Shown here: positions 1 through 64,000 of the stretch, one piece after another | Layout: each line of letters starts with the position of its first letter | Numbering within the stretch: the stretch's first letter is position 1 | Assembly (NCBI GenBank): GCA_045654905.1 | Contig: JAZOOH010000024.1 | Coordinates: 557-64,556 of the forward strand | DNA: 64,000 nucleotides | From: Acutalibacteraceae bacterium | GTDB lineage: Bacteria > Bacillota > Clostridia > Oscillospirales > Acutalibacteraceae | Direction of reading: 5' to 3' | Notes under the pieces: generated by a model | Databases searched by the model: none | Seen by the model: only the letters and a program-made list of their open reading frames with translations | What the model was told of the DNA's origin: nothing | Translations under genes and position numbers: made by a program

Positions 1-2012
1 TCCACCTTATTCGCGGTTTTATCAAGCTCGTTTCTTACCTCGCTTGCAGAAATTGCCGTAAGCGTTTTGTGGTTGTAGGAATGGTTACCGATTTCACAGT
101 TAAGGCTGTGAATTCTTTGTATTTGCGATTTGTAGCTGTCCACCCTTGAGCCTACCACAAAGAAGGTTGCTCTTGCATTATGCTTTTCAAGCGTGTTAAG
201 AACTCTTGTCGTTGCACTGCTTGACGGACCGTCGTCGTATGTAAGCGCAACCATTGGCTTATTCGGGTCTATTGCTCTTGCGCATTTCATATTTGAATTA
301 CCACTCACAATTCCGTAATAAGAGGTTGCTCTTATAATGTAGGAATACTGATTACCGACCTTTATTGCCGTATCTGTATACGAGCGCACGTCAGCATTGA
401 CTGTTTTTATTGCCTGGAAATTCCCATTGTTAACCTTTTTATAAATCGTGTAGGTTTGTGCACCACCGACTGTTGCCCATTCCACTACGATTTTTTCTCC
501 CTTGAAGCACCTTGCCGAGGTAATTTTCGGTGAGGTGAAATAGGTACCTGTAATTCCCTTTGTATCGTGTGTGCTTTTGGAGTTTTTGTACCAGGCAATT
601 ACGGTGTAGTTATACGCAACACCTGAAGCCACGTTTTTATCCGTAAATGAAAGTGTAGTGGCATTTTTTGTTGTATGTACGCGCTTCCACTCTCCGTTAT
701 CTACTCTGCGGTGAACAGAATAATAATCTGCTTTTGCAACCTTATTCCAGGAAACCGTAAGCCCCGAGGTGCTTGCCGTAACCGTTCTGAGTCTTGGGTA
801 ATCCACCCTGTAGCACACGTTGTTTTTTGTGTAGCCGCTCGTTGTGCTACCCGAAAACGCCTTTACGGCGTAGGTATATTTTGTACCGAAGCCTACGCTT
901 GTATCAGTATAATAATTTTTACCCGAAACGTCGGCAAGCCTTACCCAGCTGCCGTTGTTCACTCTGTGGTAAACTCTGTATTTTTTCGCACCGCTTACGT
1001 TACCCCAAGTAATTTTAATACCCTGCGTGGTGTTTTTTACAGAAGTAATTTTTGGTGCACTTAAATATAATATGCTTTTATCTGCCTCAAAGCCGCTTGT
1101 ATAATTACCCTCTGCGGCAATAACACAGTAATTTGCTTCTTTTCCGCTTTTTGCATCAACGTCTGTAAAGCTGAGTACGTTTGCCTTTACAGTTTTAATT
1201 TTTGTCCAGCTGCTTTGGGTTGGCAGCTTTCTGTAAACCCTGTAAACAGTCGCTCTCGGATTTTTGGTCCACTCTATGCTAACGCCGCCTACTACGTTTG
1301 TTAACGTTACAACGGGAGCTGTTAAATGGTGTACGCTTACGCCGTTTTTATCATAACCGCTAAGCTCGTTTTTAAATGCTGCTCGTACCGTGTAAATATA
1401 ATCTGCTCCGTTTTTCGCCGTAGCGTCTACGTAGCTTTTTGTTCTTTCACCCTCGGCAAAGCCGATTCTCGACCAGCCGCTTTTCGGAGTTTTTCGGTAA
1501 ATATTATAGCCCGCGGCATTTTCGGTAGGCTTCCAGGTAACCCTTACACCGTCAGCAGAATTCTTTGCAGAAACGAGCTCGGGTGTAGTTAATAAAACCT
1601 TAAAGGTAAAGCCGTTTTCATTTGCATATTTCTGTGCCTCGGAATTACCTCTGCCCCATATTACAAAGCCTTCCTTTTTTACTGCCTCGCCATCCTCAGA
1701 AAGCACGTAGCCTAAAGCTCGCTCTCCAATATTAACAACGGTTTTAGGTACAACAACCTCCGTAACGTCGGGGCAATTTATAAATGCCTCCTCAAGAATA
1801 CCCGTAACCATTTTACCCTCGTATTCTTCAGGAATTTGCACCTTACCCTTTGCATTTTCATCATAAACCTTAAGGGAACAAATAACACCGTTTTTATGTA
1901 CCTCATACTTGGTTTGCTTAGTAAACCCTGCAAAGGAAACAATTGTTGTGCACAATGCTATAAGGCACAAAAAAACTATCCCCAACGTTATTTTCTTCTT
2001 CATTTTCAACAT
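1..2012 (-). CDS. Secreted multidomain polysaccharide deacetylase (CE4/NodB type) with BspA-type leucine-rich region and five Fn3-like repeats. The C-terminus runs off the window start (partial).
   Basis: Absent from the ORF track because it has no in-window stop. My reverse-complement translation from ATG 2012 (or 2003) reads MLKMKKKITLGIVFLCLIALC (signal peptide), then repeat modules carrying GYNIYR, VYRVYR, KYRVYH, YYSVHR and TYTIYK. It then reads PMVALTYDDGPS..FFVVG..GNHSYNH (NodB motifs) and stays open to base 1. Confidence 0.8.
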   Translation of the reverse strand, partial: MLKMKKKITLGIVFLCLIALCTTIVSFAGFTKQTKYEVHKNGVICSLKVYDENAKGKVQIPEEYEGKMVTGILEEAFINCPDVTEVVVPKTVVNIGERALGYVLSEDGEAVKKEGFVIWGRGNSEAQKYANENGFTFKVLLTTPELVSAKNSADGVRVTWKPTENAAGYNIYRKTPKSGWSRIGFAEGERTKSYVDATAKNGADYIYTVRAAFKNELSGYDKNGVSVHHLTAPVVTLTNVVGGVSIEWTKNPRATVYRVYRKLPTQSSWTKIKTVKANVLSFTDVDAKSGKEANYCVIAAEGNYTSGFEADKSILYLSAPKITSVKNTTQGIKITWGNVSGAKKYRVYHRVNNGSWVRLADVSGKNYYTDTSVGFGTKYTYAVKAFSGSTTSGYTKNNVCYRVDYPRLRTVTASTSGLTVSWNKVAKADYYSVHRRVDNGEWKRVHTTKNATTLSFTDKNVASGVAYNYTVIAWYKNSKSTHDTKGITGTYFTSPKITSARCFKGEKIVVEWATVGGAQTYTIYKKVNNGNFQAIKTVNADVRSYTDTAIKVGNQYSYIIRATSYYGIVSGNSNMKCARAIDPNKPMVALTYDDGPSSSATTRVLNTLEKHNARATFFVVGSRVDSYKSQIQRIHSLNCEIGNHSYNHKTLTAISASEVRNELDKTANKV

Positions 2013-2176
2013 CTTCTCTCACAAGTACTGTTAACACAGTACGACATTTTTCGACAATATTTATTATATACCACTTTTTTTCGCAATTCAATGGTAATAA
2101 CAATATTGTAAATTTTTATTTTTATTTATACACTTTAATTGTAAAAGTAAAATATTTGTGGTAGAATATTATATAA

Positions 2177-2308
2177 TTGTAATCAGTTGAAATGCAGCTG
2201 CGTTTCGTAAAAGCCGATTTTATCGACTTTTTAGCAAAATTGTTTTTCATAAACACAATTTTGCATTACGGTCATTGAAAGGACCGTGGTCGAATTCTCA
2301 AAGGAAAT
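2177..2308. repeat. Intergenic multi-hairpin repeat, copy 1 (family shared with 10954-11150)
   Basis: About 130 nt aligns by eye at high identity with 10954-11085. It contains consecutive palindromes (AAAAGCCGAT..ATCG.CTTTT; GCAAAATTGT..ACAATTTTGC). Confidence 0.7.
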
Positions 2309-2340
2309 TTAATATTTAAAATATAGCTTGGGTGGTAATT

Positions 2341-3567
2341 ATGACTAAAACAATTATGAAAAAATATGCACACCTCATTGCAAGAGTAGGTGCTAACATA
2401 AAAAAAGGTCAGCCTGTAAGAATTATTGCAGAGGCAGACCAATTTGAATTTGTAAATTTACTTGTAACAGAGTGCTATAAGCTTGGTGCTTCAAGGGTAG
2501 AGGTTGACTGGACCTACCAGCCAATAACAAAAACAGACTACAAATACAGAACTTTAAAATCTCTTTCGGAGGTACCACTCTGGAAGGAAGAAAGGCTCAA
2601 GCTTATGGTTGAGGAAATTCCTTGCAGAATTTACATTGAAAGTGATGACCCCGACGGTCTTAAGGGTGTAAACCGTGAAAAAATGCAAAAGTCTCAAATG
2701 GCAAGATATAAGGTAACAAAAAAGTACAGCGACGCGCTCGAAAATAAGGACCAATGGACTATTGCCGCGGTGCCATCCTACGCGTGGGCTAAAAAGGTTT
2801 TTCCAAATGACACAAAAAGAAACGCCTACAACAAGCTGTGGGAAGCAATTTTAGAAACCGTTTACGTAACTAAGGACAACGACCCTGTAAAGGAATGGGA
2901 AAACCACAACAAGCGCTTAAAAGAAAAAACAAAGTGGTTAAACGAGAAAAAGTTTGACTATTTAGAATACAAAAGCTCAAACGGCACAAATTTCAGAGCA
3001 GATTTAATTCCCGAGGCACACTGGTGCGGCGGCGGTGAGGAAACCCTTTCGGGAAATTTCTTTAACCCTAACCTGCCTACGCAAGAGGTTTTCACCTCCC
3101 CTAAAAAAGGCTTTGCAGAGGGCACGCTTGTTTCAACAAAGCCACTTTCTTACCAGGGTCAGCTTATTGAAGATTTTAAAATTACCTTTAAAAACGGCAA
3201 GGCTGTTTCCTGGGAGGCAAGGGAAAACAAAGATTTGTTAGACAAAATGCTTTCTATGGATGAGGGTGCACCTTACCTTGGTGAATTGGCGCTTATTCCG
3301 CAGGACAGTCCTATTGCAAACACAGGCATTCTTTTTTACAACACGCTTTTTGATGAAAATGCAAGCTGCCACGTTGCTTTGGGCAGGGGCTTTTGCGATA
3401 CTATTGACGATTTTCAAAGCAAAACGCTTGAAGAATGTCAGGCGCTCGGCGTTAACGACAGTATGATTCACGTTGACTTTATGATTGGTGCAGACGACCT
3501 TACTGTTACAGGCTACAAGGATGGTAAAGCATATCCTGTTTTTGTAAACGGTAACTGGGCATTTTAA
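2341..3567 (+). CDS. Aminopeptidase, M29 (AmpS/PepS) family
   Basis: About 408 aa. The N-terminus MTKTIMKKYAHLIARVGANIKKGQPV and overall length are typical of thermophilic-type M29 aminopeptidases. ATG 2341 is preceded by GGGTGG; the track start at 2332 is a GTG. Confidence 0.85.
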   Translation: MTKTIMKKYAHLIARVGANIKKGQPVRIIAEADQFEFVNLLVTECYKLGASRVEVDWTYQPITKTDYKYRTLKSLSEVPLWKEERLKLMVEEIPCRIYIESDDPDGLKGVNREKMQKSQMARYKVTKKYSDALENKDQWTIAAVPSYAWAKKVFPNDTKRNAYNKLWEAILETVYVTKDNDPVKEWENHNKRLKEKTKWLNEKKFDYLEYKSSNGTNFRADLIPEAHWCGGGEETLSGNFFNPNLPTQEVFTSPKKGFAEGTLVSTKPLSYQGQLIEDFKITFKNGKAVSWEARENKDLLDKMLSMDEGAPYLGELALIPQDSPIANTGILFYNTLFDENASCHVALGRGFCDTIDDFQSKTLEECQALGVNDSMIHVDFMIGADDLTVTGYKDGKAYPVFVNGNWAF

Positions 3568-3603
3568 TAATTTCAGAAAAACTTATATTTACGGGTGATA
3601 TTT

Positions 3604-4677
3604 ATGGCAATGGGTAAACCAAACAAATGGAAAACAGATAACTTCTTAAGAGGCGAAAAGGAGCCTTTAAAATTCTCCGAGGACGGAAAATTCAGAATTT
3701 TACACCTTACGGATATACACGAGGTTATGCCTGAAATGGATGATGACGATAACCGTGAAATCCCTGAAAGCAGAGACAAGGAAACGCTTAACGTTATTGA
3801 AAAATGTCTTGAGGAAGCAAAGCCCGATTTAGTTGTTTTCGGCGGTGACAACGTAAGCGGCTACTGGGAAGAATTCAACTACGATTTAATTCACAAAACC
3901 ATTACCAAAATCGTAGAGCCTATAAAAAGAAGAAATATTCCTCTTGCTCTTGTTTTCGGTAACCATGACGGTGAGGTTGGTTTTTATACCGATATTCAAA
4001 TGATTATGTACAGCGACTACGACAATTGCCGCTCCACACTTAATGATGCAGACGTTTTCGGTTGCGGTAACTGCAATTTAACCATTAAAAGCTCCGACGG
4101 AAAAAGAAACGCTTTTTCCATTTGGCTTATGGACTCAAACGATTATATGACTCTGCCTGACGGTGACTCCGGCTACGCTTACGTTCACGACGACCAAATT
4201 GCATGGTACGAAAAAAGAAGCGCCGAATTAACGGCAGAAAACGGAGGCAAGCCGGTTCCTGCAATTCTCTTCCAGCACATTCCCGTGCAGCAGGAAATTT
4301 TTGAGCTGCAGGAGGTTACAAAAGCCGGTGAAAACGTTGTTGAAAAGGATGGCAAATACTACTCCTTCGGCAGCAAATTAATCTCAGGCAGATTAAGAGA
4401 ATACCCCTGCCCGCCTTATATGAAAAAGGATTTTACAAACCAACTGAAAAGCTGGAAAAAAATGGGTGACGTAAAGGCTGCCTTTTTCGGTCACGACCAC
4501 GTAAACGATTTCCATATTAAGGTTGACGGTATAAGTCTTTACCAGACAATCGGATGCGGCTATTTTACATACGGAAAAGAGCGCGGCGGCAGACTTATAA
4601 TTCTTGATGAAAACAATCCCGAAAGCATTGAAACAAAAACCATAGAGGTAGAAAGAATTACAGAAACGGAGATTTAA
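3604..4677 (+). CDS. Calcineurin-like metallophosphoesterase
   Basis: Motifs LHLTDIHE, GGDN, GNHD and GHDH appear in the canonical order. Confidence 0.8.
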   Translation: MAMGKPNKWKTDNFLRGEKEPLKFSEDGKFRILHLTDIHEVMPEMDDDDNREIPESRDKETLNVIEKCLEEAKPDLVVFGGDNVSGYWEEFNYDLIHKTITKIVEPIKRRNIPLALVFGNHDGEVGFYTDIQMIMYSDYDNCRSTLNDADVFGCGNCNLTIKSSDGKRNAFSIWLMDSNDYMTLPDGDSGYAYVHDDQIAWYEKRSAELTAENGGKPVPAILFQHIPVQQEIFELQEVTKAGENVVEKDGKYYSFGSKLISGRLREYPCPPYMKKDFTNQLKSWKKMGDVKAAFFGHDHVNDFHIKVDGISLYQTIGCGYFTYGKERGGRLIILDENNPESIETKTIEVERITETEI

Positions 4678-4681
4678 TTTT

Positions 4682-5410
4682 ATGACGGAAAATAAAGACG
4701 TGGCTATCATTTTAAACAAATATGATGAGCTTTTAGATAAAAAACTCCTTGAAGAAGCAGGCGCTTTTTTAGAGGATGAAATAAAAAAAGCAAAGGAGCT
4801 TGGCGACTCCTTTACGGAAATGACGCTTCATAACGAGGTTGTTTCCTACCACAGAAGAACGGGTGAGCAGGCAAGGGCTGTTGCCGCTATTAACGAGATT
4901 CTTGAGCTTATACAAAAATTCGAGCTTTCAAGTACCGTGCTCGGCGCAAATATGTACTTAAACTGTGCTACAACACTCAACTTTTTCAAAAGAACAGCAG
5001 ACTCTCTTCCTCTTTTTGAAAGAGCGTTTGAAGCGTATATAAATACAATTCCTGAAAACGATTACCGCTTTGCAGGCTTTTACAACAACTATGCGCTTGC
5101 CTTGTACGACACAGAAAATTACACTGAAGCGTTAAGATATTTCAGGAAGGCGTTAAATATACTTTCTCTTTACAAGGGCAACGACTCAGAAATGGCTGTT
5201 ACCTTCTGCAACCTTGCACACCTTTTTGAAAAAACAAATGACACAGAAATGCTCGAAAGCTGTATAAATTCTGCTTTTTATTCCTTAAAGGATTACGACG
5301 GTGAAAGAGATAATAATTTCAACTTACATTGCGAAAAATGTCTTGAAGCCTTCAGATATTTCAAAAAGCAGGATTACGCTAAGGAAATTGAAGAGCTTTT
5401 GAAAAAATAA
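4682..5410 (+). CDS. TPR-like repeat protein
   Basis: All-helical 242 aa with repeated A..Y.N.A..Y......A...F.KAL patterns. It is tightly packed after the preceding gene. Confidence 0.55.
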   Translation: MTENKDVAIILNKYDELLDKKLLEEAGAFLEDEIKKAKELGDSFTEMTLHNEVVSYHRRTGEQARAVAAINEILELIQKFELSSTVLGANMYLNCATTLNFFKRTADSLPLFERAFEAYINTIPENDYRFAGFYNNYALALYDTENYTEALRYFRKALNILSLYKGNDSEMAVTFCNLAHLFEKTNDTEMLESCINSAFYSLKDYDGERDNNFNLHCEKCLEAFRYFKKQDYAKEIEELLKK

Positions 5411-5424
5411 TATATAGTATTATA

Positions 5425-5453
5425 TTGACATTAAAATGCTTTTTGGCTAAAAT
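5425..5453 (+). promoter_or_regulatory. Sigma-A type promoter for the nadD operon
   Basis: TTGACA (5425-5430), a 17-nt spacer, then TAAAAT (5448-5453), about 28 nt upstream of the nadD ATG. Confidence 0.5.
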
Positions 5454-5480
5454 TATTTAATAAACAAAACGAGTGATAGT

Positions 5481-6083
5481 ATGGGAAACATTGCAATTTA
5501 CGGCGGCTCCTTTGACCCGCCACACAAAGGCCACGCGCTTTTAGCGGAAAATTTAGCAAAAGAAATTAACGCCGACAAGGTGATTATTATTCCTGCCTAC
5601 TCTTCCCCTTTTAAAGAGGGAACTATTGCAAACGGGCCGGACAGACTTGCTATGTGCCGTTACACCTTTACCTCGCCCGTTTTTGAAATATCATCAATAG
5701 AAATTAACCGCGAGGGCAAAAGCTACACGGTTGACACCTTAAAGGATATTAAAAAATACTACCCTAATGACAAGCTGTTTTTGTTTATGGGTGACGATAT
5801 GTTTCTTTCACTGGGCAACTGGTACAAATACAAGGAGCTGCTTTCCTTCTGCACAATAGTTACCGCTGCAAGAACTGAGGATTTAAGGCACCTGAGTCAA
5901 ATGAAGGCTTACGCCATAACCACTCTCGGCTTAAATGAAGGAGATTATATAATATCTCAGGAAAAGCCTATTGAGGTGAGCTCCACGCTTTTAAGAACTA
6001 TGCTGAAAAATAGGTTGGATACAAGTAAATACCTTACCTATGACGTTATAAAATACATCAACAAAAGGGGGCTTTATTTATGA
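5481..6083 (+). CDS. nadD: Nicotinate-nucleotide adenylyltransferase
   Basis: YGGSFDPPHKGH nucleotidyltransferase motif, 200 aa, and conserved nadD-yqeK-rsfS context. Confidence 0.9.
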   Translation: MGNIAIYGGSFDPPHKGHALLAENLAKEINADKVIIIPAYSSPFKEGTIANGPDRLAMCRYTFTSPVFEISSIEINREGKSYTVDTLKDIKKYYPNDKLFLFMGDDMFLSLGNWYKYKELLSFCTIVTAARTEDLRHLSQMKAYAITTLGLNEGDYIISQEKPIEVSSTLLRTMLKNRLDTSKYLTYDVIKYINKRGLYL

Positions 6084-6673
6084 AAACCGATTCCGAATGC
6101 ATTGAAATCATAAAGAGCAGACTTAAAGAGCAGCGCTTTATACATTCATTAAACGTTGCAGACTGTGCAAGGGAGCTTGCGTTAAAATACGGTGCAGACC
6201 CCGACAAGGCGTACACCGCAGGCATTCTTCACGACTCCTGCAAAAACCTGGAGCCCTCGGTACAATTGCAATATCTGCTTGAAAACAACGTTACACTTTC
6301 TGAATATGAGTTAGCAGCACCCAAGCTTTTCCACGCAATTTGCGGCAGGACTTTTGCCGAAAAAGAAATTGGCTGTGATGATGAAGAAATTTTAAACGCT
6401 ATTCGCTACCACACCACAGGACGAAGCAATATGACTCTTTTAGAAAAAATTGTTTTTATTGCCGATTTCATTGGCAAGGAGCGTAATTACGACGGTGTAG
6501 AAATTATGCGCGAAAAGGCATTCCGCTCACTTGATGAAGCAATAGTCGAGGGTCTGAGCTTTACTATAATAGATTTAATAAAGCATGAGCGCTTAGTTCA
6601 CCCCGACACCATGGGAGCATATAACGCTGCACTTGTTAATATGAAAAACGAAAATGGGGAGAAGTTAATATGA
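6080..6673 (+). CDS. yqeK: HD-domain bis(5'-nucleosyl)-tetraphosphatase, YqeK family
   Basis: HS..V...A..LA, GILHD and RYHT motifs. It overlaps the nadD stop by 4 nt. Confidence 0.85.
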   Translation: MKTDSECIEIIKSRLKEQRFIHSLNVADCARELALKYGADPDKAYTAGILHDSCKNLEPSVQLQYLLENNVTLSEYELAAPKLFHAICGRTFAEKEIGCDDEEILNAIRYHTTGRSNMTLLEKIVFIADFIGKERNYDGVEIMREKAFRSLDEAIVEGLSFTIIDLIKHERLVHPDTMGAYNAALVNMKNENGEKLI

Positions 6674-7017
6674 GCTTAGATTTAACTAAAAAAATCGTTA
6701 AGACACTTGACGATAAATTAGCAAGAGATATAGAGGTTATCAAAACAGAAGAGGTTACCATTGTTGCCGATTATTTTATTATTGCAACTGCTAACTCTAA
6801 CACACACGTAAAAGCACTCGCGGACGAGGTTGAATACCGCCTTGAGCAGGAAAACATTCACCCCGACCACGTAGAAGGTAGAGCAACAGGCTGGGTGCTT
6901 ATGCAGTACGGCGGTGTTGTTGTGCATATATTCCTTGAGGATTCAAGACAGTACTACAACCTTGAAAGACTTTGGGATGATGCAGCTAAATTAGACGTTT
7001 CTCAATTTATTGATTGA
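6670..7017 (+). CDS. rsfS: Ribosome silencing factor
   Basis: 115 aa containing DYFIIATANSNTHVKALADEV and GWVLMQYGGVVVHIF, typical of RsfS/IojAP. Confidence 0.9.
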   Translation: MSLDLTKKIVKTLDDKLARDIEVIKTEEVTIVADYFIIATANSNTHVKALADEVEYRLEQENIHPDHVEGRATGWVLMQYGGVVVHIFLEDSRQYYNLERLWDDAAKLDVSQFID

Positions 7018-7048
7018 TAGACTTGTACAACGAAAGGAAATGATAAAA

Positions 7049-9454
7049 ATGAAGTACGATTTTTCCGCTATTGAGCAAAAATGGCAGAAAAAATGGGAAG
7101 AGGCTGGGGTTTTCCACGCAGAGGACGGAAGCAGTAAGCCTAAGTTTTATGCTCTTGTAGAGTTCCCTTACCCAAGCGGCGCAGGTATGCACGTTGGCCA
7201 CATTAAAGCATATTCCGGTCTTGAGGTTGTTTCAAGAAAAAGAAGAATGCAGGGCTACAACGTTTTATTCCCTATTGGCTTTGACGCTTATGGTCTCCCT
7301 ACTGAAAACTATGCTATTAAAACCGGTATCCACCCAAGAAAGGTTACCGATATGAACATAGAAAAATTCTCAAGCCAGTTAAAAAGAGTAGGCTTCTCCT
7401 TCGACTGGAACAGAGTTGTTGATACCACTCAGGAGGACTACTACAAGTGGACTCAGTGGATATTCCTTAAAATGTTTGAAAAGGGTCTTGTTTTCCGTGA
7501 CAAAACTCTTGTTAACTACTGCCCTTCCTGTAAGGTTGTTCTTTCAAACGAGGACTCCCAGGGCGGTAAGTGTGACATTTGCCACAGCGACATTATTCAA
7601 AAATCAAAGGACGTGTGGTACTTAAGAATTACCGAATATGCAGACAAGCTTTTAGAGGGTCTTGACGGTGTAGATTACCTTCCTAACATTAAGCTTCAGC
7701 AGGTTAACTGGATTGGTAAATCCACAGGTGCTTTCGTTAACTTCTCAATTAAGGATACAGATGAAAAATTAGAAATTTACACAACCCGTCCGGATACACT
7801 TTTCGGTGTTACATTTATGGTTATGGCACCGGAGCATCCGCTTATTGACAAGTATGCTGAAAAAATCGGCAATATGGATGAGGTTATTGCTTACAGAGCA
7901 GAGTGTGCAAAGAAAACCGAATTTGAAAGAACTCAGCTTGTTAAAGATAAAACCGGCGTACGCCTTTCAGGCTTTTCTGCAATTAACCCTGTTAATAATA
8001 AAGAGATTCCTATTTACATATCCGACTACGTTATGATGGGCTACGGTACAGGCGCTATTATGGCAGTACCCGCACACGACGAGCGCGACTACGACTTTGC
8101 TAAAAAATTCGGCATAGATATTATTGAGGTTATTAAGGGCGGCAACATAGCAGAAGCTGCTTACACCGGCGACGGTGATATGGTTAACTCCGACTTCCTT
8201 AACGGCTTCACAAACAAAAAGGACTCCATAGCAAAAATGCTTGAGTTCTTAGAGGCTAAGGGAATAGGCAAAAAGGGTGTTCAGTACAAAATGAAGGACT
8301 GGGCATTCAACAGACAGCGCTACTGGGGTGAGCCGATTCCGATTGTTCACTGTGAAAAATGCGGTATTGTTCCCGTTCCTTACGAGGAGCTTCCGTTAAG
8401 ATTACCTGAAATTGACAACTTCCAGCCGGGCTCTGACGGTGAAAGCCCGCTTGCAGAAATTGAAGAATACGTAAATTGCAATTGTCCTAAGTGCGGCGGT
8501 AAAGCAAAACGCGAAACCGACACAATGCCACAGTGGGCAGGCTCTTCATGGTATTTCTTAAGATACATTGACCCTAAAAACACCGAGGCACTTGCAAGTG
8601 AAGAAAAGCTTAAATACTGGGGTCAGGTTGACTGGTACAACGGCGGTATGGAGCACGTTACCCGTCACTTAATCTACTCTCGTTTCTGGCACAAATTCCT
8701 TTATGATTTAGGCGTTGTTCCGACAGCAGAGCCTTACGCAAAGAGAACAGCTCAAGGTCTTATTTTAGGCCCTGACGGTGAAAAAATGAGTAAGTCTAAG
8801 GGTAACGTTGTTGACCCTAACGAGGTTGTTGACCAATTCGGTGCAGACGTGCTTCGTTCTTACGTACTCTTTATGGGTGACTACGAAAAGGCTGCTCCTT
8901 GGTCTGAAACAAGCGTTAAGGGCTGTAAGCGTTTTGTAGACAGAATCTGGAATCTTCAGGAAATTGTTGCGGACGGCGACGACTATTCAAAGGAATTAGA
9001 GGTATCCTTCCACAAGACAATTAAAAAGGTTTCTGACGATATTGAAAACATGAAGTACAACACCGCAATTGCTTCACTTATGTCTCTTCTTAACGAAATT
9101 TACGACAAGGGCTCCATTACAAAGGGTGAGTTAAGGACCTTCCTTATTTTAGTAAACCCATTTGTGCCTCACGTTTCCGAAGAGCTTTGGGAGGTTATGG
9201 GCTTCGGCGGAATGTTAGCTGTTACTCCTTGGGTTTCTTATGACGAGGCAAAAACAGTTGACTCTACCATTGAGGTGCCTGTACAAATTTGCGGTAAGCT
9301 CCGTGCAACAGTTACAATTGCAAAGGATGCTGACTCTGCAACAGCTATTGCAGCTGCTAAGGCAGACGAAAAGGTTCAGGAAATGTTAGACGGAAAGCAA
9401 ATTATTAAAGAAATCTACGTTCCGGGCAAAATTATAAATATTGTTGCGAAATAA
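7049..9454 (+). CDS. leuS: Leucine--tRNA ligase
   Basis: Class I motifs PYPSGAGMHVGH (HIGH) and KMSKSKGN (KMSKS), plus the Zn-finger CP1 region. I favour the start at MKYDFSAIEQKW (ATG 7049, AAAGGAAA upstream); the track start at 7010 overlaps rsfS. Confidence 0.95.
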   Translation: MKYDFSAIEQKWQKKWEEAGVFHAEDGSSKPKFYALVEFPYPSGAGMHVGHIKAYSGLEVVSRKRRMQGYNVLFPIGFDAYGLPTENYAIKTGIHPRKVTDMNIEKFSSQLKRVGFSFDWNRVVDTTQEDYYKWTQWIFLKMFEKGLVFRDKTLVNYCPSCKVVLSNEDSQGGKCDICHSDIIQKSKDVWYLRITEYADKLLEGLDGVDYLPNIKLQQVNWIGKSTGAFVNFSIKDTDEKLEIYTTRPDTLFGVTFMVMAPEHPLIDKYAEKIGNMDEVIAYRAECAKKTEFERTQLVKDKTGVRLSGFSAINPVNNKEIPIYISDYVMMGYGTGAIMAVPAHDERDYDFAKKFGIDIIEVIKGGNIAEAAYTGDGDMVNSDFLNGFTNKKDSIAKMLEFLEAKGIGKKGVQYKMKDWAFNRQRYWGEPIPIVHCEKCGIVPVPYEELPLRLPEIDNFQPGSDGESPLAEIEEYVNCNCPKCGGKAKRETDTMPQWAGSSWYFLRYIDPKNTEALASEEKLKYWGQVDWYNGGMEHVTRHLIYSRFWHKFLYDLGVVPTAEPYAKRTAQGLILGPDGEKMSKSKGNVVDPNEVVDQFGADVLRSYVLFMGDYEKAAPWSETSVKGCKRFVDRIWNLQEIVADGDDYSKELEVSFHKTIKKVSDDIENMKYNTAIASLMSLLNEIYDKGSITKGELRTFLILVNPFVPHVSEELWEVMGFGGMLAVTPWVSYDEAKTVDSTIEVPVQICGKLRATVTIAKDADSATAIAAAKADEKVQEMLDGKQIIKEIYVPGKIINIVAK

Positions 9455-9468
9455 AAAAGGCAGTCGAA

Positions 9469-9505
9469 GGCGTTGTACCCGTAAGGATACAACGCCTGTT
9501 TTATT
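9469..9505 (+). terminator. Rho-independent terminator of leuS
   Basis: GGCGTTGTA / TACAACGCC stem with an inner CC-GTAA-GG, followed by TGTTTTATT. Confidence 0.7.
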
Positions 9506-9572
9506 CGTCTGCTTTTTAATTCGGGTAGACCCCTTTTTTAATTTCTGTTATCATATTACCCACTTATAAAAT

Positions 9573-9603
9573 AAAATCCTACCGCTAATGCGATAGGATT
9601 TTT
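9573..9603 (-). terminator. Terminator hairpin downstream of the 9625-10905 gene (also T-rich on the plus strand)
   Basis: AATCCTA..TAGGATT stem flanked by A-run and T-run, in a convergent intergenic region. Confidence 0.55.
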
Positions 9604-9624
9604 GTTATTTAAAACGTGTTTTTG

Positions 9625-10905
9625 TTAGTTTCTGTATTCCTCAGGAATCTCTTGCTGATTTACAATTTCCTGCATTGTAACCTCTTCTTTCTCATACTGA
9701 GAAACGTACTTGTCCTGATAATAGCTTTCCGGCTTGCAGGTAAAGGTACCGTCAGGTGAATACGTAATCATGGTACAGCCACGCTGTGTGCCTATTTTAT
9801 GAATACCAACGTAAGCAAGATAATCTATGCTTTTACCGTAGGTAAGACGAATTCCCTTGTATTCAACAGAAAAGTTGTTAAAATGGTCGTGTCCGCAGAA
9901 AATACCCTTTGTAGAGTCTAATTCAAGCATTGTTTCAAAAAGGTTTTCCTCGTACGTGCTACAGTAAACAACCTTTTTAGATTCACCCGCTACACCGTAA
10001 AAATACTTTACGTTCTCGGTATCCTTAAAGCCGTTATCTACGTACTCGCACCAGGCATCCAAATATTCTGTTGGAGGTATATGTAAAAATGCAGTGGATT
10101 TTGCAACTGCTTTTTCATCACCGGTTACTTTTTTGTTGTAAGCGTTAAGCTTTGTAATGGTCTCTCTGTACCACTCAATTTGATTTTCGTGAACACCGTC
10201 GTATTTCCACATAGCACCAAAATAGTCGCCATCTGTATAGGAGTGAGTGTCCATAAGAACAAACGCCTGTGTAATTACGCCCTTTGAATTTTTTACGTTT
10301 ATAACGCTGTTTCCGTAGCCGTCTATATCCTCGGGACCGCTTTGGAAAAGGCAATACTTGAATCCGCTGTTTTCATAAAAATCCGAAATCGCTGCGCGGT
10401 CGTAATAGCTATACATTTCCGTATCGTGGTTACCGTAGGTAATTACCCAATAAACCCCAAGCTGCTCCATAAGTGAAGCAAATATTCTTGCACCCGAAAG
10501 GTTGTTAAAGGAGCCTGAAGAAAACGGCACAGGGTAGGCAATATCACCTGTTGCAATTACAAGGTCGGGCTTTTCCGCCATAACCATCGCTGCAACAGCG
10601 TTAAGCGCCATAGCATCCTTTTCTTTTGAAAGGTAGCCGCCGCCTATATGTACGTCGGTTAATTGCATTACCTTGAATTCCTCATCCGTTGTAAAAGTCC
10701 AGTAACCGTTTTCATCCTTTGTCGGCACAAGCTGGTTTTCTATTTGTACTGTTTCAAAGCTTTTTGCGTGCTCTATATTTTTATCTCTTGCGCTCGCATC
10801 AAGTAAAGCTGTTAGCACTATAACTACCGCAAAAAAGGCGGCTATAACGCCAAGCACCTTTAAAAGTACTTTGCTTTTTTTCTTTTCTCTTTTTACTTTT
10901 TTCAT
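9625..10905 (-). CDS. Membrane-anchored metallophosphoesterase
   Basis: N-terminal K-rich segment plus a TM helix (VLLKVLGVIAAFFAVVIVLTALL), then QLTDVHIG, TGDIAYP, GNHD and GHDH motifs. Confidence 0.8.
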   Translation of the reverse strand: MKKVKREKKKSKVLLKVLGVIAAFFAVVIVLTALLDASARDKNIEHAKSFETVQIENQLVPTKDENGYWTFTTDEEFKVMQLTDVHIGGGYLSKEKDAMALNAVAAMVMAEKPDLVIATGDIAYPVPFSSGSFNNLSGARIFASLMEQLGVYWVITYGNHDTEMYSYYDRAAISDFYENSGFKYCLFQSGPEDIDGYGNSVINVKNSKGVITQAFVLMDTHSYTDGDYFGAMWKYDGVHENQIEWYRETITKLNAYNKKVTGDEKAVAKSTAFLHIPPTEYLDAWCEYVDNGFKDTENVKYFYGVAGESKKVVYCSTYEENLFETMLELDSTKGIFCGHDHFNNFSVEYKGIRLTYGKSIDYLAYVGIHKIGTQRGCTMITYSPDGTFTCKPESYYQDKYVSQYEKEEVTMQEIVNQQEIPEEYRN

Positions 10906-10953
10906 TTACCTTTACCTGCTTTTTTCTTTTTCACACCGCATTTATAATAATGA

Positions 10954-11150
10954 TTGTAATTAGTCGAAACGCAGTTGCGTTTCGTAAAAGCCGATTTTAT
11001 CGGCTTTTAGCAAAATTGTTTTTCGAAAACACAATTTTGCATTACAGTCATTGAAAGGATTATAGTCGAATTTTCGAAGAAAATTCGATACCAAATATAA
11101 GATTTGGTATCGAAACAGTGTAAAATTACACTGTTTCGACTAACTATAAT
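10954..11150. repeat. Intergenic multi-hairpin repeat, copy 2 (extended chain of six palindromes)
   Basis: 10954-11085 aligns with 2177-2308. It continues with TCGAATTTTC-GAA-GAAAATTCGA, TACCAAAT..ATTTGGTA and TCGAAACAGTGTAA..TTACACTGTTTCGA. Confidence 0.7.
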
Positions 11151-11198
11151 CGTTATAACATAAAACCTAAAAATAATCTATCAAAAAAATGTTAAAAT

Positions 11199-11837
11199 TT
11201 AGATGTCAAGCTCGCTGTAATTATAAATATATTGGTCCACAAGATTTTTGAGCGCTTCAGCCTCAGGCTCGCTTTTATCATAAATTCCAACAACGTTATA
11301 GCCGTGTGCCTTTGCTGTTTTTGCAGCATATAAGGCATCCTCAAAAACCCACGTGGTAGCTTTATCTGTACCAAGGCACTCAAGCACGGTATTGTAAACG
11401 GTAGGCTCTGTTTTAGAGGCTCCCACGGTATAGGTTGAATAAATACACGAAAAATAGTCGAGCATATTATATTTTTCAAGCACAGCCTCAAGCGCTTTTT
11501 CACTTGTTGCTGTTGCAATGCCCATTTTAACGCCCTTGGCCTTAAGCTTTTCCAAAAACTCTATTATATCGTTCTTAGGCTCGGTTTCCGTTAAATATCT
11601 TCCCTTTATAAGCTCAAAAAATGACTTAAAAAGCTCGTCATCCGTCATTTTTATTTCAAACCTTTTCTTTGCGAGTTCAATTGCGTCTAAAAGAAAAAGC
11701 CCTGCAAAATCCTCTTTATCCTTTTCGGAAAGCACCAAACCGATTTTGTCGAAAAATTTAAATTTTACACCCTTCCAAATATGCATGGAATCAAAAACAG
11801 TTCCGTCAAAATCAAAAATTGCACCTGTAATTTCCAT
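11199..11837 (-). CDS. HAD-superfamily hydrolase (beta-phosphoglucomutase-like subfamily IA)
   Basis: FDFDGTVFDS motif I, ATATS motif II region and a C-terminal FEDA-type motif. Confidence 0.85.
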   Translation of the reverse strand: MEITGAIFDFDGTVFDSMHIWKGVKFKFFDKIGLVLSEKDKEDFAGLFLLDAIELAKKRFEIKMTDDELFKSFFELIKGRYLTETEPKNDIIEFLEKLKAKGVKMGIATATSEKALEAVLEKYNMLDYFSCIYSTYTVGASKTEPTVYNTVLECLGTDKATTWVFEDALYAAKTAKAHGYNVVGIYDKSEPEAEALKNLVDQYIYNYSELDI

Positions 11838-12048
11838 TTTTTACTCCTTTACGGCAATAGTTTACACTTTTTTGATTATAGCACAAAATTTGTTGAATAG
11901 CAATTATTATTGAGGTCAAGTGTGCCACTCACGCACGCAGTGCGCATCTCGTTCCGAAGGAGCGCATTACTCAAAAAAGTCCCTTTTGTCAGTAGACAAA
12001 AGAGACTTTTTTCGTAACGGGACAGAGAAAAGCGAAAAGGTGCGTAAA

Positions 12049-12507
12049 TCATACAACATTTTTCCTAATTGTTTCTAAAATTTCTTTTTCCGCATCTTTG
12101 CCGTAAGCGAAAAGCGTTACAGTAACTTTTCTTCTGTCTTTTAATTTCAATGTGTAAAAATAAGTATCTTTGGAAATTAGCCCGTCGCCTTTATGAAAAC
12201 AACATTCGATAGATTTGATCTCACACATCTTAATAACAGTTTTTTGAAAGGCCATTTTTCCGTTTATCATTGCTCCTCTTGGAAAAAAGATTTTGTCTGC
12301 ATCAATTATCAAAGTTCTGCTTTTTTCAGCAACAAAGCAAGCAAGGAATAAGATGCCTAACAATCCACCTCCTACTGTAAGGCCAATTGGCAACCCAATA
12401 TTTTCGATTTTAACCAAGAGAAGGGCGATACCTGTCAAAAACACTGCGCCACAAGCCAAAGAAACGATCGCAAGGAACTTTACTGCTCGGGAAGAATATC
12501 TTTTCAT
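12049..12507 (-). CDS. Small membrane protein with two TM helices and a bacterial-PH-like soluble domain
   Basis: Two hydrophobic helices (FLAIVSLACGAVFLTGIALLLV; GLTVGGGLLGILFLACFVA) followed by a beta-rich 80-aa domain. It overlaps the upstream gene by 4 nt. Confidence 0.55.
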   Translation of the reverse strand: MKRYSSRAVKFLAIVSLACGAVFLTGIALLLVKIENIGLPIGLTVGGGLLGILFLACFVAEKSRTLIIDADKIFFPRGAMINGKMAFQKTVIKMCEIKSIECCFHKGDGLISKDTYFYTLKLKDRRKVTVTLFAYGKDAEKEILETIRKNVV

Positions 12508-12851
12508 TTCACATTCTCCTTTGCAGTGTTGATGGAGGAGATGAGCATTCTACGAATTGAACCGCAGTCATGCAAAGCATTCTTAGCAAGATCATCAGTG
12601 ATAATACCTGCTTTTTGTGCTATTTCGATCCAATATTCTGTTTCAAAGCTCTCCTTTAAAGCAATCTGCAACTTGGCAATAAAATCGGGACGGCTGTGAG
12701 CATACTTTGCCTCACGGATATTTGCTCCAATACTCGTTCCGCTTCGTTCAAGCTGATTTGACAGAGAATAATGTCCTTTTATGTTTTCTGTCAGTTTTAA
12801 GATTTGAATCGCAAATTCTGTTGACATATCAGCAAGTTTATTTTCAGCCAT
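12504..12851 (-). CDS. Four-helix-bundle protein (23S rRNA intervening-sequence protein family)
   Basis: SLSNQLERSGTSIGANIREA.....S..DFI.KL.IALKE..ETEYW is the signature of this family. ATG 12851 is preceded by GAGGTGG. Confidence 0.8.
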   Translation of the reverse strand: MAENKLADMSTEFAIQILKLTENIKGHYSLSNQLERSGTSIGANIREAKYAHSRPDFIAKLQIALKESFETEYWIEIAQKAGIITDDLAKNALHDCGSIRRMLISSINTAKENVK

Positions 12852-12895
12852 CGAAACCACCTCTTTAATACATTATATCACAGGCTCCAACGGTT

Positions 12896-13109
12896 TTCAA
12901 TGAAATCGCGCAAGCGCGATGATATCCTCACTCCATTCGGATGAAATCTGCTAACGCAGATGAAATCAAATCATTCCTTCACCTGACGAAGTAGGATTTC
13001 ATCACGGAGTGATTTCATCCACCGCAGGTGGATTTATCCCGTCCGCAAGGACGGATTTAGTTGAAAAGAAACACCTTTTGCCAGATAGGCAAAATGTGTT
13101 TCTTTTCTG
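12896..13109. repeat. Hairpin-array repeat R1 (214 bp) ending in a terminator hairpin
   Basis: Collinear with 13734-13947. It is a chain of short GC-rich palindromes joined by TGAAATC / GATTTCA linkers, then AGAAACAC..GTGTTTCT followed by TTTTC. Confidence 0.75.
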
Positions 13110-13206
13110 CGAAAGAGCAGTATAACGGTGCGTAAATGGGGTAAAGAAAAGCGATTCGCTGCGTAACCGTACTGTTCGACATATTGGAATTTGTCAACTT
13201 GTGAAA

Positions 13207-13668
13207 TCAAATGGAATCCAACGCTCCAATCTCGTACCATTCGTTTGAAAGCTTTTTGGATTTCATATTCATATAAGGACGAGCATCTTCCTTCTTTTGA
13301 TTAATAGCCTTTTTCGGATTCGAAGACCACAACACACCATAGTAACCCGTTTCGTCTTCCCAAAAGATGATGTAGTCATTGTCCATTTCAATGTATGTAA
13401 ATCCTTTATCGTGGATAGCTTTCACAGAATCTTCGATAGAACTGTCCGAAATGTCAGTTCCGTTTATTGATAAAAACTGACTGCCTATATCGACAATCAA
13501 CCGAGAACTGTCATTACGAGCAATGTTGTAGTCAGCAAGGAAGTTCTTCACCATAACAAAATCATCTTCATATTCCTGAAAGTCCTCAAAATCAGGTTTG
13601 CTCAATTGACAACCAACTATTCCAAAAGCACAAACAATTGCCAAAACGAAAGCCATTAACTTTTTCAT
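13207..13668 (-). CDS. Small lipoprotein, function unknown
   Basis: MKKLMAFVLAIVCAFGIVGC lipobox after an AAGGAGG RBS. The longer track ORF (to 13857) merely translates repeat R2. Confidence 0.7.
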   Translation of the reverse strand: MKKLMAFVLAIVCAFGIVGCQLSKPDFEDFQEYEDDFVMVKNFLADYNIARNDSSRLIVDIGSQFLSINGTDISDSSIEDSVKAIHDKGFTYIEMDNDYIIFWEDETGYYGVLWSSNPKKAINQKKEDARPYMNMKSKKLSNEWYEIGALDSI

Positions 13669-13733
13669 ACTGGTAACCTCCTTTGTCAAATTCTTATTTA
13701 TCGAAGTGATTATACCACATATTCCCAAACCCT

Positions 13734-13946
13734 TCAATGAAATCGCGCAAGGCGCGATGAAATCCGAGCGATGCTCGGATGAAATCTGCTGCGCAGATGA
13801 AATTAAATCCGTCCTTATCTCCTGACGAAGTCGGATTTCATCACGAAGTGATTTCATCCACCGTAGGTGGATTTATTCCGGACGAAAGGACGGATTTAGT
13901 TGAAAAGAAACACCATTTGTCAGGTAGACAAATGGTGTTTCTTTTC
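13734..13946. repeat. Hairpin-array repeat R2, abutting the 3' end of tRNA-Leu
   Basis: Same order of palindromes as R1. Most differences from R1 fall in hairpin loops. The terminal hairpin AGAAACACCATTTGTC..GACAAATGGTGTTTCT serves as the tRNA terminator. Confidence 0.75.
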
Positions 13947-14033
13947 TGGTGCCGGTGGTGGGACTCGAACCCACACGATGTCGCCATCAACGGATTTTGA
14001 GTCCGTCACGTCTGCCAATTCCATCACACCGGC
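13947..14033 (-). tRNA. tRNA-Leu (anticodon CAA)
   Basis: The reverse complement gives GCCGGTG acceptor, an ACGGA-CTCAAAA-TCCGT anticodon arm, a long variable arm, a GGTTCGAGTCC T-arm, CACCGGC-A and an encoded CCA. Confidence 0.9.
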
Positions 14034-14184
14034 GCATATTCATTTGCGTTTAGTATTATATATTATAACTTTTAAAAAATCAATACTATTACAAATATTT
14101 TACTTAAATATCGTAAAATATAACAGTTTTAAATTTCCATTTTTTGTGTTAAAATGTAAATATACTATTATTAGGAGAATTAAT

Positions 14185-15930
14185 TTGAACAGTAAAAAAT
14201 CTAAAAAGGGCGGTCTTGTTAAAAGATTCTTCCCCTACTACAAAAAACACCTTGGCACACTGTGCTTCGATTTATTTTGTGCCGCACTTACAACTCTTTG
14301 TGAGCTTGCTTTACCGGTTATTGTCCGCTACATTACCGGCACTGCAACCGACTCCCCGCAGAATTTAACGCTTTCGTTAATTCTTACGCTCGGCGGAGTT
14401 TACATTGTGCTCAAAATTATAGATGCCGTTGCATATTACTATATGGCATCTGTTGGTCACATAATGGGTACTAAAATAGAAACGGAAATGCGCAAGGACT
14501 TTTTTAACCACCTGCAAAAGCTCCCCTTCTCATTTTATGATGATGCTAAGGTTGGTACGCTTATGTCGAGAATTACCTCTGACCTTTTTGACGTTACCGA
14601 ATTTGCTCACCATTGCCCTGAGGAATTTTTCATTGCAGGCATTAAAATTATTGCCTCCTTTTCCATTCTTGCTTTTATGAATATTCCGCTGACGCTCATA
14701 ATGTTTGCGGTTTTACCGTTTATGATTGTTATTCTTGCACGCTACAACCACAAAATGCGTGACGGCTTTAAGGAATCAAGAAAAAAGGTTGGCGAATTAA
14801 ACAGCCAGGTAGAGGACAGCCTTTTAGGCATACGTGTTGTAAAATCCTTTGCAAATGAACAAATAGAAGAAGAAAAGTTCAAGGAAGGCAACGTCGGCTT
14901 TTTAAAAATAAAATCTATTGTTTATAAATATATGGGCTCCTTTACCGCTATTAACAGGGTTTTTGAAGGCATAATGTATATAGTGGTTGTCATTGCCGGC
15001 GGCATATTTTTGCTCAACAAAAAAATTGCCGCTGCCGACTACGTTGCTTATTTAATGTATATTTCCGTGCTTTTAACAGCCATAAAAAGAATTGTAGAAT
15101 TCGCAGAGCAATTCCAGCGCGGTATGACGGGAATTGAGCGCTTTACTGAAATTCTTGACATTGAGCCTTCCATTAAGGATAAGCAGGGCGCTACCGAGCT
15201 TACCGTTACAGATGGAGTTATAGATTTTAAAAACGTCTCCTTTAAATATTCAGACGTTACCGAGAACGTTCTTTCAAATTTAAATATTCATATAGAAAAA
15301 GGGCAAAAGGTTGCTTTAGTTGGTCCCTCGGGCAGCGGCAAAACTACCCTTTGTAACCTTATTCCTCGTTTTTATGAAATTACAGACGGTGAAATTTTAA
15401 TTGATGGCACAAGCATTCAGGAGGTTACCTTAAAATCCTTACGAAGCAGCATTGGTGTTGTTCAGCAGGACGTCTACCTGTTTTCCGGCACTGTAAAGGA
15501 AAACATTGCCTACGGTATGCCCGGTGCTACAAACGAAGCAATTGAAGAGGCTGCGCGCCTTGCGGGTGCTCATGAGTTTATAAAAGAGCTTCCAAACGGC
15601 TACGACACCTACGTTGGTGAGCGCGGTGTTAAGCTCTCCGGCGGACAAAAGCAAAGAATAAGCATAGCTCGTGTTTTCCTCAAAAACCCAAAAATTCTTA
15701 TTCTTGACGAGGCAACAAGCGCACTCGATAACGAAAGCGAGCAAATTGTAAAAAAATCACTCGATTTACTTGCAGAGGGCAGAACTACACTTATTGTTGC
15801 CCACAGACTCACCACCATAAAAAATGCCGATAACATTCTTGTTCTTACCAACAACGGAATTGAAGAAAGCGGCTCTCACGAGGCTTTAATTAAGAAAAAC
15901 GGCATTTATGCCGGACTTTACGAAATGTAG
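14185..15930 (+). CDS. ABC exporter, fused permease/ATPase (MsbA-like type I)
   Basis: TTG start at 14185, 6 nt after AGGAGA. Six TM segments, Walker A GPSGSGKTT, signature LSGGQKQR and Walker B ILILDEATSALD. The track ORF from 13900 reads through the tRNA-Leu gene. Confidence 0.85.
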   Translation: MNSKKSKKGGLVKRFFPYYKKHLGTLCFDLFCAALTTLCELALPVIVRYITGTATDSPQNLTLSLILTLGGVYIVLKIIDAVAYYYMASVGHIMGTKIETEMRKDFFNHLQKLPFSFYDDAKVGTLMSRITSDLFDVTEFAHHCPEEFFIAGIKIIASFSILAFMNIPLTLIMFAVLPFMIVILARYNHKMRDGFKESRKKVGELNSQVEDSLLGIRVVKSFANEQIEEEKFKEGNVGFLKIKSIVYKYMGSFTAINRVFEGIMYIVVVIAGGIFLLNKKIAAADYVAYLMYISVLLTAIKRIVEFAEQFQRGMTGIERFTEILDIEPSIKDKQGATELTVTDGVIDFKNVSFKYSDVTENVLSNLNIHIEKGQKVALVGPSGSGKTTLCNLIPRFYEITDGEILIDGTSIQEVTLKSLRSSIGVVQQDVYLFSGTVKENIAYGMPGATNEAIEEAARLAGAHEFIKELPNGYDTYVGERGVKLSGGQKQRISIARVFLKNPKILILDEATSALDNESEQIVKKSLDLLAEGRTTLIVAHRLTTIKNADNILVLTNNGIEESGSHEALIKKNGIYAGLYEM

Positions 15931-15966
15931 AGCAATTAGCTTTATTAAATTTAAGGAGTTGTTCTT

Positions 15967-16695
15967 ATGAAAAATTATCCTACACCACACATTGACGCTT
16001 CACCTGAGGACTTTGCAAAAACAGTGCTTATGCCGGGTGACCCGTTAAGAGCAAAATTTATAGCAGAAAATTTTTTAGAAAACGCAAAGCTTGTAAACAA
16101 CGTGCGCGGAATCCAGGGCTACACGGGTTTTTACAACGGAACTCGTGTTTCTGTTATGGCATCCGGTATGGGTATGCCTTCTATAGGAATTTACTCTTAC
16201 GAGCTTTTCAACTTTTTTGACGTAGAGAACATTATAAGAATCGGCTCGGCAGGCGGTATGTGTGAAAAGGTTAAGGTAAGAGATATTGTAATAGCGCAGG
16301 GTGCCTGCACAAATTCAAGGTACAGCCACACCTTTAATTTGCCGGGTGACTTCGCACCAATTTCTGACTTTACCGTTTTAAGAACGCTTGTGGAAACAGC
16401 AGAAAGACTTAACCTTAAGCACGAGGTAGGCAACGTGCTTTCCTCCGACGTTTTTTACGGTGATAACCCCGAGGAAAGCGCAAACTGGCAAAAAATGGGC
16501 GTTCTTGCGGTGGAAATGGAAGCAGCAGCACTCTTTATGAATGCTGCAAGAGCTAACAAAAGAGCAGGTGCCTTGTTTACCGTTTCAGACCACCTTATAA
16601 CGGGTGAAGCGCTTCCTGCAATAGAAAGACAGAACTCATTTACAGATATGATGAAATTAGCGCTTGAGACTGCTGTTCAACTGGAGAATAAATAA
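15967..16695 (+). CDS. deoD: Purine nucleoside phosphorylase, DeoD type
   Basis: TPHIDA..EDFAKTVLMPGDPLRAKFIAENFLE..NNVRG and SGMGMPS match hexameric PNP. Confidence 0.9.
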   Translation: MKNYPTPHIDASPEDFAKTVLMPGDPLRAKFIAENFLENAKLVNNVRGIQGYTGFYNGTRVSVMASGMGMPSIGIYSYELFNFFDVENIIRIGSAGGMCEKVKVRDIVIAQGACTNSRYSHTFNLPGDFAPISDFTVLRTLVETAERLNLKHEVGNVLSSDVFYGDNPEESANWQKMGVLAVEMEAAALFMNAARANKRAGALFTVSDHLITGEALPAIERQNSFTDMMKLALETAVQLENK

Positions 16696-17810
16696 TGGCA
16701 AAAAGAGTATTTCTTATTGTGCTTGATTCTTGCGGAATAGGTGCAGCGCCTGATGCCGCACATTTTAATGATGCAGGTGCAAACACAATGAAAAGCATTT
16801 CGCAATCGCCTGAATTTAATATTGACAATCTTAAGAGCCTCGGCTTTACAAAAATAGACGGCCTTTCCTATTTAGGTGACGGCAATTTAAAGGCTACGGT
16901 TGCACGCTTGCAGGAAAAATCCAAGGGCAAGGACACAACCATCGGACACTGGGAGCTTGCAGGAATTGTATCACAAAAGCCTTTACCCACCTTCCCTGAG
17001 GGCTTTCCGCAGGAGCTGTTGGTCGAATTTTCCCGACTCACAAAAAGAGGCGTGCTTTGCAACAAGCCGTACTCCGGCACAGAGGTTATTAAGGACTTTG
17101 GTGAGGAGCACTTAAAAACAGGCTCATTAATTGTATACACCTCTGCAGACAGCGTTTTTCAAATTGCCGCACACGAATCTGTAGTGCCGCCCGAAACGCT
17201 TTATGAATACTGCAAAATTGCCCGCAGCTTATTAACCGGTGACCTTGGCGTGGGCAGAGTTATTGCGCGTCCGTTTGAGGGTGAGTATCCTTTTAAAAGG
17301 ACCTCGAGAAGGCACGACTTTTCCCTTCAGCCGCCAAAGGCTACCGTTTTGGATGAGTTGAAAAATAACGGCTACGACGTAATCGGCGTAGGAAAAATCA
17401 ACGACATTTTTGCGGGCAATGGAATTACGGAATACACCTACACAAAAAATAACGAAGAGGGCATGGAAAAGGCTCTTCTTTATTCAGAAAAAAGCTTTAA
17501 CGGCCTTTGCTTTATAAATCTTGTAGATTTTGATATGGTATACGGCCACAGAAACGACGTTGACGGCTATGCAAGAGCTCTTGCCGCCTTTGACAGCTGG
17601 CTGCCAAAATTCATACAAAATATGAAAAGGGATGACGTTTTAATTATTACAGCCGACCACGGTTGCGACCCGGGTGATTCAAGCACGGACCACACCCGCG
17701 AATACGTCCCGTTTGTTATGCTTGGTGAGAGCATAAGCCCCGAAAATCTTGGCACAATAGAAGGCTTTGATTTTGTGGCAGAAAAGGTCAAAACTCTTTT
17801 AGAAAGGTGA
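16695..17810 (+). CDS. deoB: Phosphopentomutase
   Basis: RVFLIVLDSCGIG, GHWE, DFDMVYGHRND and ITADHGCDP motifs. Confidence 0.9.
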   Translation: MAKRVFLIVLDSCGIGAAPDAAHFNDAGANTMKSISQSPEFNIDNLKSLGFTKIDGLSYLGDGNLKATVARLQEKSKGKDTTIGHWELAGIVSQKPLPTFPEGFPQELLVEFSRLTKRGVLCNKPYSGTEVIKDFGEEHLKTGSLIVYTSADSVFQIAAHESVVPPETLYEYCKIARSLLTGDLGVGRVIARPFEGEYPFKRTSRRHDFSLQPPKATVLDELKNNGYDVIGVGKINDIFAGNGITEYTYTKNNEEGMEKALLYSEKSFNGLCFINLVDFDMVYGHRNDVDGYARALAAFDSWLPKFIQNMKRDDVLIITADHGCDPGDSSTDHTREYVPFVMLGESISPENLGTIEGFDFVAEKVKTLLER

Positions 17811-17814
17811 TTTT

Positions 17815-18213
17815 ATGACGGATAAGGAATTAGCTTTATTGGCAACAGAGGCTACAAAAAATTCTTACTCACCATACTCTGAATTCAAGGTGGGTGCTGC
17901 CCTACTTACAAAAAGCGGCAAGCTGTACACCGGCTGCAATATAGAAAACTCTGCATTTTCCCCTACCATTTGCGCAGAAAGAGTTGCCTTCTTCAAGGCA
18001 ATATCTGAGGGTGAAACAGAATTTTCTAAAATTGCCGTTGCGGGTGGAAAAAACGGGGTAATTACTACTGCTACCTCACCATGCGGCGTTTGCAGGCAGG
18101 TTATGAGTGAGTTTTGCGACGGAGATTTTGAAATTTTAATGGTAAAGGAAGGCAACGAATTTGAAAAGGTGTTGCTCAAGGATTTGCTGCCCTACTCCTT
18201 TAGCTTGGAATAA
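17815..18213 (+). CDS. cdd: Cytidine deaminase
   Basis: CAERVA and PCGVCRQ zinc-binding motifs, 132 aa. Confidence 0.9.
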   Translation: MTDKELALLATEATKNSYSPYSEFKVGAALLTKSGKLYTGCNIENSAFSPTICAERVAFFKAISEGETEFSKIAVAGGKNGVITTATSPCGVCRQVMSEFCDGDFEILMVKEGNEFEKVLLKDLLPYSFSLE

Positions 18214-18266
18214 AATCGCGAGCATTTTAACAAATATACGAGAAACCACCAACGGAGATTTTCATT

Positions 18267-19568
18267 ATGAGAATGTATGACGTTATAAAAAACAAACGCG
18301 ACAACAAGGAATTAACAAAGGAAGAAATCAATTTTTTTGTTACGGGCTACACAAACGGTGACATTCCCGATTATCAGGCTTCTGCCCTTGCTATGGCAAT
18401 TTTCTTTAATGGTATGACCGAAAGGGAAACGGCTGCACTTACACTTGCTATGGCTGAGTCGGGTGATACCATAGATTTATCCATATTCAACAACAAAACC
18501 GTAGATAAGCATTCTACCGGCGGTGTTGGTGATAAAACAACGCTTATTGTTGCACCAATTGTTGCATCCTTAGGCTGTATTATTGCAAAAATGAGCGGAC
18601 GCGGTTTAGGCCACACGGGCGGCACGGTAGATAAGCTGGAAGCCATAGAGGGCTTTAACACCTCACTTACAAACGAAGAATTTTTTAAGCAGGTAGAAAA
18701 AACAAATATTGCCGTTATTGGTCAGACGGGTAACCTTACCCCTGCCGACAAAAAGCTTTACGCATTACGCGACGTTACCGCAACGGTTGACAGCATTCCT
18801 CTTATTGCTTCAAGCATTATGAGTAAAAAGCTCGCAGCGGGCTCTCACACAATTGTGCTCGACGTAAAATGCGGCAGCGGTGCCTTTATGAAAACACCTG
18901 CGGATGCAGAAGCACTTGCAGAGGAAATGGTTAAAATAGGCAAAAACAATGGTCGCAATATAGCTGCCATTATTACGGATATGAACACCCCCTTAGGCAA
19001 AAATATTGGTAATGCTCTTGAGGTTATTGAATCAATAGAGGTTTTAAGAGGCGGCGGTCCCGAGGACCTGAAGCACGTTGCAAAAGCTCTTGCAGCGGAA
19101 ATAGTTGCCCTTTCCAAAAGCATAAAAATTGAAGAGGCGGCGGAATTAGTCGACAAAGCAATTTCTGACGGCAGCGCTTTTGAAAAATTCAAGGAATGGA
19201 TTGTAGCTCAGGGCGGTAACGGTGAGTGGATTGAAAACACAGCTCTTTTCCCGAAAGCACGCTTTAGCGAGACTGTTGTTGCAGAATACGACGGCTACGT
19301 TTCCTTTATGGATGCGGAAAGCATTGGAATTGCCTCAGTTATTTTAGGTGCAGGCAGAGAAAAAAAGGACGACGTAATAGATATGACCGCCGGAATTATT
19401 CTTAACAAAAAAACAGGTGATAAAATATTAAAGGGTGACGTGCTTGCTACGCTTTACACACAAAATGAAGCATCCTTAAAGGCAGCACAAAAAAAATTCC
19501 TTTCGGCAATAGAGCTTTCAGACGAGCAGCCGCAGGAAATTCCACTTATTTATAAGGTTGTGAGATAA
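18267..19568 (+). CDS. pdp: Pyrimidine-nucleoside (thymidine) phosphorylase
   Basis: DKHSTGGVGDKT and SGRGLGHTGGTVDKLE motifs, 433 aa. Confidence 0.9.
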   Translation: MRMYDVIKNKRDNKELTKEEINFFVTGYTNGDIPDYQASALAMAIFFNGMTERETAALTLAMAESGDTIDLSIFNNKTVDKHSTGGVGDKTTLIVAPIVASLGCIIAKMSGRGLGHTGGTVDKLEAIEGFNTSLTNEEFFKQVEKTNIAVIGQTGNLTPADKKLYALRDVTATVDSIPLIASSIMSKKLAAGSHTIVLDVKCGSGAFMKTPADAEALAEEMVKIGKNNGRNIAAIITDMNTPLGKNIGNALEVIESIEVLRGGGPEDLKHVAKALAAEIVALSKSIKIEEAAELVDKAISDGSAFEKFKEWIVAQGGNGEWIENTALFPKARFSETVVAEYDGYVSFMDAESIGIASVILGAGREKKDDVIDMTAGIILNKKTGDKILKGDVLATLYTQNEASLKAAQKKFLSAIELSDEQPQEIPLIYKVVR

Positions 19569-19569
19569 T

Positions 19570-20325
19570 ATGAAAAAATTTGTTATAGCTTTACTTGTGC
19601 TTTGCCTTCTTTTTTCTGTTACCGCTTGTACAAAAAATCCGACCGCACCCCTACAGACACAAGCAACAAGCGTAGAATTAACTCCTCCGACAGAAGAACC
19701 CCTGAACCCTTTATACCAAACCTTAATACAGGACTATAAAAGCCTGCTTGAATTTCGTCTTTCTGATGATTTTTATGAGAAATACAATAACGGTTTTGAG
19801 GCGGATATAAGTGATTCATTAATCAATGCTTACAGCTCTGATGAAGAGCTTTCGTACCGTTGGAGTTGTATGTTCACAGACCTGCTTCCATACGGAGAGC
19901 CAAGCACGCTTGACAATTATGGATATATTTTATACGATATGAATAACGACGGCATTGACGAAATGTTTTGGGTAAGAAACGACCACAGTATATCCACTAT
20001 TTTTACTATTTATAACGGTAATTTGGTCTTCCTTGACGGCTACTGGAGTCGGTACAGAGTTGTTGTGCGTAGCGGCGGTACACTTTTAACCTCAGGTTCA
20101 GGCGGAGCCGCATGGCACACAACTACAGTTTGTTATTTAGAAAACGGTAAGCTGCAGGAGGCTTACTCCTTCTTTACCGAAGATTCTGACACGGGAATTA
20201 AGTATTTTGAAACTACCGAATCAGGAAAAAGAGAGTTAACCGAGCGTCAGTACAAGGATATTTCTTCGCGTTACACATTTTCAAATTCCGATTTCTGGTT
20301 GAATATGGAAATTCAGCATTTATAA
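19570..20325 (+). CDS. Lipoprotein, function unknown
   Basis: MKKFVIALLVLCLLFSVTAC lipobox. No recognisable catalytic motif. Confidence 0.6.
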   Translation: MKKFVIALLVLCLLFSVTACTKNPTAPLQTQATSVELTPPTEEPLNPLYQTLIQDYKSLLEFRLSDDFYEKYNNGFEADISDSLINAYSSDEELSYRWSCMFTDLLPYGEPSTLDNYGYILYDMNNDGIDEMFWVRNDHSISTIFTIYNGNLVFLDGYWSRYRVVVRSGGTLLTSGSGGAAWHTTTVCYLENGKLQEAYSFFTEDSDTGIKYFETTESGKRELTERQYKDISSRYTFSNSDFWLNMEIQHL

Positions 20326-20331
20326 GTTAAT

Positions 20332-20365
20332 AAAAAAGCGTGATTTTTAAAAATCACGCTTTTTC
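20332..20365. terminator. Bidirectional terminator between convergent genes
   Basis: Perfect palindrome AAAAAGCGTGATTTTT/AAAAATCACGCTTTTT. Confidence 0.7.
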
Positions 20366-20368
20366 TTT

Positions 20369-21751
20369 TTAGAATTCAATTTTTTCTTCTATATGTTTAA
20401 CTAAATCTGCAATCGGAATTCTTACCTGCTCCATTGTATCTCTGTCACGAACGGTTACACAATTGTCCTCTTCGCTTTCAAAGTCGTAGGTAATGCAGAA
20501 AGGTGTACCAATTTCATCCTGTCTGCGGTATCTTTTACCGATTGAGCCTGCATCATCAAATTCCACGTTGAATTTCTTTGAAAGAGTGCTGAATACCTCT
20601 GTTGCTTTTTCGTTCAATTTCTTTGAAAGAGGAAGCACTGCACATTTAAACGGTGCAAGAGTTGGGTGAAGACGAAGAACAACACGTGTGTCGTTCTTTT
20701 CAGCATCTACAACCTCTTCATCATAAGCCTCGGTAAGAATTGCAAGGAAGAGTCTTTCAACACCTAAGGATGGCTCAATAACGTAAGGAATATATCTTTC
20801 ATTTGTTTCAGGGTCAAAGTAGTCAAGGCTCTTGCCTGAAGTGTTTATGTGTTGAGTTAAGTCGTAGTCAGTTCTGTCTGCAACGCCCCAAAGCTCACCC
20901 CAACCGAACGGGAACAGGTATTCAAAGTCTGTTGTTGCCTTTGAGTAGAAGCAAAGCTCCTCTTTATCGTGGTCACGAAGACGAAGGTTTTCTGCCTTGA
21001 TGTTTAATGAATAGAGCCAGTCACGGCAGAAGCCACGCCAGTACTCGAACCACTCTAAATCTGTACCGGGCTTACAGAAGAATTCAAGCTCCATCTGCTC
21101 GAACTCTCTTACACGGAAAATAAAGTTACCGGGTGTAATTTCGTTACGGAAGGACTTACCTATTTGTGCAACACCGAAAGGCACCTTTTTTCTTGTTGTT
21201 CTTTGAATATTTGCAAAGTTAACAAAAATACCCTGTGCTGTTTCAGGTCTTAAGTAGAGCTCGTTTTTGCTGTCCTCTGTAACACCCTGGAAGGTTTTGA
21301 ACATAAGGTTGAACTGACGAATGTCTGTAAAGTTATGCTTGCCGCAATCCGGGCAGGGAATAGCTTTTTCCTTTATGTAGTCCATCATTTGCTCGTTTGA
21401 CCAGCCTGCAACAACGGTCCCGTCAAAATCCTCTATAAGATTGTCTGCTCTGTGGCGTGTTTTACACTCACGGCAGTCCATTAACGGGTCTGAGAAGCCG
21501 CCAAGGTGACCTGAGGCTACCCAGGTTTGCGGATTCATAAGAATTGCACTGTCAAGACCAACGTTGTAAGGATTTTCCTGAATAAACTTTTTTCTCCAGG
21601 CATTCTTAATATTGTTTTTAAGCTCTACACCTAACGGGCCGTAGTCCCAGGTATTTGCAAGACCGCCATAAATTTCGCTGCCTGCGTACACAAAGCCTCT
21701 GCCCTTACAAAGAGCAACGAGCTTTTCCATAGATTTTTCTGTGTTGTTCAT
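20369..21751 (-). CDS. glyQS: Glycine--tRNA ligase (homodimeric class II)
   Basis: 460 aa containing [48 protein letters not shown] and GVERL motifs. Confidence 0.95.
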
Positions 21752-21776
21752 TTATATACGTCCTTTCAAAAAAGAA

Positions 21777-23729
21777 TTAATAATCTGTTGCAAGGGCCTG
21801 CTCGGTTTCCACCAAGCCTCCAAAGCCGCTTTTATACATAGCATAGTAAAGACCGCGCTTTTCGAGCAGCTGCTCATGGGTACCGCGCTCTCTTATGGTG
21901 CCGTTATCTATAAACAGAATTTCATCTGCCTTACGAATGGTAGAAAGTCTGTGTGCAACAACAAAGTTGGTTCTGCCCTTCATAACCTCATTCATACCCT
22001 TTTGCACAAGAAGCTCTGTTCTTGTATCTACCGAAGAGGTTGCTTCGTCTAAAATCAGAATAGACGGATTTTTCAAAAACGCCCTCGCAATTGTTATTAA
22101 CTGCTTTTGACCGCCCGAAAGATTCTCGCCGTTTTCTGTTATTTTTGTGTTGTATCCCTCAGGCAGCAGCTTTATAAATTCATCTGCACCCGAAAGCCTG
22201 CAAGAATTATATACTTCCTCGTCTGTGGCGTCAAGTCTTCCGTAACGGATATTATCCATTACAGTGCCGTCAAACAGCCAGGTTTCCTGTAAAACCATAC
22301 CGTAAAGCTTTCTTAAATCGTCTCGGTTTACCGTTCTTATATCCTTACCGTCTATGGTAATTTTACCGTCGTTGACGTCGTAAAAGCGCATTAACAGATT
22401 CACAAAGGTAGTTTTACCTGCACCGGTAGGACCTACAAGAGCTACAAGACTACCCTTCTTGACTGTTAAATCAAGCTCCTCCATTAAAGGCTTGTCCTTT
22501 GAGTACGAGAAGGAAACCTTTTCAAACTTAATTTCGTTATCAAAGGTAAGCGTACCTGCTGAAGGCTGCTCAGCCTCGCTTTCTTCATCTAACAGCTTGA
22601 ACACTCTTTCCGCCGACGCCATGCAGGACTGAATGGTATTTGCTATTTGTGCAAGCGTTGACATAGGCGAGGTGAAGAGCTTTGAGTACGTAATAAACGT
22701 AAGTATGCCGCCTATTGAAAAGGCTGTACCCATATCATAAATTACCGTACCGCCAACGGAGAAAACGCCATTGTTTACTATTAAATAGCCACCGATTATA
22801 GCAACTAAAATATAGCCGACGTTATCCATTAAATTTATAAACGGCCCTATTGTGCCTGAGATAAACTGTGCCTTGCTGCTTACATCAACAAGCTCGTCGT
22901 TTATATCGTTAAACTCATCCTCTGCCAATTGCTCCTGACCGAAGATTTTAACAATTTTATGGCCCGTATAAATCTCTTCAACGTGGCCGTTCAATTCACC
23001 AGTTCTGTCCCATTGCTGCTTAAAAAGCTTTCTTGAAACCGAAAGAATTTTTAAGGCAATTGCCGCAGTAAACGGAACAAGCACTACAATAAACAGCGTT
23101 AAAAACCAGTTTGTAATTACCATCATTACAAACACGCCTATAATTGTAATTAATGATGATACTATGGAAATTAAGTTGTGCTGAAGCGTATTGCTTATGT
23201 TGTCTACGTCGTTCATTATACGGCTTAAAATATCACCCTTGGAATTACGGTCGTAATACTTAAGCGGCAGTCCTGACAGCTTTTCGTTTATTTTTTCACG
23301 CAGTACTCTTACTACTCTTGCGGTAACGCCTGCCATTACGTACTGCTGAATAAACGAAAATACCGCCATTCCGCCATAAATAATAACAAGTGACTTAACA
23401 CACGGTAAAAGTGCCTGGGCTGAAATTAAACCGCCGTTCAGCTTAATTGCAACCTGCTCGTTAAGAAGGTCAAGCGCATCACCTATATAAGTGGGGCCTA
23501 TAACGCTGAACAGTGACGATATAGCGCAGGTTATTACAACAACTATAAGCGCTACCTTCTGCGTGGCAATATACCCCGCAAGTCTTTTTGCCGTAGGCTT
23601 AAAGGACTCTGCCTTTTCCTCACCCTTTTGCACCTCGCGGTATGAGGAATACCTGAGCTTTCTTGTAGCTCGTCTTCTTTCAAGACGCTCTAATCTTTTT
23701 TCATCTAAAACCGGGGTCTGCTTTTTCAT
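21777..23729 (-). CDS. ABC exporter subunit, fused permease/ATPase (partner of 23726-25483)
   Basis: TM domain plus GPTGAGKTT, LSGGQKQL and ILILDEATSSVD. It overlaps the upstream gene by 4 nt. Confidence 0.9.
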   Translation of the reverse strand: MKKQTPVLDEKRLERLERRRATRKLRYSSYREVQKGEEKAESFKPTAKRLAGYIATQKVALIVVVITCAISSLFSVIGPTYIGDALDLLNEQVAIKLNGGLISAQALLPCVKSLVIIYGGMAVFSFIQQYVMAGVTARVVRVLREKINEKLSGLPLKYYDRNSKGDILSRIMNDVDNISNTLQHNLISIVSSLITIIGVFVMMVITNWFLTLFIVVLVPFTAAIALKILSVSRKLFKQQWDRTGELNGHVEEIYTGHKIVKIFGQEQLAEDEFNDINDELVDVSSKAQFISGTIGPFINLMDNVGYILVAIIGGYLIVNNGVFSVGGTVIYDMGTAFSIGGILTFITYSKLFTSPMSTLAQIANTIQSCMASAERVFKLLDEESEAEQPSAGTLTFDNEIKFEKVSFSYSKDKPLMEELDLTVKKGSLVALVGPTGAGKTTFVNLLMRFYDVNDGKITIDGKDIRTVNRDDLRKLYGMVLQETWLFDGTVMDNIRYGRLDATDEEVYNSCRLSGADEFIKLLPEGYNTKITENGENLSGGQKQLITIARAFLKNPSILILDEATSSVDTRTELLVQKGMNEVMKGRTNFVVAHRLSTIRKADEILFIDNGTIRERGTHEQLLEKRGLYYAMYKSGFGGLVETEQALATDY

Positions 23730-25483
23730 TCGTCACTCACCCCCGTTTTTTCAAGCTGAGATTCTGCCATTTCTTTATATATATCACAGCTTTCTAAAAG
23801 CTCCTTATGAGTACCGCTGCCTACAACGTTACCGTTTTCAAGAACAATAATATTGTCGGCATTAATAATAGTACCTACTCTTTGCGCCACTATTATTATA
23901 GCGGCATCCTTAAGCTCTGTTTTAAGGCACTCTCTCAGCTTACTGTCGGTAATAAAATCCAACGCAGAAAAGCTGTCGTCAAACATATAGAATTTTGCTT
24001 TTTTAACTATTGCTCTTGCAATACAAAGTCTTTGACGCTGACCGCCCGAAAGATTTGTACCGTTTTGCGAAACCATACTGTTAAGCTTTTCAGGAAGCTT
24101 TTCAACAAAATCTCGTGATTGTGCTATTTCTAACGCATTCCATAAATCTTCCTCGGTTGCATCCTCGTTGCCGTATCTTAAGTTATCGGCAATAGTGCCG
24201 CTGAATAAAAACGCCTGCTGCGGAATATAGCCAAGCTTTTCGTAGATAGTTGAAAAATCCATTTCTCTTACGTCTACGTTATCTATTAAAACAGCGCCCT
24301 CGGTTACGTCATAAAAACGCGGGATAAGGTTAAGCACCGTGCTTTTTCCCGAGCCTGTGCTGCCTATAATGGCTGTTGTTTCTCCTTTTTTAGCAACAAA
24401 GCTTACGTTGTTAAGCGCTCTTTTTAAATTACCATCCTCATCCGTGTAATCAAAAACAACGTTTTTAAACTCAATTGTACCTTCACACGAAGGCTCGGTT
24501 GTCGCTTCGTTTACCGTCATTTTTAACTCGTGGTCTAAAATCTCGTTAATTCTGTTTGCAGAGATTTTTCCGCGGGGAATCATAACAAACATGGCTGCAA
24601 CGGAGGCTAATGCCGCAACTATGAATACAAGATAAATTATAAACGCCTGCAAATCACCTACTGTGTTTGCTATTTCGGCAGGGTCTGTTAATTTATTGAC
24701 CTGATTATAGCCTACAACTATTAAAAGCGCTATTATTAAGAAAATAAGCAGCGTTGCCACGGGAATAAGCCCTGCAAAAATTCTTGAAACTCTCAAGGTA
24801 AGGCTTGTTAACTCGTCGTTTGCCTTTTTAAAGCGCTTGTCCTCGTACTCTGTTCTGTTAAATGCTCTTATAACTCTTACGCCGTTAAGCTTTTCACGTG
24901 TTACAAGGTTGAGCCCGTCTACGCCCTTTTGAATTTTACTGAAAAACGGAACGACTGTTTTTGCAATAACAAGAGCAATTACACCTATAACGGGACAAAT
25001 AATTAAAAGCACAAGTGAAAGCCCCGGATCCATTATAATAGCCATAGCCGTGCCGCCAATTAACATAATAGGCACGGAAATTATGCTTCTTAAAAGCGCT
25101 ATGAGCAATTCTCCTATTTGCCTTATGTCGTTTGTTGTTCTTGTAATGAGTGAGGGAATTCCTATTTCATCAATATCCCCCTGCGAGAAGGTTTGAATTT
25201 TAGAAAACACCTTTCTTCTTAAATCACCGGTGAATAAGGCTGAAACCTTGCTTGAGCAATAGCTGTTTAAAATAGAAATAACCATTGCTATTGTGCAAAG
25301 CACTATCATTATAATTCCTATTGATTTTATGTAGCTTAAATCTCCCTTGGAGATACCGTTGTTAATAAGCATAGACATCATAAGCGGGAAGCCTAAAGTC
25401 ATAACGTTGCTTATTGCCGCAAGAATTACTGTGAAAACAGCAAATCTTTTATGAGGTTTTAATTGTTTAAAAAGCTTTATCAT
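23726..25483 (-). CDS. ABC exporter subunit, fused permease/ATPase
   Basis: TM domain plus GSTGSGKST, LSGGQRQR and a degenerate Walker B region (YMFDDSFSALD). This is typical of asymmetric heterodimeric exporters. Confidence 0.9.
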   Translation of the reverse strand: MIKLFKQLKPHKRFAVFTVILAAISNVMTLGFPLMMSMLINNGISKGDLSYIKSIGIIMIVLCTIAMVISILNSYCSSKVSALFTGDLRRKVFSKIQTFSQGDIDEIGIPSLITRTTNDIRQIGELLIALLRSIISVPIMLIGGTAMAIIMDPGLSLVLLIICPVIGVIALVIAKTVVPFFSKIQKGVDGLNLVTREKLNGVRVIRAFNRTEYEDKRFKKANDELTSLTLRVSRIFAGLIPVATLLIFLIIALLIVVGYNQVNKLTDPAEIANTVGDLQAFIIYLVFIVAALASVAAMFVMIPRGKISANRINEILDHELKMTVNEATTEPSCEGTIEFKNVVFDYTDEDGNLKRALNNVSFVAKKGETTAIIGSTGSGKSTVLNLIPRFYDVTEGAVLIDNVDVREMDFSTIYEKLGYIPQQAFLFSGTIADNLRYGNEDATEEDLWNALEIAQSRDFVEKLPEKLNSMVSQNGTNLSGGQRQRLCIARAIVKKAKFYMFDDSFSALDFITDSKLRECLKTELKDAAIIIVAQRVGTIINADNIIVLENGNVVGSGTHKELLESCDIYKEMAESQLEKTGVSDE

Positions 25484-25573
25484 AAAAAACTTACTCCCTT
25501 CACATTTTTTAAAATCTCATAGTTATACATTGTAATTATAACACAAACATACTGTTTATAGCAACAGTTTTAG

Positions 25574-25612
25574 CAATAAAAATAGCTGCCACAAGAAAAA
25601 TCTTGTAGCAGC
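25574..25612 (-). terminator. Terminator of the CHAP-domain gene
   Basis: GCTGC.ACAAGA stem with one mismatch, followed by TATTTTTATT on the minus strand. Confidence 0.6.
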
Positions 25613-25618
25613 CTTGAA

Positions 25619-27253
25619 TTATTCAGACCATATTGCGTAAAGAGTTACGTTTTTATTAAGTGAAATTCTGTCGCCTGCCGTAAAGTCTGCCTTTTTAGCA
25701 GCCTTATCCTCAGACCAGCCTAAGAATTTTGCACCCTTAAGGGTTGGGATTGTTTCACTTATAATAACTGTTGTGCCCTCTTCACCTATTTGCTCAATTG
25801 GTGTATTTTTACCACCGTTTGCGTCGTAGGTTACTGTGCATTTTTCAGCTTCGTCATACTCAACAATAAATCCGGTTAAGGTTTTAGACTCAAAAATGCC
25901 TGCAACAGACCATTTTGCCGAGCCGTCGTTAAGCATTACGGTGTAGTTTTCTTTACCGCTGTTAAAGCTTACCTTGCTTTTGTAGTTACTGTAATCTATG
26001 TTAGTAACCTCACGCTTTGTACCGCTTACGCCAAGGTAATATTGCTTGCTTTCCTTAAGAAGGAGTGAAAGAAGCTGGTTTTCAGCATCTGTTTCAAGCT
26101 GTGCCAATTTACCGCCCTTAGCCTTAGCAAAGGCTGTTGCCTGCTCGTAGGTTAATGAGCTGTCGTAAATTTCGTACCTGCTGCCGCCAAAGGAGGCTGT
26201 GTTTGCAGGAATCATTTTTTCAATTTCAATTTCACAAATAAAGCCTGTTTGACGCTTGTCACTTACAGTTTCCTGCCAGGTGCCGTCTGCATTTACAACA
26301 ACTGCCGTAAAGCCGCTTCTTGAAGCACCAACTAAATTTGTGTAATCGTATTCCTCACCGTTAGCCCAACGGTAAACACCGCTTTCCTCATCAGATAAGC
26401 CAATGTAGTATTTATCGTAAGAGCCGTTTTGAGTAATTTCGTTAATAATTTCTTGCTCTGCCTCGCTTGTAATTACTGCAAGGTGACCGCCCATAAGCTT
26501 ACAAACAGACTCTGCTTCATCATAAGTAATGGACATATCAAAAAGAGCGTAAATGCTGTCCTCGGTAGTTTTAATAGCATCTGCTCTGCCTATATCTGCA
26601 ACTGTTACAGAGCGGTCCTGATAGTTAGGACGAGCAACGTAATTGATTCTTGCATGATTATTTGAGGAGTAGCCTGTTGCTACCGGATATTTAAGTGCCT
26701 TAACCATATCAGACATATTGCCCTCAACGGTATAAATGTATTCGTCATCAACGTCTACAATAAGACCAACGTGGTCAATACAGCCATAACCGCCTGAGCA
26801 GGTACAGCTGAAAAGAAGGTCGCCCGGCTCAACCGGCTTTGAACCGAATCTGAAGCAATCTGCACCAACCGCCGGAAGAATTGATTGGTAAGAAGCACTT
26901 GCGCTCGGAAGCTTGGGGAAAACTGATGCAGGTACTCCTGCAAAGTGAGCACACCAAGAAACGAAAACGTTACACCAATAGCTCTGTGCGCCGTACCATC
27001 TGCCGTATTCTGTATAATTGTTGCCACTCTCGTGGTAACCTACCTGTGTTTTTGCAACGTTACAAATATCTGTAACCTGGTCACCTGTGAGCTCTACCTC
27101 ACTAAGTGCCTTGTAGTAGCTGCTGCTCATATAAGATGAGGAGGCGCTGTATTCAACTTTTTTAGCAGCGGCGTTTACACTGAACATAGGAACTACTGCA
27201 AGTACTACAGTAAGTGCTACCGTAATAGCGCTTTTAATTCTGCTTTTAATCAT
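25619..27253 (-). CDS. Secreted CHAP (cysteine peptidase/amidase) protein with two C-type-lectin-like domains and a C-terminal Listeria-Bacteroides repeat
   Basis: Signal peptide ending VNAAA. CHAP Cys (YWCNVFVSWC) and His (IDHVGLIV..EGN). Two modules match the CTLD pattern (GGHLAVITSEAEQE..YYIGLSDEE..YRWANGEEYDYTN..GFICEIE). The C-terminus reads VTYDANGG..FLGWSEDK. Confidence 0.8.
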   Translation of the reverse strand: MIKSRIKSAITVALTVVLAVVPMFSVNAAAKKVEYSASSSYMSSSYYKALSEVELTGDQVTDICNVAKTQVGYHESGNNYTEYGRWYGAQSYWCNVFVSWCAHFAGVPASVFPKLPSASASYQSILPAVGADCFRFGSKPVEPGDLLFSCTCSGGYGCIDHVGLIVDVDDEYIYTVEGNMSDMVKALKYPVATGYSSNNHARINYVARPNYQDRSVTVADIGRADAIKTTEDSIYALFDMSITYDEAESVCKLMGGHLAVITSEAEQEIINEITQNGSYDKYYIGLSDEESGVYRWANGEEYDYTNLVGASRSGFTAVVVNADGTWQETVSDKRQTGFICEIEIEKMIPANTASFGGSRYEIYDSSLTYEQATAFAKAKGGKLAQLETDAENQLLSLLLKESKQYYLGVSGTKREVTNIDYSNYKSKVSFNSGKENYTVMLNDGSAKWSVAGIFESKTLTGFIVEYDEAEKCTVTYDANGGKNTPIEQIGEEGTTVIISETIPTLKGAKFLGWSEDKAAKKADFTAGDRISLNKNVTLYAIWSE

Positions 27254-27661
27254 AGAATAATTTTGCCTTTCATAATTTTGAGTTTTTGCTCTATCAAATT
27301 ATATTTGTTTTATGTTTATTTATTTCAAATTTGTTGCAAATTATTACAAAGTTGTAACAATTGCCGCGAACAGTTGTCATTGTACCATATAAAAAAACCA
27401 TTTACAATGGACAATTTGCACTATAAAACATACCCGTTTTGTTGCATTCCGCATAATTCTACACAAAAAATTAAGATTTTGACACATTTTTCGTTACATT
27501 TTGAAATTTTTTGCAATTGCAATTTGTTACTAAATTACACGTTTTTCGACACGTAAATCACCATTTGTAACACTGTATATAATAGTATATAAATTTCGTA
27601 TACTATTATATATAATACATTTACTACGCACCTTTAAAGAGTGCACCTTTTTGTATTTTTG

Positions 27662-27711
27662 TAAAAAAAGAAAAGCTCCTGTGGTTTCTTCTTACGAAAC
27701 GACAGGAGCTT
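27662..27711 (-). terminator. Terminator of the FGGY kinase gene
   Basis: AGCTCCTGT/ACAGGAGCT stem with an inner GTTTC/GAAAC stem, followed by a T-run on the minus strand. Confidence 0.65.
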
Positions 27712-27739
27712 TAAATATTATTTTATTTTAAGAAAAGAT

Positions 27740-29320
27740 TTACATTTCTACTGCTGCACGCTCAACCTTAAGTCCTTTTGTATAGCGCACCATAAATTTA
27801 TTGAAGCTTTCCTTAAGCTTTTCATCTGCTGTTGAGGTAACCATTTTTTGTGTTGCAAAAACATCCTCCTCAAGGAATTCTGCAAGAGATTTTCCACCCT
27901 TGCTTACCATATAGGCAGCAAGCACCGCAATACCCCATGCACCGCCCTCGCCTGCTGTTTCCATAACTGAAACAGGTGTATCCATAACAGCAGAAAGCAC
28001 GTTTTGCCCTACAAGAGGAGTTTTAAAGAAGCCGCCGTGACCTAAAATTTTATCTATGCCAACGTTTTCCTTCTTTAAAATATCAAGACCAGTTCGCAAT
28101 GCGCCAAAGCAGGTAAAGAGCTGCACCCTCATAAAGTTAGCTAAGCTAAAGTTGCTGTCCGGCTCTCTTATAAGAAGCGGTCTACCACTTTCAAAGCCTG
28201 TAATATGCTCACCTGAAAAATAGTTATATGAAAGAATGTTGCCTAAATCGTCATCTGCCTCAAGGCTCTTTTTAAAGAGTGCTGTAAAAATATCACCCAT
28301 ATTAAGAGAAATGCCCATTGTATCCGCAAAATCCTTAAAAAGATTTGCCCAAGCGTTAATATCTGAGGTACAGTTGTTACAATGCACCATTGCTACTGCA
28401 TCACCTGCAGGAGTTGTTACAAGGTCAATTTCCTCGTAGCGTTTTGAAAGCATTTTTTCAAGAACAATCATAGCAAAAACAGAGGTGCCTGCTGAAACGT
28501 TACCTGTTCTTACACCTACGGAGTTTGTTGCAACCATACCTGTGCCTGCATCACCCTCCGGCGGACACATTGGAATACCCTCCTGAAGGTCGCCCTCCGC
28601 ATCAAGTAAAAGAGCACCCTCTTTTGTTAATGCGCCTGCACTCTCACCTGCAGAAAGCACCTTTGGGAGAATATCCTGAAGCTTCCACGGGAAGCCCTTA
28701 ACCTCCTCAAGGGAATTAAATTTTTCAATATATGCTTCGTTGAATTTTCTTGTATTATCATCTATAGGGAACATACCTGATGCCTCGCCTACACCTAACA
28801 CCTTTTCACCTGTAAGCTTCCAATGAATAAAGCCTGCAAGAGTTGTAAAATAAGTAATATCCTTGACGTGTGGCTCGTTTATTAAAATTGCTCTGTAAAG
28901 ATGAGCTATGCTCCAGCGCTGCGGAATATTAAAGGAGAATAAATCCGAAAGCTTTGCTGCCGCCTCACCTGTAATGGTATTTCTCCACGTTCTGAAGGGT
29001 ACAAGAAGGTTTCCTGCAGCATCAAAAGGCATATAGCCGTGCATCATACCGCTTATGCCTATTGCCTTTAAGGCTTTAAGCGTTACACCGTACTCCTCCT
29101 GCACGTTTTTCTTAAGGGATGCATATGCACCCTTCATACCTGCATAAATTTCGTCAAGAGAATAGGTCCAGATGTTATCTACAAAGCTGTTTTCCCAATC
29201 GTAAGCACCTGAAGCAATAGGCGCATTGCTTTCATCAATAAGCACAGCTTTGATTCTTGTTGAGCCGAACTCAATACCTAAAACTGCTTTTCCGTTTAAA
29301 ATAAGCTCTTTATTTGTCAT
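27740..29320 (-). CDS. FGGY-family carbohydrate kinase (xylulokinase/ribulokinase-like; substrate not assignable)
   Basis: [17 protein letters not shown]-terminal ATPase motif, [11 protein letters not shown] and GGAWG motifs, 526 aa. Confidence 0.8.
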
Positions 29321-29375
29321 AAAAATTTCTCCTTTGAGATTTTATAAGGTGATTTTACCACAAAATATCTTCTTT

Positions 29376-29945
29376 TTAAAGATTTATTTCTAACTCTTTT
29401 ATTTTTTCTCTTAAATTCTGAAAATCCTTAAGTGCATCTGCCTTTTGTGCTTCATTTCTTAAAAGTGCGGCAGGATGAAAGGTTCCCATAAAATAAATAT
29501 TGCCCTTTTTTACAAATTGTCCGTGCTCCTTAGTCACCTTAAACTCGGGTGAAATGAGCCTTTGTGCGGCAATCCTGCCAAGGCAGACTATAATTTTAGG
29601 CTTTATGAGCCTTGTTTGCTCACGCAACCAACCAATGCACGCCTCCTGCTCCTCCTCAGAGGGGTCTCTGTTTTGCGGAGGACGGCATTTTACTATATTG
29701 GCAATATACACGTTTTGGCTTCTGTCCAAGGCTATTACGTTAAGATATTTATCTAAAAGCTGCCCTGCCTTACCAACAAAGGGCTCTCCTTGTAAATCCT
29801 CGTTTTCACCGGGGCCTTCACCTACAAACAATATTTCCGCCTGAGGGTTGCCCACACCGAAAACAAGGTTTGTTCTTGTTCCTGAAAGAGCGCATTTTTC
29901 ACAAGAAGCACACGCATTTTTTAATTCGTTTAAATTTTCGTACAT
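29376..29945 (-). CDS. Uracil-DNA glycosylase, family 4
   Basis: CxxC Fe-S region, GEGPGENED, GEPFVGKAG and HPAALLR motifs. Confidence 0.85.
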   Translation of the reverse strand: MYENLNELKNACASCEKCALSGTRTNLVFGVGNPQAEILFVGEGPGENEDLQGEPFVGKAGQLLDKYLNVIALDRSQNVYIANIVKCRPPQNRDPSEEEQEACIGWLREQTRLIKPKIIVCLGRIAAQRLISPEFKVTKEHGQFVKKGNIYFMGTFHPAALLRNEAQKADALKDFQNLREKIKELEINL

Positions 29946-31006
29946 TATAAAATAATCAACTCTTTTTCACAGCTTGTAAGATTAACGAACCCGTCCTTTG
30001 TTATAAGTGCCATATCCTCAATTCTTACTCCGAATTCATTCGGAATATAAATTCCCGGCTCTACCGTAACAACGTTACCCTCTCTTAAGACTGCTTCCGA
30101 CTTAGGAGAAAGGCTTGGTGCCTCGTGAATTTCTATGCCGACTCCGTGACCCGTGCCGTGACCGAAAAACTCCTTGTAGCCCGCAGCTTCTATTACGTCT
30201 CTTGCAGCCTTGTCTGCCTCAGAGCACGGAATACCCGCCTTTAAAACGGAAAGCGCCGCTCTTTGAGCCTTTAAAACTACGCTGTAAATTTCCTTTTGCT
30301 TTTCGGTTGGCTCACCCACTGCTACCGTTCTTGTCATATCACTATGGTAGCCGTTATAAACCGCACCAAAATCCATAGTTACAAAATCGCCGTTTTCTAT
30401 TTTTTTATTGGTAGGCACACCGTGCGGCATAGAGCTGTTTTTACCGCTTACTACAATTGTATCAAAGGAAACCGCCTCTGCCCCGTGTGAAAGCATATAA
30501 AAATCAAGCGCTAAGGCAAGCTCCTTTTCCGTTACGCCCGGCTTTATAAGCTCCAAGGAATGAGCAAAAGCCTCTTCTGCTATTTTTTGAGCCTTTTTTA
30601 TACACTCTGTTTCCGACTCGGTTTTTGATTCTCTCTGCTTACTTATGAGCGCATCAACCATCTCACTTGCCTCTACCCTAAAAAGCTCGAAAACCTTTTT
30701 AAGCCTGTTTAAATAGCCTACCGTTAACCTTTCAGCTTCTAAAAGTATGGACTCGACGCCCTTTTCCTTTAAATATGGCACTATTGCTTCACTCATACTT
30801 TTTAAAAGCACAGACCCGCAAGCAGTAATTTGCTTTTGTGCAGCCTCTATATAGCGGCTGTCTGTAAAAAACGTTGCCTCGTCCTTTGTTATGACTAAAA
30901 AGCCGTCGGTTGAATTAAAGCCTGTAAAATACCTGCGGTTTTCAGGTGAGGTTATAATTACCGCTGTTTTTGAGTCGGCAAGCACGGAAAAAAATATATC
31001 TAACAA
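29945..31006 (-). CDS. Xaa-Pro aminopeptidase/dipeptidase (M24B)
   Basis: DFGAVYNGYHSDMTRT, HGTGHGVGIEIHE and EPGIY..FGVRIED metal-ligand motifs. TTG 31006 follows AGGTG. The track start at 31045 lies inside the rpsU terminator hairpin. Confidence 0.85.
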   Translation of the reverse strand: MLDIFFSVLADSKTAVIITSPENRRYFTGFNSTDGFLVITKDEATFFTDSRYIEAAQKQITACGSVLLKSMSEAIVPYLKEKGVESILLEAERLTVGYLNRLKKVFELFRVEASEMVDALISKQRESKTESETECIKKAQKIAEEAFAHSLELIKPGVTEKELALALDFYMLSHGAEAVSFDTIVVSGKNSSMPHGVPTNKKIENGDFVTMDFGAVYNGYHSDMTRTVAVGEPTEKQKEIYSVVLKAQRAALSVLKAGIPCSEADKAARDVIEAAGYKEFFGHGTGHGVGIEIHEAPSLSPKSEAVLREGNVVTVEPGIYIPNEFGVRIEDMALITKDGFVNLTSCEKELIIL

Positions 31007-31021
31007 AAAAACACCTACTTT

Positions 31022-31058
31022 TAAAAATAAAAGAGATGATACCAAAAGGCATCATCTC
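31022..31058 (-). terminator. Terminator of rpsU
   Basis: GAGATGAT/ATCATCTC stem followed by TTTTATTTTT on the minus strand. Confidence 0.6.
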
Positions 31059-31064
31059 TCCATT

Positions 31065-31241
31065 TTAATAATATTTGCGTTTACGAGCAGCCTCGGATTT
31101 TTTCTTTCTCTTTACAGAGGGTTTTTCATAATGCTCTCTTTTACGTACTTCCTGAATAACACCGTCTCTTGATGTTTGTCTTTTGAATCTACGAAGAGCG
31201 CTATCTAAGGACTCGTTTTCTTTAACTTTTACCTGACTCAT
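31065..31241 (-). CDS. rpsU: 30S ribosomal protein S21
   Basis: Not in the track because it is under 60 aa. My translation is [58 protein letters not shown]. Confidence 0.9.
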
Positions 31242-31366
31242 TTAACATTCCCTCCCTCCGTTGTCACCAACAAAGGTATAATTATCATAATACAAAATCT
31301 ATTATACAAGAAACGTAGCAAAGTGTCAAGCAAATTTTTTTAATATTTTGTTAAGTTTAATTATAC

Positions 31367-32191
31367 TTATTTCGCGTAGTTGCCAACCATAATCATATAC
31401 TCACCGATTTGTGCACCAAATTCGGGAGCACCATCCATAATAAGCTTACCCTTTTGAACAGATTCAATCATATCGTCAAGGGACATTAAAATACCTAACG
31501 CGCTGTCAAGATTATTAAAACGCATTGTAAAGAATGGTAACGCTCTTTTGTATTCACCGCGGCCTGCCTTACTTTTACCTGCCTTAATTCTTATGTAAGC
31601 AGAAACGGTAGGCTCACCGTCAACCTTCCACGCGTAAACACGGTCCGGACTCTTGGAGGTCCAGTCGTGAATTGTTTCGTGGCCCATTTTGTTAAGGGTG
31701 CTTATACCCGTAGAAAGAAGGTAAAAATAGCATTTTACTAAAAGGCGCTTATCCTCTTCCTTTGCAGGCGGAGCCTCAAGACCTAAAAGATTAGCCATTT
31801 TAAGAAGTGCCATCATAAACACGCCAAATTCATAAATGAAATTAACACCCTTCATTTTAGGAAGAGTTGCAGGGCCTATTTTACCCTTAAAGAAAGCGTT
31901 CATTGCTTCAACGCTTTTGAATTCAAGCTCAACAAATTTTTGCTTATCTACCCTTTGAGCAACCTTGTTTGCATGAATAAGCCACTCATCACCGTTAACA
32001 ACAAAGTGTGTTGCCCATTTTCCGTCCGGTGAATCACTGTCAAGACAGCTCACCTGGAAAACGCAATTAACCTTTTCGAACTTCTTTTTAAGTGATGGAA
32101 CGTCTGCAACGATAGTCTTTAAAAGAGGCAAGGCACCGCAAAGGAATATTTTATTTGTATAAAGTTGTTCTTTGTCTGCCACAAAGCTCAT
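31367..32191 (-). CDS. SCP2-like domain protein, paralog 2 (function unknown)
   Basis: 274 aa. The C-terminal LDDMIESVQKGKLIMDGAPEFGAQIGEYM resembles the SCP2 GKL-x-x-x-G helix motif. Its architecture parallels 35624-36391. Confidence 0.5.
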   Translation of the reverse strand: MSFVADKEQLYTNKIFLCGALPLLKTIVADVPSLKKKFEKVNCVFQVSCLDSDSPDGKWATHFVVNGDEWLIHANKVAQRVDKQKFVELEFKSVEAMNAFFKGKIGPATLPKMKGVNFIYEFGVFMMALLKMANLLGLEAPPAKEEDKRLLVKCYFYLLSTGISTLNKMGHETIHDWTSKSPDRVYAWKVDGEPTVSAYIRIKAGKSKAGRGEYKRALPFFTMRFNNLDSALGILMSLDDMIESVQKGKLIMDGAPEFGAQIGEYMIMVGNYAK

Positions 32192-32232
32192 TCCCTTCGA
32201 TTTTTAAATTAAAAAACAAAATCTTTCGGATT

Positions 32233-32426
32233 TTTGTAGAAATACTTAGGTTTGGGGTTTTGCGACCCCGTAGCGTACAAAGGTACGTGAGTTCGGGTCG
32301 CAACGAGCCAAAAATAAGTGCTCTTTAGCGTAATTTTGTATAGAAGTGCTTAGATTTGGGTTTTTGCGACCCCGTAGCGTACAAGGGTACGTGAGTTCGG
32401 GTCGCAAAGGGCCAAAGATAAGTGCT
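32233..32426. repeat. Tandem direct repeat (two units of about 100 nt), each a long imperfect hairpin
   Basis: The unit core TTTTGCGACCCCGTAGCGTACAA.GGTACGTGAGTTCGGGTCGCAA occurs twice. GCGACCC/GGGTCGC and GCGTAC/GTACGT pair, and flanking CTTAG.TTTGG / CCAAA.ATAAG pair. Confidence 0.75.
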
Positions 32427-32437
32427 TATATGCAAAA

Positions 32438-33448
32438 TTAAAATTCGTCATCCCAGTCGTTATCCTCTTCAAAATCAGCCTTCATAACCTCACGAACTGC
32501 TGCTATGATACCGTTTGAATCTATGCCAAGTGTAGACATAATATCCTCCTGGAGACCTATTGGTGCAAATTCATCTTGAATACCAAGCTTTTTAAATGCA
32601 CAGCCCTTACCGGATTCTACAACTACCTCTGCAACTGCTGAACCAAGACCACCTAAAACTGTGTGGTCCTCAACAGTAATAATACGGCGTGTTTCTGTAA
32701 CAGCCTTTAAAATAGCCTCTTTATCAATCGGCTTAATTGTGTGCATATCTAAAACACGAACCTTAAGACCGTCGGCATTGTTAAGGAAATCTGCTGCCTG
32801 AACAGCCTGGAAAACACAAGAGCCGCAAGCAATAATTGTGAGGTCTGTACCCTCGTGAACCTCAACAGCCTTACCGATTTCGAAGCCGTAGTCTGTTCCC
32901 TTGTAAAGAACACGGTCAAAGCCACGGTTAATTCTTATATAGAAAGGACCCGGTGTGTTGTATGCTGCCATAACTGCATTATAGGTTTCGTAGCCGTCTG
33001 CAGGGCAAATAACTGTAAGATTAGGAATAGAACGAGTTAAGGCGAGGTCACAAATTGCATGGTGAGTTGAGCCTGCCTGACCAAAGGAGGTACCTGAGTG
33101 TGTAGCAATTACCTTTGCGTTTACGTTCTGATAGCAAAGGTCTGTGTGAAGCTGGTCTGCTGAACGGAATGATGCGAATTGTGAGAAGGTTGAAAGGAAT
33201 GGTACAAGACCTGCCTTTGCCATACCTGCTGCAATACCGAACATATTCTGCTCTGCAATACCCACGTTAAAAAATCTGTCAGGGAATTTCTTTTGGAAAT
33301 CACCGATTTTTGTTGATTTTGCAAGGTCAGCTGTTAAAGCAACAACCTCGGGATGCTCCTCTGCTAATTCTACGAGTGCCTGACCGTAAATTTCTGCAGT
33401 TGAAAGAGAAGTTGACTGCTCTGCTGTATAAGATAAACCACCAGCCAT
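32438..33448 (-). CDS. Transketolase, C-terminal (pyrimidine-binding plus C-terminal domain) subunit
   Basis: YGQALVELAEEHPEVVALTADL, NVGIAEQNM and HSGTSFGQAGSTHH motifs. ATG 33448 lies 1 nt after the stop of the N subunit and is preceded by AAGGAGGG. Confidence 0.9.
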   Translation of the reverse strand: MAGGLSYTAEQSTSLSTAEIYGQALVELAEEHPEVVALTADLAKSTKIGDFQKKFPDRFFNVGIAEQNMFGIAAGMAKAGLVPFLSTFSQFASFRSADQLHTDLCYQNVNAKVIATHSGTSFGQAGSTHHAICDLALTRSIPNLTVICPADGYETYNAVMAAYNTPGPFYIRINRGFDRVLYKGTDYGFEIGKAVEVHEGTDLTIIACGSCVFQAVQAADFLNNADGLKVRVLDMHTIKPIDKEAILKAVTETRRIITVEDHTVLGGLGSAVAEVVVESGKGCAFKKLGIQDEFAPIGLQEDIMSTLGIDSNGIIAAVREVMKADFEEDNDWDDEF

Positions 33449-33449
33449 A

Positions 33450-34322
33450 TTATTCGCCCTCCTTTTCAGCACGTTCTACACGTTTTTTATATGATTCTTC
33501 AAGAGATTTTTTACCGATTTCGTATTTTTCGGTATCGAATGCACCGTAGTGCCATTTGTAGTCGCCCTCAATAAAGTCGATACCGCAGCCCTTAACTGTG
33601 TCGCAAAGAATCAACACAGGCTTATCTGTTTCGTTGTTATATGCAAAGTCAATAGCTTCGCAAAGCTCTTTAATGTTGTTACCGTCTATCTTTTTAACAA
33701 TAAAACCAAATGCCTCCCACTTGTCTGCGAGCGGCTCAAGAGCCATAACCTCCTCAGTAGGACCGTCTATCATATTGTGGTTACGGTCTACAAAGGTAAT
33801 AAGATTTGTAAGCTTAAAGTGAGCTGCAGACATTGCTGCTTCCCAGTTTGAGCCTTCGTCTAATTCACCGTCACCCAAAACCACAAAGGTTTTATAATCC
33901 TTCTTTAAAAGGCGTGCTGCAAGAGCAGTACCTACGCCAATTGAAAGTCCGTGACCGAGTGAGCCTGTGGAAGCATCTACACCCTTAACCTTGTTTGCAT
34001 CAAGGTGAATACCCATTTTTGAGCCTGAAAGGTTGAAGGTTTTAAGAAGCTCCTTATCATTAAAGCCTAAGTCACAAAGAACAGGTGCGTAAGCAATACC
34101 TGCATGTCCCTTACTTAATATGAATCTGTCGCGGTCCTCCCAATCAGGATTTTCCACCTTAATATTCATATATTTGTGGTAGCAAACCGTCATAATATCC
34201 ATGGCGCTCATACCGCCACCAATATGACCGCTGCCTGCCCAATACGTTGTATCAAGGCAAAGGTTACGAAGCTCGTGTGCTTTCTTTTCAAGCTGGAGCC
34301 ACTCTTGTTTAGTTAATGCCAT
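33450..34322 (-). CDS. Transketolase, N-terminal (ThDP-binding) subunit
   Basis: SGHIGGGMS, SKGHA and VVLGDGELDEGSNWEA (GDG..N ThDP motif). Confidence 0.9.
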   Translation of the reverse strand: MALTKQEWLQLEKKAHELRNLCLDTTYWAGSGHIGGGMSAMDIMTVCYHKYMNIKVENPDWEDRDRFILSKGHAGIAYAPVLCDLGFNDKELLKTFNLSGSKMGIHLDANKVKGVDASTGSLGHGLSIGVGTALAARLLKKDYKTFVVLGDGELDEGSNWEAAMSAAHFKLTNLITFVDRNHNMIDGPTEEVMALEPLADKWEAFGFIVKKIDGNNIKELCEAIDFAYNNETDKPVLILCDTVKGCGIDFIEGDYKWHYGAFDTEKYEIGKKSLEESYKKRVERAEKEGE

Positions 34323-34345
34323 AAGATTTACCTCCCGTAATTATA

Positions 34346-35611
34346 TTATTTAAAAAGTTCCGGATGATTATTTTTAACTACCTTAAACGCTTCATCTGCA
34401 ATTTCAATAGTTCTGTTAATATCCTCATGAGTCAATGCCGCATTTATAAAGTGGTTGTGGTGAGATGCAAAGAAAACGCCACGGTTTACACACTCTGCAA
34501 TCCAATCCTGGTGAAGAAGCATTGAATCATCATTTGCAATTCTTAAATAGAAAAGTGCCGGTGGGCCTGAGGTTACAAGGTCAAAGCCGTTCTCCTTACC
34601 TGCCTTTTTAAGACCCTCTAAAAGCTCTGTACCAAGGTCGTTAAAGAGCTTTGGTGCATTTATTGCTTTAAGCTTATTTATACAAGCAATACACGCTGCA
34701 AACGGTACTGCACTCATCCAGTAGGAGCCTGTGTAGGAGAGAGAGGATGCCGCACTTCTTAAAAACTCCTTACCGCAGAAGGCTGACATATTGTAGCCGT
34801 TGGCAAGTGCCTTACAGAAGCAAATAATATCTGCCTCAAATCCAAAGAAATGGTCTGAGCCTGCTAAGTCAAGACGGAAGCCTGCACGAACGTCGTCTAT
34901 AATAAGAACAATATCCTTTTCGGTACAAAGCTTTCTTACCTCCTGCCAAAAGCCGTCTACAGGGAAAGCATTGTCGAAGAAGTTGCCGTGGTTGTATGGC
35001 TGAGCAATAATTGCTGCAACCTCACCCTCGTTTTCCTCCAAGGTCTTTTTAAGACCCTCAATATCATCCCACTTACAGTAGAGGTTGTTTGCTACGTCCT
35101 CGGGAGTAACACCGGGGTAGTCAATTTTTTGTACCATTGGTGAAACGCCGTGGTAGAAGCCGTTAAAGAAAATAAGCTTTTTTCTGTGTGTGTAAGCACG
35201 TGCTGTTAAAATAGCGCCCTGCGTTGCATCATTACCGTTTTTTGCAAAGAATGCCCAGTCTGCTGTATTAACCGTATCTACCAAAAGCTCCGCACACTCT
35301 ACCATAACCTTATCGGGTGAAGAAGTACAGTTACCCTTTTTAATTTGCTCTATAGCGGCATTGTCTACGTCCTCGTCACAATAGCCTAATATATTAGGAC
35401 CGTAAGCACACATATAGTCTATGTACTGATTTCCGTCTACGTCCCAGAAATAGGTGCCCTTTGCTTTTTCTGAAAAGCGAGGCCATCTGTTAACCGGAAT
35501 AAACTGACCCTCTGCAGGGCCTAAATGTCCGTAAACGCCTGATGGAATGACCTTTGTTGCTCTGTCATACCACTCGTTAGATGCTGTTGTTGAGTATAAT
35601 GGAAAAGACAT
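34346..35611 (-). CDS. Class III PLP aminotransferase, glutamate-1-semialdehyde-aminomutase-like
   Basis: IPSGV, DVDGNQYIDY, IIDDVRAGFR and a FCKALANG Lys region, 421 aa. Confidence 0.85.
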   Translation of the reverse strand: MSFPLYSTTASNEWYDRATKVIPSGVYGHLGPAEGQFIPVNRWPRFSEKAKGTYFWDVDGNQYIDYMCAYGPNILGYCDEDVDNAAIEQIKKGNCTSSPDKVMVECAELLVDTVNTADWAFFAKNGNDATQGAILTARAYTHRKKLIFFNGFYHGVSPMVQKIDYPGVTPEDVANNLYCKWDDIEGLKKTLEENEGEVAAIIAQPYNHGNFFDNAFPVDGFWQEVRKLCTEKDIVLIIDDVRAGFRLDLAGSDHFFGFEADIICFCKALANGYNMSAFCGKEFLRSAASSLSYTGSYWMSAVPFAACIACINKLKAINAPKLFNDLGTELLEGLKKAGKENGFDLVTSGPPALFYLRIANDDSMLLHQDWIAECVNRGVFFASHHNHFINAALTHEDINRTIEIADEAFKVVKNNHPELFK

Positions 35612-35623
35612 TTTGTAGCCCCC

Positions 35624-36391
35624 TTATGCTAAATATAATGCTACACGGTCTAAAATACGGTTAACGTTGTCAAGCATATTAACCATACCGTGCATTTCTA
35701 TTTTTCCCGTGCCTATGCAGGTTAAAGCATTTACCTTGCCGTCAAACAAGGCTCTTGCTATTTCAATTGAATCAAAAATCATAGCCGCTCTGTATTTTTC
35801 AGGAGGCTTTTTAACCGTAACAAGACGGTTGTCCTTACAAATAAGCTCAACGCCTATATCGTTTTTAATGCCTATAAAAATACTGCCGTCTATAATGTTA
35901 GAAGCACTGAATTTTCCGATTTCGTCGTTATTACCGATTTGTGAAATAGCAACGCCTATTGTGTAAAGCATAAGACGGGTGCTTCTTTCAAAAAATACAG
36001 GGTCCTTTAAATCGTCGTCACTTGCTCTCATATATTTTGAAAGCAGGTCTGTAAGAGGCACGAATTTTTTAAGCAAAAAGCTTATGTGTGTAAAGCCCTT
36101 TGACGGAATAGGTGTAACAGTACCGTCTATAAGGCCGTTGAACTTTTCCGGTGATGAAAACGGAAGCTTAATATCACAAGCGCCGCAGCCCTGCTCCATA
36201 CGGCATTTGCCGTTTTTGAAAAACAGAGTTGCCGACGGGCCGCCCTTAACCTCAAAACCGATTGAAAGCGGCTTTTGGTCCTTAATAATTTCCGCTGCCT
36301 CAGGCACTAAATCACAAAGATTTTCCAAAGTGCCGAGAACACCGAACATATTTATGTATGCTAACGTTCTTGCATCCATTAAATTCTGCAT
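35624..36391 (-). CDS. SCP2-like domain protein, paralog 1 (function unknown)
   Basis: 255 aa. The C-terminal ARALFDGKVNALTCIGTGKIEMHGMVNMLDNVNRIL matches the SCP2 signature pattern. Confidence 0.5.
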   Translation of the reverse strand: MQNLMDARTLAYINMFGVLGTLENLCDLVPEAAEIIKDQKPLSIGFEVKGGPSATLFFKNGKCRMEQGCGACDIKLPFSSPEKFNGLIDGTVTPIPSKGFTHISFLLKKFVPLTDLLSKYMRASDDDLKDPVFFERSTRLMLYTIGVAISQIGNNDEIGKFSASNIIDGSIFIGIKNDIGVELICKDNRLVTVKKPPEKYRAAMIFDSIEIARALFDGKVNALTCIGTGKIEMHGMVNMLDNVNRILDRVALYLA

Positions 36392-36440
36392 AAATTTAAC
36401 TCCCTTCCGAGCTTTTTTACGTTCATAACAATACTATTTT

Positions 36441-36469
36441 ATTTTAACAGACTGTACTATTAAAGTCAA
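36441..36469 (-). promoter_or_regulatory. Candidate promoter of the minus-strand cluster operon
   Basis: On the minus strand: TTGACT (36469-36464), a 17-nt spacer, then TAAAAT (36446-36441). Confidence 0.45.
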
Positions 36470-36512
36470 CAAATCTTTGTGCCTATTTGTTAATTTTTTT
36501 ATCACTTTTTAC

Positions 36513-36542
36513 TTGACATTTTGTATTTATAAATAGTATAAT
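36513..36542 (+). promoter_or_regulatory. Candidate promoter of the plus-strand cluster operon
   Basis: TTGACA (36513-36518), an 18-nt spacer, then TATAAT (36537-36542). The inverted repeat AGTGAA-N6-TTCACT at 36546-36563 follows immediately. Confidence 0.5.
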
Positions 36543-36601
36543 CATAGTGAACGTAAATTCACTTTTGTGTCTTTAAATATTTGTTTTTGGAGGTCTTTAA
36601 A

Positions 36602-38092
36602 ATGGATACAAGATTCGCAATTTCCGAATACCATGACGCACAAGCCGTTACTAAACAGCTTGACGAGCTTATCAAAAAGCCTATTTACACAATCAAGCCG
36701 GAGGTTCTCAAAAACTACGAGGAAGAATATTTCGACAAAAAATGTGCAAAAAGTAAGGATATGATTAAAGAAGCTCAGCAGGTTATTCCCGGCGGTGTTC
36801 AGCATAACCTTGCTTTCAACTATCCTTTCCCACTTGTTTTCACAAAAGCAGACGGCATGAAGCTTTATGACGTTGACGGTAACGAATACTTCGACTTCCT
36901 TCAAGCGGGTGGTCCTACAGTTCTCGGCTCTAACCCAAAAGAGGTAAGAGACCAGGTTATTGACCTTCTTAACACCTGCGGTCCTTCAACAGGTCTTTTC
37001 CACGAGTTTGAATATAAATTAGCAAAGAAAATTTCTGACAGCGTTGAAACAGTAGATATGTTCCGTATGCTTGGTTCAGGTACTGAGGCTTGTATGGCTG
37101 CTGTTCGTGTTGCAAGACTTGCTACAAAGAAAAAGAACATTGTTAAAATGGGTGGCGCATACCACGGCTGGAGTGACCAGCTTGGCTACAGCATTCGTGT
37201 TCCCGGCTCAAAATTCACACAGGCACACGGTGTTCCGCTTTACCTCTTTAAGCATACACAGGAATTCTTCCCTAACGACCTTGATTCACTTGAAAGAGTT
37301 CTTTTCAAAAACAAATTCAAGGGCGGTACTGCTGCTGTATTTATGGAGCCAATCGGTCCTGAAAGCGGTACAAGACCACTCGATAAGGACTTTAACAAAG
37401 GCGTAGAGGCACTCTGCCGCAAATACGGCGCACTCCTTATCTTTGACGAGGTTGTTACCGGCTTCAGAATTGGTATGGCAGGCGCACAGGGCTACTTTGG
37501 CGTTTCTCCTGACCTTACAATCTTTGGTAAGGTTATTGCCGGTGGTTACCCGGGTGCCGGCGGTATCGGTGGTAAAAAAGAATACATGAAATACCTTGGC
37601 GCAGGTCTTGATGCAAGCGGTGAAAAGGTTAAGAAAGCATTTATGGGCGGTACAATGGCTGCTACTCCGCTTTCTTGTGTTGCAGGCTACTACACACTTG
37701 AAGAAATTGACAGACAAAACGCTTGCCAGAAGGCAGGTCAAATGGGTGACAGACTTACAAAGGGTCTTCAGGAGCTCATTAAAAAGTACGACCTTCCTTT
37801 CGTTGCATTCAACCAAGGCTCTGTTTGTCATATTGATACAGTTGGTACAATGCACTACTCAATTAACTGGTCTAAGCCATGGCAGATTCCGGGCGTTCTT
37901 TCAGCTACAAGCGAAAGAAAGAAGGAAATGCAACACATGGGTGCTGCTTATATGGCAGAGGGACTTGTTACTCTTGCAGGTAGCCGTCTTTATACAAATG
38001 CTCAGTACACACCTGAGCTTATTGATGAAGCTCTTGTAAGATTTGACAGAGTATTCCAAAACGTTGCTATTAAAGAAGGACAATCTAAATAA
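36602..38092 (+). CDS. Class III PLP enzyme, glutamate-1-semialdehyde-aminomutase-like, with a roughly 60-aa N-terminal extension
   Basis: IPGGVQHN, DVDGNEYFDF, LIFDEVVTGFR and a FGKVIAGG Lys region. ATG 36602 follows GGAGG. Confidence 0.85.
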   Translation: MDTRFAISEYHDAQAVTKQLDELIKKPIYTIKPEVLKNYEEEYFDKKCAKSKDMIKEAQQVIPGGVQHNLAFNYPFPLVFTKADGMKLYDVDGNEYFDFLQAGGPTVLGSNPKEVRDQVIDLLNTCGPSTGLFHEFEYKLAKKISDSVETVDMFRMLGSGTEACMAAVRVARLATKKKNIVKMGGAYHGWSDQLGYSIRVPGSKFTQAHGVPLYLFKHTQEFFPNDLDSLERVLFKNKFKGGTAAVFMEPIGPESGTRPLDKDFNKGVEALCRKYGALLIFDEVVTGFRIGMAGAQGYFGVSPDLTIFGKVIAGGYPGAGGIGGKKEYMKYLGAGLDASGEKVKKAFMGGTMAATPLSCVAGYYTLEEIDRQNACQKAGQMGDRLTKGLQELIKKYDLPFVAFNQGSVCHIDTVGTMHYSINWSKPWQIPGVLSATSERKKEMQHMGAAYMAEGLVTLAGSRLYTNAQYTPELIDEALVRFDRVFQNVAIKEGQSK

Positions 38093-38149
38093 TTTAACTA
38101 AAGCACGGATTTTTTCCGTGCTTTATTGCTAAAAAGGAAGGTATTTATT

Positions 38150-39352
38150 ATGGATATTCTCGAAGCAAAACAAATAGTTATAAAAGCGGGTCACGAATTA
38201 TTAAAGGAGGGGCTTATTGTACGTACGTGGGGTAACATAAGCTGCAGAGTAAATGAAGAACAGTTTGTTATTACTCCGAGCGGCAGAGCCTACGAGGACT
38301 TGACTCCTGATGACATTGTTCTCGTAAACATTGCCGACCTTTCCTATGACGGTGACGTTAAGCCGTCTTCTGAAAAAGGTATTCACGCATCCTGCTACCA
38401 ATTAAGACCGGATTGCAATTTTGTAATTCACACTCATCAGGCAAACGCTTCTATTGTAAGTGCATTAGGTTATGATGTTGACTCTCTTACAGAAGAACAT
38501 TCTGCTATAATCGGCAACGACGTTCCTTGTGCTGCTTACGGTCTTCCGGGCACAGGCAAATTAAGACAAGGTGTTATAGATGCGCTTAACCGTTCAAAAT
38601 CCAAGGCAATTATTTTAGCACACCACGGCGCTGTTTGCGTTGGCAGTGATTATGACGACGCCTTCAAGGTTGCTTCTACCTTAGAGGACGTTTGCGAGAA
38701 ATACGTGGCAGACCGCTGCAGCGAGGTTTCAGGAAAGGCTGTAGACTCTCTTAACGCTGTTAAGGATTATATTCTTAGTGTATTCACCTCTGCCGAGGGC
38801 TACAAAAAATGTGCAGAAATCCCTGCTTTAGACAGTGAAAAGTCAGACAATACAGTAACCTTCTTTACGGACGGCGCAGAGCTTGTAAAATCAGACTTAA
38901 ACGGCGCTGTAATTGGTGAGGGTACTCTTCCTGAGTGCGCAGAGCTTCACCTTGCAATTTACAATAAAAGAGAAGACGTAAACTTTATACACCACTCTCA
39001 AAATGAATACGTAAAGGCAATTTCTGCAGAGGGCAAAACCATGAAGCCTCTTCTTGATGACTTTGCACAGCTTATAGGCCCAACAGTTAAATGTACAAAG
39101 GACGTAGCTGCTGCAAAGAGCGTTGTCAGTGCGCTCGGCAACAAAAACGCCGTGCTTTTAAAGGATAACGGTGCAATTTGTGTTGCAGGCACAAAATATG
39201 ATGCAGAAGCAATTGAAATTGTTATGGATAAGGGCTGCAAAACACTTATAGGCGCAAAGCTTTACACAGGCGTAAAGGCAATAAACGCTTTTGAAGCAAA
39301 CCTTATGAGAATAATTTATAAAATGAAGTATTCTAAAAAAGCGGGCAAATAA
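38150..39352 (+). CDS. Fused double class II aldolase/adducin-domain protein
   Basis: The N-terminal half has TWGNIS, ITPSG, SSE, HTHQ and LAHHG (metal His ligands). The C-terminal half is a second copy with IHHSQ and LKDNG, so the last His position is not conserved. ATG 38150 follows AAGGAAGG. Confidence 0.8.
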   Translation: MDILEAKQIVIKAGHELLKEGLIVRTWGNISCRVNEEQFVITPSGRAYEDLTPDDIVLVNIADLSYDGDVKPSSEKGIHASCYQLRPDCNFVIHTHQANASIVSALGYDVDSLTEEHSAIIGNDVPCAAYGLPGTGKLRQGVIDALNRSKSKAIILAHHGAVCVGSDYDDAFKVASTLEDVCEKYVADRCSEVSGKAVDSLNAVKDYILSVFTSAEGYKKCAEIPALDSEKSDNTVTFFTDGAELVKSDLNGAVIGEGTLPECAELHLAIYNKREDVNFIHHSQNEYVKAISAEGKTMKPLLDDFAQLIGPTVKCTKDVAAAKSVVSALGNKNAVLLKDNGAICVAGTKYDAEAIEIVMDKGCKTLIGAKLYTGVKAINAFEANLMRIIYKMKYSKKAGK

Positions 39353-39389
39353 TAAGCGTTTTTAATTATAATTACAACTGAACAAAAAT

Positions 39390-39445
39390 AAAAACATCCT
39401 ATCGTTTTCGGCTTTTAAAGCTTTAAACGATAGGATGTTTTTTAA
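39390..39445. terminator. Bidirectional terminator between convergent genes
   Basis: ACATCCTATCGTTT/AAACGATAGGATGT 14-bp stem flanked by an A-run and a T-run. Confidence 0.7.
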
Positions 39446-39532
39446 TTAGTTGCACTCAAGGCTAAGCCTTGCGGTTTTTATTTGTTGTGTATTAAATCAT
39501 AGGTACGACTTACGTAATAATCATATACACCG

Positions 39533-42500
39533 TTAATTCGAAACGGATGCTTCTGTTACAGTAACATCGGCGCTCGCCTTAAAGCTACTGCTTGCCTTAC
39601 CGTTTACTGCTTTTACTGTATAACGGTATTTTGCACCGCCGGCAAGCTCTGTATCAATCCAAGAAAGCTTTGAACTTGCAAGAGTGCCCTTTTTAGTCCA
39701 ACCGGTCCAAGCACCATTTACATACTCTGAACGGTAAACCACGTAGTTTTTTGCACCTGCAACCTTATTCCAGCTAACACTTATACCATTAGCAGCTTCT
39801 GCAGCCTTAACCGTTGGCTGAGCAAGACGGAGTAAACCGCTTGTTGCCATAAAGGTACTTGCGTATGAGCCGTTTACTGCTTTTACAGTATACTTGTAAT
39901 ATGTTCCGCTCTTAACGTTTTTGTCCGTCCAGGTAGTAGCCGTTACCTTACCTCTGTTAGTCCAACCGGACCATTTCTTTGTTTTTGCGTTGTAGGTTGC
40001 GCTATAAACAATGTATTGTGTTGCACCGTCCACCTTATTCCACGAAACCTTAATTCCGTTTGAAGTATTTGCGAAGGTAACGTTTGGCTGTGCTAAGAAC
40101 ATCAATGTTTTTGATGCTGTAAATGAGCTTTGAGATGCTCCGTTAACAGCTCTTACAGTGTAGCGGTAGAGTGTACCGCTTACAGCACTTGTATCTGTCC
40201 AAGCAAACACGGTGTTTTTAAGTGTACCCATACTCTTCCATGAGGTCCACTTGCCGTTTACCTGCTCTGAACGATAAATAACGTAATTCTTTGCACTTGC
40301 AACCTTGTTCCATTTAACTGTAACACCTGCTTTTGCATTTGCAATTGTTACCTTTGCTTCTGCAAGACGAACAATTGAAGCTGCTGCTGTGAAGGTGCTC
40401 AACGTCTTACCGTTTACAGCTCTTACTGTGTACTTGTAAACAAGACCTGCTTTTGCGCCTTTATCTGTCCAGCTGGTTGATTTTACCGAGCCCATATTGC
40501 TCCATCCGGACCATTTCTTTGTTGAAGAATTGTACTGTGCGCGATAAATTGTGTAGCTTTGTGCACCTGCAATTTTACCCCATTTTACAGTAATTCCTGC
40601 TTTTGCATTTGTAGTTGTTACTACAGGCTCTGCAAGGAATAATAAGCCTGCACTTGCAACAAACGTACCCTGTGACGTGCCGTTTATTGCTTTTACTGTA
40701 TAGCGATAAGTTTTACCGCTTACAGCCGTTGTATCTGTGTAAGCCTTTACGTCTGATGCTGTTGTTTTTAAGGTAGTCCACTTTGACCAGGAGGTACCAG
40801 ATTTTTCTGAACGATAAACCACGTATTCCTTTGCACCTGCTACTGCAGTCCAGGTAACCTTAACGCCTGTTTTTGCATTTGCGATTGTTACCTTTGGTGC
40901 TGTCAGGTAAACTAAAGAAGCTGTGCCCTCGTAAGCACTTGCTACGCTACCGCTTGCTAATGCACGTACAGTATACTTATAAATACCGCCGGCTTTTACA
41001 TCCTTATCTGCAAAGGAAGAAACAGATGCCTTCTGGTCAGAGATTTTTGTCCATGCTGACCATTTGCCATTTGTGTACTGGGCACGGTAAATTCTGTAGG
41101 TTGAAGCACCGTCTACCTTGTTCCAGCTAACTGTAAAGCCTGTGCTTGTTATCTTTGCGGTTGTTACAGGCATTGCCAAATATTTAACTGTTTTTACGCC
41201 GCTGAACGCACCCTGTGCGGAGCTGTTTATACCACGAACCTTATAAGTATAGGTTGTGTTGGATTTTGCTGTTGTATCTAAATATTCAAGGCTGCTTGTT
41301 GTAGCAATTTTTACCGGTGTAGCACCATTTGTGCTTCTGTAAATTTCGTACTCTGTAGCATTCTCTGCTGCTGAATACGCTACCTTTACACCGCCCTTTG
41401 CGTTTTCTGCAGTGATTGTTTTAATACCACCGCAGGAAGCCTCTGTAAATGAAATGGATTCAATTATACCTGTTTCCGAAGTAACTATTCTTACAGGCAT
41501 TTTTGTTTCTGAAAAATCTGCTTCCCAATCCATTTCTAAAACAAATTTGCCATTCTGATATTTTAAGCTTCTGGCATAGAGGTAGCCTTCCAGATAATCC
41601 GGTATGCGTACCTTTAACGTTTTTGTTTTTGCATCATATGAAGGTGATGAAGTAAAGTCTATTTTTGTTATATCAAATATGCCGTACGCTAACTCTCTTG
41701 CCTCATCTAATGTAACTACTGCATAATAGCCCTTTTCATCCTTCTCAACAACCTCAAAGTCATCTGTATACAAAAGGGATGCACACATTACGAGCACCTC
41801 ATCTACTGCTACGCCCTTAATTGTACCGCTTAAGCCGTTAAAATCCACATTATAAAGATACTTTGCATAACCGTCAGCAAGCATTGCAGACATTGCGCCT
41901 ACGCTGTATGCTATATCATTTCCCTGTAAGTATAACATTGCGTCAAGCCATTTATTAGCTGAAAGCACCTTGCTTTCAATAAATTCCTCCGGACCGCCTG
42001 CTTTTGCGTAACGCGTTTTAAAGTTTTTATAAGAGCCGGTTTTTTCGTCTATCTCGAATTCAATCTCTAAGGTTAATGCGCCCTTATCTGTATAAAGCGT
42101 ACCGACAACAACCGATTCATTGCCCAATCCCTGTTCAAAATACTTTGCTGTATAAACCTCTTTGGTACCGTCTGCCTTTGTAAGAGTAACCTTAAGGTCG
42201 GTATCTCCGCTTAAATCTATTGCTGTATAGGTATTAGCTACCACTGAAACCTTAAAATCACAAGTAACGTTTCTGTATGAAGCCTCTGCATGGTTTAAGC
42301 CAATTTTGTATTTCTGCTCATAATCCATACAAGGGAAGGATACGTCGAAGTATGAGCCGTCAATTTTGTCACCTGCTTCAACGTTTTTATACGTTTTTGC
42401 AGTGCCGTCTGCATACGTAAGCTTAACCGTATATGTAATTTGGTCAGGGAAGTATACTGCAAACTGATTGTCATCTGAATCTGTCATGAAAAAACTGCTT

Positions 42501-44596
42501 GTGTTTTCTACAAGTGCTGCTTCAGGAGTAACCTCAAGCTTTGTTACTTCCTTGTCACCCTTTTTTAAAACAAAGGTATAATCTACAGTGTATCCCTCAA
42601 AGGTTGCTTTAACGGTATTCTTTCCAACCGTCAATGGATTTTCTATAGATTCATTTGTTTCAAAATCTATACCAAATCCAATAAATCTTACATACTCTGT
42701 ATAAGAATACGTTTTCTTAGTACCATCTTTATAGTTAAAGGTAATATCAGGATAGGTCAGATTAACGTCGTGGTGGAAGGAAAATTCCTCTCCATCATAC
42801 TCGAACCAACCGTCAACATATTGAGTTAATTCCTTTGTAGGGGTAAGAGTAACACTCTCAACCGGGTCTTCAACAATATTAAAGGTAAACTCTGCCTCAA
42901 CACCGTTAAAGATTGCTTTACCGTTATTTACACCCCTTTTAAGCGGATTGTAAGCATCCTGGTATATCTCAATTTCCCAAGAATACCCGCTCTGGTAAAG
43001 CTCATTGTCGGTTTTGTATTCCTTAACTGTACCGTCTGTAAAGGTAACCTTAAAGTCAACGTCTAAATCATCTAAGAAATAATAGTAATACTCGTCTCCG
43101 CCTTCTTCATCTGTCGTCCAATAGCCGTTTTTATTCTCTATTATTTCACTATTAACAATAGCCTCTACCTTTTTAACCGGATTAGCAATAATTTCATACT
43201 CGAATTCAACTACTTCACCGAAAATTGCCAATATACCCTTGTGCTTGCCTACGGTGAGCTTTGTTTGACTGTCCTGCTTACCGAGGTAGGTTACAAAGGT
43301 TATTTCATCAAAATAATCGTGTACGTCGTTAAGAGTAAACGTATCTGCCGCTTTAGCTGCATCTTTATACTCTACTGTAACCTCTATAGCATCATTATCA
43401 ATATCATAATTGAAATAAGGCACCATGTAGTACTCATCTTTTTCCTCGTCATATACACTTTCGTAAGACGTATAACCGGAAACATCTTCCATAAGAGGCT
43501 CTAAAATTTTAACGGAAACACTCTTTACGGGAGATTCGTCAATTGTAAAGGTATAATCTGCCTCATGGTTAAGAAGGTCAACCTTCACCGTATTTTCACC
43601 GGGCTTAAGGATTGTCTCCTCCGTACTATAGCTCGGCTCATCACCAAAAAGGTCGTAGCACTCATACCAACCGCAGGTTACAGGGTCTCTGCCATCATTA
43701 AAGGTAACCGTAATCTCCGGGTAGGTTGCCGTAATGTCATAATTGAAAGAACCAAGCCCCTTAAACGGGTCGTCAGGGTCAGCCCAGTCGTGCGTACCAT
43801 CTATAAACTCGCGCAACTCAGTCGTAGGTTTTATAGTAATGCTTTCTATAGGGTCAGCTAAAATCTCAAACTCGTAATCTACAGTAAAGCCCATAAACTC
43901 TACGCTTGTTTTATAAACACCGGGTTCAAAAACTACACCATCACTCTGCTCGTCATACATTTTAGGGAAGAATCCGAAAACTTCGTAGCAGTCACCCCAG
44001 TTGCAGGTTACAGAGTCTCTGCCGTCATTATAATTAACGGTAACCATAGGACAAGTTTCCATTATTTCATAATAGAAATACTTACCCTTCGACTCATCTT
44101 CAGAGTCTATCCACTGATACCAGCCGTTCTCGTTTTCTTTTAATTTTTCTGTTGCTGTAACTTCAATGCTTTCAACCGGGTTTTCCACAATTGTAAATTC
44201 AAATGAGGTTCTTATAACGTCCTCATTAGAATTATAATAAACATCAATCTCCATTGTGTGTGTACCAAGACCAAACTCCGTTTCCACATCCTGGGTTGTT
44301 ACTTGAGAAATATAGTCAACGTAACCATAAATCTCATTCTCCTGACAGGTAACCTTGCTACCGTCAGAATAGATAATAACGTACGTGGGTCTCACATTAT
44401 ATACCACGTCGTAATAAAAGTATGATGTAACCCCCTCCTCGTTATACCAACCGTCGCATTTTTCAATTAAGTTCCTGTTTGCAGTAACGGAAATTTCTGT
44501 AATAGTTTTTTCTCCATCCGCTGCAAAAGCCGTTAACGGAAAGCTTGCAAGAACAATTAATATTGCAAGCAATGAACATAAGACCTTTCGCTTCAT
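39533..44596 (-). CDS. Giant secreted repeat protein: seven copies of an N-terminal module of about 110 aa, a unique middle region, then seven Fn3-like repeats of about 75 aa
   Basis: MKRKVLCSLLAILIVLASFPLTAFA signal peptide. ATG 44596 lies 9 nt after GGAG; the track start at 44611 is also possible. The N-terminal module boundary (N/D)P(V/I)(E/K)S(I/V) recurs. The C-terminal modules recur as G(V/I).V.W..V.GA..Y.(I/V)YR...G.W..W....T.....Y.Y.V(K/R)A.NG. Confidence 0.85.
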   Translation of the reverse strand: MKRKVLCSLLAILIVLASFPLTAFAADGEKTITEISVTANRNLIEKCDGWYNEEGVTSYFYYDVVYNVRPTYVIIYSDGSKVTCQENEIYGYVDYISQVTTQDVETEFGLGTHTMEIDVYYNSNEDVIRTSFEFTIVENPVESIEVTATEKLKENENGWYQWIDSEDESKGKYFYYEIMETCPMVTVNYNDGRDSVTCNWGDCYEVFGFFPKMYDEQSDGVVFEPGVYKTSVEFMGFTVDYEFEILADPIESITIKPTTELREFIDGTHDWADPDDPFKGLGSFNYDITATYPEITVTFNDGRDPVTCGWYECYDLFGDEPSYSTEETILKPGENTVKVDLLNHEADYTFTIDESPVKSVSVKILEPLMEDVSGYTSYESVYDEEKDEYYMVPYFNYDIDNDAIEVTVEYKDAAKAADTFTLNDVHDYFDEITFVTYLGKQDSQTKLTVGKHKGILAIFGEVVEFEYEIIANPVKKVEAIVNSEIIENKNGYWTTDEEGGDEYYYYFLDDLDVDFKVTFTDGTVKEYKTDNELYQSGYSWEIEIYQDAYNPLKRGVNNGKAIFNGVEAEFTFNIVEDPVESVTLTPTKELTQYVDGWFEYDGEEFSFHHDVNLTYPDITFNYKDGTKKTYSYTEYVRFIGFGIDFETNESIENPLTVGKNTVKATFEGYTVDYTFVLKKGDKEVTKLEVTPEAALVENTSSFFMTDSDDNQFAVYFPDQITYTVKLTYADGTAKTYKNVEAGDKIDGSYFDVSFPCMDYEQKYKIGLNHAEASYRNVTCDFKVSVVANTYTAIDLSGDTDLKVTLTKADGTKEVYTAKYFEQGLGNESVVVGTLYTDKGALTLEIEFEIDEKTGSYKNFKTRYAKAGGPEEFIESKVLSANKWLDAMLYLQGNDIAYSVGAMSAMLADGYAKYLYNVDFNGLSGTIKGVAVDEVLVMCASLLYTDDFEVVEKDEKGYYAVVTLDEARELAYGIFDITKIDFTSSPSYDAKTKTLKVRIPDYLEGYLYARSLKYQNGKFVLEMDWEADFSETKMPVRIVTSETGIIESISFTEASCGGIKTITAENAKGGVKVAYSAAENATEYEIYRSTNGATPVKIATTSSLEYLDTTAKSNTTYTYKVRGINSSAQGAFSGVKTVKYLAMPVTTAKITSTGFTVSWNKVDGASTYRIYRAQYTNGKWSAWTKISDQKASVSSFADKDVKAGGIYKYTVRALASGSVASAYEGTASLVYLTAPKVTIANAKTGVKVTWTAVAGAKEYVVYRSEKSGTSWSKWTTLKTTASDVKAYTDTTAVSGKTYRYTVKAINGTSQGTFVASAGLLFLAEPVVTTTNAKAGITVKWGKIAGAQSYTIYRAQYNSSTKKWSGWSNMGSVKSTSWTDKGAKAGLVYKYTVRAVNGKTLSTFTAAASIVRLAEAKVTIANAKAGVTVKWNKVASAKNYVIYRSEQVNGKWTSWKSMGTLKNTVFAWTDTSAVSGTLYRYTVRAVNGASQSSFTASKTLMFLAQPNVTFANTSNGIKVSWNKVDGATQYIVYSATYNAKTKKWSGWTNRGKVTATTWTDKNVKSGTYYKYTVKAVNGSYASTFMATSGLLRLAQPTVKAAEAANGISVSWNKVAGAKNYVVYRSEYVNGAWTGWTKKGTLASSKLSWIDTELAGGAKYRYTVKAVNGKASSSFKASADVTVTEASVSN

Positions 44597-44815
44597 TTTT
44601 ATCATCTCCATTTTATAATTAGCTCAGATTTATATCTATACCCACCTTGAGCCATAATAAAATTATATTCCTTTTTTCAGACATTTACTATACACACATT
44701 CCCCAAAATTCACAAAAAATATTTATGCAATTGTTTCCAATACAAAGCAACAACCTAAAACCTACCAAGCATTAAAAATGCCCTGCCTTAAATCTTAAGA
44801 CAGAGCGTTTTAACC

Positions 44816-45997
44816 CTATTTCAGAGCCTCCACGGCTCTTTCTAATATTCCGTTGATTTTTGCAATTACTATACCATAATTTGAAATAGGTACGTGCTGT
44901 GATGTTGAAAGAGAAATTCTTGTTTTCATTTCTCTTTCCGTAAGCATACACGCACCGCAATGAATTACAAGCTTGTATTTTCCTAAATTCTCAGGAAAAT
45001 CTGCACCCGAGGTGAATTCGAACTGCAGATTTTTTTGTGTATAGCCTTTTATCCAAGCAGGTAATTTTTCCGTGCCTATATCACCGCATTGTCTGTGGTG
45101 AGTACAGCCCTCGGAAATAAGCACAAAATCCCCGTCCTGCAGGCTGTCCAGCGCATTTGCGCCATCTACTGCTTCCCAAAGCTCGCCCTTGTAGCGCGCA
45201 AAAAGAATTGAAAACGAAGTGAGTGCAACTCCCTTTGGTACAACTTTGCTTACCTTGTTAAACACCTGCGAGTCGGTTATTACTAAATCCGGCGGATTTT
45301 TAAGCTTCGCAAGAGCACCTTCAAGCTCCGTATCCTTTGTAACAACTACCGTTGCACCGGCATCTAAAAGCTCGCGTATTGTCTGCTGTTGCGGAAGAAT
45401 AAGCCTGCCCTTAGGCGCAGCCGCATCAATAGGCACAACTAACACCACCGTGTCTCCCGCGCTTACAATATCCCCTAAAAGAGTTTTTTCGTTACCCTTT
45501 GCATCACTTAATCTGCCGATTAGCTCTTTTAATTCGTTTATGTTTTTCTTTTCCCTTGCGCTGACGTAAAGCTCGTTTTCCTTAAGGGGCTTTTCGTCTG
45601 TCAATAAATCGCATTTGTTAAAAGCAATTACGTAGGGAATACTTCTTTTTTTGAACTCCGCCTCTAAGGCCTCGTCTGCCTCCTGCTTTCCCCTTGCAGC
45701 ATCCACCACAAGCACTGCGACGTCTGTTTTATTTAATATTTGCCTTGTTTTTTCAACTCTGAGTGAGCCTAACTCACCCTCATCATCTATGCCTGCCGTA
45801 TCAATAATTACAACAGCCCCTATGGGCAACAGCTCCATAGCCTTTTTAACGGGGTCGGTTGTAGTGCCCTTTACCTCTGACACCACGGAAAGCTCCTGCC
45901 CCGTAACGGCGTTTACCACACTCGATTTACCTGCATTGCGAAGCCCAAAAAATGCTACGTGCACACGCTCTGCGGATACTCTTTCATTTAAGTTCAT
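44816..45997 (-). CDS. hydF: [FeFe]-hydrogenase maturation GTPase
   Basis: GLRNAGKSS (G1), DTAGIDD (G3), NKCD (G4) and the C-terminal CxHx..HCGAC cluster motif. Confidence 0.9.
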   Translation of the reverse strand: MNLNERVSAERVHVAFFGLRNAGKSSVVNAVTGQELSVVSEVKGTTTDPVKKAMELLPIGAVVIIDTAGIDDEGELGSLRVEKTRQILNKTDVAVLVVDAARGKQEADEALEAEFKKRSIPYVIAFNKCDLLTDEKPLKENELYVSAREKKNINELKELIGRLSDAKGNEKTLLGDIVSAGDTVVLVVPIDAAAPKGRLILPQQQTIRELLDAGATVVVTKDTELEGALAKLKNPPDLVITDSQVFNKVSKVVPKGVALTSFSILFARYKGELWEAVDGANALDSLQDGDFVLISEGCTHHRQCGDIGTEKLPAWIKGYTQKNLQFEFTSGADFPENLGKYKLVIHCGACMLTEREMKTRISLSTSQHVPISNYGIVIAKINGILERAVEALK

Positions 45998-46005
45998 TTT
46001 ATCAC

Positions 46006-47454
46006 CTAAAATCTGAAATCTCTTCTGTTTGATGCCTTAATGGCCTCAACGTTTTCTTTTGCAATTTCTTTTGCCTTAGGATTTGCCACCTTTTCAAGCT
46101 CCTTTTCTATGAGCTTAAAGCCCGTCTCCTTTGTTTTGTCACTTGCGTAATCCACAAGATATTCGGTAAGCGTCATTAGGGCGTTAGGATGGCAGCAATT
46201 TATAATTTGTCCCGTTTTGCAAAGCGCCATAAATCTGTCTCCCGTTCTGCCCTCTCTGTAGCAGGCGGTACAAAACGACGGTATGTGACCGTTTTCCATA
46301 AGCCAGTTTACAACCTCGTCGAGCGTTCTTTGGTCTGAAACGTCAAATTGCTCGGAATCGTGCGGACGCTCTTCCTCTGTGTAGCCGCCTACAGAGGTTC
46401 TTGAAGCACCGCTTATTTGAGAAACACCGAGCTTTAACACCCTTTCGCGTACCTCCTGACTCTCTCTTGTAGAAATAATCATACCCGTGTACGGCACGGC
46501 AATTCTTATGCACGCAATGATTTTTTCAAAAATATCGTCACTTAAGCCGTTGTCAAACTGGTCGGGGTCTATGTCGTCTGCTCTTTTTAACCTTGGTACA
46601 CTTATAGTGTGCGGTCCCACACCGTGCACCGCCTCAAGGTGCTCTGCGTGCATTAAAAGTCCCGCAAATTCATACTTGTATTTTTCAAGTCCGAAAAGCA
46701 CGCCAAGACCTACGTCGTCTATGCCGCCCTCCATAGCTCTGTCCATAGCCTCTGTGTGATAGGCGTAGTTATGCTTTGGTCCCGTAGGATGCAGCTCCTC
46801 GTAGCTTTCCTTGTGGTAGGTTTCCTGAAAAAGAATGTAGGTGCCTATTCCCGCATCCTTCAGCTTTTTATAATTTTCCACGGTGGTCGCGGCAATATTT
46901 ACGTTTACTCTGCGAATTGCTCCGTTTTTGTGATTTATGGAGTATATGGTGTTAATACACTCAAGAATGTATTCTATAGGATTATTTTTGGGGTCCTCAC
47001 CTGCTTCAATAGCAAGTCTTTTGTGGCCCATATCCTGCAAAGCAATAACCTCTTTTTTTACCTCGTCCTGCGTAAGCTTTTTTCTTGCTATGTGCTTATT
47101 TTGCATATGATAAGGACAATAAACACAGCCGTTAACGCAGTAATTTGAAAGATACAGCGGCGCAAACATAACAATTCTGTTGCCGTAAAAGGTTTCCTTT
47201 ATTTCTCTTGCAAGTGCGTACATTTTTTCTGTTGCTTCCTTATCATCACAAGCAAGCAGCACAGATGCCTCTCTGTGAGAAAGACCTGCACACACAACTC
47301 CCTCTGCTGTCTTTTTAGGCCTTGCCTTTTCTAAAATTTCATTTATAAGCGGAAGGTTGTTTTTGTTTTCCTCTGCATATTTAATTGTTTCAAGAATCTC
47401 CGCATCATTTATAAATTCTTCTGCCTTTAAGGACTTAACGTTGTATTCTGCCAT
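46006..47454 (-). CDS. hydG: [FeFe]-hydrogenase maturase, radical SAM tyrosine lyase
   Basis: CVNGCVYCPY radical SAM motif, ThiH-like body, and C-terminal CTACYR..C cluster domain, 482 aa. Confidence 0.9.
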   Translation of the reverse strand: MAEYNVKSLKAEEFINDAEILETIKYAEENKNNLPLINEILEKARPKKTAEGVVCAGLSHREASVLLACDDKEATEKMYALAREIKETFYGNRIVMFAPLYLSNYCVNGCVYCPYHMQNKHIARKKLTQDEVKKEVIALQDMGHKRLAIEAGEDPKNNPIEYILECINTIYSINHKNGAIRRVNVNIAATTVENYKKLKDAGIGTYILFQETYHKESYEELHPTGPKHNYAYHTEAMDRAMEGGIDDVGLGVLFGLEKYKYEFAGLLMHAEHLEAVHGVGPHTISVPRLKRADDIDPDQFDNGLSDDIFEKIIACIRIAVPYTGMIISTRESQEVRERVLKLGVSQISGASRTSVGGYTEEERPHDSEQFDVSDQRTLDEVVNWLMENGHIPSFCTACYREGRTGDRFMALCKTGQIINCCHPNALMTLTEYLVDYASDKTKETGFKLIEKELEKVANPKAKEIAKENVEAIKASNRRDFRF

Positions 47455-47466
47455 TTCCCTCTTCCT

Positions 47467-48510
47467 TTACCTTTTAATATCGCCTTTGTCGACTACTATT
47501 TCGTAGCCGATATTTTTAATTTGATTTTTTAACTCCTCTATTTCCTCTGCCGATTCCGTGCCCGTTGCAAGCTTGTTGTCATAAAGAGCATATTTTTTTC
47601 TTTCGCTTGCGGGTGAAAGATTCGGCATTAAAACGTTTGCGCCTGCAAGTATGCCCTGCTCTCTGCCGCCCTCCTTTATTGTGCCGAGCGCGGTTGTAGC
47701 AGGCAGGAGTATATTCGGCTTTATAAGCCTTATAACCGACAAATAAAATATTGTTTCCTCTGCCGTGCCTGCTTTTTCGTTTTTAAAGGGTGTGTCCCCC
47801 TGAGGAATAAACGGGCCTATGCCGCACATTTCCGGGGAAAACTCTTCTATAAATTTAAACTCCCTTGCAACAATTTCAGCCGTAGCAAAGGGTGAGCCCA
47901 CCAAAAATCCGCAGCCCACCTGAAAGCCTGCCGCCTTAAGCTCTTTAAGGCAATTTATTCTGCTCTCATAGGACATATTTTCAGGATGCAGCCTTTCATA
48001 ATGCTCTTTATCTATTGTTTCGTGACGTAAAAGGTAGCGGTCTGCGCCCGCCTCCTTCATTTTTAAAAAATCCTCTTTTTCATATTCACCGAGGGAAAGC
48101 GTTACGGCACAGTCTGAATAGCGTGATTTTATTTTTTTAACCGTGTCACAAATCTCACTTACAGAAAGCGCTCCCTCTCCGCCTTGCAGCACAAAGGTAC
48201 GAAAACCTAAATTGTAGCCCGACTCACAGCACGAGAGAATTTCCTGCTGTGTTAATTTATAACGCTCGCAGCTTTTGTTTGAGCGTCTTATTCCGCAGTA
48301 GTAGCAATCGTTTTTGCAAATATTACTTATTTCTATTAAGCCGCGAATAAAAATTTTATTGCCGTAAATCTCTTTACGCGCCGTGTCTGCCTTTTGCTTT
48401 AAATACTCAAAAATTTCCTCGTTGCGGTTTTTAATTAAAAATAAATAATCCTCTTCACTAAGGTAGTGGTTTTCACTAAGAAAATCTATTAGCTTTTTTG
48501 CTTTTCCCAT
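47467..48510 (-). CDS. hydE: [FeFe]-hydrogenase maturase, radical SAM
   Basis: CKNDCYYCGIR motif, BioB-like fold length (347 aa), and position ahead of hydG-hydF. Confidence 0.9.
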   Translation of the reverse strand: MGKAKKLIDFLSENHYLSEEDYLFLIKNRNEEIFEYLKQKADTARKEIYGNKIFIRGLIEISNICKNDCYYCGIRRSNKSCERYKLTQQEILSCCESGYNLGFRTFVLQGGEGALSVSEICDTVKKIKSRYSDCAVTLSLGEYEKEDFLKMKEAGADRYLLRHETIDKEHYERLHPENMSYESRINCLKELKAAGFQVGCGFLVGSPFATAEIVAREFKFIEEFSPEMCGIGPFIPQGDTPFKNEKAGTAEETIFYLSVIRLIKPNILLPATTALGTIKEGGREQGILAGANVLMPNLSPASERKKYALYDNKLATGTESAEEIEELKNQIKNIGYEIVVDKGDIKR

Positions 48511-48764
48511 TATACACCTGTCACGTTTGAATAAGCTGTTTTTACGCTTATTCCGTTTATTTTTCCAACCTTGCCTGCAAGGGCGGAGATTTTATCCTGC
48601 GGGGCATCTATTGCAACAGAAACTATGTGAATCCCCTTTTCTCTGTAAGGAAGCCCCATTCTGCCTATAATAAAGCCGCCATATTCGTGAAGCGTTCTGT
48701 TAAGCTCCTCAACAGACTCTGTATTTTCTACAATAATTGCTAAAACTGCTACTCTTGTTTCCAT
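48510..48764 (-). CDS. TM1266-family iron-only hydrogenase system regulator (ACT-like)
   Basis: 84 aa reading METRVAVLAIIVENTESVEELNRTLHEYGGFIIGRMGLPYREKGI.. Its TAA overlaps the hydE ATG (TAATG). The track N-terminal extension covers a leader hairpin. Confidence 0.75.
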   Translation of the reverse strand: METRVAVLAIIVENTESVEELNRTLHEYGGFIIGRMGLPYREKGIHIVSVAIDAPQDKISALAGKVGKINGISVKTAYSNVTGV

Positions 48765-48782
48765 AAAACACCTTTCTAAAGT

Positions 48783-48810
48783 AAAAAAATAAGCACCCGA
48801 TATGGGTGCT
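48783..48810 (-). terminator. Intrinsic-terminator-like hairpin inside the leader of the hyd maturation operon
   Basis: On the minus strand: AGCACCC-ATATC-GGGTGCT followed by TATTTTTTT. It lies downstream of an extended -10 (TGTTATAAT, 48867-48859) and 19 nt ahead of the ATG. Confidence 0.5.
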
Positions 48811-49006
48811 ACAATACAAAACAACGTGAGCAATGCGATTTTGCATTACCCTGCTTTTATTATAACACCTTTCAGTCAGACAGCTCTTCGTGTCAGGATT
48901 TGTTACTTAAATTATATATAAATATTTTATAAAAGTCAATAAAAGGTAATGACAAAACAAAAATTGAGTAGTATAATAATCGCAGTTTTTTGAAAGGATT
49001 TTAAAA

Positions 49007-50359
49007 ATGACTTCTAAATACTCATTAGATATGACAAAAGGCCCTTTTTTAAAGAAAATTTTGCGGTTTTCTCTGCCGCTTGTTTTCACGGGTCTTTTAC
49101 AAATGATTTACAACACGGCAGACGTAATTGTTGTAGGGCGCTTTGCGGGCGGTACGGCGCTTGCAGCCGTTGGTGCTACGGGCTCGCTCGTGCATTTAAT
49201 TCTGAATATATTTTTAGGGCTTTCAATGGGCTCAGGAGTTATGACCGCAAAATATATTGGTGCTAAGGACGAGGACTCTGTTAAGCGTTGCGTACACTCT
49301 GCTATGCTGCTGAGCATTTTAAGCGGTATATTCGTAGCAATATTCGGCTTTCTTTTTTCAGAGCAGCTCCTTGTTTTAATGGACTCCCCCGAGGACGTTT
49401 TACCGCTTTCAACGCTTTACTTAAAAATATTTTTCCTTGGTGCCCCTGCGGGTATGGTTTTTAACTTTGGCGCAAGCATAGTAAGGGCAACGGGCGACAC
49501 TAAAAAGCCGCTTATAATACTTTCACTTTCAGGTATTTTAAACATTGTACTTAACTTAATTCTTGTTATTAATTTTCACATGAGCGTTGCAGGTGTTGCT
49601 ATTGCCACAATAGCCTCACAGTACGTTTCTGCTACTGTAATTACCATTGTGCTTTTAAATATGAAAAACGCTTGCAGGCTAAACCTTAAAAAGCTTCGTC
49701 TTCACAAGGAGGAGGTAAAACGAATTCTTTACGTGGGAATCCCTGCAGGAATACAAAATTCACTTTTCTCCGTTTCAAACGTTATAATTCAGACAACCGT
49801 TAACTCCTTTGGCTCGGTTGCAATGGCGGGTATTGCCGCAGGCTCAAACGTAGATACCTTAATTTACACCTGCACAAACGCCGTTTCGCAAACAACCATG
49901 ACCTTCTCGTCACAGAACTTCGGCGCAAAAAAATACGAGAATTTTAACAAAATTTATTTCCGTTGCGTTTTGCTCACAATTGCAATTGCAGGCTCAATGG
50001 GTGCCTTGGGTGTTATTTTTAAGGACTTTTTAGTTGGAATTTTTTCCACCGACCCGGCAGTTATAGAAATTGGTGCACAAAGATTAACGCTCATTTTACC
50101 TTTTTACTTTTTCTGCTCACTTATGGACGTTGGCGCAGGTCAGTTAAGAGGTATGGGAAAATCGTTCTTACCTATGATTATTTCTCTTTTAGGCGGCTGT
50201 GGACTTCGTCTTCTTTGGGTTTTCGCGTTCTTCCCCAAAAACCCGACGCTTATTTACCTTTACTACGCATACCCCATTTCGTGGTCAATAACCGCGGCGG
50301 TTTTATTCATTTGCTACTTTATAGTTCGCAAACAAATTTTAAAGCGTGCAAGCGCATAA
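49007..50359 (+). CDS. MATE-family efflux transporter
   Basis: 450 aa, 12 predicted TM segments, and N-terminal L..P......Q..Y...D....G.. pattern typical of MatE. Confidence 0.9.
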   Translation: MTSKYSLDMTKGPFLKKILRFSLPLVFTGLLQMIYNTADVIVVGRFAGGTALAAVGATGSLVHLILNIFLGLSMGSGVMTAKYIGAKDEDSVKRCVHSAMLLSILSGIFVAIFGFLFSEQLLVLMDSPEDVLPLSTLYLKIFFLGAPAGMVFNFGASIVRATGDTKKPLIILSLSGILNIVLNLILVINFHMSVAGVAIATIASQYVSATVITIVLLNMKNACRLNLKKLRLHKEEVKRILYVGIPAGIQNSLFSVSNVIIQTTVNSFGSVAMAGIAAGSNVDTLIYTCTNAVSQTTMTFSSQNFGAKKYENFNKIYFRCVLLTIAIAGSMGALGVIFKDFLVGIFSTDPAVIEIGAQRLTLILPFYFFCSLMDVGAGQLRGMGKSFLPMIISLLGGCGLRLLWVFAFFPKNPTLIYLYYAYPISWSITAAVLFICYFIVRKQILKRASA

Positions 50360-50405
50360 AAAAAGGCTGTAAAAACCAAAAGTTTTTACAGCCCTGATTT
50401 TTTTG
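50360..50405. terminator. Terminator after the MATE gene (bidirectional palindrome)
   Basis: GGCTGTAAAAAC/GTTTTTACAGCC stem flanked by an A-run and a T-run. Confidence 0.7.
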
Positions 50406-50725
50406 ATAAAAATTTAAAATCACGAATAATTGCAGGCTCAACCGATTTGCCTTCGCAAACCTTTAAGAAGCACATAATTTTCACTACCGCAAGAACAACA
50501 GAGGCAATGCTGAACAAAATTGCTTAATCCTTCTCTCCTTTACTTTTACAGCTCCGTTTGGAGCTGTTACCTTTATACTACCACTTTTTTCAATATGTCA
50601 AGGATTCAAGTAAAAAGGACGTTAAAGCAGTAAGCTTTAACGCCCTTTAATTTTTCACGTTATTTATTAATATATTAAGGGTACGTCTTAAGAGTACGTC
50701 GAGCAGGTGAAAAAAAGACTTATGC

Positions 50726-50775
50726 GCAAAAATAAAAAGCTCGCCGTAGATTCGTTGTAAACCCACGGTGAGCTT
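50726..50775 (-). terminator. Terminator downstream of groEL
   Basis: On the minus strand: AAGCTCACCGT..ACGGCGAGCTT followed by TTTTATTTTT. Confidence 0.65.
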
Positions 50776-50906
50776 CTTTTGTAAAATTTTTACCTGTATT
50801 CTTAATCGTAATAAGTTTTGATGCAGAAGGCTTTTTCTTCACCCCGAAGCTGTATGAAGATACTGCGAGCGGGTGAAAAAACGACTTATGCGCAAAAATT
50901 ATACGA

Positions 50907-52556
<1,650 letters not shown>

Positions 52557-52584
52557 TTACTCCTTAAAATAAAATCAGATTATA

Positions 52585-52884
<300 letters not shown>

Positions 52885-52913
52885 TTAAGAAATATAAGTT
52901 AAACAATTTGTTT

Positions 52914-52940
52914 TTAGCACTCTCGCTTTTTGAGTGCTAA
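52914..52940 (-). promoter_or_regulatory. CIRCE operator (HrcA binding site) upstream of groES
   Basis: A perfect match to the consensus: TTAGCACTC-N9-GAGTGCTAA. Confidence 0.9.
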
Positions 52941-53063
52941 AAGTATAATAATACCTTTTAATAAAAAAATCAAGAGTTTTTGCAAACTTTTTCCCTTGCT
53001 ACCTTAAATTTACAATACCGTAACAATATTTATTATGATTTTTTAAAATAAAATAATACAACT

Positions 53064-53096
53064 ATTAAAAAATGCTATCGAAAAACCGATAGCATT
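53064..53096 (-). terminator. Terminator downstream of the BNR-repeat gene
   Basis: AATGCTATCG/CGATAGCATT stem with T-runs on both strands. Confidence 0.6.
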
Positions 53097-53102
53097 TTTT
53101 CA

Positions 53103-54086
53103 TTAGTCAATTTCTATATTCCAATAAATAATAGTCTTTCTTTCACTTGTGTAGGTAATATGTAACGACTTGCCCACCGCCGTAATTGCAGGGTAGCTGA
53201 ATTCATAATCACCCTTAATAGCCTCAAGCTTAAAAAACTCCTCAAAGGTGTTACCGCCGTCAAAGGAGCGCATTAAAACAAGCGGCGCTCTGTTTCCCCA
53301 GTCTGCACCAACGGGATTCATGCAAAGCACTATTGTTTCATCCTCAAGCTTCACCAAATCTATACCACTGTTAGGGTTAGGGTAAGGGGTTTCGTATGCC
53401 TTGCACCAGGTCATGCCAAAATCGGTGCTGTCGCTTTTATAAATTTTGCCTGCATTTGACCTTATGAGCATATGCACACCGGCAGCATCCTCCCACAAGG
53501 TAGGCTGAATCATTCTTACGCTTTTACCTCTTTTTCTGACTCCGGGCACAAATTTTGAGTGCTTGTAGGTTTTGCCGTCATCCTCGGAAATATCTGTAAA
53601 GCATTTCCACGCAGAGTGCTTTGGCTCCTTTGAGGAGGGCGCTAAAACCGTACCGTTTGAAAGTCTTATCTGCTTGTTTTTAACAGGACCTCTTGCGCCG
53701 TCCTTTTCACCCGGCACTAACTCCTCCGGCTTTGAAAAGCTTCTACCTCCGTCTACCGAAACACACAAGTAGGTACGCCACTCTGAAATCGGCTTGCCGT
53801 ATTTAAAGTAAAGGCACACGGAGCCGTCCTCTCTTTCGAACAAAACAGGATTCCAATGCGGCAGCTCCTCACCCTCAACGCTTACAGCGTAAGGGGTTGA
53901 CCACTCGTTGTTTTCTCTTACGGAAACGTAAATTTTTACGTCGTTGTTACCCTCCTTAGTGCCGCCAAACCAAGCAGCCACCACCGTATCTCCCAACGGC
54001 AGCACCGTTGATGCGTGGCAGTTCTCGGTAACTGCATCTATTGGGAAAATTTCTTCCTTTAATTGCTTTATAACTTTAGTCTTCAT
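53103..54086 (-). CDS. BNR/Asp-box repeat protein of the sialidase (GH33-like) fold, without a signal peptide
   Basis: Four Asp-box motifs (SVDGGRSF, SEDDGKTY, STDFGMTW, SFDGGNTF). ATG 54086 follows GAAGGAAA and overlaps the upstream gene end. Confidence 0.75.
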   Translation of the reverse strand: MKTKVIKQLKEEIFPIDAVTENCHASTVLPLGDTVVAAWFGGTKEGNNDVKIYVSVRENNEWSTPYAVSVEGEELPHWNPVLFEREDGSVCLYFKYGKPISEWRTYLCVSVDGGRSFSKPEELVPGEKDGARGPVKNKQIRLSNGTVLAPSSKEPKHSAWKCFTDISEDDGKTYKHSKFVPGVRKRGKSVRMIQPTLWEDAAGVHMLIRSNAGKIYKSDSTDFGMTWCKAYETPYPNPNSGIDLVKLEDETIVLCMNPVGADWGNRAPLVLMRSFDGGNTFEEFFKLEAIKGDYEFSYPAITAVGKSLHITYTSERKTIIYWNIEID

Positions 54087-55584
54087 CTGTTTTCCTTCGC
54101 CCCATATTTTTATTTGGTTGTGCTGTAGCTTCCGCAACAGCCGCCTCCCGGCGTCTTCTGTTTACCTCTTCGTAAATTTCAAACTCGTCGTAAGCAGAGT
54201 TTTCCGTATCAGTTTCTAAATAGTTAAAGGCATTCCACGCAGTATTTTCCTCCTGCACGTTTTCCTTGTTTTTGCCTTTGTAATCAAACTCGCCTATTCT
54301 TTTGCCTTCGGCGTCGTCATCATAACCTATATTCATAATAATAGGGTCAAGCTTAGGACCCTTTTTAATTGGCTCACGCTTTTCCACTATATAGAATTGG
54401 TCGGCGTATTTGTCCGTGGTTGTTTCAATAAACGACGGAAAGCCCGGCTGCCTTGAAAGCTTTTTATATATAGGCAGATTTATGAGCCACCTTACGTAGC
54501 CCGGCAGTTTAATTATGGTGAACAATGCTAATATAGCGGGTGTAACCATTGGCGTATTTATGGCCGCAAGCAAATATACGCAAAGCACAAGCGGTAAGCC
54601 GATAATATTTTCCATTTTAACAAAATTCGTACCGAAAATATACGCCGCAGCAATCGGATACAAAAGCAGGCTTTTTACTGACGGCATTGTCCACATATGA
54701 ATCATTACGTTAGCAAGAATCACACAAATCCAGACAGTCTCGTTCTTAAACATGCTTTTCTTCATATCATTCCATTCGCCCATAACAATTCTGTTTTTCT
54801 CTTTTGGTGACTCTTCAATATTGTCGTGCGGAATAATAATGTTGACGTTGCCTATTTTCAAGCCTTTTGAAAACTTGAACATTTCCTCAGCGCGATTTTT
54901 CTTTTCTTTATCCTTATAATACTCTTTACCGGCTACATCCTGCTCAAGATGCTTTATTTCATCATAGCGAAGAGAGTTCATTCTTTCAACCTCTTCGTCA
55001 AGAATATCGCTCTGCTCATTAAACGGGTTGTAGGCTGCTTCAACACGCTTTTCCGCAACCGTTTTTTCGTTTTTGTCCTTCAGATAAATTTTTTCGGCGT
55101 ACATATCTGCCGTGCTGAAAACAAAATTTGGAAAGCCCTTTCTTTTTTTGAGCAGCTCGTAAACGTTTTTGTAATTGTAAAGCGCCTTGTAAGAAAAAAA
55201 TGCTGCAATTACACCGGGTATAAAAACCGTTATCATAAAAAACGATTTTATAATCATATCCGGGTAATACATAGGCAACACCGAAAATGCTGCAAGCGCC
55301 ACAAACGACGTACCGTAAATAATTCTTGAGCTTTTGTTCACCAAAAGCGCAACAAGCAAAAACAAGCCTACCGTTAAAAAGCTTACTCCGCAAGCAACGG
55401 TGTTATCCTCATAAATAAAATTGGCAGCATTCACAAAAGACGTAGCCGCAGCCACGAAAGAAAGAATTCTTATTTTTTTGTTATTTCCGTTCCAGTTGAA
55501 CATCATTTCCTGCACGTGCTTAAGCTTTGCAACCGGCACGTACTCAATCTCCATATCAAGGTTAAGCAATTCCGGTAATTTCAT
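54076..55584 (-). CDS. Internally duplicated polytopic membrane protein, function unknown
   Basis: Two blocks of TM helices, each followed by a G-F-P-x-F-(V/I)-x-(S/T)-T-x-D-x-Y-A motif (GFPNFVFSTADMYAEKIY and GFPSFIETTTDKYADQFY), with an acidic/basic C-terminal tail. Confidence 0.6.
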   Translation of the reverse strand: MKLPELLNLDMEIEYVPVAKLKHVQEMMFNWNGNNKKIRILSFVAAATSFVNAANFIYEDNTVACGVSFLTVGLFLLVALLVNKSSRIIYGTSFVALAAFSVLPMYYPDMIIKSFFMITVFIPGVIAAFFSYKALYNYKNVYELLKKRKGFPNFVFSTADMYAEKIYLKDKNEKTVAEKRVEAAYNPFNEQSDILDEEVERMNSLRYDEIKHLEQDVAGKEYYKDKEKKNRAEEMFKFSKGLKIGNVNIIIPHDNIEESPKEKNRIVMGEWNDMKKSMFKNETVWICVILANVMIHMWTMPSVKSLLLYPIAAAYIFGTNFVKMENIIGLPLVLCVYLLAAINTPMVTPAILALFTIIKLPGYVRWLINLPIYKKLSRQPGFPSFIETTTDKYADQFYIVEKREPIKKGPKLDPIIMNIGYDDDAEGKRIGEFDYKGKNKENVQEENTAWNAFNYLETDTENSAYDEFEIYEEVNRRRREAAVAEATAQPNKNMGRRKTDED

Positions 55585-55623
55585 CCCTGCGCCTCCCGTT
55601 CAAAACTAAAATTACTTTTTAAA

Positions 55624-56289
55624 TCAATATCCGCTTCCCTGCTCACTTTTTGCAATTGAAACAATTCTGCTTGTACCAAGACGTGTAGCGCCGAGTGCTA
55701 AAAAGTCCTCTGCATCTGAAAGCGCTGCTATTCCGCCTGCCGCCTTCATTTGCACGTCCTCGCCTATATTTTCACTGAAAAGTTTAATATCCTCGCGGGT
55801 AGCACCTGCTGTAGAAAATCCCGTTGAGGTTTTAATAAAATCTGCCTTTGCCTCCGTTACAGCCTTACACAATTCCTTTTTTTCTTCATCTGTCAAAAGG
55901 CAGGTTTCAATTATCACCTTTAAAATTTTGCCCTTGCAGGCTGCCCTTATTGCTTTAATTTCCTCTGTTATTAACTCAAATCTTTTTTCCTTTGCCCAGC
56001 CAATGTTTATAACCATATCTATTTCGTCTGCACCGTTTTTTATGGCATCCTCTGTCTCAAAAACCTTTACTGCGGTTGTATTGTAGCCGTTAGGAAAGCC
56101 TATAACCGTACAGATTTTCATTTTCTCCCCGCAGTATTCCTTACACTGCTTTACAAATGACGGCGGCACGCACACACTCGCTGTTGAAAAGCGCATTGCG
56201 TCATCACAAATAACCTTCATCTGCTCAAAGGTTGCATCCTGCTTTAAAAGTGTGTGGTCTACGTATTTCAAAATCTCTTTAATTTCCAT
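55624..56289 (-). CDS. deoC: Deoxyribose-phosphate aldolase
   Basis: VDHTLLK, VCV.P.FV, DMVIN and the FIKTSTGF Schiff-base Lys motif. Confidence 0.9.
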
Positions 56290-56464
56290 TAAAAAGCACC
56301 CCTTTTTATGTTTTACGATTATATTGTAGCATTTTTATCTAAAAAGGTAAACAGTATTATTAAAATATCATAGTATTTTATAATTGATTTAATTCTTTTT
56401 ATGTGGTAAAATTTAGAATGTATTTTTATGCTTTAAAAAATTTCAGCAAATCAAGGTGATTATT

Positions 56465-57526
56465 TTGAAGAATGTTCTTGTGATTTTCGGTGGCGCATCA
56501 AGTGAATATGAGGTATCTCTCCGCTCAAGCGCCTCTGTTTTAAGAAACATAAACCGCGAAAAATATAACGTTTATACCTTAGGTATTACAAAGGATGGCC
56601 GCTGGCTTTACTACACAGGTGACGTAGACAGCATTGAAAACAATTCCTGGGCAGAAAAAAATGCCGTTTCTGCAATAATCTCACCGGATAAAAGTGAAAA
56701 AGCTCTTCTTGTTTTTAACGACAAGGGTATGGAAAAAATTAAAATTGATATTATCTTCCCTGTTATGCACGGCAAATACGGTGAGGATGGTACAATTCAA
56801 GGTATTTTTGAAATGGCAGGCATTGCTTACGTTGGATGCACTCCTCTTGCAGGCGCTATGTGTATGGATAAGGCTATTACAAACACTATTTGTGACGCCG
56901 CAGGAATTCCGCAGGCAAAATGGGTTGCTTTCACAAAGTTTGAGCTTGATAACAACAAGGTAGATTTACAAAGCGCCATAGATTACTTAAAGTTCCCTAT
57001 TTTTGTAAAGCCTGCAAATGCAGGCTCCTCCGTAGGCATTACAAAGGCGCACAATGAAGAAGAATTACAAAAGGCTTTGGAAATCGCATTTAAGGAGGAC
57101 CGAAAGGTTGTTCTTGAGGAAACTCTTGTAGGCCGTGAAATTGAGTGTGCCGTTATGGGTAACGATTCTCCCGTTGCCTCCTGCGTGGGTGAAATTCTTC
57201 CTACGGCAGAGTTTTACGATTACGAGGCAAAATACGTTAACGACTCAACAGGTCTTGCAATTCCCGCAATTCTTCCCGACGGTGTTGAGGCTAAGGTTCA
57301 GGAGGCTGCAAAAAAGGCTTATTTAGCACTTAACTGCTCAGGACTTTCCCGTGTTGACTTTTTCCTTTTAGAGGACGGCAGAATTTGCCTTAATGAATTA
57401 AACACGTTACCGGGCTTTACATCTATTAGTATGTTCCCAAAACTTTTTGCAAAGGTAGGTATAGCTTACAGCGAGCTTATTGACAAGCTCTTAGCGTATG
57501 CAGAAGAAAAACACAATGAAAAATGA
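56465..57526 (+). CDS. ddl: D-alanine--D-alanine ligase
   Basis: VIFGGASSEYEVSL, HGKYGEDGTIQG, VKPANAGSSVGI and ELNTLPGFT motifs. TTG 56465 lies 5 nt after AAGGTGA; GTG 56456 is also possible. Confidence 0.9.
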   Translation: MKNVLVIFGGASSEYEVSLRSSASVLRNINREKYNVYTLGITKDGRWLYYTGDVDSIENNSWAEKNAVSAIISPDKSEKALLVFNDKGMEKIKIDIIFPVMHGKYGEDGTIQGIFEMAGIAYVGCTPLAGAMCMDKAITNTICDAAGIPQAKWVAFTKFELDNNKVDLQSAIDYLKFPIFVKPANAGSSVGITKAHNEEELQKALEIAFKEDRKVVLEETLVGREIECAVMGNDSPVASCVGEILPTAEFYDYEAKYVNDSTGLAIPAILPDGVEAKVQEAAKKAYLALNCSGLSRVDFFLLEDGRICLNELNTLPGFTSISMFPKLFAKVGIAYSELIDKLLAYAEEKHNEK

Positions 57527-57938
57527 CGTTATGATTAAATTAGTCACAGAGCAGACCACCGAGGACAATGAAACGGATACGTTAGAAATAAATGCTCGTG
57601 GCACTTTTGAAAAAACCAAGGACGGCTACGTTGTTAAATATGATGAAATAGATGAGGAAATGCAGGGCTCTAAAACAGAGGTTTTAATTCAGTCGCCGGA
57701 CTGCATTGTAATGTCGAGAACAGGCAATTACAACTCACGCTTCATTATAGAGAAAAACAAGCGCCACTCCTGCCATTACGAAACCCCTGCGGGCTCACTC
57801 ATTATGGGTGTTTTCGCAAAGGACGTCGCAGTAAATTTAAACGATAACGGCGGCAAGGTTAAAATGAAATACACCATAGATTTCAACTCAAGTATGGTTG
57901 CAGAAAACGAAATAACACTCAGCGTTAAAAGAATATAA
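57516..57938 (+). CDS. DUF1934 (YwiB-like) beta-barrel protein
   Basis: About 140 aa in the conserved position directly upstream of argS in Firmicutes. The call rests on recalled context, so confidence is moderate. Confidence 0.65.
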   Translation: MKNDVMIKLVTEQTTEDNETDTLEINARGTFEKTKDGYVVKYDEIDEEMQGSKTEVLIQSPDCIVMSRTGNYNSRFIIEKNKRHSCHYETPAGSLIMGVFAKDVAVNLNDNGGKVKMKYTIDFNSSMVAENEITLSVKRI

Positions 57939-57953
57939 AAAACAGGTGATTAT

Positions 57954-59699
57954 ATGTCAAAAATAGTTAGTGTTGCAGAAAAACAAATTATAGCTTCAGT
58001 TACAGCTGCTTTAAAGGAAAATATGGCAAGCGGCGTATTTGCAGAAGCAGAAATTCCTGCTTTTAAAACAGAAATTCCCGCCGACAAAAATAACGGTGAC
58101 TATTCTGCTAATGCGGCATTTATGCTTTCAAAGGCTTTAAGAATGCCGCCAAGAAAAATCGCAGAGGAAATACAAAGCAAAATCGACTTAAGTAATACGT
58201 ATTTTGAAAAATGTGAAATTGCAGGCCCGGGCTTTATAAACTTCTTCTTAAAAAATGATTTTTATGCAGACGTGCTTTCAGATATTGACACCTTAGGTGA
58301 CAGCTACGGTAAAAGCGATTTTGGTAAGGGCAAAAAAATAAACGTGGAATTTGTTTCCGCTAACCCAACAGGACCTATGCACATGGGTAATGCACGCGGC
58401 GGTGCTCTTGGTGACTGTCTTGCAGCTGTGCTTCAGTGGGCAGGCTACGAGGTTGCAAGAGAATTCTACGTTAACGACGCAGGTAACCAAATAGACAAAT
58501 TCGGCCTTTCCTTAGACGTGCGCTACCAGCAGCTGCTTTTAGGTGAGGATGCCATAGAGCTCCCTGAGGACAGCTACCATGGTGAGGATATTAAGGTAAG
58601 AGCACAGGAATTCATTGACGTTTACGGTGACAAATACCTTAAAGAGGATGAAGCCGTAAGAAGAAAGGCGCTTGTAGAATTTGCATTGCCTAAAAACATT
58701 GAAACAATGAAGGGCGCAATGGAAAAATACAGAATAGATTACGATCTTTGGTTTTCTGAGCTTTCTCTTCATAACGGCGGTGAGCTTCAGGAAACAATAG
58801 ATATTTTAAAGAAAAACGGCCACACCTACGAAAAGGACGGCGCTCTTTGGTACAAAAACAAGGAAATTCAAACAGCAATTCTTAAAAGACAGGGTAAATC
58901 TGACGAGGATATAGAAAAACTTGAATTAAAGGACGACGTGCTCATTCGTCAGAACGGCAACCCAACGTATTTTGCAGCGGATATTGCATACCACAGAAAC
59001 AAGCTCTTAAAGCGCGGCTTTGACACGGCTATTGACGTTTGGGGTGCAGACCACCACGGCCACGTTGCAAGAATGAAGGGTGCAATGGAAGCTGTAGGCA
59101 TTGACGGTGACAGACTTGACGTTGTTTTAATGCAGCTTGTTAACTTAATGAAGGACGGCCAGGCTGTTAAAATGTCTAAGAGAACGGGTAAGGCAATTAC
59201 CCTTGTAGACCTTCTTGACGAGGTGCCGATTGACGCTGTAAGATTTTTATTTAATATGCGTGAGGCAGGCAGTGCCATGGACTTTGACTTAGGCCTTGCT
59301 GTTGAGCAGTCTAACCAAAACCCCGTTTATTATTGCCAATATGCACACGCAAGAATTTGCAGTATTTTGAGAAAATTAGAGAACGAGGGCGTTAATATAA
59401 GAAAGCCGTCAAAGGATGAGCTTATGCTTCTCTCCTCTGCTGAGGAAAAGGACTTAATTGCCCACTTAGCTTCACTCACAGGCGTAATTATTCTCGCAGC
59501 AAACACCTACGACCCTGCAAAAATTACTCATTACGCTGTTGAGCTTGCAACAAAGTTCCACCGCTTCTATAACGCACAGCGTGTTATGACGGATGACGAA
59601 AGCGTTATGCAGGCAAGAATTTTCCTTTGCAATTGCGTAAGAAACACTATGAAAAACGTTCTTTCTATGCTTAAAATCCAGGCTCCTGAAAGCATGTAA
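57954..59699 (+). CDS. argS: Arginine--tRNA ligase
   Basis: SANPTGPMHMGNARG (HIGH variant), MSKRTG, and a C-terminal DALR anticodon-binding domain ending in M. Confidence 0.95.
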   Translation: MSKIVSVAEKQIIASVTAALKENMASGVFAEAEIPAFKTEIPADKNNGDYSANAAFMLSKALRMPPRKIAEEIQSKIDLSNTYFEKCEIAGPGFINFFLKNDFYADVLSDIDTLGDSYGKSDFGKGKKINVEFVSANPTGPMHMGNARGGALGDCLAAVLQWAGYEVAREFYVNDAGNQIDKFGLSLDVRYQQLLLGEDAIELPEDSYHGEDIKVRAQEFIDVYGDKYLKEDEAVRRKALVEFALPKNIETMKGAMEKYRIDYDLWFSELSLHNGGELQETIDILKKNGHTYEKDGALWYKNKEIQTAILKRQGKSDEDIEKLELKDDVLIRQNGNPTYFAADIAYHRNKLLKRGFDTAIDVWGADHHGHVARMKGAMEAVGIDGDRLDVVLMQLVNLMKDGQAVKMSKRTGKAITLVDLLDEVPIDAVRFLFNMREAGSAMDFDLGLAVEQSNQNPVYYCQYAHARICSILRKLENEGVNIRKPSKDELMLLSSAEEKDLIAHLASLTGVIILAANTYDPAKITHYAVELATKFHRFYNAQRVMTDDESVMQARIFLCNCVRNTMKNVLSMLKIQAPESM

Positions 59700-59704
59700 T
59701 AAAA

Positions 59705-60508
59705 ATGGAGTTTGCATATATTAGAAAGCTTAAGCCGTTCATAATTCTTGCAATGATATTTATTTTTATGCCTATTCTTACTAAATCAGGCGGAATAGTA
59801 CCCTCAGAGTTTTACGGCTTTACCGTTACAAGTGACGACGTTGTTATAGTTGGGGATAACAAAGAAATCAGCGGCTGGCAAAACTCAAGTAAGATATTCT
59901 CCTTTGATATGCCCTTAAAAACGGAATACGCGCTCTCAATCGACCAAAACGACAATATCGTTATTTACACTAAAAATGCGAGATTGATTTTCACGCAGGA
60001 GGGCAGTCTGCTCTCTGCTGCTGAAGCAGAGCCTTCAATTTTTGAAGACTTAAAAGACCGCAAAATAATAAAGCTTAGTGAAAGCAAGGTGTACGTGCAC
60101 ACAACCGATTACGGCTTTATAAACACAGTAAGCAAGATAGAAAACGGTACGAGCACCACTGCTTACACAACACCGAAAACCGTTATACTTGTTGAGTTTG
60201 CCTTTTGGCTTGGCAACCTTTTGCTTGTAATAAGCCTTATAGCAGGTCTTTTAGACGTAAGAAAAAGGCGCTTTTTAACAAAAACAGCAGAAGCTGCAAA
60301 AGAGTCCAAAAAAAATGTTGAGCTTCCAAAATTTTTAAAGGCTTTCCAAAAGCCCGAAACGTATAACAAGGGCGCAGCCTTTTCGGATGAGTACAGCACA
60401 AAGCCCGGCGAGCGTCCACGCTTCACAAAGGATGCTGAAGCTGAAGCTAATACCGACTCCCCCGCAACAAAAAAGCAGGAAGAAAAATCTGACACCGCGG
60501 AAATATAA
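59705..60508 (+). CDS. Membrane protein, function unknown
   Basis: N-terminal TM helix, a beta-rich domain, a second TM helix (VILVEFAFWLGNLLLVISLIAGLL) and a charged tail. No motif was recognised. Confidence 0.5.
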   Translation: MEFAYIRKLKPFIILAMIFIFMPILTKSGGIVPSEFYGFTVTSDDVVIVGDNKEISGWQNSSKIFSFDMPLKTEYALSIDQNDNIVIYTKNARLIFTQEGSLLSAAEAEPSIFEDLKDRKIIKLSESKVYVHTTDYGFINTVSKIENGTSTTAYTTPKTVILVEFAFWLGNLLLVISLIAGLLDVRKRRFLTKTAEAAKESKKNVELPKFLKAFQKPETYNKGAAFSDEYSTKPGERPRFTKDAEAEANTDSPATKKQEEKSDTAEI

Positions 60509-60582
60509 AACAAAGCAAAAACCCACCCTCTTCAGAACGGAGCGTGGGTTTAAATTATTTTTTAAAAAATTCAAATTGGGTA

Positions 60583-60611
60583 TTGACAACAGTAGCATTA
60601 TTCGTTATAAT
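60583..60611 (+). promoter_or_regulatory. Sigma-A type promoter of tRNA-Pro
   Basis: TTGACA (60583-60588), a 17-nt spacer, then TATAAT (60606-60611), 28 nt upstream of the tRNA. Confidence 0.55.
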
Positions 60612-60639
60612 ATCAATGCTTTGAAGACATATCTTCAAT

Positions 60640-60715
60640 CGGGGTGTAGCGCAGTTGGTAGCGCGTCTGGTTTGGGACCAGAATGTCGGGAGTTCGAGTC
60701 TCTTCACTCCGACCA
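60640..60715 (+). tRNA. tRNA-Pro (anticodon UGG)
   Basis: CGGGGTG acceptor, GCGC-AGTTGGTA-GCGC D-arm, TCTGG-TTTGGGA-CCAGA anticodon arm, GGGAG-TTCGAGT-CTCTT T-arm, CACTCCG-A and an encoded CCA. Confidence 0.9.
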
Positions 60716-60758
60716 AATACAAGGAATAACCTTTTGGTTGTTCCTTGTATTTTTTTGT
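60713..60758 (+). repeat. Left copy of a perfect 46-bp direct repeat (tRNA CCA end plus its terminator hairpin)
   Basis: CCAAATACAAGGAATAACCTTTTGGTTGTTCCTTGTATTTTTTTGT is identical to 62805-62850. It contains the tRNA terminator (ACAAGGAATAACC/GGTTGTTCCTTGT plus T-run). Confidence 0.85.
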
Positions 60759-60774
60759 GTTGAATTAACTTTAA

Positions 60775-60970
60775 TTCCCGATATTCTGTCACAACCAGGC
60801 GCCCGTCTGGTTTGGGCTATGAGCACGACCGCCGCCTGTGGCGGATGAAGGGAGTGCTTATAGGCGTAGGGGTCAAAATTGTGCGATGCGAATAGCGAGC
60901 TTACAATTTTGGGCACCGCAAGAGGCACGCAGTGAGAATATCGGGAGTTCGAGTCTCTTCACTCCGACCA
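60775..60970 (+). other. Module B: tRNA-Pro-derived structured segment
   Basis: 60804-60816 equals tRNA positions about 25-37 (CGTCTGGTTTGGG). 60935-60970 equals tRNA positions about 41-76 with one mismatch. 118 nt of unrelated hairpin-rich sequence lies between them. CCCGATATTCT (60777-60787) pairs with AGAATATCGGG (60935-60945). Its own terminator hairpin follows at 60972-61012. Confidence 0.5.
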
Positions 60971-61026
60971 TAAAAACAGTGATACCTTTAGGTATTGCTG
61001 TTTTTATTTTTGTATTGAAAAGTTTC

Positions 61027-61129
61027 GGGAAGAGACTCGAACGACCCTCGGCGAAGCCGAACACAATTGGGTTTTCGCGCAGCGAATCGTAGGGCGTAGC
61101 CCTGCGAGTCTCTTCACTCCGACCAAATA
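61027..61129 (+). other. Module C: cloverleaf-like segment ending in a 25-nt copy of the tRNA-Pro 3' end
   Basis: GAAGAGACTCG pairs with CGAGTCTCTTC and encloses three hairpins. The segment ends in CGAGTCTCTTCACTCCGACCAAATA and is followed by a terminator hairpin (61131-61167). Confidence 0.5.
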
Positions 61130-61222
61130 AGCACGATGGTTTTGATACGAAACCATCGTGCTTTTTCTTTTCCTAAAGAGCCTTGTAGCAAAAGGCTTTT
61201 CGATGCTTTGGTGCAGTAGACT

Positions 61223-61380
61223 AGTTTCACTGTATCAAAATTAACTGCACAAGAGTTGAAGTTGGAGGAATTGAACTTACACGTTTTTCAAGTACTTAAA
61301 ACCACAATGAAACTTTTATTTTGGATTAGTTTCATTGTGATTGAATAAGTTTCATCGTGTCATACAAAAGTTTCAGTGTG
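61223..61380 (+). repeat. Array of AGTTTCA-YYGTG motifs upstream of the MerR-like gene
   Basis: Direct copies start at 61223, 61328, 61348 and 61369 (the last three spaced 20-21 bp). One inverted TGAAAC lies at 61308. Confidence 0.7.
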
Positions 61381-61447
61381 GTGTTCAGCTTTTACAATGC
61401 GTTTCTTGATATATTCGCGAAAATATGCAATAATATGTAAAATAGTA

Positions 61448-61478
61448 TTGACTTTTACCTTGCGTAAAAAGTTATAAT
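61448..61478 (+). promoter_or_regulatory. MerR-type promoter: 19-bp spacer containing a dyad
   Basis: TTGACT (61448-61453), a 19-nt spacer, then TATAAT (61473-61478). The dyad ACTTTTAC-CTTGC-GTAAAAAGT fills the spacer. Confidence 0.55.
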
Positions 61479-61502
61479 CCTCTTATAAATGGAGGTGTTT
61501 AT

Positions 61503-62693
61503 ATGAAAATCAAAACTGCATGCGAGTTGACTGAGCTAACTGACCGCACAATTCGATATTACATTGAGGAGCAACTTATATCTCCTTCATACACAGAAAA
61601 CTACTTGGGAAGGAAATCATTCGATTTTTCCAAATCCGATATACAGCAATTGCAAGATATTGCTATTCTTCGCAAGTTTGGTTTTTCTATTGCCGAGATC
61701 AAAGAAATGCTTTCAGTACCTTCTCAAATCATCCCAATTGCAAAAGAATTACAACAAAGAAAACAGAACACCATTAATGAAGAAAACTCGCTTCTACAGG
61801 CATTGCTGAGGTTGGACGAAAACCAGTCCTACACCATCACCGAACTGGCAGCTCAATTATCTGCCCCCGTTGTGAATGAGCCTTTGCCTTCCGAAGATTA
61901 CACTAAAAATATTGTAAAAGTGATTTTGTATTTCTTCAAATCCTTATTGTTGGGTGTCGTCACATGGCTCCCTTTGGTTCTTTCGCTCCTTGCAGCAATC
62001 ATCAGTATCCATTCTGACGCATATCCGGTATTCAACCCAAAAGCATTCGTAGTTGTCCTCTTCGCACTCTCTCCCACTTTATTGATGGTTCTTTTACCTA
62101 AAGATAAGGTTAGGTTTCCATGGCTGCCCATTGCAAGAAAAGTCCTTATTGTCCTTTGCATCCTTAGCATTCCGATTAGTTTTATCTCTTCCAGTAGTAT
62201 CAGCTCACGCTCTGAAACATCGGACATTCGCAATTACCGTCGTTTTGATACTGATTGTCTTGCCAACAGGTCTTCCTTTTTTCAGGAACTGTTTCCAATT
62301 TGGCCGCACTATTTTACAAATGAGAAACAGCCAGATGGTAGTTGGGAGACCGTATATTTAGATGCCCATTATTACTACCGTAATCTTCCGGCAATGGATT
62401 ACACCTATGACATATATGCCGAATGGCCCTTAGAAAAGGACGAATTTGATAAAGAAGTTGCCCGTGTACAAGCATTGTACGAAAGTCAGTCAAGTGACTA
62501 TGTTACCGTGCAAAAGGGAGACTATACCTGTTTCTTTTTGTATGATGGCAACCCGCCCTTTGAAGAAGTAACGGACAGTTACACCTATTTCATTTTTGCC
62601 TTTGATGAACAAAATTTGATCGTCCGATATATAATATGTGATAGTCTTGAAAACGGTGTAGATCAGCCATATTATTTGTCGTTAGATTGGTGA
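61503..62693 (+). CDS. MerR-family HTH protein fused to a multi-TM region and a C-terminal domain of about 160 aa
   Basis: The N-terminus ACELTELTDRTIRYYIEEQLISP..FSKSDIQQLQDIAILRKFGFSIAEIKEML is a MerR HTH. Three hydrophobic helices follow at about aa 135-230. GGAGGTG RBS. Confidence 0.75.
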   Translation: MKIKTACELTELTDRTIRYYIEEQLISPSYTENYLGRKSFDFSKSDIQQLQDIAILRKFGFSIAEIKEMLSVPSQIIPIAKELQQRKQNTINEENSLLQALLRLDENQSYTITELAAQLSAPVVNEPLPSEDYTKNIVKVILYFFKSLLLGVVTWLPLVLSLLAAIISIHSDAYPVFNPKAFVVVLFALSPTLLMVLLPKDKVRFPWLPIARKVLIVLCILSIPISFISSSSISSRSETSDIRNYRRFDTDCLANRSSFFQELFPIWPHYFTNEKQPDGSWETVYLDAHYYYRNLPAMDYTYDIYAEWPLEKDEFDKEVARVQALYESQSSDYVTVQKGDYTCFFLYDGNPPFEEVTDSYTYFIFAFDEQNLIVRYIICDSLENGVDQPYYLSLDW

Positions 62694-62703
62694 TTTTTAG
62701 CAA

Positions 62704-62783
62704 GGTTTCATTTATGCGTGAAGGTTTCACTTTCTGGCGGATGGTTTCATTTCAAGTGAAACCTGTTGAAACCATATGAAACG
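62704..62783 (+). repeat. Array of GGTTTCA (three direct) and TGAAACC/G (three inverted) motifs downstream of the MerR-like gene
   Basis: Direct copies at 62704, 62723 and 62743 (19-20 bp spacing). Inverted copies at 62757, 62767 and 62777 (10 bp spacing). Confidence 0.7.
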
Positions 62784-62804
62784 TATCAATATTATAAGCC
62801 TTTG

Positions 62805-62850
62805 CCAAATACAAGGAATAACCTTTTGGTTGTTCCTTGTATTTTTTTGT
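62805..62850 (+). repeat. Right copy of the perfect 46-bp direct repeat
   Basis: Identical to 60713-60758 but not preceded by a tRNA body. Confidence 0.85.
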
Positions 62851-62861
62851 ACTAAAAAATT

Positions 62862-62951
62862 GGGAAAGAGACTCGAACGACTCTCGCCGAAGGCGAACAC
62901 AATCGAATTTATTCGTGGGGCACCGCCCCACGAGTCTCTTCACTCCGACCA
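62862..62951 (+). other. Module D: homolog of module C ending in a copy of the tRNA-Pro 3' end
   Basis: Collinear with module C. AGAGACTCG pairs with CGAGTCTCT, and the internal hairpins are conserved through compensatory changes. It ends in CGAGTCTCTTCACTCCGACCA and is followed by a terminator hairpin (62957-62992). Confidence 0.5.
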
Positions 62952-63193
62952 TAAACAAACGAAGCTATGATACAATTTCATAGCTTCGTTTCCTTTTCTT
63001 TTATTAGGTTGCAAAATACCTTTATATATGTTAATATTTCTATAGAATTGCAGAGGAAGAGGTGTAATAATTGTGGAGAACATCAAGCAAGCTTGTATTG
63101 ATCAGCTGTTGTACAAGTAGTCTTTTTTAACCGATTACATTTAATTGGTTACTCGCACTAGGCGGACATTACATTGGTGTAGTTGCAGATGTT

Positions 63194-63388
63194 ATGTATG
63201 ATTCGAAACTAAAAAAATATAAGATGGAGTATTGGGTGATTGCGATTGATAGATATAATTTTGACGATAACGGTAAAACATTTTTTGGTATAAAAGATGA
63301 ATACAATGGTCGTTTTGTTGCTTTGGGATGGGCAAAATTCTTCACCTCAACAGGTCTAATGGGAGGGACAAAAACTTGGCGAAAATGA
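63194..63388 (+). CDS. Small hypothetical protein (possibly a fragment)
   Basis: 64-aa ORF in a visibly AT-rich segment. The frame is open upstream to 63131 without a start codon. Its stop overlaps the next ATG (ATGA). Confidence 0.3.
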   Translation: MYDSKLKKYKMEYWVIAIDRYNFDDNGKTFFGIKDEYNGRFVALGWAKFFTSTGLMGGTKTWRK

Positions 63389-63873
63389 AAAATAAAACCA
63401 GAGTTTTAAAATTGTTAATTGCTATGATTGTTGTTTTTTCTATTGTATTTCACTTGTTAAGAATAACATATGGTACAATTAATGAATATATATCTGATTT
63501 AAATATTGTTTACACACCTTCATCTCCTGCACGAACATATCGTTATTCAAATATATCTATAGATATATTTGAATATTGGGTTTTCAAGTTAAGTGATTTA
63601 GAAGAAAAAACAGTTTTAAATGATATAGAAAATGGAAAATGGGATGAATTAGATTCTAATCATATAGCGAAGCTTGACGCATTTGATTATTATAATAAAA
63701 TTTTAGGGAAGAATTACAAAAAAAATGATTGTTATATTTGTATCTACGACTGTAAAAATGATATCATAATAACAGATAGTGAAAATATGATATATGAAGA
63801 TACAACAAAGTGGATAATCTTTTTGTATGATACAGAAACAAAAAAATATTATTGTATTCATGAAACTGTATAG
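63385..63873 (+). CDS. Hypothetical protein with an N-terminal TM helix
   Basis: MKNKTRVLKLLIAMIVVFSIVFHLL, then a soluble domain of about 130 aa. It is translationally coupled to the preceding ORF. No motif was recognised. Confidence 0.45.
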   Translation: MKNKTRVLKLLIAMIVVFSIVFHLLRITYGTINEYISDLNIVYTPSSPARTYRYSNISIDIFEYWVFKLSDLEEKTVLNDIENGKWDELDSNHIAKLDAFDYYNKILGKNYKKNDCYICIYDCKNDIIITDSENMIYEDTTKWIIFLYDTETKKYYCIHETV

Positions 63874-64000
63874 TCCCCTGATTTTTTTGTTTTTTCTATT
63901 GCAGGTAAAATAATAACAATTTATATTGCCGTATTGTTCAAAGAATTCTTTTGCATTGTCAAATAACGCACGCCTAATGCATTCGCTAATGCTTCCTGCG

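Follow-up and report, generated by a model that had tools for sequence, protein, structure and literature searches.

A conserved operon of tandem-SCP2, FumI-like aminotransferase and split transketolase genes in Clostridia, and its possible role in lipid amino-alcohol processing

FumI of Sphingopyxis sp. MTA144 (6hbs), a class III PLP aminotransferase, acts on hydrolysed fumonisin B1, a C20 2-amino-3-hydroxy long-chain polyol and sphinganine analogue, and turns its C2 amine into a ketone with pyruvate as acceptor (PMC3136697). Amine and ketone are exchanged at C2, next to the C3 hydroxyl of a long aliphatic chain, and the gene lies with a carboxylesterase gene in a proteobacterial fumonisin-degradation cluster. 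We know of no SCP2 partner and no transketolase (TK) in that cluster. Among SCP2 proteins, UbiJ provides a precedent: it presents soluble enzymes with a hydrophobic intermediate.

E. coli TK uses D469 to form hydrogen bonds with sugar hydroxyls and R358 as one of its four ligands for phosphate, and both residues are described as conserved across TK and DXS (PMC11387542). Mutations at these sites shift TK to non-phosphorylated, aliphatic or aromatic aldehydes (PMC7661550, PMC5073344), and a synthetic TK-transaminase cascade leads from an aldehyde through a 1,3-dihydroxy-2-ketone to a 2-amino-1,3-diol (PMC5813273). AniP/AniQ of anisomycin formation are a ThDP enzyme and an aminotransferase that act on non-phosphorylated, partly hydrophobic carbonyls (PMC11387542).

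Layout and conservation of the cluster

The window, the 64-kb stretch of DNA that was analysed, contains seven ORFs in two divergent units (Table 1), E-D-C-B-A on the minus strand and F-G on the plus strand. All seven were confirmed where the sequence-only reading had placed them, as were the neighbouring rpsU (31065-31241), pepP, udg and FGGY kinase genes and the control region of about 210 bp that the two units share. This region carries the plus-strand site TTGACA-18-TATAAT (36513-36542, a 12/12 match) and the minus-strand site TTGACT-17-TAAAAT with an extended TG (36469-36441, a 10/12 match). The F start codon (ATG at 36602) is preceded by a GGAGG ribosome-binding site, and a terminator-like site was detected downstream of G at 39457-39471. 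The cluster contains no transporter, regulator or kinase, as had been claimed.

Table 1. Features of the cluster (positions in the window)
Feature	Position	Strand	Description
A	31367..32191	-	274-aa second protein with a predicted tandem SCP2 fold; last operon gene
Tandem hairpin repeat	32244..32437	-	two long-hairpin copies of ~95-100 nt; B-A spacer
B	32438..33448	-	split TK Pyr + C-terminal subunit; Transket_pyr + Transketolase_C (Pfam)
C	33450..34322	-	split TK N-terminal (ThDP/PP) subunit; Transketolase_N (Pfam), E-value 3e-47
D	34346..35611	-	421-aa class III PLP aminotransferase, FumI (aminopentol aminotransferase) type by homology; Aminotran_3 (Pfam)
E	35624..36391	-	255-aa protein with a predicted tandem SCP2 fold; first operon gene
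Divergent control region	36392..36601	.	210 bp, one promoter-like site per strand
F	36602..38092	+	496-aa GSAM-like class III PLP enzyme; Aminotran_3 (Pfam), E-value 3e-52
G	38150..39352 (alternative start 38126)	+	fused double class II aldolase; two Aldolase_II stretches (Pfam)

The gene order E-D-C-B-A was identical in 56/56 related genome loci with enough contig, with gaps of 1-23 bp and with A present together with the TK, and always after it, in every one. Of 62 related loci, 14 had no F-G pair, and these two genes diverge much more quickly (median identity 62-63%, vs. 80-93% for E-D-C-B-A). The conserved unit is the five-gene operon, not the seven-gene cluster of the sequence-only reading, and F-G is a lineage-restricted accessory pair. 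Distant carriers of the five-gene operon have unrelated flanking genes (RmuC, GH3, PNP, NusA). At least 563 species-representative genomes carry the operon, and its proteins show higher conservation than the housekeeping protein pepP, for which the median identity is 63%. The codon bias of the TK subunits and of F is GroEL-like, and no gene in the window has a lower effective number of codons than F (36.9).

A smaller unit is more widespread still. A D orthologue lies directly downstream of E in every lineage examined, including 8/8 independent distant lineages (11 loci) with readable downstream DNA, in which the pair stands without TK; identities there are 29-54% for E and 38-68% for D. The pair of E (tandem-SCP2) and D (aminotransferase) is the evolutionary core and is older than the five-gene operon.

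The tandem hairpin repeat between B and A is real, with just these two copies in the window, a predicted RNA fold of -68.8 kcal/mol (z = -7.8) and no match in Rfam. It does not belong to the ancestral operon, of which it had appeared to be a part: in other genomes B and A are separated by 3-30 bp, by related hairpins in one or the other orientation, or by other palindromic repeats, and the element is an inserted repeat.

Relation of the encoded proteins to described enzymes

Pfam and NCBIfam profiles confirmed the Transketolase_N, Transket_pyr, Transketolase_C, Aminotran_3 and Aldolase_II assignments. D had been called GSA-aminomutase-like; its class III, Aminotran_3 character stands, and its best NCBIfam model is GSAM, with a score far below all HemL cut-offs, but FumI is far closer. 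The best PDB match is 6hbs (E-value 1.1e-85, vs. 3.3e-52 for the best GSAM), and the two proteins align over their full length, end to end, with the class III fold in common and the PLP lysine conserved. Judged by these matches, D is specifically FumI-like, and the earlier label understates it.

A split TK with a 1-nt gap between C and B was borne out by the Pfam domains, given a B start at the ATG at 33448. The closest structures are those of the C. hydrogenoformans split TK (6yaj for B and 6yak for C; E-values of the two matches 2.5e-80 and 2.6e-69; PMC7661550), which has the same two-chain architecture and presumably the same alpha2beta2 assembly. C keeps the equivalents of E. coli H26, H66, H100, D155, N185 and H261, and B those of S385, E411, H461, H473 and R520. 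With the metal site (GDG..N), the catalytic Glu and all donor-site His kept, the enzyme looks catalytically intact. In contrast to C. hydrogenoformans TK, which keeps GEDG and an Arg equivalent to R358, B has GQAG, which puts Ala at the D469 position, and has neither Arg nor Lys in or around the R358 position, which is occupied by Ala18 in alignments with human and C. hydrogenoformans TK. Both changes are invariant in 65/65 orthologues, and the acceptor/phosphate pocket is predicted to be altered and substrate-specialised. Because the TK retains three of its four phosphate ligands, each of its two substrates might nevertheless be a phosphorylated small molecule, which counts against the lipid reading proposed below.

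The same positions are altered in engineered E. coli TKs (D469T/E, R358, S385 and R520 mutants), in which specificity shifts to non-phosphorylated aliphatic aldehydes (PMC5073344). The engineered systems are laboratory constructs acting on short substrates, whereas the present pairing of TK and aminotransferase, whose activity is putative, is natural and operon-encoded with SCP2-fold proteins. AniP differs in having lost the histidine-rich TK motif and R520, both of which are kept here. Another natural pair of ThDP enzyme and aminotransferase is PigD/PigE of prodigiosin biosynthesis. Clusters of the AniP/AniQ and PigD/PigE type are patchy and biosynthetic and contain tailoring enzymes, whereas the present operon is core-like throughout the family.

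The description of E and A as SCP2-like fell short of profile thresholds but held at the level of predicted structure. E scored 18.1 bits against Pfam SCP2, below the cut-off of 21.3, and A had no Pfam or NCBIfam match. When AlphaFold2 models (pLDDT 89 for E and 85 for A) were compared with the PDB by Foldseek, 46/46 matches of E with an E-value <0.01, and all those of A, were SCP2-fold proteins or domains; UbiJ-SCP2 (6h6o), the C-terminal domain of the SdsA1 alkylsulfatase and sterol carrier protein 2 were the sole significant kinds. Each protein is thus predicted to be a tandem of two SCP2 folds. The two align collinearly over 224 columns (hhalign, E-value 1.7e-5, probability 79%), A being a remote paralogue of E, whose family comprises 585 representatives at 50% clustering. 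They differ from known SCP2 lipid binders in being stand-alone tandem double-SCP2 proteins of 255-274 aa that form their own families, below the Pfam SCP2 threshold and with a putative ligand; as SCP2 proteins, both may bind the substrate.

In the accessory pair, F is a diverged GSAM-like enzyme as had been proposed, although its N-terminal extension is ~45-50 aa rather than 60 (residue 48 of F is aligned with residue 4 of GSAM). Among PDB structures it is closest to GSAM (4e-65) and D-phenylglycine aminotransferase, with FumI far behind at 1e-24; its best NCBIfam model is GSAM, far below the HemL cut-offs, and it is 28% identical to D. G has the two class II aldolase stretches expected of a fused double enzyme, and the length of its homologues, 400-406 aa, makes 38150 the probable start. 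Its N-terminal half is FucA-like and complete, with SSE, HTH and HHG motifs aligned with FucA (1fua and relatives) and with the zinc ligands, catalytic Glu and phosphate-binding Ser/Thr/Gly/Asn motifs in common. The C-terminal half (IHHSQ and KDNG) is missing two of the three zinc-binding histidines and is degenerate. G also differs from FucA in scoring below all NCBIfam equivalog cut-offs and in having a GSAM-like PLP enzyme as partner rather than fucose isomerase and kinase.

A candidate pathway and its alternatives

A literature search found no characterised pathway that matches the operon, in agreement with the sequence-only reading, which had guessed at an aminated ketose, a polyol or an amphiphilic amine as substrate; the evidence favours the last. 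We give a probability of roughly 0.35 to the reading that the operon breaks down or detoxifies lipophilic 2-amino-1,3-diols by deamination followed by TK cleavage to a C2 ketol unit and a fatty aldehyde. The sequences and models establish homologies, folds, active-site residues, gene content and conservation; direction and substrate we infer, the latter from homology and pocket residues alone. Sphingoid-type long-chain bases from diet, host or Bacteroides would be held by their hydrophobic tail by E and, in the present clade, by A too. D would transfer the C2 amino group to a 2-oxo acid, giving a 1,3-dihydroxy-2-ketone, chemically a 4-deoxy-ketose with a long tail, and C+B would cleave its C2-C3 bond, passing the C2 ketol unit to a sugar-phosphate acceptor and releasing the fatty aldehyde. 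F-G may act likewise on a 1-phosphorylated relative, converting amine to ketone and cleaving this to DHAP and an aldehyde.

The FumI likeness of D, the SCP2 folds of E and A and the pocket residues of the TK together point to a lipid amino-alcohol. The conserved donor-site histidines imply a C1 hydroxyl, which fumonisin does not have; a ketol that has this hydroxyl and lacks one at C4 (the Asp-to-Ala change), together with a distal phosphate site that is weakened, would fit a deaminated sphinganine-type base. A divergent TetR regulator adjoins one distant E-D pair, which supports a lipid ligand in that members of this family often sense lipophilic ligands; no consistent lipid signal was seen in the E-D contexts of other lineages, which counts against it. 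Also weighing against degradation of lipid amino-alcohols, canonical TK makes and cleaves 3S ketols and natural D-erythro sphingoid bases are 3R; lipid binding is not universal in the SCP2 fold, the C-terminal domain of Eis being an example; and the operon holds no aldehyde dehydrogenase or reductase, ceramidase, transporter or regulator.

Conservation above that of pepP and GroEL-like codon bias would better fit a core, highly expressed and perhaps biosynthetic function than occasional detoxification. The TK might then extend a fatty aldehyde by a C2 ketol unit drawn from hydroxypyruvate or a ketose phosphate, and D aminate the 2-ketone to a sphingoid-like 2-amino-1,3-diol destined for a membrane lipid or signal. 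The wide distribution of the operon agrees with this; TK-transaminase cascades yield chiral 2-amino-1,3-diols in vitro and in engineered cells (PMC5813273), and AniP/AniQ exemplify a natural pairing (PMC11387542). We nevertheless regard this direction as unlikely: the cluster encodes neither a reductase that forms fatty aldehydes nor an N-acyltransferase or head-group enzyme, E-D stands alone in many lineages with no ketol source, and we are aware of no published sphingoid lipids from these Clostridia. FumI, the closest characterised relative of D, is moreover deaminating and catabolic (PMC3136697). If true, it would be a long-chain-base route without serine palmitoyltransferase.

We likewise doubt that, following the main proposal of the sequence-only reading, the cluster degrades a soluble amino sugar, amino-polyol or aminated ketose. 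D and F would here deaminate, TK and aldolase would cut the keto-sugar, and E and A would be scaffolds or chaperones instead of lipid carriers. TK S385, H461 and R520 and the full phosphate/zinc site of the active half of G do resemble those of sugar-phosphate enzymes, the codon bias suggests a high-flux pathway, and the gene for an FGGY-family kinase is found three genes away and is syntenic in 27 loci. That gene is missing next to the operon in several loci, however, and no sugar transporter, isomerase or regulator lies in or beside the operon; known SCP2-fold proteins are almost all lipid-binding, D is closest to an enzyme for a C20 amino-polyol, and the TK has lost sugar-hydroxyl recognition with D469, as well as R358. 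That C+B is a housekeeping pentose-phosphate TK, co-transcribed by chance with an unrelated E-D(-A) module, is more improbable again. Split TKs occur widely among thermophiles and Clostridia and may be ordinary enzymes (PMC7661550), cofactor and donor-site residues are intact here, E-D works without TK elsewhere, and a second TK was not found in the window or in the flanks of 80 loci; against this stand the invariable, tightly spaced linkage across differing genomic contexts and the replacement of two residues that the nearest ordinary split TK keeps.

The operon, strictly conserved in an uncultured gut or rumen Clostridia lineage and wholly unannotated, most plausibly encodes a route for sphingoid-type lipid amino-alcohols that has not been described before.

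Organization and conservation of the divergent cluster

Open reading frames were found at each of the seven positions called in the sequence-only reading, and the split transketolase (TK), whose N- and C-terminal subunits C and B are separated by 1 nt, was confirmed with Pfam and NCBIfam domains. The other gaps in the minus-strand operon E-D-C-B-A measure 12 bp (E-D), 23 bp (D-C) and 246 bp (B-A). The proposed shared control region was also upheld; the 210-bp divergent spacer between E and the plus-strand pair F-G carries a promoter-like site on each strand, a perfect TTGACA-18-TATAAT on the plus strand and TTGACT-17-TAAAAT with an extended TG on the minus strand. A GGAGG ribosome-binding site precedes the ATG of F at 36602, and a TTG at 38126 is an alternative start for G. 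Directly 3′ of A lies rpsU, which by its signals appears to be a compact monocistronic unit. Because it has its own perfect TTGACA-17-TATAAT promoter and a strong terminator with a 14-bp stem, the operon is taken to end at A.

Features of the cluster and its surroundings. Positions are window positions; median identities to the window protein are from the 80 best of at least 563 genome loci.
Feature	Position	Strand	Length	Domains or description	Median identity
A	31367-32191	-	274 aa	SCP2 fold (model); no Pfam match	82%
Two hairpin units	32244-32437		about 95-100 nt each	B-A spacer; long hairpins by RNA folding
B	32438-33448	-	336 aa	Transket_pyr + Transketolase_C	93%
C	33450-34322	-	290 aa	Transketolase_N	90%
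D	34346-35611	-	421 aa	Aminotran_3	85%
E	35624-36391	-	255 aa	SCP2 fold (model); Pfam SCP2 sub-threshold	80%
F	36602-38092	+	496 aa	Aminotran_3	62.5%
G	38150-39352	+	about 400 aa	2 x Aldolase_II	63.5%
pepP					63%
rpsU	31065-31241		58 aa
rpsU unit	31030-31329	-
Lectin_C protein	25619-27253	-	544 aa	Secreted; Lectin_C + Listeria-Bacteroides repeat
Repeat-rich surface protein	39533-44611	-	1692 aa	Many tandem repeats of about 90-100 aa each
hydF and two radical-SAM genes	44816-48510	-	HydF, 393 aa	HydF tetramerisation + dimerisation + GTPase domains

Neighbouring genes in the window are of housekeeping or cell-surface types (the hydrogenase maturase gene hydF, GroEL, ABC exporters, a tRNA synthetase and large surface proteins). 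One of the two radical-SAM genes that adjoin hydF encodes a BATS domain, as expected of HydG or HydE; the two are presumably hydE and hydG, and with hydF they imply that the organism probably makes an [FeFe]-hydrogenase. The secreted protein matches Lectin_C in Pfam with E 2e-20; C-type lectin domains are uncommon in bacteria. In the C-terminal half of the 1692-aa surface protein, a recurring "...GVKVSWNKV.GA..Y.VYRS..." pattern resembles FN3 modules.

Among the sampled loci, E-D-C-B-A was complete and in the same order in 56/56 with enough downstream contig, while G (with F) was found upstream in 48 of the 62 with enough upstream contig. One MAG contig encodes an E protein 99% identical to that of the window. 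In more distant operon members the flanks are unrelated (RmuC, GH3, PNP, NusA), which shows that the five genes travel as a block, and beyond G no gene is conserved, with HTH, DUF4430, GatA/GatB and GNAT genes occurring in various genomes. A profile search placed the E family in 585 clusters at 50% identity, nearly all of 250-260 aa. Ten distant representatives were sampled, giving eight lineages and eleven loci with readable downstream DNA, including an anaerobic-digester bacterium, a member of the Christensenellaceae and a SpoIIE-bearing firmicute. In 8/8 lineages a D orthologue of full length (38-68% identical) came immediately after the E homologue (29-54% identical), and neither TK nor A was present at any of the eleven loci. 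The ancestral module is thus a tandem-SCP2 protein with a FumI-like aminotransferase; TK and the second SCP2 protein, A, therefore joined it in the Acutalibacteraceae/Oscillospirales clade, and F-G was added or retained in one subclade only. The seven genes, which had been presented as one unit, are really an assembly of 2 + 3 + 2.

No neighbour recurred beside the distant E-D pairs, where TetR, saccharopine-dehydrogenase-like, HAD phosphatase, GH42-like and Aminotran_5 genes were seen. At one locus (L094, 2795-6722) genes for a HAD-IB phosphatase and a saccharopine-dehydrogenase-family protein flank E-D in the same orientation, and at another (L088, 83-736) a divergent TetR regulator lies beside the pair; these are single observations that could point to a hydrophobic ligand carrying an amine or a phosphate. 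An Exo_endo_phos gene upstream of the E homologue at locus L084 was considered as a sphingomyelinase and dropped, as it had no PDB or NCBIfam match.

The tandem hairpin repeat that the sequence-only reading included in the minus-strand unit is present and folds strongly (-68.8 kcal/mol, z = -7.8), but is not an ancestral part of the operon, since most loci have a B-A spacer of 3-30 bp. The spacer is 87-608 bp in others and absent altogether in some. The hairpin units occur nowhere else in the window and had no Rfam match in the 25-45 kb region scanned, which gave just two sub-threshold miRNA chance matches. Longer spacers at other loci contain either one or two copies of a related hairpin, which may point either way (L006, L007, L015, L017, L018, L022, L023, L026, L033, L048-L052 and L055), or other AT-rich palindromic repeats (for example L002-L004, L008, L030 and L048). 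The related hairpins share a conserved inner CGTACCTTTGTACG stem-loop core, with compensating changes in the outer stems. These sequences suggest that REP- or MITE-like elements insert preferentially into this spacer, and the hairpins may tune expression of A relative to the transketolase.

Codon usage was most biased in F among the 37 window genes scored, with an effective number of codons of 36.9, compared with 38.1 for GroEL, 39.3 for B and a window median of about 46. F is nevertheless among the least conserved proteins of the cluster, and a gene both highly expressed and fast-evolving is an unusual pairing.

Predicted activities of the encoded proteins

Sequence profiles did not bear out the SCP2-like assignment of E and A, as E scored 18.1 bits against the Pfam SCP2 (PF02036) cut-off of 21.3 and A had no match, whereas the fold of the models did. 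AlphaFold2 models built from homologue alignments had pLDDT 89 and pTM 0.87 for E and pLDDT 85 for A, and every Foldseek match in the PDB with E < 0.01 was an SCP2-fold protein or domain, among them UbiJ-SCP2, the alkyl-binding C-terminal domain of an alkylsulfatase and sterol carrier proteins. The order of secondary-structure elements gives two SCP2 units in each protein. E and A are thus predicted to adopt the SCP2 alpha/beta fold; lipid binding is a prediction that the fold does not prove. They share 22% identity by BLASTP and are treated as remote paralogues because a profile-profile comparison was collinear across 224 columns (E 1.7e-5, probability 79%). All database members found for either protein are annotated "hypothetical protein" and come from uncultured genomes. 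A metal or cluster site suggested by a C-x5-C-x2-C pattern in E was rejected, as distant homologues do not conserve the pattern.

D and F had both been called glutamate-1-semialdehyde aminomutase (GSAM)-like. The class III fold holds for both (Aminotran_3, PF00202: 141.6 and 178 bits, respectively, against a cut-off of 30.5), and F is indeed nearest to GSAM (4e-65) and D-phenylglycine aminotransferase, with FumI only at 1e-24. D, however, is of FumI type, and both fall below the HemL cut-offs: on TIGR00713 (cut-off 527) and NF000818 (398), D reached only 204 and 225 bits and F only 271 and 284. D aligned with FumI (PDB 6hbs) at E 1.1e-85, residues 9-414 on 5-405, and its next-best match, a GSAM, was at 3.3e-52; by these alignments FumI is the nearest characterised class III enzyme over the full length of D. 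The Schiff-base PLP lysine of D matches the FumI lysine in the alignment; F, 28% identical to D, has it too. FumI acts on hydrolysed fumonisin B1 (2-amino-12,16-dimethylicosane-3,5,10,14,15-pentol), from which it takes the C2 amino group, with pyruvate as acceptor, to leave a 2-ketone (PMC3136697).

The closest characterised relative of both TK subunits is the split TK of Carboxydothermus hydrogenoformans. Residues were mapped on this enzyme, human TK and E. coli TktA, whose numbering is used here. Together, C and B keep H26, H66, H100, D155, N185, H261, E411, S385, H461, H473 and R520, and the ThDP/metal-binding GDG..N motif, the catalytic Glu (E411) and the donor-site histidines are identical. 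On NF004559, whose cut-off of 488 is set for the full-length protein and is inapplicable to split subunits, the two subunits cover one half each (272 and 235 bits). B has GQAG in place of GEDG, with Ala125 at the position of D469 (yeast D477), and the R358 arginine is gone. Alignments with the human and C. hydrogenoformans enzymes place Ala18 at the latter position and plain pairwise alignment with TktA places Gln11 there, non-basic in both cases, and residues 1-30 of B contain no Arg or Lys. Three of the four phosphate ligands of canonical TK are therefore kept in B (S385, H461 and R520). Ala at D469 and the loss of the R358 arginine were seen in 65/65 readable operon orthologues, whereas C. 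hydrogenoformans split TK retains the equivalents of both residues. Neither the 64-kb window nor the flanking DNA of the 80 loci contains a second TK.

R358, S385, H461 and R520 are the substrate-phosphate ligands and are conserved in TK and DXS, and D469 forms a hydrogen bond to sugar hydroxyls, selects between stereoisomers and is required for efficient catalysis (PMC11387542). Mutations at R358, S385, D469 and R520 allow TK to accept aromatic aldehydes (PMC7661550), and directed evolution that included D469T shifted TK away from phosphorylated and towards non-polar aliphatic aldehydes (PMC5073344). By its residues, the operon TK has the catalytic core of a transketolase and departs from the canonical definition at two defining positions. 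We infer that it is a working ketol transferase, one substrate of which probably lacks the hydroxyl read by D469 (C4 of the ketose, C2 of the aldehyde) and depends less on a distal phosphate.

G was described as a fused double class II aldolase, and two Aldolase_II stretches are present. The N-terminal half aligns with FucA at SSE, HTH and HHG and has the catalytic Glu, the phosphate-binding motifs and all three zinc-binding histidines. When the two halves are aligned with each other, the C-terminal one shows HHS for HTH and DNG for HHG; lacking two metal-ligand histidines, it is probably non-catalytic. The features of a FucA-like class II aldolase/adducin (PF00596) thus appear confined to the N-terminal half. 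A homologue search with G returned same-clade proteins only (400-406 aa) and no fresh context. The FGGY kinase of the window was rejected as a lead to the substrate, as its sole match, XylB, scored 109 bits against a cut-off of 380 and the gene is not beside the operon in every genome.

Candidate substrate and direction of the pathway

D is a homologue of FumI, which acts on a long alkyl chain and exchanges an amine and a ketone at C2, next to a hydroxyl at C3. TK keeps every residue that contacts a ketol donor at its C1 hydroxyl and C2 carbonyl and has lost the C4-hydroxyl reader and one phosphate ligand, and two SCP2-fold proteins are obligate partners. A molecule with a hydrophobic tail, hydroxyls at C1 and C3 but not at C4, and an amine or ketone at C2 would be a sphinganine-type long-chain base, which we propose as the substrate. 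Its deamination would yield a 1,3-dihydroxy-2-alkanone, formally a TK donor; TK cleavage would then release a fatty aldehyde and hand the C2 unit on to a sugar phosphate as acceptor, a transfer that would account for the retention of S385, H461 and R520. F-G may, more speculatively, apply the same logic to a 1-phosphorylated, 4-hydroxylated relative, with deamination followed by a FucA-type split to DHAP and an aldehyde. The sequence-only reading had offered several substrates; its "amphiphilic amine" is the best supported of these, and its interpretation as a whole is supported in part. Canonical TK acts on 3S ketols and natural D-erythro bases are 3R, which counts against a sphingoid substrate; single mutations at H26 or D469 alter the C3 stereoselectivity of TK with aliphatic aldehydes.

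For a sphingoid substrate, a catabolic or detoxifying direction is favoured, because FumI runs that way, because the E-D pair stands alone in many lineages and because the cluster has no aldehyde-forming or N-acylating enzyme. Against it, the strong conservation, together with the biased codon usage of the TK subunits and of F, points to a core function with high expression. The opposite direction would be a natural TK-transaminase route joining a fatty aldehyde to a C2 ketol of sugar origin to give sphingoid-type long-chain bases, a serine palmitoyltransferase-independent synthesis in Gram-positive gut anaerobes in which tandem-SCP2 carriers channel lipid intermediates between soluble enzymes. 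We regard this as unlikely, at perhaps one chance in seven.

Relation to known systems and significance

Literature searches that crossed transketolase with SCP2, aminotransferase and sphingoid subjects turned up no article on a pathway of this kind, in agreement with the sequence-only reading that no characterised pathway is known to have this combination. The sulfoquinovose sulfo-TK and apiose/apulose-4-P TK routes are defined by co-located isomerase, kinase, reductase and transporter genes, and none of these partner families was found among the seven genes or the flanking genes scanned. Bacterial sphingolipid synthesis (Spt/CerS/CerR) has an alpha-oxoamine synthase (serine palmitoyltransferase) and a ceramide synthase, whereas domains of both are absent from the cluster and its neighbours, so that any handling of sphingoid bases by the operon uses different chemistry. 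Among the closest known systems are FumI and the C. hydrogenoformans split TK, laboratory TK variants and a synthetic TK-transaminase cascade for 2-amino-1,3-diols (PMC5813273), the biosynthetic ThDP enzyme and aminotransferase pair AniP/AniQ (PMC11387542) and, for E and A, UbiJ as an SCP2 carrier. The parts belong to known families; the combination is new, conserved and uncharacterised.

If the sphingoid assignment is true, a natural transketolase would for the first time be shown to use a lipid ketol, and sphingoid bases would gain a first enzymatic route of C2-C3 cleavage or synthesis that proceeds by neither serine palmitoyltransferase nor S1P lyase chemistry. Sphingoid bases with antimicrobial and signalling activity constantly reach gut and rumen Clostridia from the diet, the host and Bacteroides, and the finding would bear on how Firmicutes handle them. 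A natural TK with Ala at D469 might be of use in aliphatic-ketol biocatalysis, and FumI relatives from anaerobes in the detoxification of fumonisin in feed. The tandem-SCP2 protein and FumI-like aminotransferase form a widespread, unannotated two-gene module, with all 585 E clusters labelled "hypothetical protein". Even if the proposed substrate is wrong, the operon represents a conserved, probably highly expressed and uncharacterised pathway of a large uncultured family.

Follow-up and report, generated by a model that had tools for sequence, protein, structure and literature searches.

A recombinase-less cassette nested among tRNA-derived modules at the 3' end of a tRNA-Pro gene, and its relatives in gut Clostridia

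The tRNA-Pro(UGG) gene near the end of the 64,000-nucleotide stretch of DNA analyzed here (the window) is the anchor of an integration hot spot. This hot spot is probably layered, with a recombinase-less cassette of a larger family nested in tRNA-derived modules at the 3' end of the gene and moved there in trans by a large serine recombinase. The mobile unit is a cassette of 1,680 bp (61126-62805), inserted into a second copy of the tRNA-Pro 3' end that one of these modules carries, precisely at its CA. A sequence-only reading of the locus had proposed an integrative element of 2,046 bp bracketed by 46-bp direct repeats. A recent, non-autonomous and recombinase-less element at a tRNA 3' end is retained from that proposal, while the single 2,046-bp unit and the role of the 46-mer as att site are abandoned.

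Two probable layers behind a perfect direct repeat

A strong promoter (TTGACA-17-TATAAT, 60583-60611) precedes the tRNA-Pro(UGG) gene, which is followed by terminators and structured modules:

60640-60715, + strand: tRNA-Pro(UGG) with encoded CCA (ARAGORN; Rfam tRNA, 65.6 bits)
60713-60758, + strand: first copy of the 46-mer, CCA plus terminator T1 (exact match)
60776-60971, + strand: module B, structured, with tRNA-Pro pieces (an anticodon-arm fragment, an insert of ~120 nt and the last 37 nt of the tRNA)
60972-61013, + strand: T2, a terminator-like hairpin after the CCA of module B, containing TGATAC
61027-61125, + strand: module C, closing stem GAAGAGACTCG/CGAGTCTCTTC around two or three hairpins
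62805-62850, + strand: second copy of the 46-mer, displaced CCA plus T1 (exact match)
62861-62995, + strand: module D with hairpin T4, a paralog of C that ends with the 3' 21 nt of tRNA-Pro and CCA

The 46-mer CCAAATACAAGGAATAACCTTTTGGTTGTTCCTTGTATTTTTTTGT had been described as a base-identical repeat composed of the tRNA CCA end and its terminator, with no tRNA body before the second copy. All of this holds: an exact search finds it at 60713-60758 and 62805-62850, the tRNA ends at 60715, and an intrinsic-terminator-like hairpin is predicted at 60715-60752 within the first copy. No further copy was found even at 3 mismatches (chance expectation 0). Copy 1 together with the tRNA 3' end is an intact, unoccupied target site, and T1 follows tRNA-Pro also in the relatives L047 and L049. 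Copy 2 is the CCA and terminator of the site that took the cassette.

Removing 61126-62807 in silico restores a perfect 64-bp repeat composed of the last 21 nt of the tRNA and the terminator: 61105-61125 joined to 62808-62850 matches 60695-60758 at 64 of 64 positions. The restored repeats enclose 345 bp of tRNA-derived modules. The bracketed segment is not one unit, being a composite of these 345 bp (B, T2 and C) and a separate 1.68-kb cassette. The 64-bp repeat had been overlooked in the sequence-only reading; the nested insertion hides its true length.

In the order of events that we propose, a perfect 64-bp sequence (the final 21 nt of the tRNA together with T1) would first have stood on either side of B, T2 and C. 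The cassette would then have entered the CA of the distal CCA. Since it would have split the distal 64-bp copy, the right-hand 46-bp repeat (CCA plus T1) would be the remainder of that copy.

The tRNA-derived modules and ordered repeat (GTTTCA) arrays noticed earlier in the enclosed segment are both real. Module B is closed by the stem CCCGATATTCT/AGAATATCGGG, and its tRNA-Pro pieces are visible as repeats D1, D9 and I4. Its RNA has a minimum free energy of -83.2 kcal/mol (z = -4.58) and matches no Rfam family; in L049 it is ~90% conserved, with a compensatory change in one hairpin. Module C, which takes part in repeats D2, D3 and I16, has as its 3' end the last 21 nt of tRNA-Pro (61105-61125) and is the target arm entered by the cassette. 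In L047 and L049, other terminators follow module C and the cassette is absent. An alifold analysis of C, D and the copies in these two relatives returns compensatory GC<->CG and AU<->GC pairs. D, T4 (with TGATAC 16 nt from CA) and the downstream ORFs are common to the window and L047; relative to L047, module D of the window is a C/D' - D hybrid, and the modules recombine with each other. The modules B, C and D might offer additional landing pads by recreating the target arm and a terminator; alternatively, they might represent a new class of tRNA-derived structured RNA.

Boundaries and ends of the cassette

Between module C and the second copy of the 46-mer, the cassette is composed of two conserved ends around one gene with its own promoter:

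61124-61125, + strand: left junction dinucleotide CA (of CCA), found before the left end in 38 of 38 related loci
61126-61168, + strand: cassette left end, with spacer AATAAG, hairpin CACGATGGTTTTGATACGAAACCATCGTG and a T-run
61169-61447, + strand: extended left arm, carrying another hairpin and five GTTTCA/TGAAAC repeats
61448-61478, + strand: MerR-type promoter of the cargo gene (TTGACT, 19-bp spacer, TATAAT)
61503-62693, + strand: cargo gene, 396 amino acids, with N-terminal MerR HTH and coiled coil (Pfam MerR_1, 1.4e-13)
62696-62805, + strand: cassette right end, with three direct GGTTTCA, three inverted TGAAAC, GTATCA and N17 (repeat D5)
62806-62807, + strand: right junction dinucleotide CA, which closes every right end seen, irrespective of what comes next

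In the left end, TGATAC (61143-61148) lies 17 nt from CA. The left-end hairpin is predicted as a terminator, and the left end takes over as terminator of the tRNA-like end upstream of it. The repeats of the extended left arm (61224, 61308 on the minus strand, 61329, 61349 and 61370; catalogued as D4, D8, D10 and I19) belong to a sequence whose conservation is 75-80% among cassettes that carry other cargo (L010, L013-15, L019, L022, L025 and L029). In the right end, direct GGTTTCA repeats are spaced by 20 bp and inverted TGAAAC repeats by 10 bp, followed by GTATCA (62783-62788) and N17. This end is 83-85% conserved next to unrelated cargo (L012, L017, L027, L034, L040 and L043), with the consensus ACCGTATCAtTATTATCAA...CA. 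Both patterns are single in the window: the only CA-N17-TGATAC in 64 kb is the cassette left end, and the only GTATCA-N17-CA is the right end.

The cassette junctions have only CA or CCA in common with the target, which removes the 46-mer as a recombination footprint.

The cassette occurs without the modules and the modules without the cassette

Positions 61105-62809 of the window, which span the cassette, are 97.2% identical over about 1.7 kb to sequences in L001 and L004, and the flanks are unrelated. Overall, the MerR unit with identical ends is found at three other sites (L001, L004 and L007), without B, C or T1. On the left, it is preceded by a tmRNA-like end in L001, a tRNA-Pro(CGG) 3' fragment in L004 and module C in the window. 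On the right, the cassettes run into CCA plus four different terminators, three of which follow the cassettes of L001, L004 and L007; this is not what is expected if the 46-mer were the att core.

Syntenic relatives without the cassette are L046, L047 and L049, and divergence between L046 and the window starts exactly after CCA. The empty site predicted by the sequence-only reading, with T1 directly before module D, was not found: L047 has tRNA-Pro followed by T1, then C with T5 and D with T4. L047 also has its own diverged second T1 beside a tRNA-Pro 3' fragment, so that the duplicated T1 is a recurrent trait of the hot spot rather than a signature of the cassette.

These comparisons bear on the reading in which the whole 2,092-bp period, with B, C and the MerR gene, is one element that integrated through 46-bp attP/attB identity and is now non-autonomous or deleted. 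The perfect 46-bp repeat, the lack of a recombinase inside it, the classical use of tRNA 3' ends as att sites and the two T1 copies around inserted DNA in L047 all agree with it. The MerR unit standing alone at three sites largely refutes it. Further evidence against it comes from C and D without the MerR unit in L047 and L049, from the unseen T1-then-D site and from the cassette-free repeat, which is 64 bp long and surrounds 345 bp only. We therefore consider it very unlikely. Nor do the 46-mers behave as borders of a unit that moves as a whole, as the MerR unit is found elsewhere without the 46-mer, B or C and the modules occur without the MerR unit.

A cassette family in gut Clostridia

Exact copies of the left-end hairpin occur in 38 other loci (3 viral and 35 from metagenomes), nearly always after the CCA of Pro, Leu, Ser or Ala tRNAs, of tmRNA, of tRNA remnants or after the ends of other elements. 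In 18 of the 38, it lies 6 nt past the CCA of a complete tRNA or tmRNA gene, the targets being tRNA-Pro (CGG, UGG and GGG), Ser, Leu (two anticodons), Ala and tmRNA. Members of this widespread family are 0.65-1.7 kb long and recombinase-less, and carry one self-promoted cargo gene between a left end of ~45 bp, with the hairpin, and a right end of ~100 bp with phased GGTTTCA repeats; class-2 cassettes have no left-arm arrays. Among cassettes with both ends, the cargo includes GNAT, methyltransferase, ADP-ribosyltransferase, zeta/CPT-like kinase, T5orf172 and other genes. Tandem arrays exist, and one array of two cassettes is found behind tmRNA in L041 and behind the end of a recombinase gene in L042.

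As in CIMEs and other non-autonomous elements, the cassettes have att-type ends, lack integration and transfer genes and are polymorphic between genomes. Remnants of transfer or integration genes were searched for and none was found. That the mini-cassettes are uniform and their cargo diverse speaks for a dedicated design more than for decay of ICEs or IMEs.

Exchange without any site-specific mobility would invoke homologous recombination, gene conversion or local duplication among tRNA-Pro 3' ends, with ordinary horizontal transfer of the MerR gene. The modules do recombine, as seen in the hybrid module D, and repeats of 21-64 bp could support unequal exchange, which may explain the first layer. 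Against this, identical cassette ends meet more than 20 unrelated tRNA, tmRNA or element ends exactly at CA, and the same ends surround unrelated cargo, making this explanation of the locus extremely unlikely.

We found no published description of such CCA-end cassettes. Tentatively, gut Clostridia may host hundreds of undescribed, integron-like cassettes of this kind, which large serine recombinases of phages and islands would insert in trans at the CA of essentially any tRNA or tmRNA, with stacking and prophage hitch-hiking.

The cargo gene codes for a membrane MerR-like protein

The enclosed 2,046 bp had been said to hold a single protein gene and no recombinase. We confirmed the first (MerR-like, 61503-62693), and tblastn with serine and tyrosine recombinases gave zero matches both there and in the 64-kb window. 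An integrase, the classical mark of a tRNA island, was likewise absent from the Pfam matches of the bracketed segment, which gave the MerR-like protein only.

MerR promoters typically have a spacer of 19-20 bp with a dyad operator. The spacer of the cargo promoter holds the dyad CTTTTAC/GTAAAAG, and this promoter is kept upstream of homologs in L002, L003 and L006. The protein has the N-terminal HTH and dimerization helix of the MerR family, three to four transmembrane helices (residues 137-231) and a C-terminal alpha/beta domain (AF2 model, pLDDT 88). PDB matches by sequence and fold are MerR regulators only, with CadR and CueR as fold matches. We counted 741 homologs in Clostridia, and some with 79-85% identity also lie in ordinary contexts without cassette ends. 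An IS607-type serine transposase was considered and rejected, as no Resolvase domain follows the HTH and the fold of the C-terminal domain is not recombinase-like.

An autonomous cassette would require the MerR-like protein itself to bind the GTTTCA arrays and catalyze insertion. The unit encodes no other protein, this one has a DNA-binding domain with an HTH similar to those in IS607-type serine transposases or in excisionases, and its gene is flanked by repeats. Yet no Resolvase or other catalytic domain is detected by Pfam, PDB sequence or fold search, and the protein has transmembrane helices. Sister cassettes with identical ends carry GNAT, methyltransferase, toxin-like or other genes instead, and close homologs occur away from these ends. 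This explanation is almost certainly wrong.

Site geometry and candidate recombinases

If the ends of the cassette were joined in a circle, they would form a 48-bp attP, GTATCA-N17-CA-N17-TGATAC. The same geometry, GTATC(A/C)-N17-CA-N17-TGATAC, is found at ten tandem junctions; the half-sites of the window lie at 61124 and 62783, and hairpin variants keep TGATAC at N17. As in attP sites, this is an imperfect dyad of ~50 bp with distal motifs equidistant from a non-palindromic central dinucleotide. CA is the sole pattern shared by all junctions, and some reconstructed attP/attB pairs (L043 and L027) have nothing else in common, although reshuffling of arrays could part original junction pairs.

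Large serine integrases read a zinc-ribbon-domain motif at half-site positions 16-24 of an attP of ~50 bp, and in LI this motif is TTTAGTATC (PMC3783163). The distal hexamer of the cassettes occupies positions 19-24, inside this range. The sites of A118/LI, Bxb1 and phiC31 resemble those of the cassettes in the imperfect dyad of ~48 bp with a non-palindromic central dinucleotide, and in the distal motif at about positions 16-24 of the half-site; the cassette motif and that of LI both contain GTATC (PMC3783163). The known enzymes differ in having a single attB, an integrase carried within the element and no repeat arrays at the flanks.

Candidate recombinases are found next to the cassettes. 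Proteins with Resolvase, Recombinase and Zn_ribbon_recom domains lie directly upstream of the left end in 7 loci, and the terminus of prophage L008 has three such genes followed by GTATCA-N17-CA. In one phage recombinase family the ORF always closes with ...GCTCCACCA and a terminator comes next; in L143, what follows this ORF end is a CA-N17-TGATAC hairpin. Taken together, geometry and neighbors suggest that a large serine recombinase from a co-resident prophage or island acts in trans, with strand exchange at the CA of the 48-bp attP.

Several observations do not fit this easily. The window has no recombinase, and the right arm of the cassettes resembles the arm of the phage with the recombinase trio and not that of the family with the CCA-ending ORF. 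Strict serine-integrase rules allow only attP x attB, under which the attP-like tandem junctions, right end-CA-left end, are unexpected and poorly explained. Phased repeats beside the core site are classic for the attP arms of tyrosine integrases and are not needed by serine integrases. Moreover, islands with tyrosine integrases adjoin the cassettes about as often as serine recombinases (L004, L006, L044, L045 and the tRNA-Pro relatives).

A heterobivalent tyrosine integrase acting in trans would account for the GGTTTCA arrays, which would serve it as arm-type or Xis sites, and the overlap around CCA would be short. One candidate is the pair of tyrosine recombinases that, with an HTH_17 protein, directly follows this tRNA-Pro CCA in relatives. 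The junction is flanked by arrays of phased repeats in direct and inverted orientation, tyrosine-integrase islands abut cassettes or the same CCA in L004, L006, L044-L046, L048 and L050-53, and T7, the left hairpin of the island with the paired tyrosine recombinases, also has TGATAC and GGTTTCA. In the window, attP and attB would have 7 bp (CCAAATA) in common. On the other hand, the junction pairs of L043 and L027 have CA alone in common, an overlap test that tandem-array reshuffling could blur; the conserved inverted hexamers, 17 bp on either side of CA, are too distant for a tyrosine core; and class-2 cassettes have no left-arm arrays. We consider a tyrosine integrase unlikely.

Discussion

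Perfect direct repeats beside a tRNA can consist of displaced target DNA and not of an att core. If our reading of the family is correct, tRNA and tmRNA 3' ends in abundant gut Firmicutes are docking rails for tiny recombinase-less cassettes, whose cargo, in the cassettes seen, ranges from regulators to acetyltransferases, methyltransferases and genes of toxin-like or kinase-like type. Genes would spread in this way at little cost, and gene-centered finders of mobile elements would miss it because the cassettes carry no recombinase and leave a footprint of 2 bp only. It would also explain why such genes appear as orphan metagenome contigs of 1-2 kb. Serine recombinases that target a generic tRNA end, rather than one sequence, would be of interest to recombinase engineering.

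CIMEs of the ICESt1/ICESt3 family are recombinase-less, keep attL and attR and accrete in tandem at the 3' ends of tRNAs or other genes, where newcomers enter the att site that retains the gene end (PMC5704250). The cassettes are similar in all three respects, and their tandem neighbors at the 3' end of the target gene are likewise functional or decayed elements. However, CIMEs are decayed ICEs or IMEs of several kb, with tyrosine integrases and repeats of tens of bp, whereas the cassettes are uniform, have 0.65-1.7 kb and one gene, bring their own terminator, and differ also in their dedicated conserved ends, their 2-bp junction and the many tRNAs that they target.

Tyrosine-integrase islands and prophages also target tRNA and tmRNA 3' ends and preserve the integrity of the gene, and in relatives they occupy this same locus. 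Williams is said to have sorted such islands into sublocation classes in 2002, and phage mv4 reportedly integrates at a tRNA-Ser 3' end. The part of the tRNA that these elements duplicate measures from 7 to more than 45 bp, and they carry their own integrase, whereas the cassette duplicates CA or CCA only and encodes none.

Integron cassettes are likewise small, mostly single-gene, recombinase-less and arrayed, with a hairpin-forming end, and both kinds carry acetyltransferases, toxins and methyltransferases. Integrons rely on IntI, a tyrosine recombinase, on a folded single-stranded attC at the 3' end, on a fixed attI and on promoterless cassettes. The CCA-end cassettes have their own promoter, a terminator-like hairpin at the 5' end and a site geometry like that of serine recombinases. 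In the 64-kb window we found no tyrosine recombinase, IntI or integron platform, and the hairpin is 5' with a T-run.

SCC and pseudo-SCC islands at rlmH (orfX) are moved by the large serine recombinases CcrAB and CcrC. They too form arrays at the 3' end of a housekeeping gene, and some members have no recombinase gene of their own and rely on a large serine recombinase acting in trans. The length of SCC elements is 3-60 kb, with rlmH as single target and repeats of ~15 bp, whereas the cassettes carry single genes, use many tRNAs and tmRNA and have their junction exactly at CCA.

A recombinase-less cassette at the tRNA-Pro locus

The 46-bp direct repeat that the sequence-only reading had taken for attL and attR occurs exactly twice in the window (60713-60758 and 62805-62850); no third copy turns up when as many as three mismatches are allowed, and the number expected by chance is zero. 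The first copy starts with the CCA of tRNA-Pro(UGG) (60640-60715), downstream of the core genes ddl, DUF1934 and argS, and continues into an intrinsic-terminator-like hairpin, T1. The second is indeed preceded by no tRNA body. The two enclose one credible gene, with an N-terminal MerR_1 domain, as had been proposed, and tblastn searches with large serine recombinases and a tyrosine integrase from related loci returned no match in the whole 64-kb window, in agreement with the reported absence of a recombinase.

Features of the tRNA-Pro locus (window coordinates)
60640-60758, intact tRNA-Pro gene and its own terminator, T1
60776-60971, module B: anticodon-arm fragment, ~120-nt insert and last 37 nt of the tRNA, with an 11-bp closing stem
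60972-61013, T2, terminator-like hairpin
61027-61125, module C: long stem around small hairpins, with the last 21 nt of the tRNA as 3' end
61132-61160, T3, hairpin/terminator
61224-61370, five GTTTCA repeats
61448-61478, promoter: TTGACT, 19-bp spacer with dyad, TATAAT
61503-62693, gene for the MerR-like membrane protein
62705-62777, six GGTTTCA/TGAAAC repeats
62805-62850, second 46-mer (CCA and T1)
62861-62995, module D (a paralogue of C) and hairpin T4

We recovered three near-identical DNA copies of the MerR unit among related loci from other sources (L-numbers). Two of them, L001 and L004, share 97.2% identity with the window from ~61105 to ~62800, and homology ends on both sides. The left flank is a tmRNA-like 3' end in L001 and, in L004, a tRNA-Pro(CGG) 3' fragment at the far end of a tyrosine-integrase island. 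To the right, L001, L004 and L007 continue with CCA and three different terminators, and the window with CCA and T1. These differing flanks around near-identical DNA indicate that the unit is a discrete cassette (61126-62805) between the CA dinucleotides 61124-5 and 62806-7. In-silico removal joins 61105-61125 to 62808-62850, and the resulting 64 nt match 60695-60758 exactly. Two perfect copies of the last 21 nt of tRNA-Pro plus T1 were thus present before the insertion, on either side of 345 bp that comprise B, T2 and the 5' portion of C. The right-hand 46-mer is target DNA displaced downstream by the insertion. The empty site left by excision would read module C...GACCA-AATACAAGG (T1); a search of the collected loci for empty-site alleles, using the right-flank terminators of L001, L004, L007 and others, found none.

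Relatives at the same locus

All differences among the compared genomes begin exactly past a ...CCA. L046 matches the window base for base (100%) up to 60715, and no relationship remains past that point. L047 is fully syntenic with the window (its neighbouring protein is 89% identical) and has, in order, tRNA-Pro with T1, C with another terminator (T5), D with T4 and the same two small ORFs; module B, the cassette and a second T1 are absent from the syntenic place. Farther on, L047 carries a tRNA-Pro 3' fragment from the anticodon loop, a diverged T1 (three differences), the spacer that follows the second T1 of the window and a C/D hybrid module.

Among relatives at the same locus, none showed the predicted empty site, in which T1 would run straight into D. 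For this reason, and because a relative has a diverged duplicate T1, we assign the 46-mer repeat to an older layer of the hot spot. The observation of a direct repeat is thus confirmed and its attL/attR-type interpretation partly supported: an inserted, recombinase-less cassette is present, but the repeat is not the cassette's own.

In six relatives, paired tyrosine recombinases and an HTH_17 protein begin immediately past the CCA. This island, with two adjacent recombinase genes and an Xis-like HTH_17 gene (L046 4346-6829, L048 7195-10003, L050-L053), is absent from the window. L049 comes from a different species whose tRNA is identical; there B is fused to internal C sequence, and a gene-less unit and then D come next. 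The gene-less unit (L049 7305-7545; ~190 bp between two terminators) is made up largely of AACTTCAYT repeats, whose sequence is related to that of the GTTTCA arrays, and may be an empty or decayed cassette. The two small ORFs overlap in the window (63194-63873; 64 and 181 aa) and have no Pfam match; in L047 they lie downstream of D and T4, within a segment that ends at the tRNA-Pro 3' fragment.

A family of single-gene cassettes behind CCA ends

The T3 hairpin (CACGATGGTTTTGATACGAAACCATCGTG) is exactly conserved in three viral and 35 metagenome loci of public collections, and in almost every locus it lies 6 nt (WATNAG) past ...CCA. In 18 loci the CCA is preceded by a complete gene, for tRNA-Pro(CGG, UGG, GGG), tRNA-Ser(GCU), tRNA-Leu(UAG, GAG), tRNA-Ala(CGC) or tmRNA. 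Other left neighbours are a tRNA 3' fragment beside a tyrosine integrase (L004, L010, L021, L044, L045), the 3' end of a large-serine-recombinase gene (L015, L020, L025, L042) and, in further loci, the right end of another cassette. Where both ends were mapped, the cassettes carry a single gene in 0.65-1.7 kb; the left end is a spacer, hairpin and T-run, and the right-end consensus, ACCGTATCAtTATTATCAA...CA, lies downstream of phased TGAAACC/GGTTTCA repeats. Over its right-hand ~90 bp, the window cassette is 83-85% identical to cassettes with unrelated cargo. Cargo includes two GNAT acetyltransferases, a SAM methyltransferase, a T5orf172 protein, an ADP-ribosyltransferase, a zeta/CPT-like kinase, a SAP-domain protein, DUF6076 and small membrane proteins. 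Cassettes also stack, with three in a row in L039, and an identical two-cassette array lies downstream of tmRNA in L041 and of a recombinase gene end in L042. On one viral contig, an HsdR-like type I restriction ORF (L143 4092-6719, minus strand) lies directly downstream of a junction between a recombinase end and a left-end hairpin, and may be defence cargo at the same type of junction.

Cassette DNA had no match in cultured-phage and plasmid collections, and no description of CCA-end cassettes was found in the open-access literature. Among the closest concepts are pseudo-SCC cassettes, which are recombinase-less and moved by serine recombinases at rlmH. Their fit is incomplete, as is that of integron cassettes, close by analogy, and of cis-mobilizable elements with tandem accretion (PMC5704250), another of the closest concepts.

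A proposed recombination site and a candidate helper enzyme

Where right and left ends abut, ten junctions read GTATC(A/C)-N17-CA-N17-TGATAC. TGATAC stays 17 nt from CA in left ends with different hairpin stems, and GTATCA persists at the right ends of large elements whose N17 differs (L008, L011, L037, L039). In the window each half-site occurs exactly once, one at either end of the cassette. Joined, they form a 48-bp imperfect dyad with a non-palindromic central dinucleotide and a conserved motif at half-site positions 19-24; an excised circle would read ...GTATCAATATTATAAGCCTTTGC-CA-AATAAGCACGATGG... at its junction. In the attP of large serine integrases, the zinc-ribbon domain reads positions 16-24 (LI motif TTTAGTATC), and attB is shorter (PMC3783163). 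The 48-bp site has the layout of such an attP. Some reconstructed attP/attB pairs have only CA in common (L043, L027).

The cassette ends and their 2-bp junction are observed directly, and from them and their neighbours we infer the enzyme. We lean slightly towards a serine recombinase acting in trans. Seven loci encode proteins with Resolvase, Recombinase and Zn_ribbon_recom domains just upstream of the left end, and L008, a prophage with tail and lysin genes, terminates in three such recombinase genes followed by GTATCA-N17-CA. Four points speak against a serine recombinase: the window has none; tyrosine-integrase islands are about equally frequent neighbours; phased repeat arrays are a typical property of the arms of tyrosine integrases; and strict serine-integrase rules do not sit easily with tandem attP-like junctions. 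We judge movement by a tyrosine recombinase unlikely.

In one phage family of large serine recombinases, the ORF always ends in ...GCTCCACCA, followed by a terminator and, in L143, by a CA-N17-TGATAC hairpin. This ORF end is tmRNA-like (L015 6809-8371, L025 132-1604, L042 1435-3003, L135-L143), and in several cases the stop codon comes from the left end of the neighbour (CCA-TAT-TAG or CCA-AAT-TAG). The C-terminus of these recombinases would thus depend on the DNA joined to the right end of the element. In L231 the same left-end hairpin, with phage early genes, is joined to tmRNA (beside smpB); in L155 its partner is the ...CCTCCACCA end of another prophage. We dropped these two loci as a link between hairpin and recombinase gene, since the left flank in L155 is the lysis end of that prophage; they still show one left end joined to two different ...CCA ends. 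A looser pattern, CTCCACCA-N17-TGATAC, gave mostly chance matches in viral contigs, with the hairpin in 3 of 120. In the attB motif analysis, GGTTC of the tRNA lines up with GTATC without any shift and RANTCY does so when shifted by 5 bp; both motifs are missing from modules C and D and from the recombinase gene ends, and we do not rely on this ambiguous analysis.

Three unrelated terminator-like hairpins, T2 (60972-61013), T4 (62952-62995) and T7 of L048 (6997-7040), also follow ...CCA, with TGATAC 9, 16 or 10 nt from CA. T7, which forms the left end of the paired-tyrosine-recombinase island, contains GGTTTCA as well. These shared motifs hint at a functional relation between the ends.

The MerR-like cargo protein

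The MerR-like protein has at least 741 homologues, which their sources name as Clostridia; in genome contigs the protein query found four loci only, and an exact-protein look-up of it and its neighbour returned no record. Most homologues lie on contigs of 1.2-2.5 kb, a size that would fit assemblies broken where a polymorphic or repeated cassette ends. The AF2 model (mean pLDDT 88) comprises a MerR HTH and coiled coil (residues 1-120), three to four transmembrane helices (137-231) and an alpha/beta domain (234-396). PDB matches by sequence and by fold were MerR regulators only, and neither search showed likeness to a recombinase or nuclease. A 19-bp promoter spacer with a dyad is a MerR signature. 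The cargo promoter has such a spacer, with the dyad CTTTTAC/GTAAAAG, and a MerR-type promoter is kept upstream of homologues without cassette ends. This promoter, kept outside cassettes, makes a self-regulated, membrane-bound sensor-regulator the most likely reading of the predicted protein. The GTTTCA arrays belong to the cassette backbone and are not the operator of this protein; left arms with such arrays also flank other cargo, and 12 of the 47 GTTTCA/TGAAAC hexamers of the window fall inside the 1.68-kb cassette.

tRNA-derived modules

Copies of the modules lie at 60776-60971, 61027-61125 and 62861-62951 in the window, at 11088-11332 and 12451-12550 in L047, and at 7046-7303 and 7571-7659 in L049. 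C and D share the same fold, in which GC<->CG and AU<->GC pairs are exchanged in a compensatory manner and some positions tolerate G-U. B is far more stably folded than shuffled sequence (z = -4.58), and another species retains it with a compensatory change. We considered B as a mimic of the top half of the tRNA, with GGGAGTG pairing the acceptor 3' strand, and rejected this since the MFE fold places the segment in another hairpin. All three modules have the look of conserved structured RNAs. Among the collected loci they are confined to the tRNA-Pro locus, and their motifs had no match in viral contigs. Every module closes with the last 21 nt of the tRNA, CCA and a terminator; each therefore recreates the target arm, and the cassette used that of C. 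The modules may be stable RNAs, landing pads or decayed-element ends. Rfam scans at gathering and permissive thresholds returned no family for the modules or hairpins. Elsewhere in the window, a Gut-1 RNA match above the gathering threshold (12991-13063, minus strand; 56.1 bits) lies ~900 bp from tRNA-Leu(CAA) (13947-14033).

Follow-up and report, generated by a model that had tools for sequence, protein, structure and literature searches.

Hairpin-built modules ending in copies of the tRNA-Pro 3' end at an integration hot spot of a Clostridia genome: possible attachment sites of very small cassettes

tRNA genes are the classic landing pads of genomic islands, and the make-up of the element-side site is known for few integrases. 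Duplex attP arms of the classical kind work without hairpins and without an inverted core copy. In Dehalococcoides, ssrA islands carry 20-bp direct repeats that begin in the T-loop (PMC4383910, PMC3146451, PMC5704250, bioRxiv 10.1101/2020.12.28.424599), and tRNA hot spots usually hold tandem partial tRNAs and degraded remnants (PMC3146451; bioRxiv 10.1101/2020.12.28.424599). The locus described here was compared with a set of accretion systems comprising Islander-type islands, Dehalococcoides ssrA islands, CIMEs and Prochlorococcus tycheposons. Like tRNA and tmRNA accretion islands, it presents an intact tRNA gene followed by exact copies of the 3' end in series, with accessory or defence cargo (PMC4383910, PMC3146451, PMC5704250, bioRxiv 10.1101/2020.12.28.424599). 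It also shares with them a conserved motif just upstream of each repeat and integrase-less segments that are still bounded by att sites, and newer arrivals are thought to displace older ones outward. Unlike in those islands, the units here are gene-less, highly regular and only about 150 bp long, their element-side arm takes up a conserved four-way fold that includes an inverted core copy, and a cognate recombinase was not found.

The window, a stretch of 64,000 nucleotides from an Acutalibacteraceae bacterium, contains an intact tRNA-Pro(UGG) gene with its own promoter (Table 1). The 3' end of this gene, GAGTCTCTTCACTCCGACCA, had been predicted to recur beyond the gene itself, and exact matches indeed start at 60696, 60951, 61106 and 62932, all on the + strand; against these four, 100 shuffles of the sequence gave 0 matches. 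An intact target tRNA with direct repeats of its 3' segment, as in tRNA-targeted islands, is therefore present. A terminator hairpin had been claimed after every copy as well, and intrinsic-terminator-like hairpins lie directly 3' of all four (60715-60752, 60970-61007, 61129-61163 and 62957-62991), with nine such sites in the region according to the terminator scan where 2.6 are expected. A terminator in this position is expected when an element restores the tRNA gene. Across 25 sequences, 54 core copies were found, all mismatch-free and 31 of them outside the tRNA, and in the related loci all but one (in L003) are directly followed by a terminator. T_a is probably the native or oldest terminator of the lineage; in L005 it stands after the last core, adjoining host genes. 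T_b also occurs in L003, L004, L005 and L010-L019. The CCA and the tRNA terminator (60713-60758) are duplicated just upstream of module D, a repeat absent from the original prediction.

Table 1. Coordinates of the features in the window.
Feature	Coordinates	Strand	Evidence or remark
tRNA-Pro(UGG), own promoter	60583-60611		12/12 consensus match
tRNA-Pro(UGG), intact gene	60640..60715	+	ARAGORN; Rfam tRNA model, 65.6 bits
Core repeat	60695-60715		final 21 nt of tRNA-Pro (T-loop middle to CCA)
Terminator T_a	60716..60757	+	terminator scan; directly 3' of CCA
Module B	60770..60970	+	repeat analysis, consensus fold, metagenome depth
B, closing stem	60773-60787 with 60935-60949		5' strand named first
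B, structured body	60788-60934
B, tRNA-like block	60801-60816
B, widespread conserved core	60822-60925
B, tRNA-derived 3' part	60935-60970		includes core
Terminator T_b	60971..61012	+	with following linker, start of next unit
Module C	61026..61125	+	M type, long variant
C, anti-core	61029-61042
C, H1	61048-61060		GAA loop
C, joiner GAACACAAT	61059-61067		conserved
C, H2	61074-61086		GCA loop
C, H3	61090-61104		GTA loop
C, core	61105-61125
MerR cassette	61126..62804	+	separate 1.68-kb cassette, inserted exactly after CCA of C
MerR cassette, terminator T_f	61126-61170
MerR cassette, GTTTCA-type repeats	61220-61390 and 62700-62790		both ends
MerR cassette, gene	61503-62693		Pfam MerR_1; MerR-HTH protein with membrane-like C-terminal half
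Second CCA + T_a copy	62805..62850	+	repeat D1/I2; metagenome joint 61122->62805
Module D	62862..62951	+	M type, short variant
D, anti-core	62866-62878
D, H1	62884-62896
D, H2	62904-62915
D, H3	62916-62930
D, core	62931-62951
Terminator T_d	62952..62995	+	then ~1 kb of small cargo ORFs common to L006

Modules C and D are homologous, as had been proposed, with 78-82% identity, and both fold into the enclosing stem and three hairpins expected of them (z = -4.1 and -4.6). The compensatory differences read from the pair are also real, both for TCGGC/GCCGA versus TCGCC/GGCGA and for GTAGGGC/GCCCTGC versus GTGGGGC/GCCCCAC. What had been missed is that tRNA-Pro contains 14 nt complementary to the 5' strand of C, GAAGAGACTCGAAC, 3 beyond the pairing possible for this strand within its own module. 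An identical copy of D is present in L003. A unit of the C/D type spans about 146-155 bp and consists of the 21-nt core, a terminator, a linker, the inverted core copy (anti-core) and three hairpins. No unit of this type has cargo between terminator and hairpin arm, so that these units are not simply gutted larger islands. Among 14 distinct tRNA-Pro copies, one double-compensatory pair is found in each of H1, H2 and H3, compared with 3-4 disruptive stem changes; the anti-core is invariant, and the unpaired joiners are invariant while the stems vary. Since P1 is also invariant among these copies, it allows no covariation test there. Metagenome contigs add the H3 stem variants ATGGGC/GCCCAT, GCAAGGC/GCCTTGC and GAAAGGC/GCCTTTC, and H3 keeps its position despite these quite different stem sequences. 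Compensatory changes thus keep the hairpins paired; the tRNA-Pro copies show few of them, the metagenome variants more. Fold z-scores revealed no strand asymmetry in C or D. All three loops of C (GAA, GCA and GTA) and that of H1 in D are GNA loops closed by C-G, while the other loops of D (TTTA or TT, and ACC) and the AGA loop of metagenome variants are of other kinds. Stable DNA mini-hairpins typically have such GNA loops, which are unusual in RNA.

Module B is collinear with tRNA-Pro around a 118-nt insert, in agreement with the original prediction, the two flanking blocks being 15/16 and 35/36 identical to the tRNA. Overlooked at that stage was a 5' strand that closes B by pairing with the tRNA-derived part, as in C and D. 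The consensus fold of four sequences reaches -65.3 kcal/mol on the + strand, about 20 better than the -44.6 of the - strand, and the + fold contains seven G.U positions. A unit of the B type is 255 bp long. The B body showed no likeness to a tRNA intron, a group II intron remnant, a T-box or the riboswitch classes, nor to a fragment of RNase P, tmRNA, SRP or 5S, and Rfam agrees.

The MerR cassette separates C from D. A metagenome contig that lacks it shows the joint 61122->62805 with 7 shared bases, CCAAATA, and the second copy of CCA and T_a is the original continuation of the core of C before the cassette was inserted. Cargo genes between the repeats, in the window and in the related loci, are defence or toxin-like and include MerR, Fic/SoFic, HipA, NERD, HD/dGTPase-like, PDC-S01 and a trypsin-like protease. 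Exact-protein look-ups with two window proteins returned no match.

Among 27 related loci, tRNA-Pro is empty, occupied by tyrosine-integrase islands or followed by arrays of units of about 146-155 bp. It is empty in L023, where its own terminator precedes hydF; tandem tyrosine-integrase genes adjoin it in L007, L009, L021 and L022, and a TnpV element does so in L024. The terminator and arm that flank the integrase of L007 follow the last array module in L001, L002 and L008, which indicates that an older island was already present when the units entered between it and the tRNA. A phmmer search with four integrases found no recombinase gene anywhere in the 64 kb of the window or up to 10 kb from any array, so that neither the window nor an array locus has a recombinase beside a junction. 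The tyrosine integrases at the same tRNA show that the site qualifies, but the array units are non-autonomous. Empty and occupied states are also seen in gut metagenomes, where contigs lack the MerR cassette or single units, units are rearranged, and strains with and without individual units occur. The unit composed of T_b, C and the core is 96.8% identical between the window and L010, compared with 61% for argS third codon positions and 45% for the upstream spacer; either this unit is transferred among species or very strong constraint acts on it. Rearranged forms include a fused B+C in L008 and L010, from which exactly the core-terminator-anti-core hairpin has been removed, and a joint in L028 that links B to the core via 9 shared bases. 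Partial tRNA copies starting in the anticodon loop represent a second crossover class, and the CCAAATA junction of the MerR cassette a third. No circular or excised unit was seen in assembled contigs of public runs; one metagenome joint that "goes back 255" could be produced by a tandem copy or a circle. At 146-155 bp, a unit is very small for an excised circle, and no recombinase is linked to the C/D-type units; these observations speak against the recombination reading favoured below, as do the strand symmetry of C and D and the hairpins and inverted core copy that a duplex attP arm would not need. GC skew, considered for the lagging-strand template question, is dominated by gene orientation.

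The modules are common beyond this genome. In eight gut runs, the depth over conserved blocks of B and C is 10-60 times that of the flanking sequence, with depths of 120-800 against 4-18 for the H1 block of C and 100-450 against 7-26 for the conserved core of B. On metagenome contigs, conserved blocks also adjoin other tRNA 3' ends, and anti-cores are the reverse complements of other T-arms (GGTGATTCGAAC, GGGACTCGAAC, GGACTTGAAC, GGGGTCGAAC and GGCTCGAAC); anti-core and core are complementary at 7/8 and 8/10 positions in the only two contigs showing both ends. The same H3 accompanies three different cores, and mosaics therefore exist; for this reason, a link of anti-core GGTGATTCG to core CGAATCACC via an identical H3 was dropped. 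Every copy retrieved as a sequence is linked to tRNA-derived sequence. Viral-contig scans with two module patterns, the H1 block, a B-body motif and an integrase relative gave nothing, chance coding matches or an unrelated high-GC contig (L020), and BLAST against plasmids and phages gave only a trivial tRNA-Pro match or chance matches. A metagenome-collection scan with a stem-agnostic motif returned 0 matches, although JGI contigs reached otherwise carry the motif, and that collection is no useful census. A second such scan yielded a single truncated contig (L028), and a protein database queried with the spurious reading frame of the module yielded one match.

The original prediction offered small RNAs that mimic tRNA, recombination sites recognised as hairpins, and decayed or interrupted tRNA paralogs; it is the second that fits best, given a hot spot with integrase islands, an empty site, the presence and absence of units, and hairpins kept with compensatory changes. 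More specifically, we give an even chance to the reading that B, C and D belong to tiny integrase-less cassettes that accreted at a tRNA hot spot, with tRNA-Pro as the primary attachment site, and that they serve these cassettes as attachment-site modules, probably in the form of DNA and possibly folded. The stretch would then be an array built by accretion, with tRNA-Pro as the integration hot spot. A unit would insert by site-specific recombination inside the 21-nt core and supply a new tRNA 3' end and terminator, leaving the tRNA intact, while the previous 3' end would be displaced downstream, behind the hairpin arm of the unit. Repeated events of this kind, together with larger islands and a second cassette kind landing right after the CCA, may have built the stack, with growth from the tRNA outward, and homologous recombination and hairpin-driven deletions may have shuffled it later. 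Modules B, C and D would represent element-side arms of attachment sites, whose conserved hairpins and anti-core/core stem most likely have their role in DNA: a folded single strand may restore the tRNA target as a duplex on which a recombinase provided in trans could act, and even units of about 150 bp might move by themselves. The possibility that the modules are ordinary attP/attB remnants of a known integrase family, raised as a refutation, is half borne out; the setting is a classical one, but the modules have an architecture out of the ordinary and are tied to no integrase.

Alternatively, the modules may work as structured RNAs, made by co-transcription with tRNA-Pro or by read-through from it, that mimic the tRNA 3' half as a decoy or as a processing or regulatory element. 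All of them lie in the tRNA orientation, and in the window each has an intrinsic terminator directly after it, as the tRNA gene does; the folds are kept by compensatory changes, the unpaired joiners are conserved, the fold of B is strongly + strand specific with G.U positions, and RNA runs contain contigs covering B and the fused B+C form. However, every module is positioned behind a strong terminator, a promoter scan found none ahead of C or D, and the only promoter-like site of B would place the transcription start inside the closing stem. Rfam cmscan, at the gathering score and at E <= 10, matched the tRNA itself and no family for the modules. In four metatranscriptomes the H1 block has a depth of 0-9 and B of 4-17, compared with 90-165 for the tRNA (unstranded contigs; weak read-through is possible), yet in DNA runs from other gut samples the module blocks reach 0.4-0.9 of the tRNA depth. 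A coarse RNA comparison, with module contigs present and neighbouring genes at 0, resembles expression, but DNA runs give the same profile because the modules are multi-copy. The C-G-closed GNA loops in C and in H1 of D are of the DNA mini-hairpin kind, and most of the tRNA-like tail would be tied up in the closing stem. Small RNAs are therefore disfavoured, and we consider this explanation rather unlikely. The third option, which takes B, C and D for tRNA-Pro paralogs that have decayed or been interrupted, with an intron-like insert in the anticodon loop of B, draws on the collinearity of B with tRNA positions about 22-37 and about 40-76 and is effectively refuted. ARAGORN and Rfam RF00005 call only the gene itself in the region, the 5' acceptor strand and D-arm are absent from all three modules, and the identity of C and D with the tRNA is confined to the final 21 nt. 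At 118 nt, the insert falls well short of the size of group I introns; Rfam gave no match for it, and its conserved core recurs outside tRNA contexts. The non-tRNA parts belong to widespread conserved families.

The modules might also be passive scars, that is, displaced tRNA ends and decayed island arms whose hairpins are kept by template-switch ("quasi-palindrome") mutation and whose repeats are kept by gene conversion. Such hot spots commonly hold partial tRNAs in tandem and degraded remnants, as noted above, many rearranged forms exist (the fused B+C of L008 and L010, the L028 joint), and only three compensatory events stand against the 3-4 disruptive ones in the 14 tRNA-Pro copies. Passive decay accords poorly with 31/31 perfect core copies outside the tRNA and an invariant anti-core, with joiners that do not change while stems do, with one unit 97% identical across species at saturating neutral divergence, with abundant conserved blocks linked to several tRNAs, and with the constant position of H3, and it appears improbable to us. 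Another reading is that base pairing rather than protein chooses the target, the anti-core acting as a guide to the tRNA T-loop and T-stem, comparable to the end guides of IS200/IS605 or the bridge RNA loops of IS110, so that a changed anti-core would retarget the unit. The complementarity of 14 nt to the tRNA, more than cis pairing allows, the anti-cores that match other T-arms beside the same conserved H1 block, and the similar closure of B with a different tRNA segment are in line with this idea. On the other hand, no gene for an HUH transposase, RAYT, IS110-type recombinase, TnpB or IscB was found near the arrays among the ORFs scanned, which cover part of each genome, the matching is imperfect in the two linked contigs, and RNA levels are low; such guiding seems quite unlikely. 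A TnpB/IscB-type guide RNA, consisting of a scaffold and a 21-nt "guide", was considered and set aside, as there is no such nuclease gene and the closing stem would bury the guide.

Read as attachment sites, the modules can be placed among several described systems. Their cloverleaf-like outline ending in tRNA 3' sequence with CCA recalls tRNA-like small RNAs (YrlA Y-RNA-like RNAs, viral tRNA-like 3' ends), but they have no acceptor stem, promoter or Rfam match, and their RNA signal is low. With IS200/IS605-type ends, their miniature derivatives and REP/BIME arrays they share single-strand hairpins, guide-like target complementarity, mosaic hairpin arrays at gene 3' ends and non-autonomous copies. 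They differ in that the scanned ORFs include no HUH transposase or RAYT, in that the copies (all retrieved sequences and part of the metagenome contigs) are tied to a tRNA 3' end and not dispersed, and in a complementarity of 11-14 nt compared with 4 nt in IS200/IS605. Integron attC sites and CALINs likewise form arrays of short cassettes bounded by imperfect palindromic sites of ~60-140 nt, conserved in structure rather than sequence, with inverted "core" boxes that pair at the base and a hairpin top that varies, and CALINs can be integrase-less and carry small toxin or defence-type cargo genes (PMC4889954, PMC3053210). The modules give a mixed picture in this respect: the hairpins covary, and the fold is strand-specific in B but not in C and D. 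Unlike attC, the modules lack the R''/R' consensus (RYYYAAC/GTTRRRY), which CTCGAAC and GTTCGAG do not fit, and their boundary of tRNA identity lies at the inner and not the outer stem end; unlike in integrons, most units are without an ORF and the primary site is a tRNA 3' end, not attI. To our knowledge, integrons are essentially unknown in Firmicutes. It is a bold and, in our estimation, improbable extension that gut Clostridia possess a widespread integron-like but unrelated cassette system that docks primarily at tRNA 3' ends, in which the closing stem of a self-folding site spells the target tRNA and pairing, not the recombinase, sets a target that can be changed via the stem. What this locus shows is a regular hairpin-built site module with an inverted target copy that recurs as 150-bp gene-less units, from a family common in animal-gut metagenomes, where in cattle, pig and other gut samples its abundance is 10-60 times that of single-copy DNA, and without a match in Rfam or the plasmid and phage collections searched. 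Even if the modules are only scars, they are a useful marker for island boundaries in metagenome-assembled genomes. If the fold is functional, they would offer a handle on the shuffling of small defence and toxin genes among uncultured gut Firmicutes and a second example, after integron attC, of cassette traffic via folded single-stranded sites, in a phylum essentially without integrons.

As originally predicted, the 3' end of tRNA-Pro recurs downstream of the gene: a search of the window finds the 20-mer GAGTCTCTTCACTCCGACCA in four exact + strand copies (60696, 60951, 61106 and 62932), against 0 matches in any shuffle of the sequence. A strong hairpin with a T-run lies directly 3' of every copy, in agreement with the different terminators that had been described behind them. 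Across the window and 24 related loci, 54/54 copies of the core (the last 21 nt of the tRNA) are perfect, including 31 lying outside any tRNA. Three features had been overlooked. A repeat search shows that CCA and the terminator T_a are duplicated; the 5' strand of module B pairs with the tRNA-derived part of B to form a closing stem, as an inverted-repeat search shows; and GAAGAGACTCGAAC, the 5' strand of module C, shows complementarity to tRNA-Pro itself over 14 nt.

Features discussed in the text, in window positions.
Feature	Position	Strand	Remarks
tRNA-Leu(CAA) and following repeats	12890-14033	-	
Upstream housekeeping genes			deoC, ddl, DUF1934, argS, conserved 267-aa protein gene
267-aa protein gene	59705-60508		
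tRNA-Pro promoter	60583-60611	+	perfect consensus
tRNA-Pro(UGG)	60640-60715	+	bona fide gene; 3' end is the first GAGTCTCTTCACTCCGACCA copy
Terminator T_a			after tRNA-Pro
Module B	60770-60970		
B conserved core	60822-60925		deep in gut metagenomes
Terminator T_b			after B
Module C	61026-61125		
C H1 block	~61045-61083		deep in gut metagenomes
MerR cassette	61126-62804		1.68 kb; T_f first; MerR-HTH/membrane protein gene
Terminator T_f	61126-61167		after C; deep in gut metagenomes
GTTTCA-type short repeats	61220-61390, 62700-62790		clustered at both ends of the MerR cassette
MerR-type gene			between C and D (Pfam)
Repeated CCA + T_a	62805-62850		just 5' of D
Module D	62862-62951		
Terminator T_d			after D

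The proposed homology of C and D is confirmed by repeat comparison, with both consisting of a closing stem and three hairpins, H1 to H3 (fold z-scores of -4.1 and -4.6, respectively). The compensatory changes also hold up: among 14 distinct C/D-type sequences with few variable sites, each hairpin has one two-sided pair change (G-C/C-G in H1, U-A/C-G in H2 and A-U/G-C in H3), alongside 3-4 disruptive singletons. Alone, these changes are modest evidence, and kinship among the copies inflates shuffle statistics; the closing stem is invariant among these copies and so offers no test of its pairing. Module B is more telling on structure. It is collinear with tRNA-Pro on either side of a 118-nt insert, as had been claimed, and its consensus fold from four sequences reaches -65.3 kcal/mol on the + strand versus -44.6 on the - strand, with seven G.U positions together with three to four double changes, which places the fold on the + strand, where the tRNA has its sense strand. 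The hairpins of C and D carry three-base loops, with that of D H2 read as TTTA or TT. GNA triloops closed by C-G, a pattern generally associated with DNA mini-hairpins of high stability and uncommon among RNAs, account for all loops of C (GAA, GCA and GTA) and for D H1. The non-GNA loops are those of D H2, D H3 (ACC) and metagenome variants (AGA).

Fine-scale depth in gut metagenome runs reveals three stretches 10-60 times deeper than their flanks, namely the conserved core of the B insert, the H1 block of C and T_f. Members of this wider family, known from 30-letter contig overhangs alone, carry other anti-cores before H1 (GGTGATTCGAAC, GGGACTCGAAC, GGGACTTGAAC, GGACTTGAAC, GGGGTCGAAC, GGCTCGAAC and GAGAAACTCGAAC), each reading, in reverse complement, as a plausible tRNA T-loop and T-stem 3' strand, and other tRNA 3' parts after H3 variants (CGAATCACCTCAC, CGACTCCCATCAG, CGAGCCTCTCCTTC, CGAATCCCTTGCT and CAAGTCT). 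The architecture of an inverted T-arm, a conserved hairpin body and a direct T-arm running to CCA is thus general. In metagenome contigs the H3 stem varies at a fixed position and loop (ATGGGC/GCCCAT, GCAAGGC/GCCTTGC and GAAAGGC/GCCTTTC), and mosaics exist, given that three different cores are found with one and the same H3. T_f, at 20-50 times the depth of its flanks, comes after the CCA in several further tRNAs (e.g., ...GGATCGATTCCCCTCGGCTCC-ACCA and ...GGTTCAAGTCCCCCCACCCGC-ACCA). The insert core of B represents a family abundant in gut metagenomes, also away from tRNA-Pro, with no Rfam match, conserved motifs (GAURAAGGGAGUG and GCGGUC...GGGCACCGCAAGAGG) and a + strand-specific fold.

A genome-collection scan for anti-core...core gave six loci in Oscillospiraceae and Acutalibacteraceae MAGs, and 21 further loci were reached through homologs of the 267-aa protein, which is encoded immediately upstream of tRNA-Pro in all relatives and has no Pfam domain, nor does any of its 66 homologs at E <= 1e-10. 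The tRNA is empty in locus L023, where its own terminator and then hydF follow. In L009 (11000-14000), L021 and L022 it is followed directly by two tandem tyrosine-integrase genes (459 and 384 aa) and an HTH_17 gene (66 aa), then by agr-like quorum-sensing genes and RHS toxins, and in L007 (4130-6829) by a 475-aa integrase and a second integrase homolog running off the contig end. Both junction types have the repeated motif ACGACCACATGTTAGTCCACAG nearby, which may be an arm-type integrase site. L024 (10950-12013) has a TnpV element with DUF6809, genes also found in Tn4451-type mobilisable transposons, at this tRNA-Pro 3' end, and the terminator there is again a different one. In the array state, the spacing of C/D-type units is 146-155 bp and that of B-type units 255-257 bp. 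The last module in L001, L002 and L008 is followed by terminator T_e and its adjoining arm, the pair that flanks the integrase in L007; the small units therefore went in between the tRNA and an island that was already there. Cargo between repeats is defence- or toxin-like: Fic/SoFic, HipA, NERD, an HD/dGTPase-like protein, PDC-S01 (AAA_14/DUF4143), MerR/TipAS, and a trypsin-like protease with DUF5677. Partial tRNA-Pro copies in L002, L003 and L006 start in the anticodon loop, which reveals a second crossover position. One displaced partial copy in L003 (4655-4697) has the T-stem GGTCG in place of GGGAG; the resulting sequence, GGTCGTTCGAGTCTCTT, is the exact reverse complement of the C/D anti-core plus the next three bases, a hint that direct and inverted copies have exchanged sequence.

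Some metagenome strains lack the MerR cassette and have a 7-bp junction, CCAAATA, exactly after the CCA, and the cassette is a third kind of insertion at tRNA-Pro-derived sequence. A related cassette with terminator T_g carries MerR/TipAS in L004 and persists as a 200-bp remnant in L008. DNA metagenome contigs also show strains missing single units, and a fused B+C form, found likewise in L008 (11040-11303) and L010 (8140-8395), in which the B body is joined straight to C-type hairpins and exactly the hairpin made of core, terminator and anti-core is removed. In L028 (1-166, reverse strand), the B body is joined to the core via 9 shared nt, GGGCACCGC, common to B and the short H3. Judging from these deletion derivatives, the inverted repeats appear unstable. 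Between the window and L010, the unit of T_b, linker, C and core has 96.8% identity, versus 61% for argS third codon positions and 45% for the upstream spacer, which means that the unit either has spread horizontally in recent times or is under very strong constraint; B units share 88-90% identity.

Elsewhere in the window, a series of terminator, inverted Gut-1 motif pair and small gene occurs twice in succession behind tRNA-Leu(CAA). The Gut-1 RNA motif (RF01706) occurs there in four copies (34-56 bits), and the terminator is duplicated right after the CCA. This two-round pattern means that a second tRNA 3' end has a cassette-like array, with the motif as part of it, and the supposed RNA may act as a site in DNA instead of being an sRNA.

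Conservation of the hairpins speaks for a functional form that is single-stranded. It is unlikely that the modules are functionless scars. Structured RNAs, among them the tRNA-mimicking small RNAs of the original prediction, are similarly unlikely: no Rfam family matches the modules, a promoter scan found none ahead of C or D, and the sole candidate for B would begin transcription within its own closing stem. Coarse profiles of RNA runs resemble those of DNA runs. In four true metatranscriptomes the tRNA has a depth of 90-165, the B core 4-17 and the H1 block 0-9; the latter two stand at 0.4-0.9 of tRNA depth in DNA runs, which come from other gut samples. The modules are thus not abundant stable RNAs, and weak read-through is compatible with these RNA data, which are unstranded contigs. 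Three points favour DNA over RNA: RNA signal is low, C has GNA triloops, and the context is mobile.

The preferred reading, held at about even odds, is that they serve miniature cassettes lacking an integrase as attachment-site modules, possibly in the form of folded strands. Recombination sites recognised as hairpins had been proposed, and the insertion-site context of that proposal stands on the exact repeats and the empty and occupied states of tRNA-Pro, while the folding step itself is tentative and rather doubtful. Guide-type target pairing by the modules is quite unlikely, with matching imperfect (7/8 and 8/10) in the only two contigs where both ends are visible; that the closing stem varies strictly in step with its target is a conjecture. 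That the modules are tRNA paralogs, an idea to which the collinearity of B relates, is extremely improbable.

All observations are most simply explained by units inserting site-specifically, one after another, at a tRNA hot spot. An incoming unit would supply a replacement tRNA 3' end and terminator, its hairpin arm would be left in front of the displaced 3' end, and homologous recombination, together with deletions driven by the hairpins, would later shuffle the stack. The same known logic of serial insertion underlies tandem islands, cis-mobilizable elements and tycheposons. Unlike ordinary tandem islands, however, the tRNA-Pro array consists of small, regular units that lack cargo, with recombinase genes absent from the window and array loci (a homology search found no integrase homologs anywhere in the 64-kb window), features a conserved multi-hairpin arm and an inverted core copy, and belongs to an abundant module family that uses several tRNAs.
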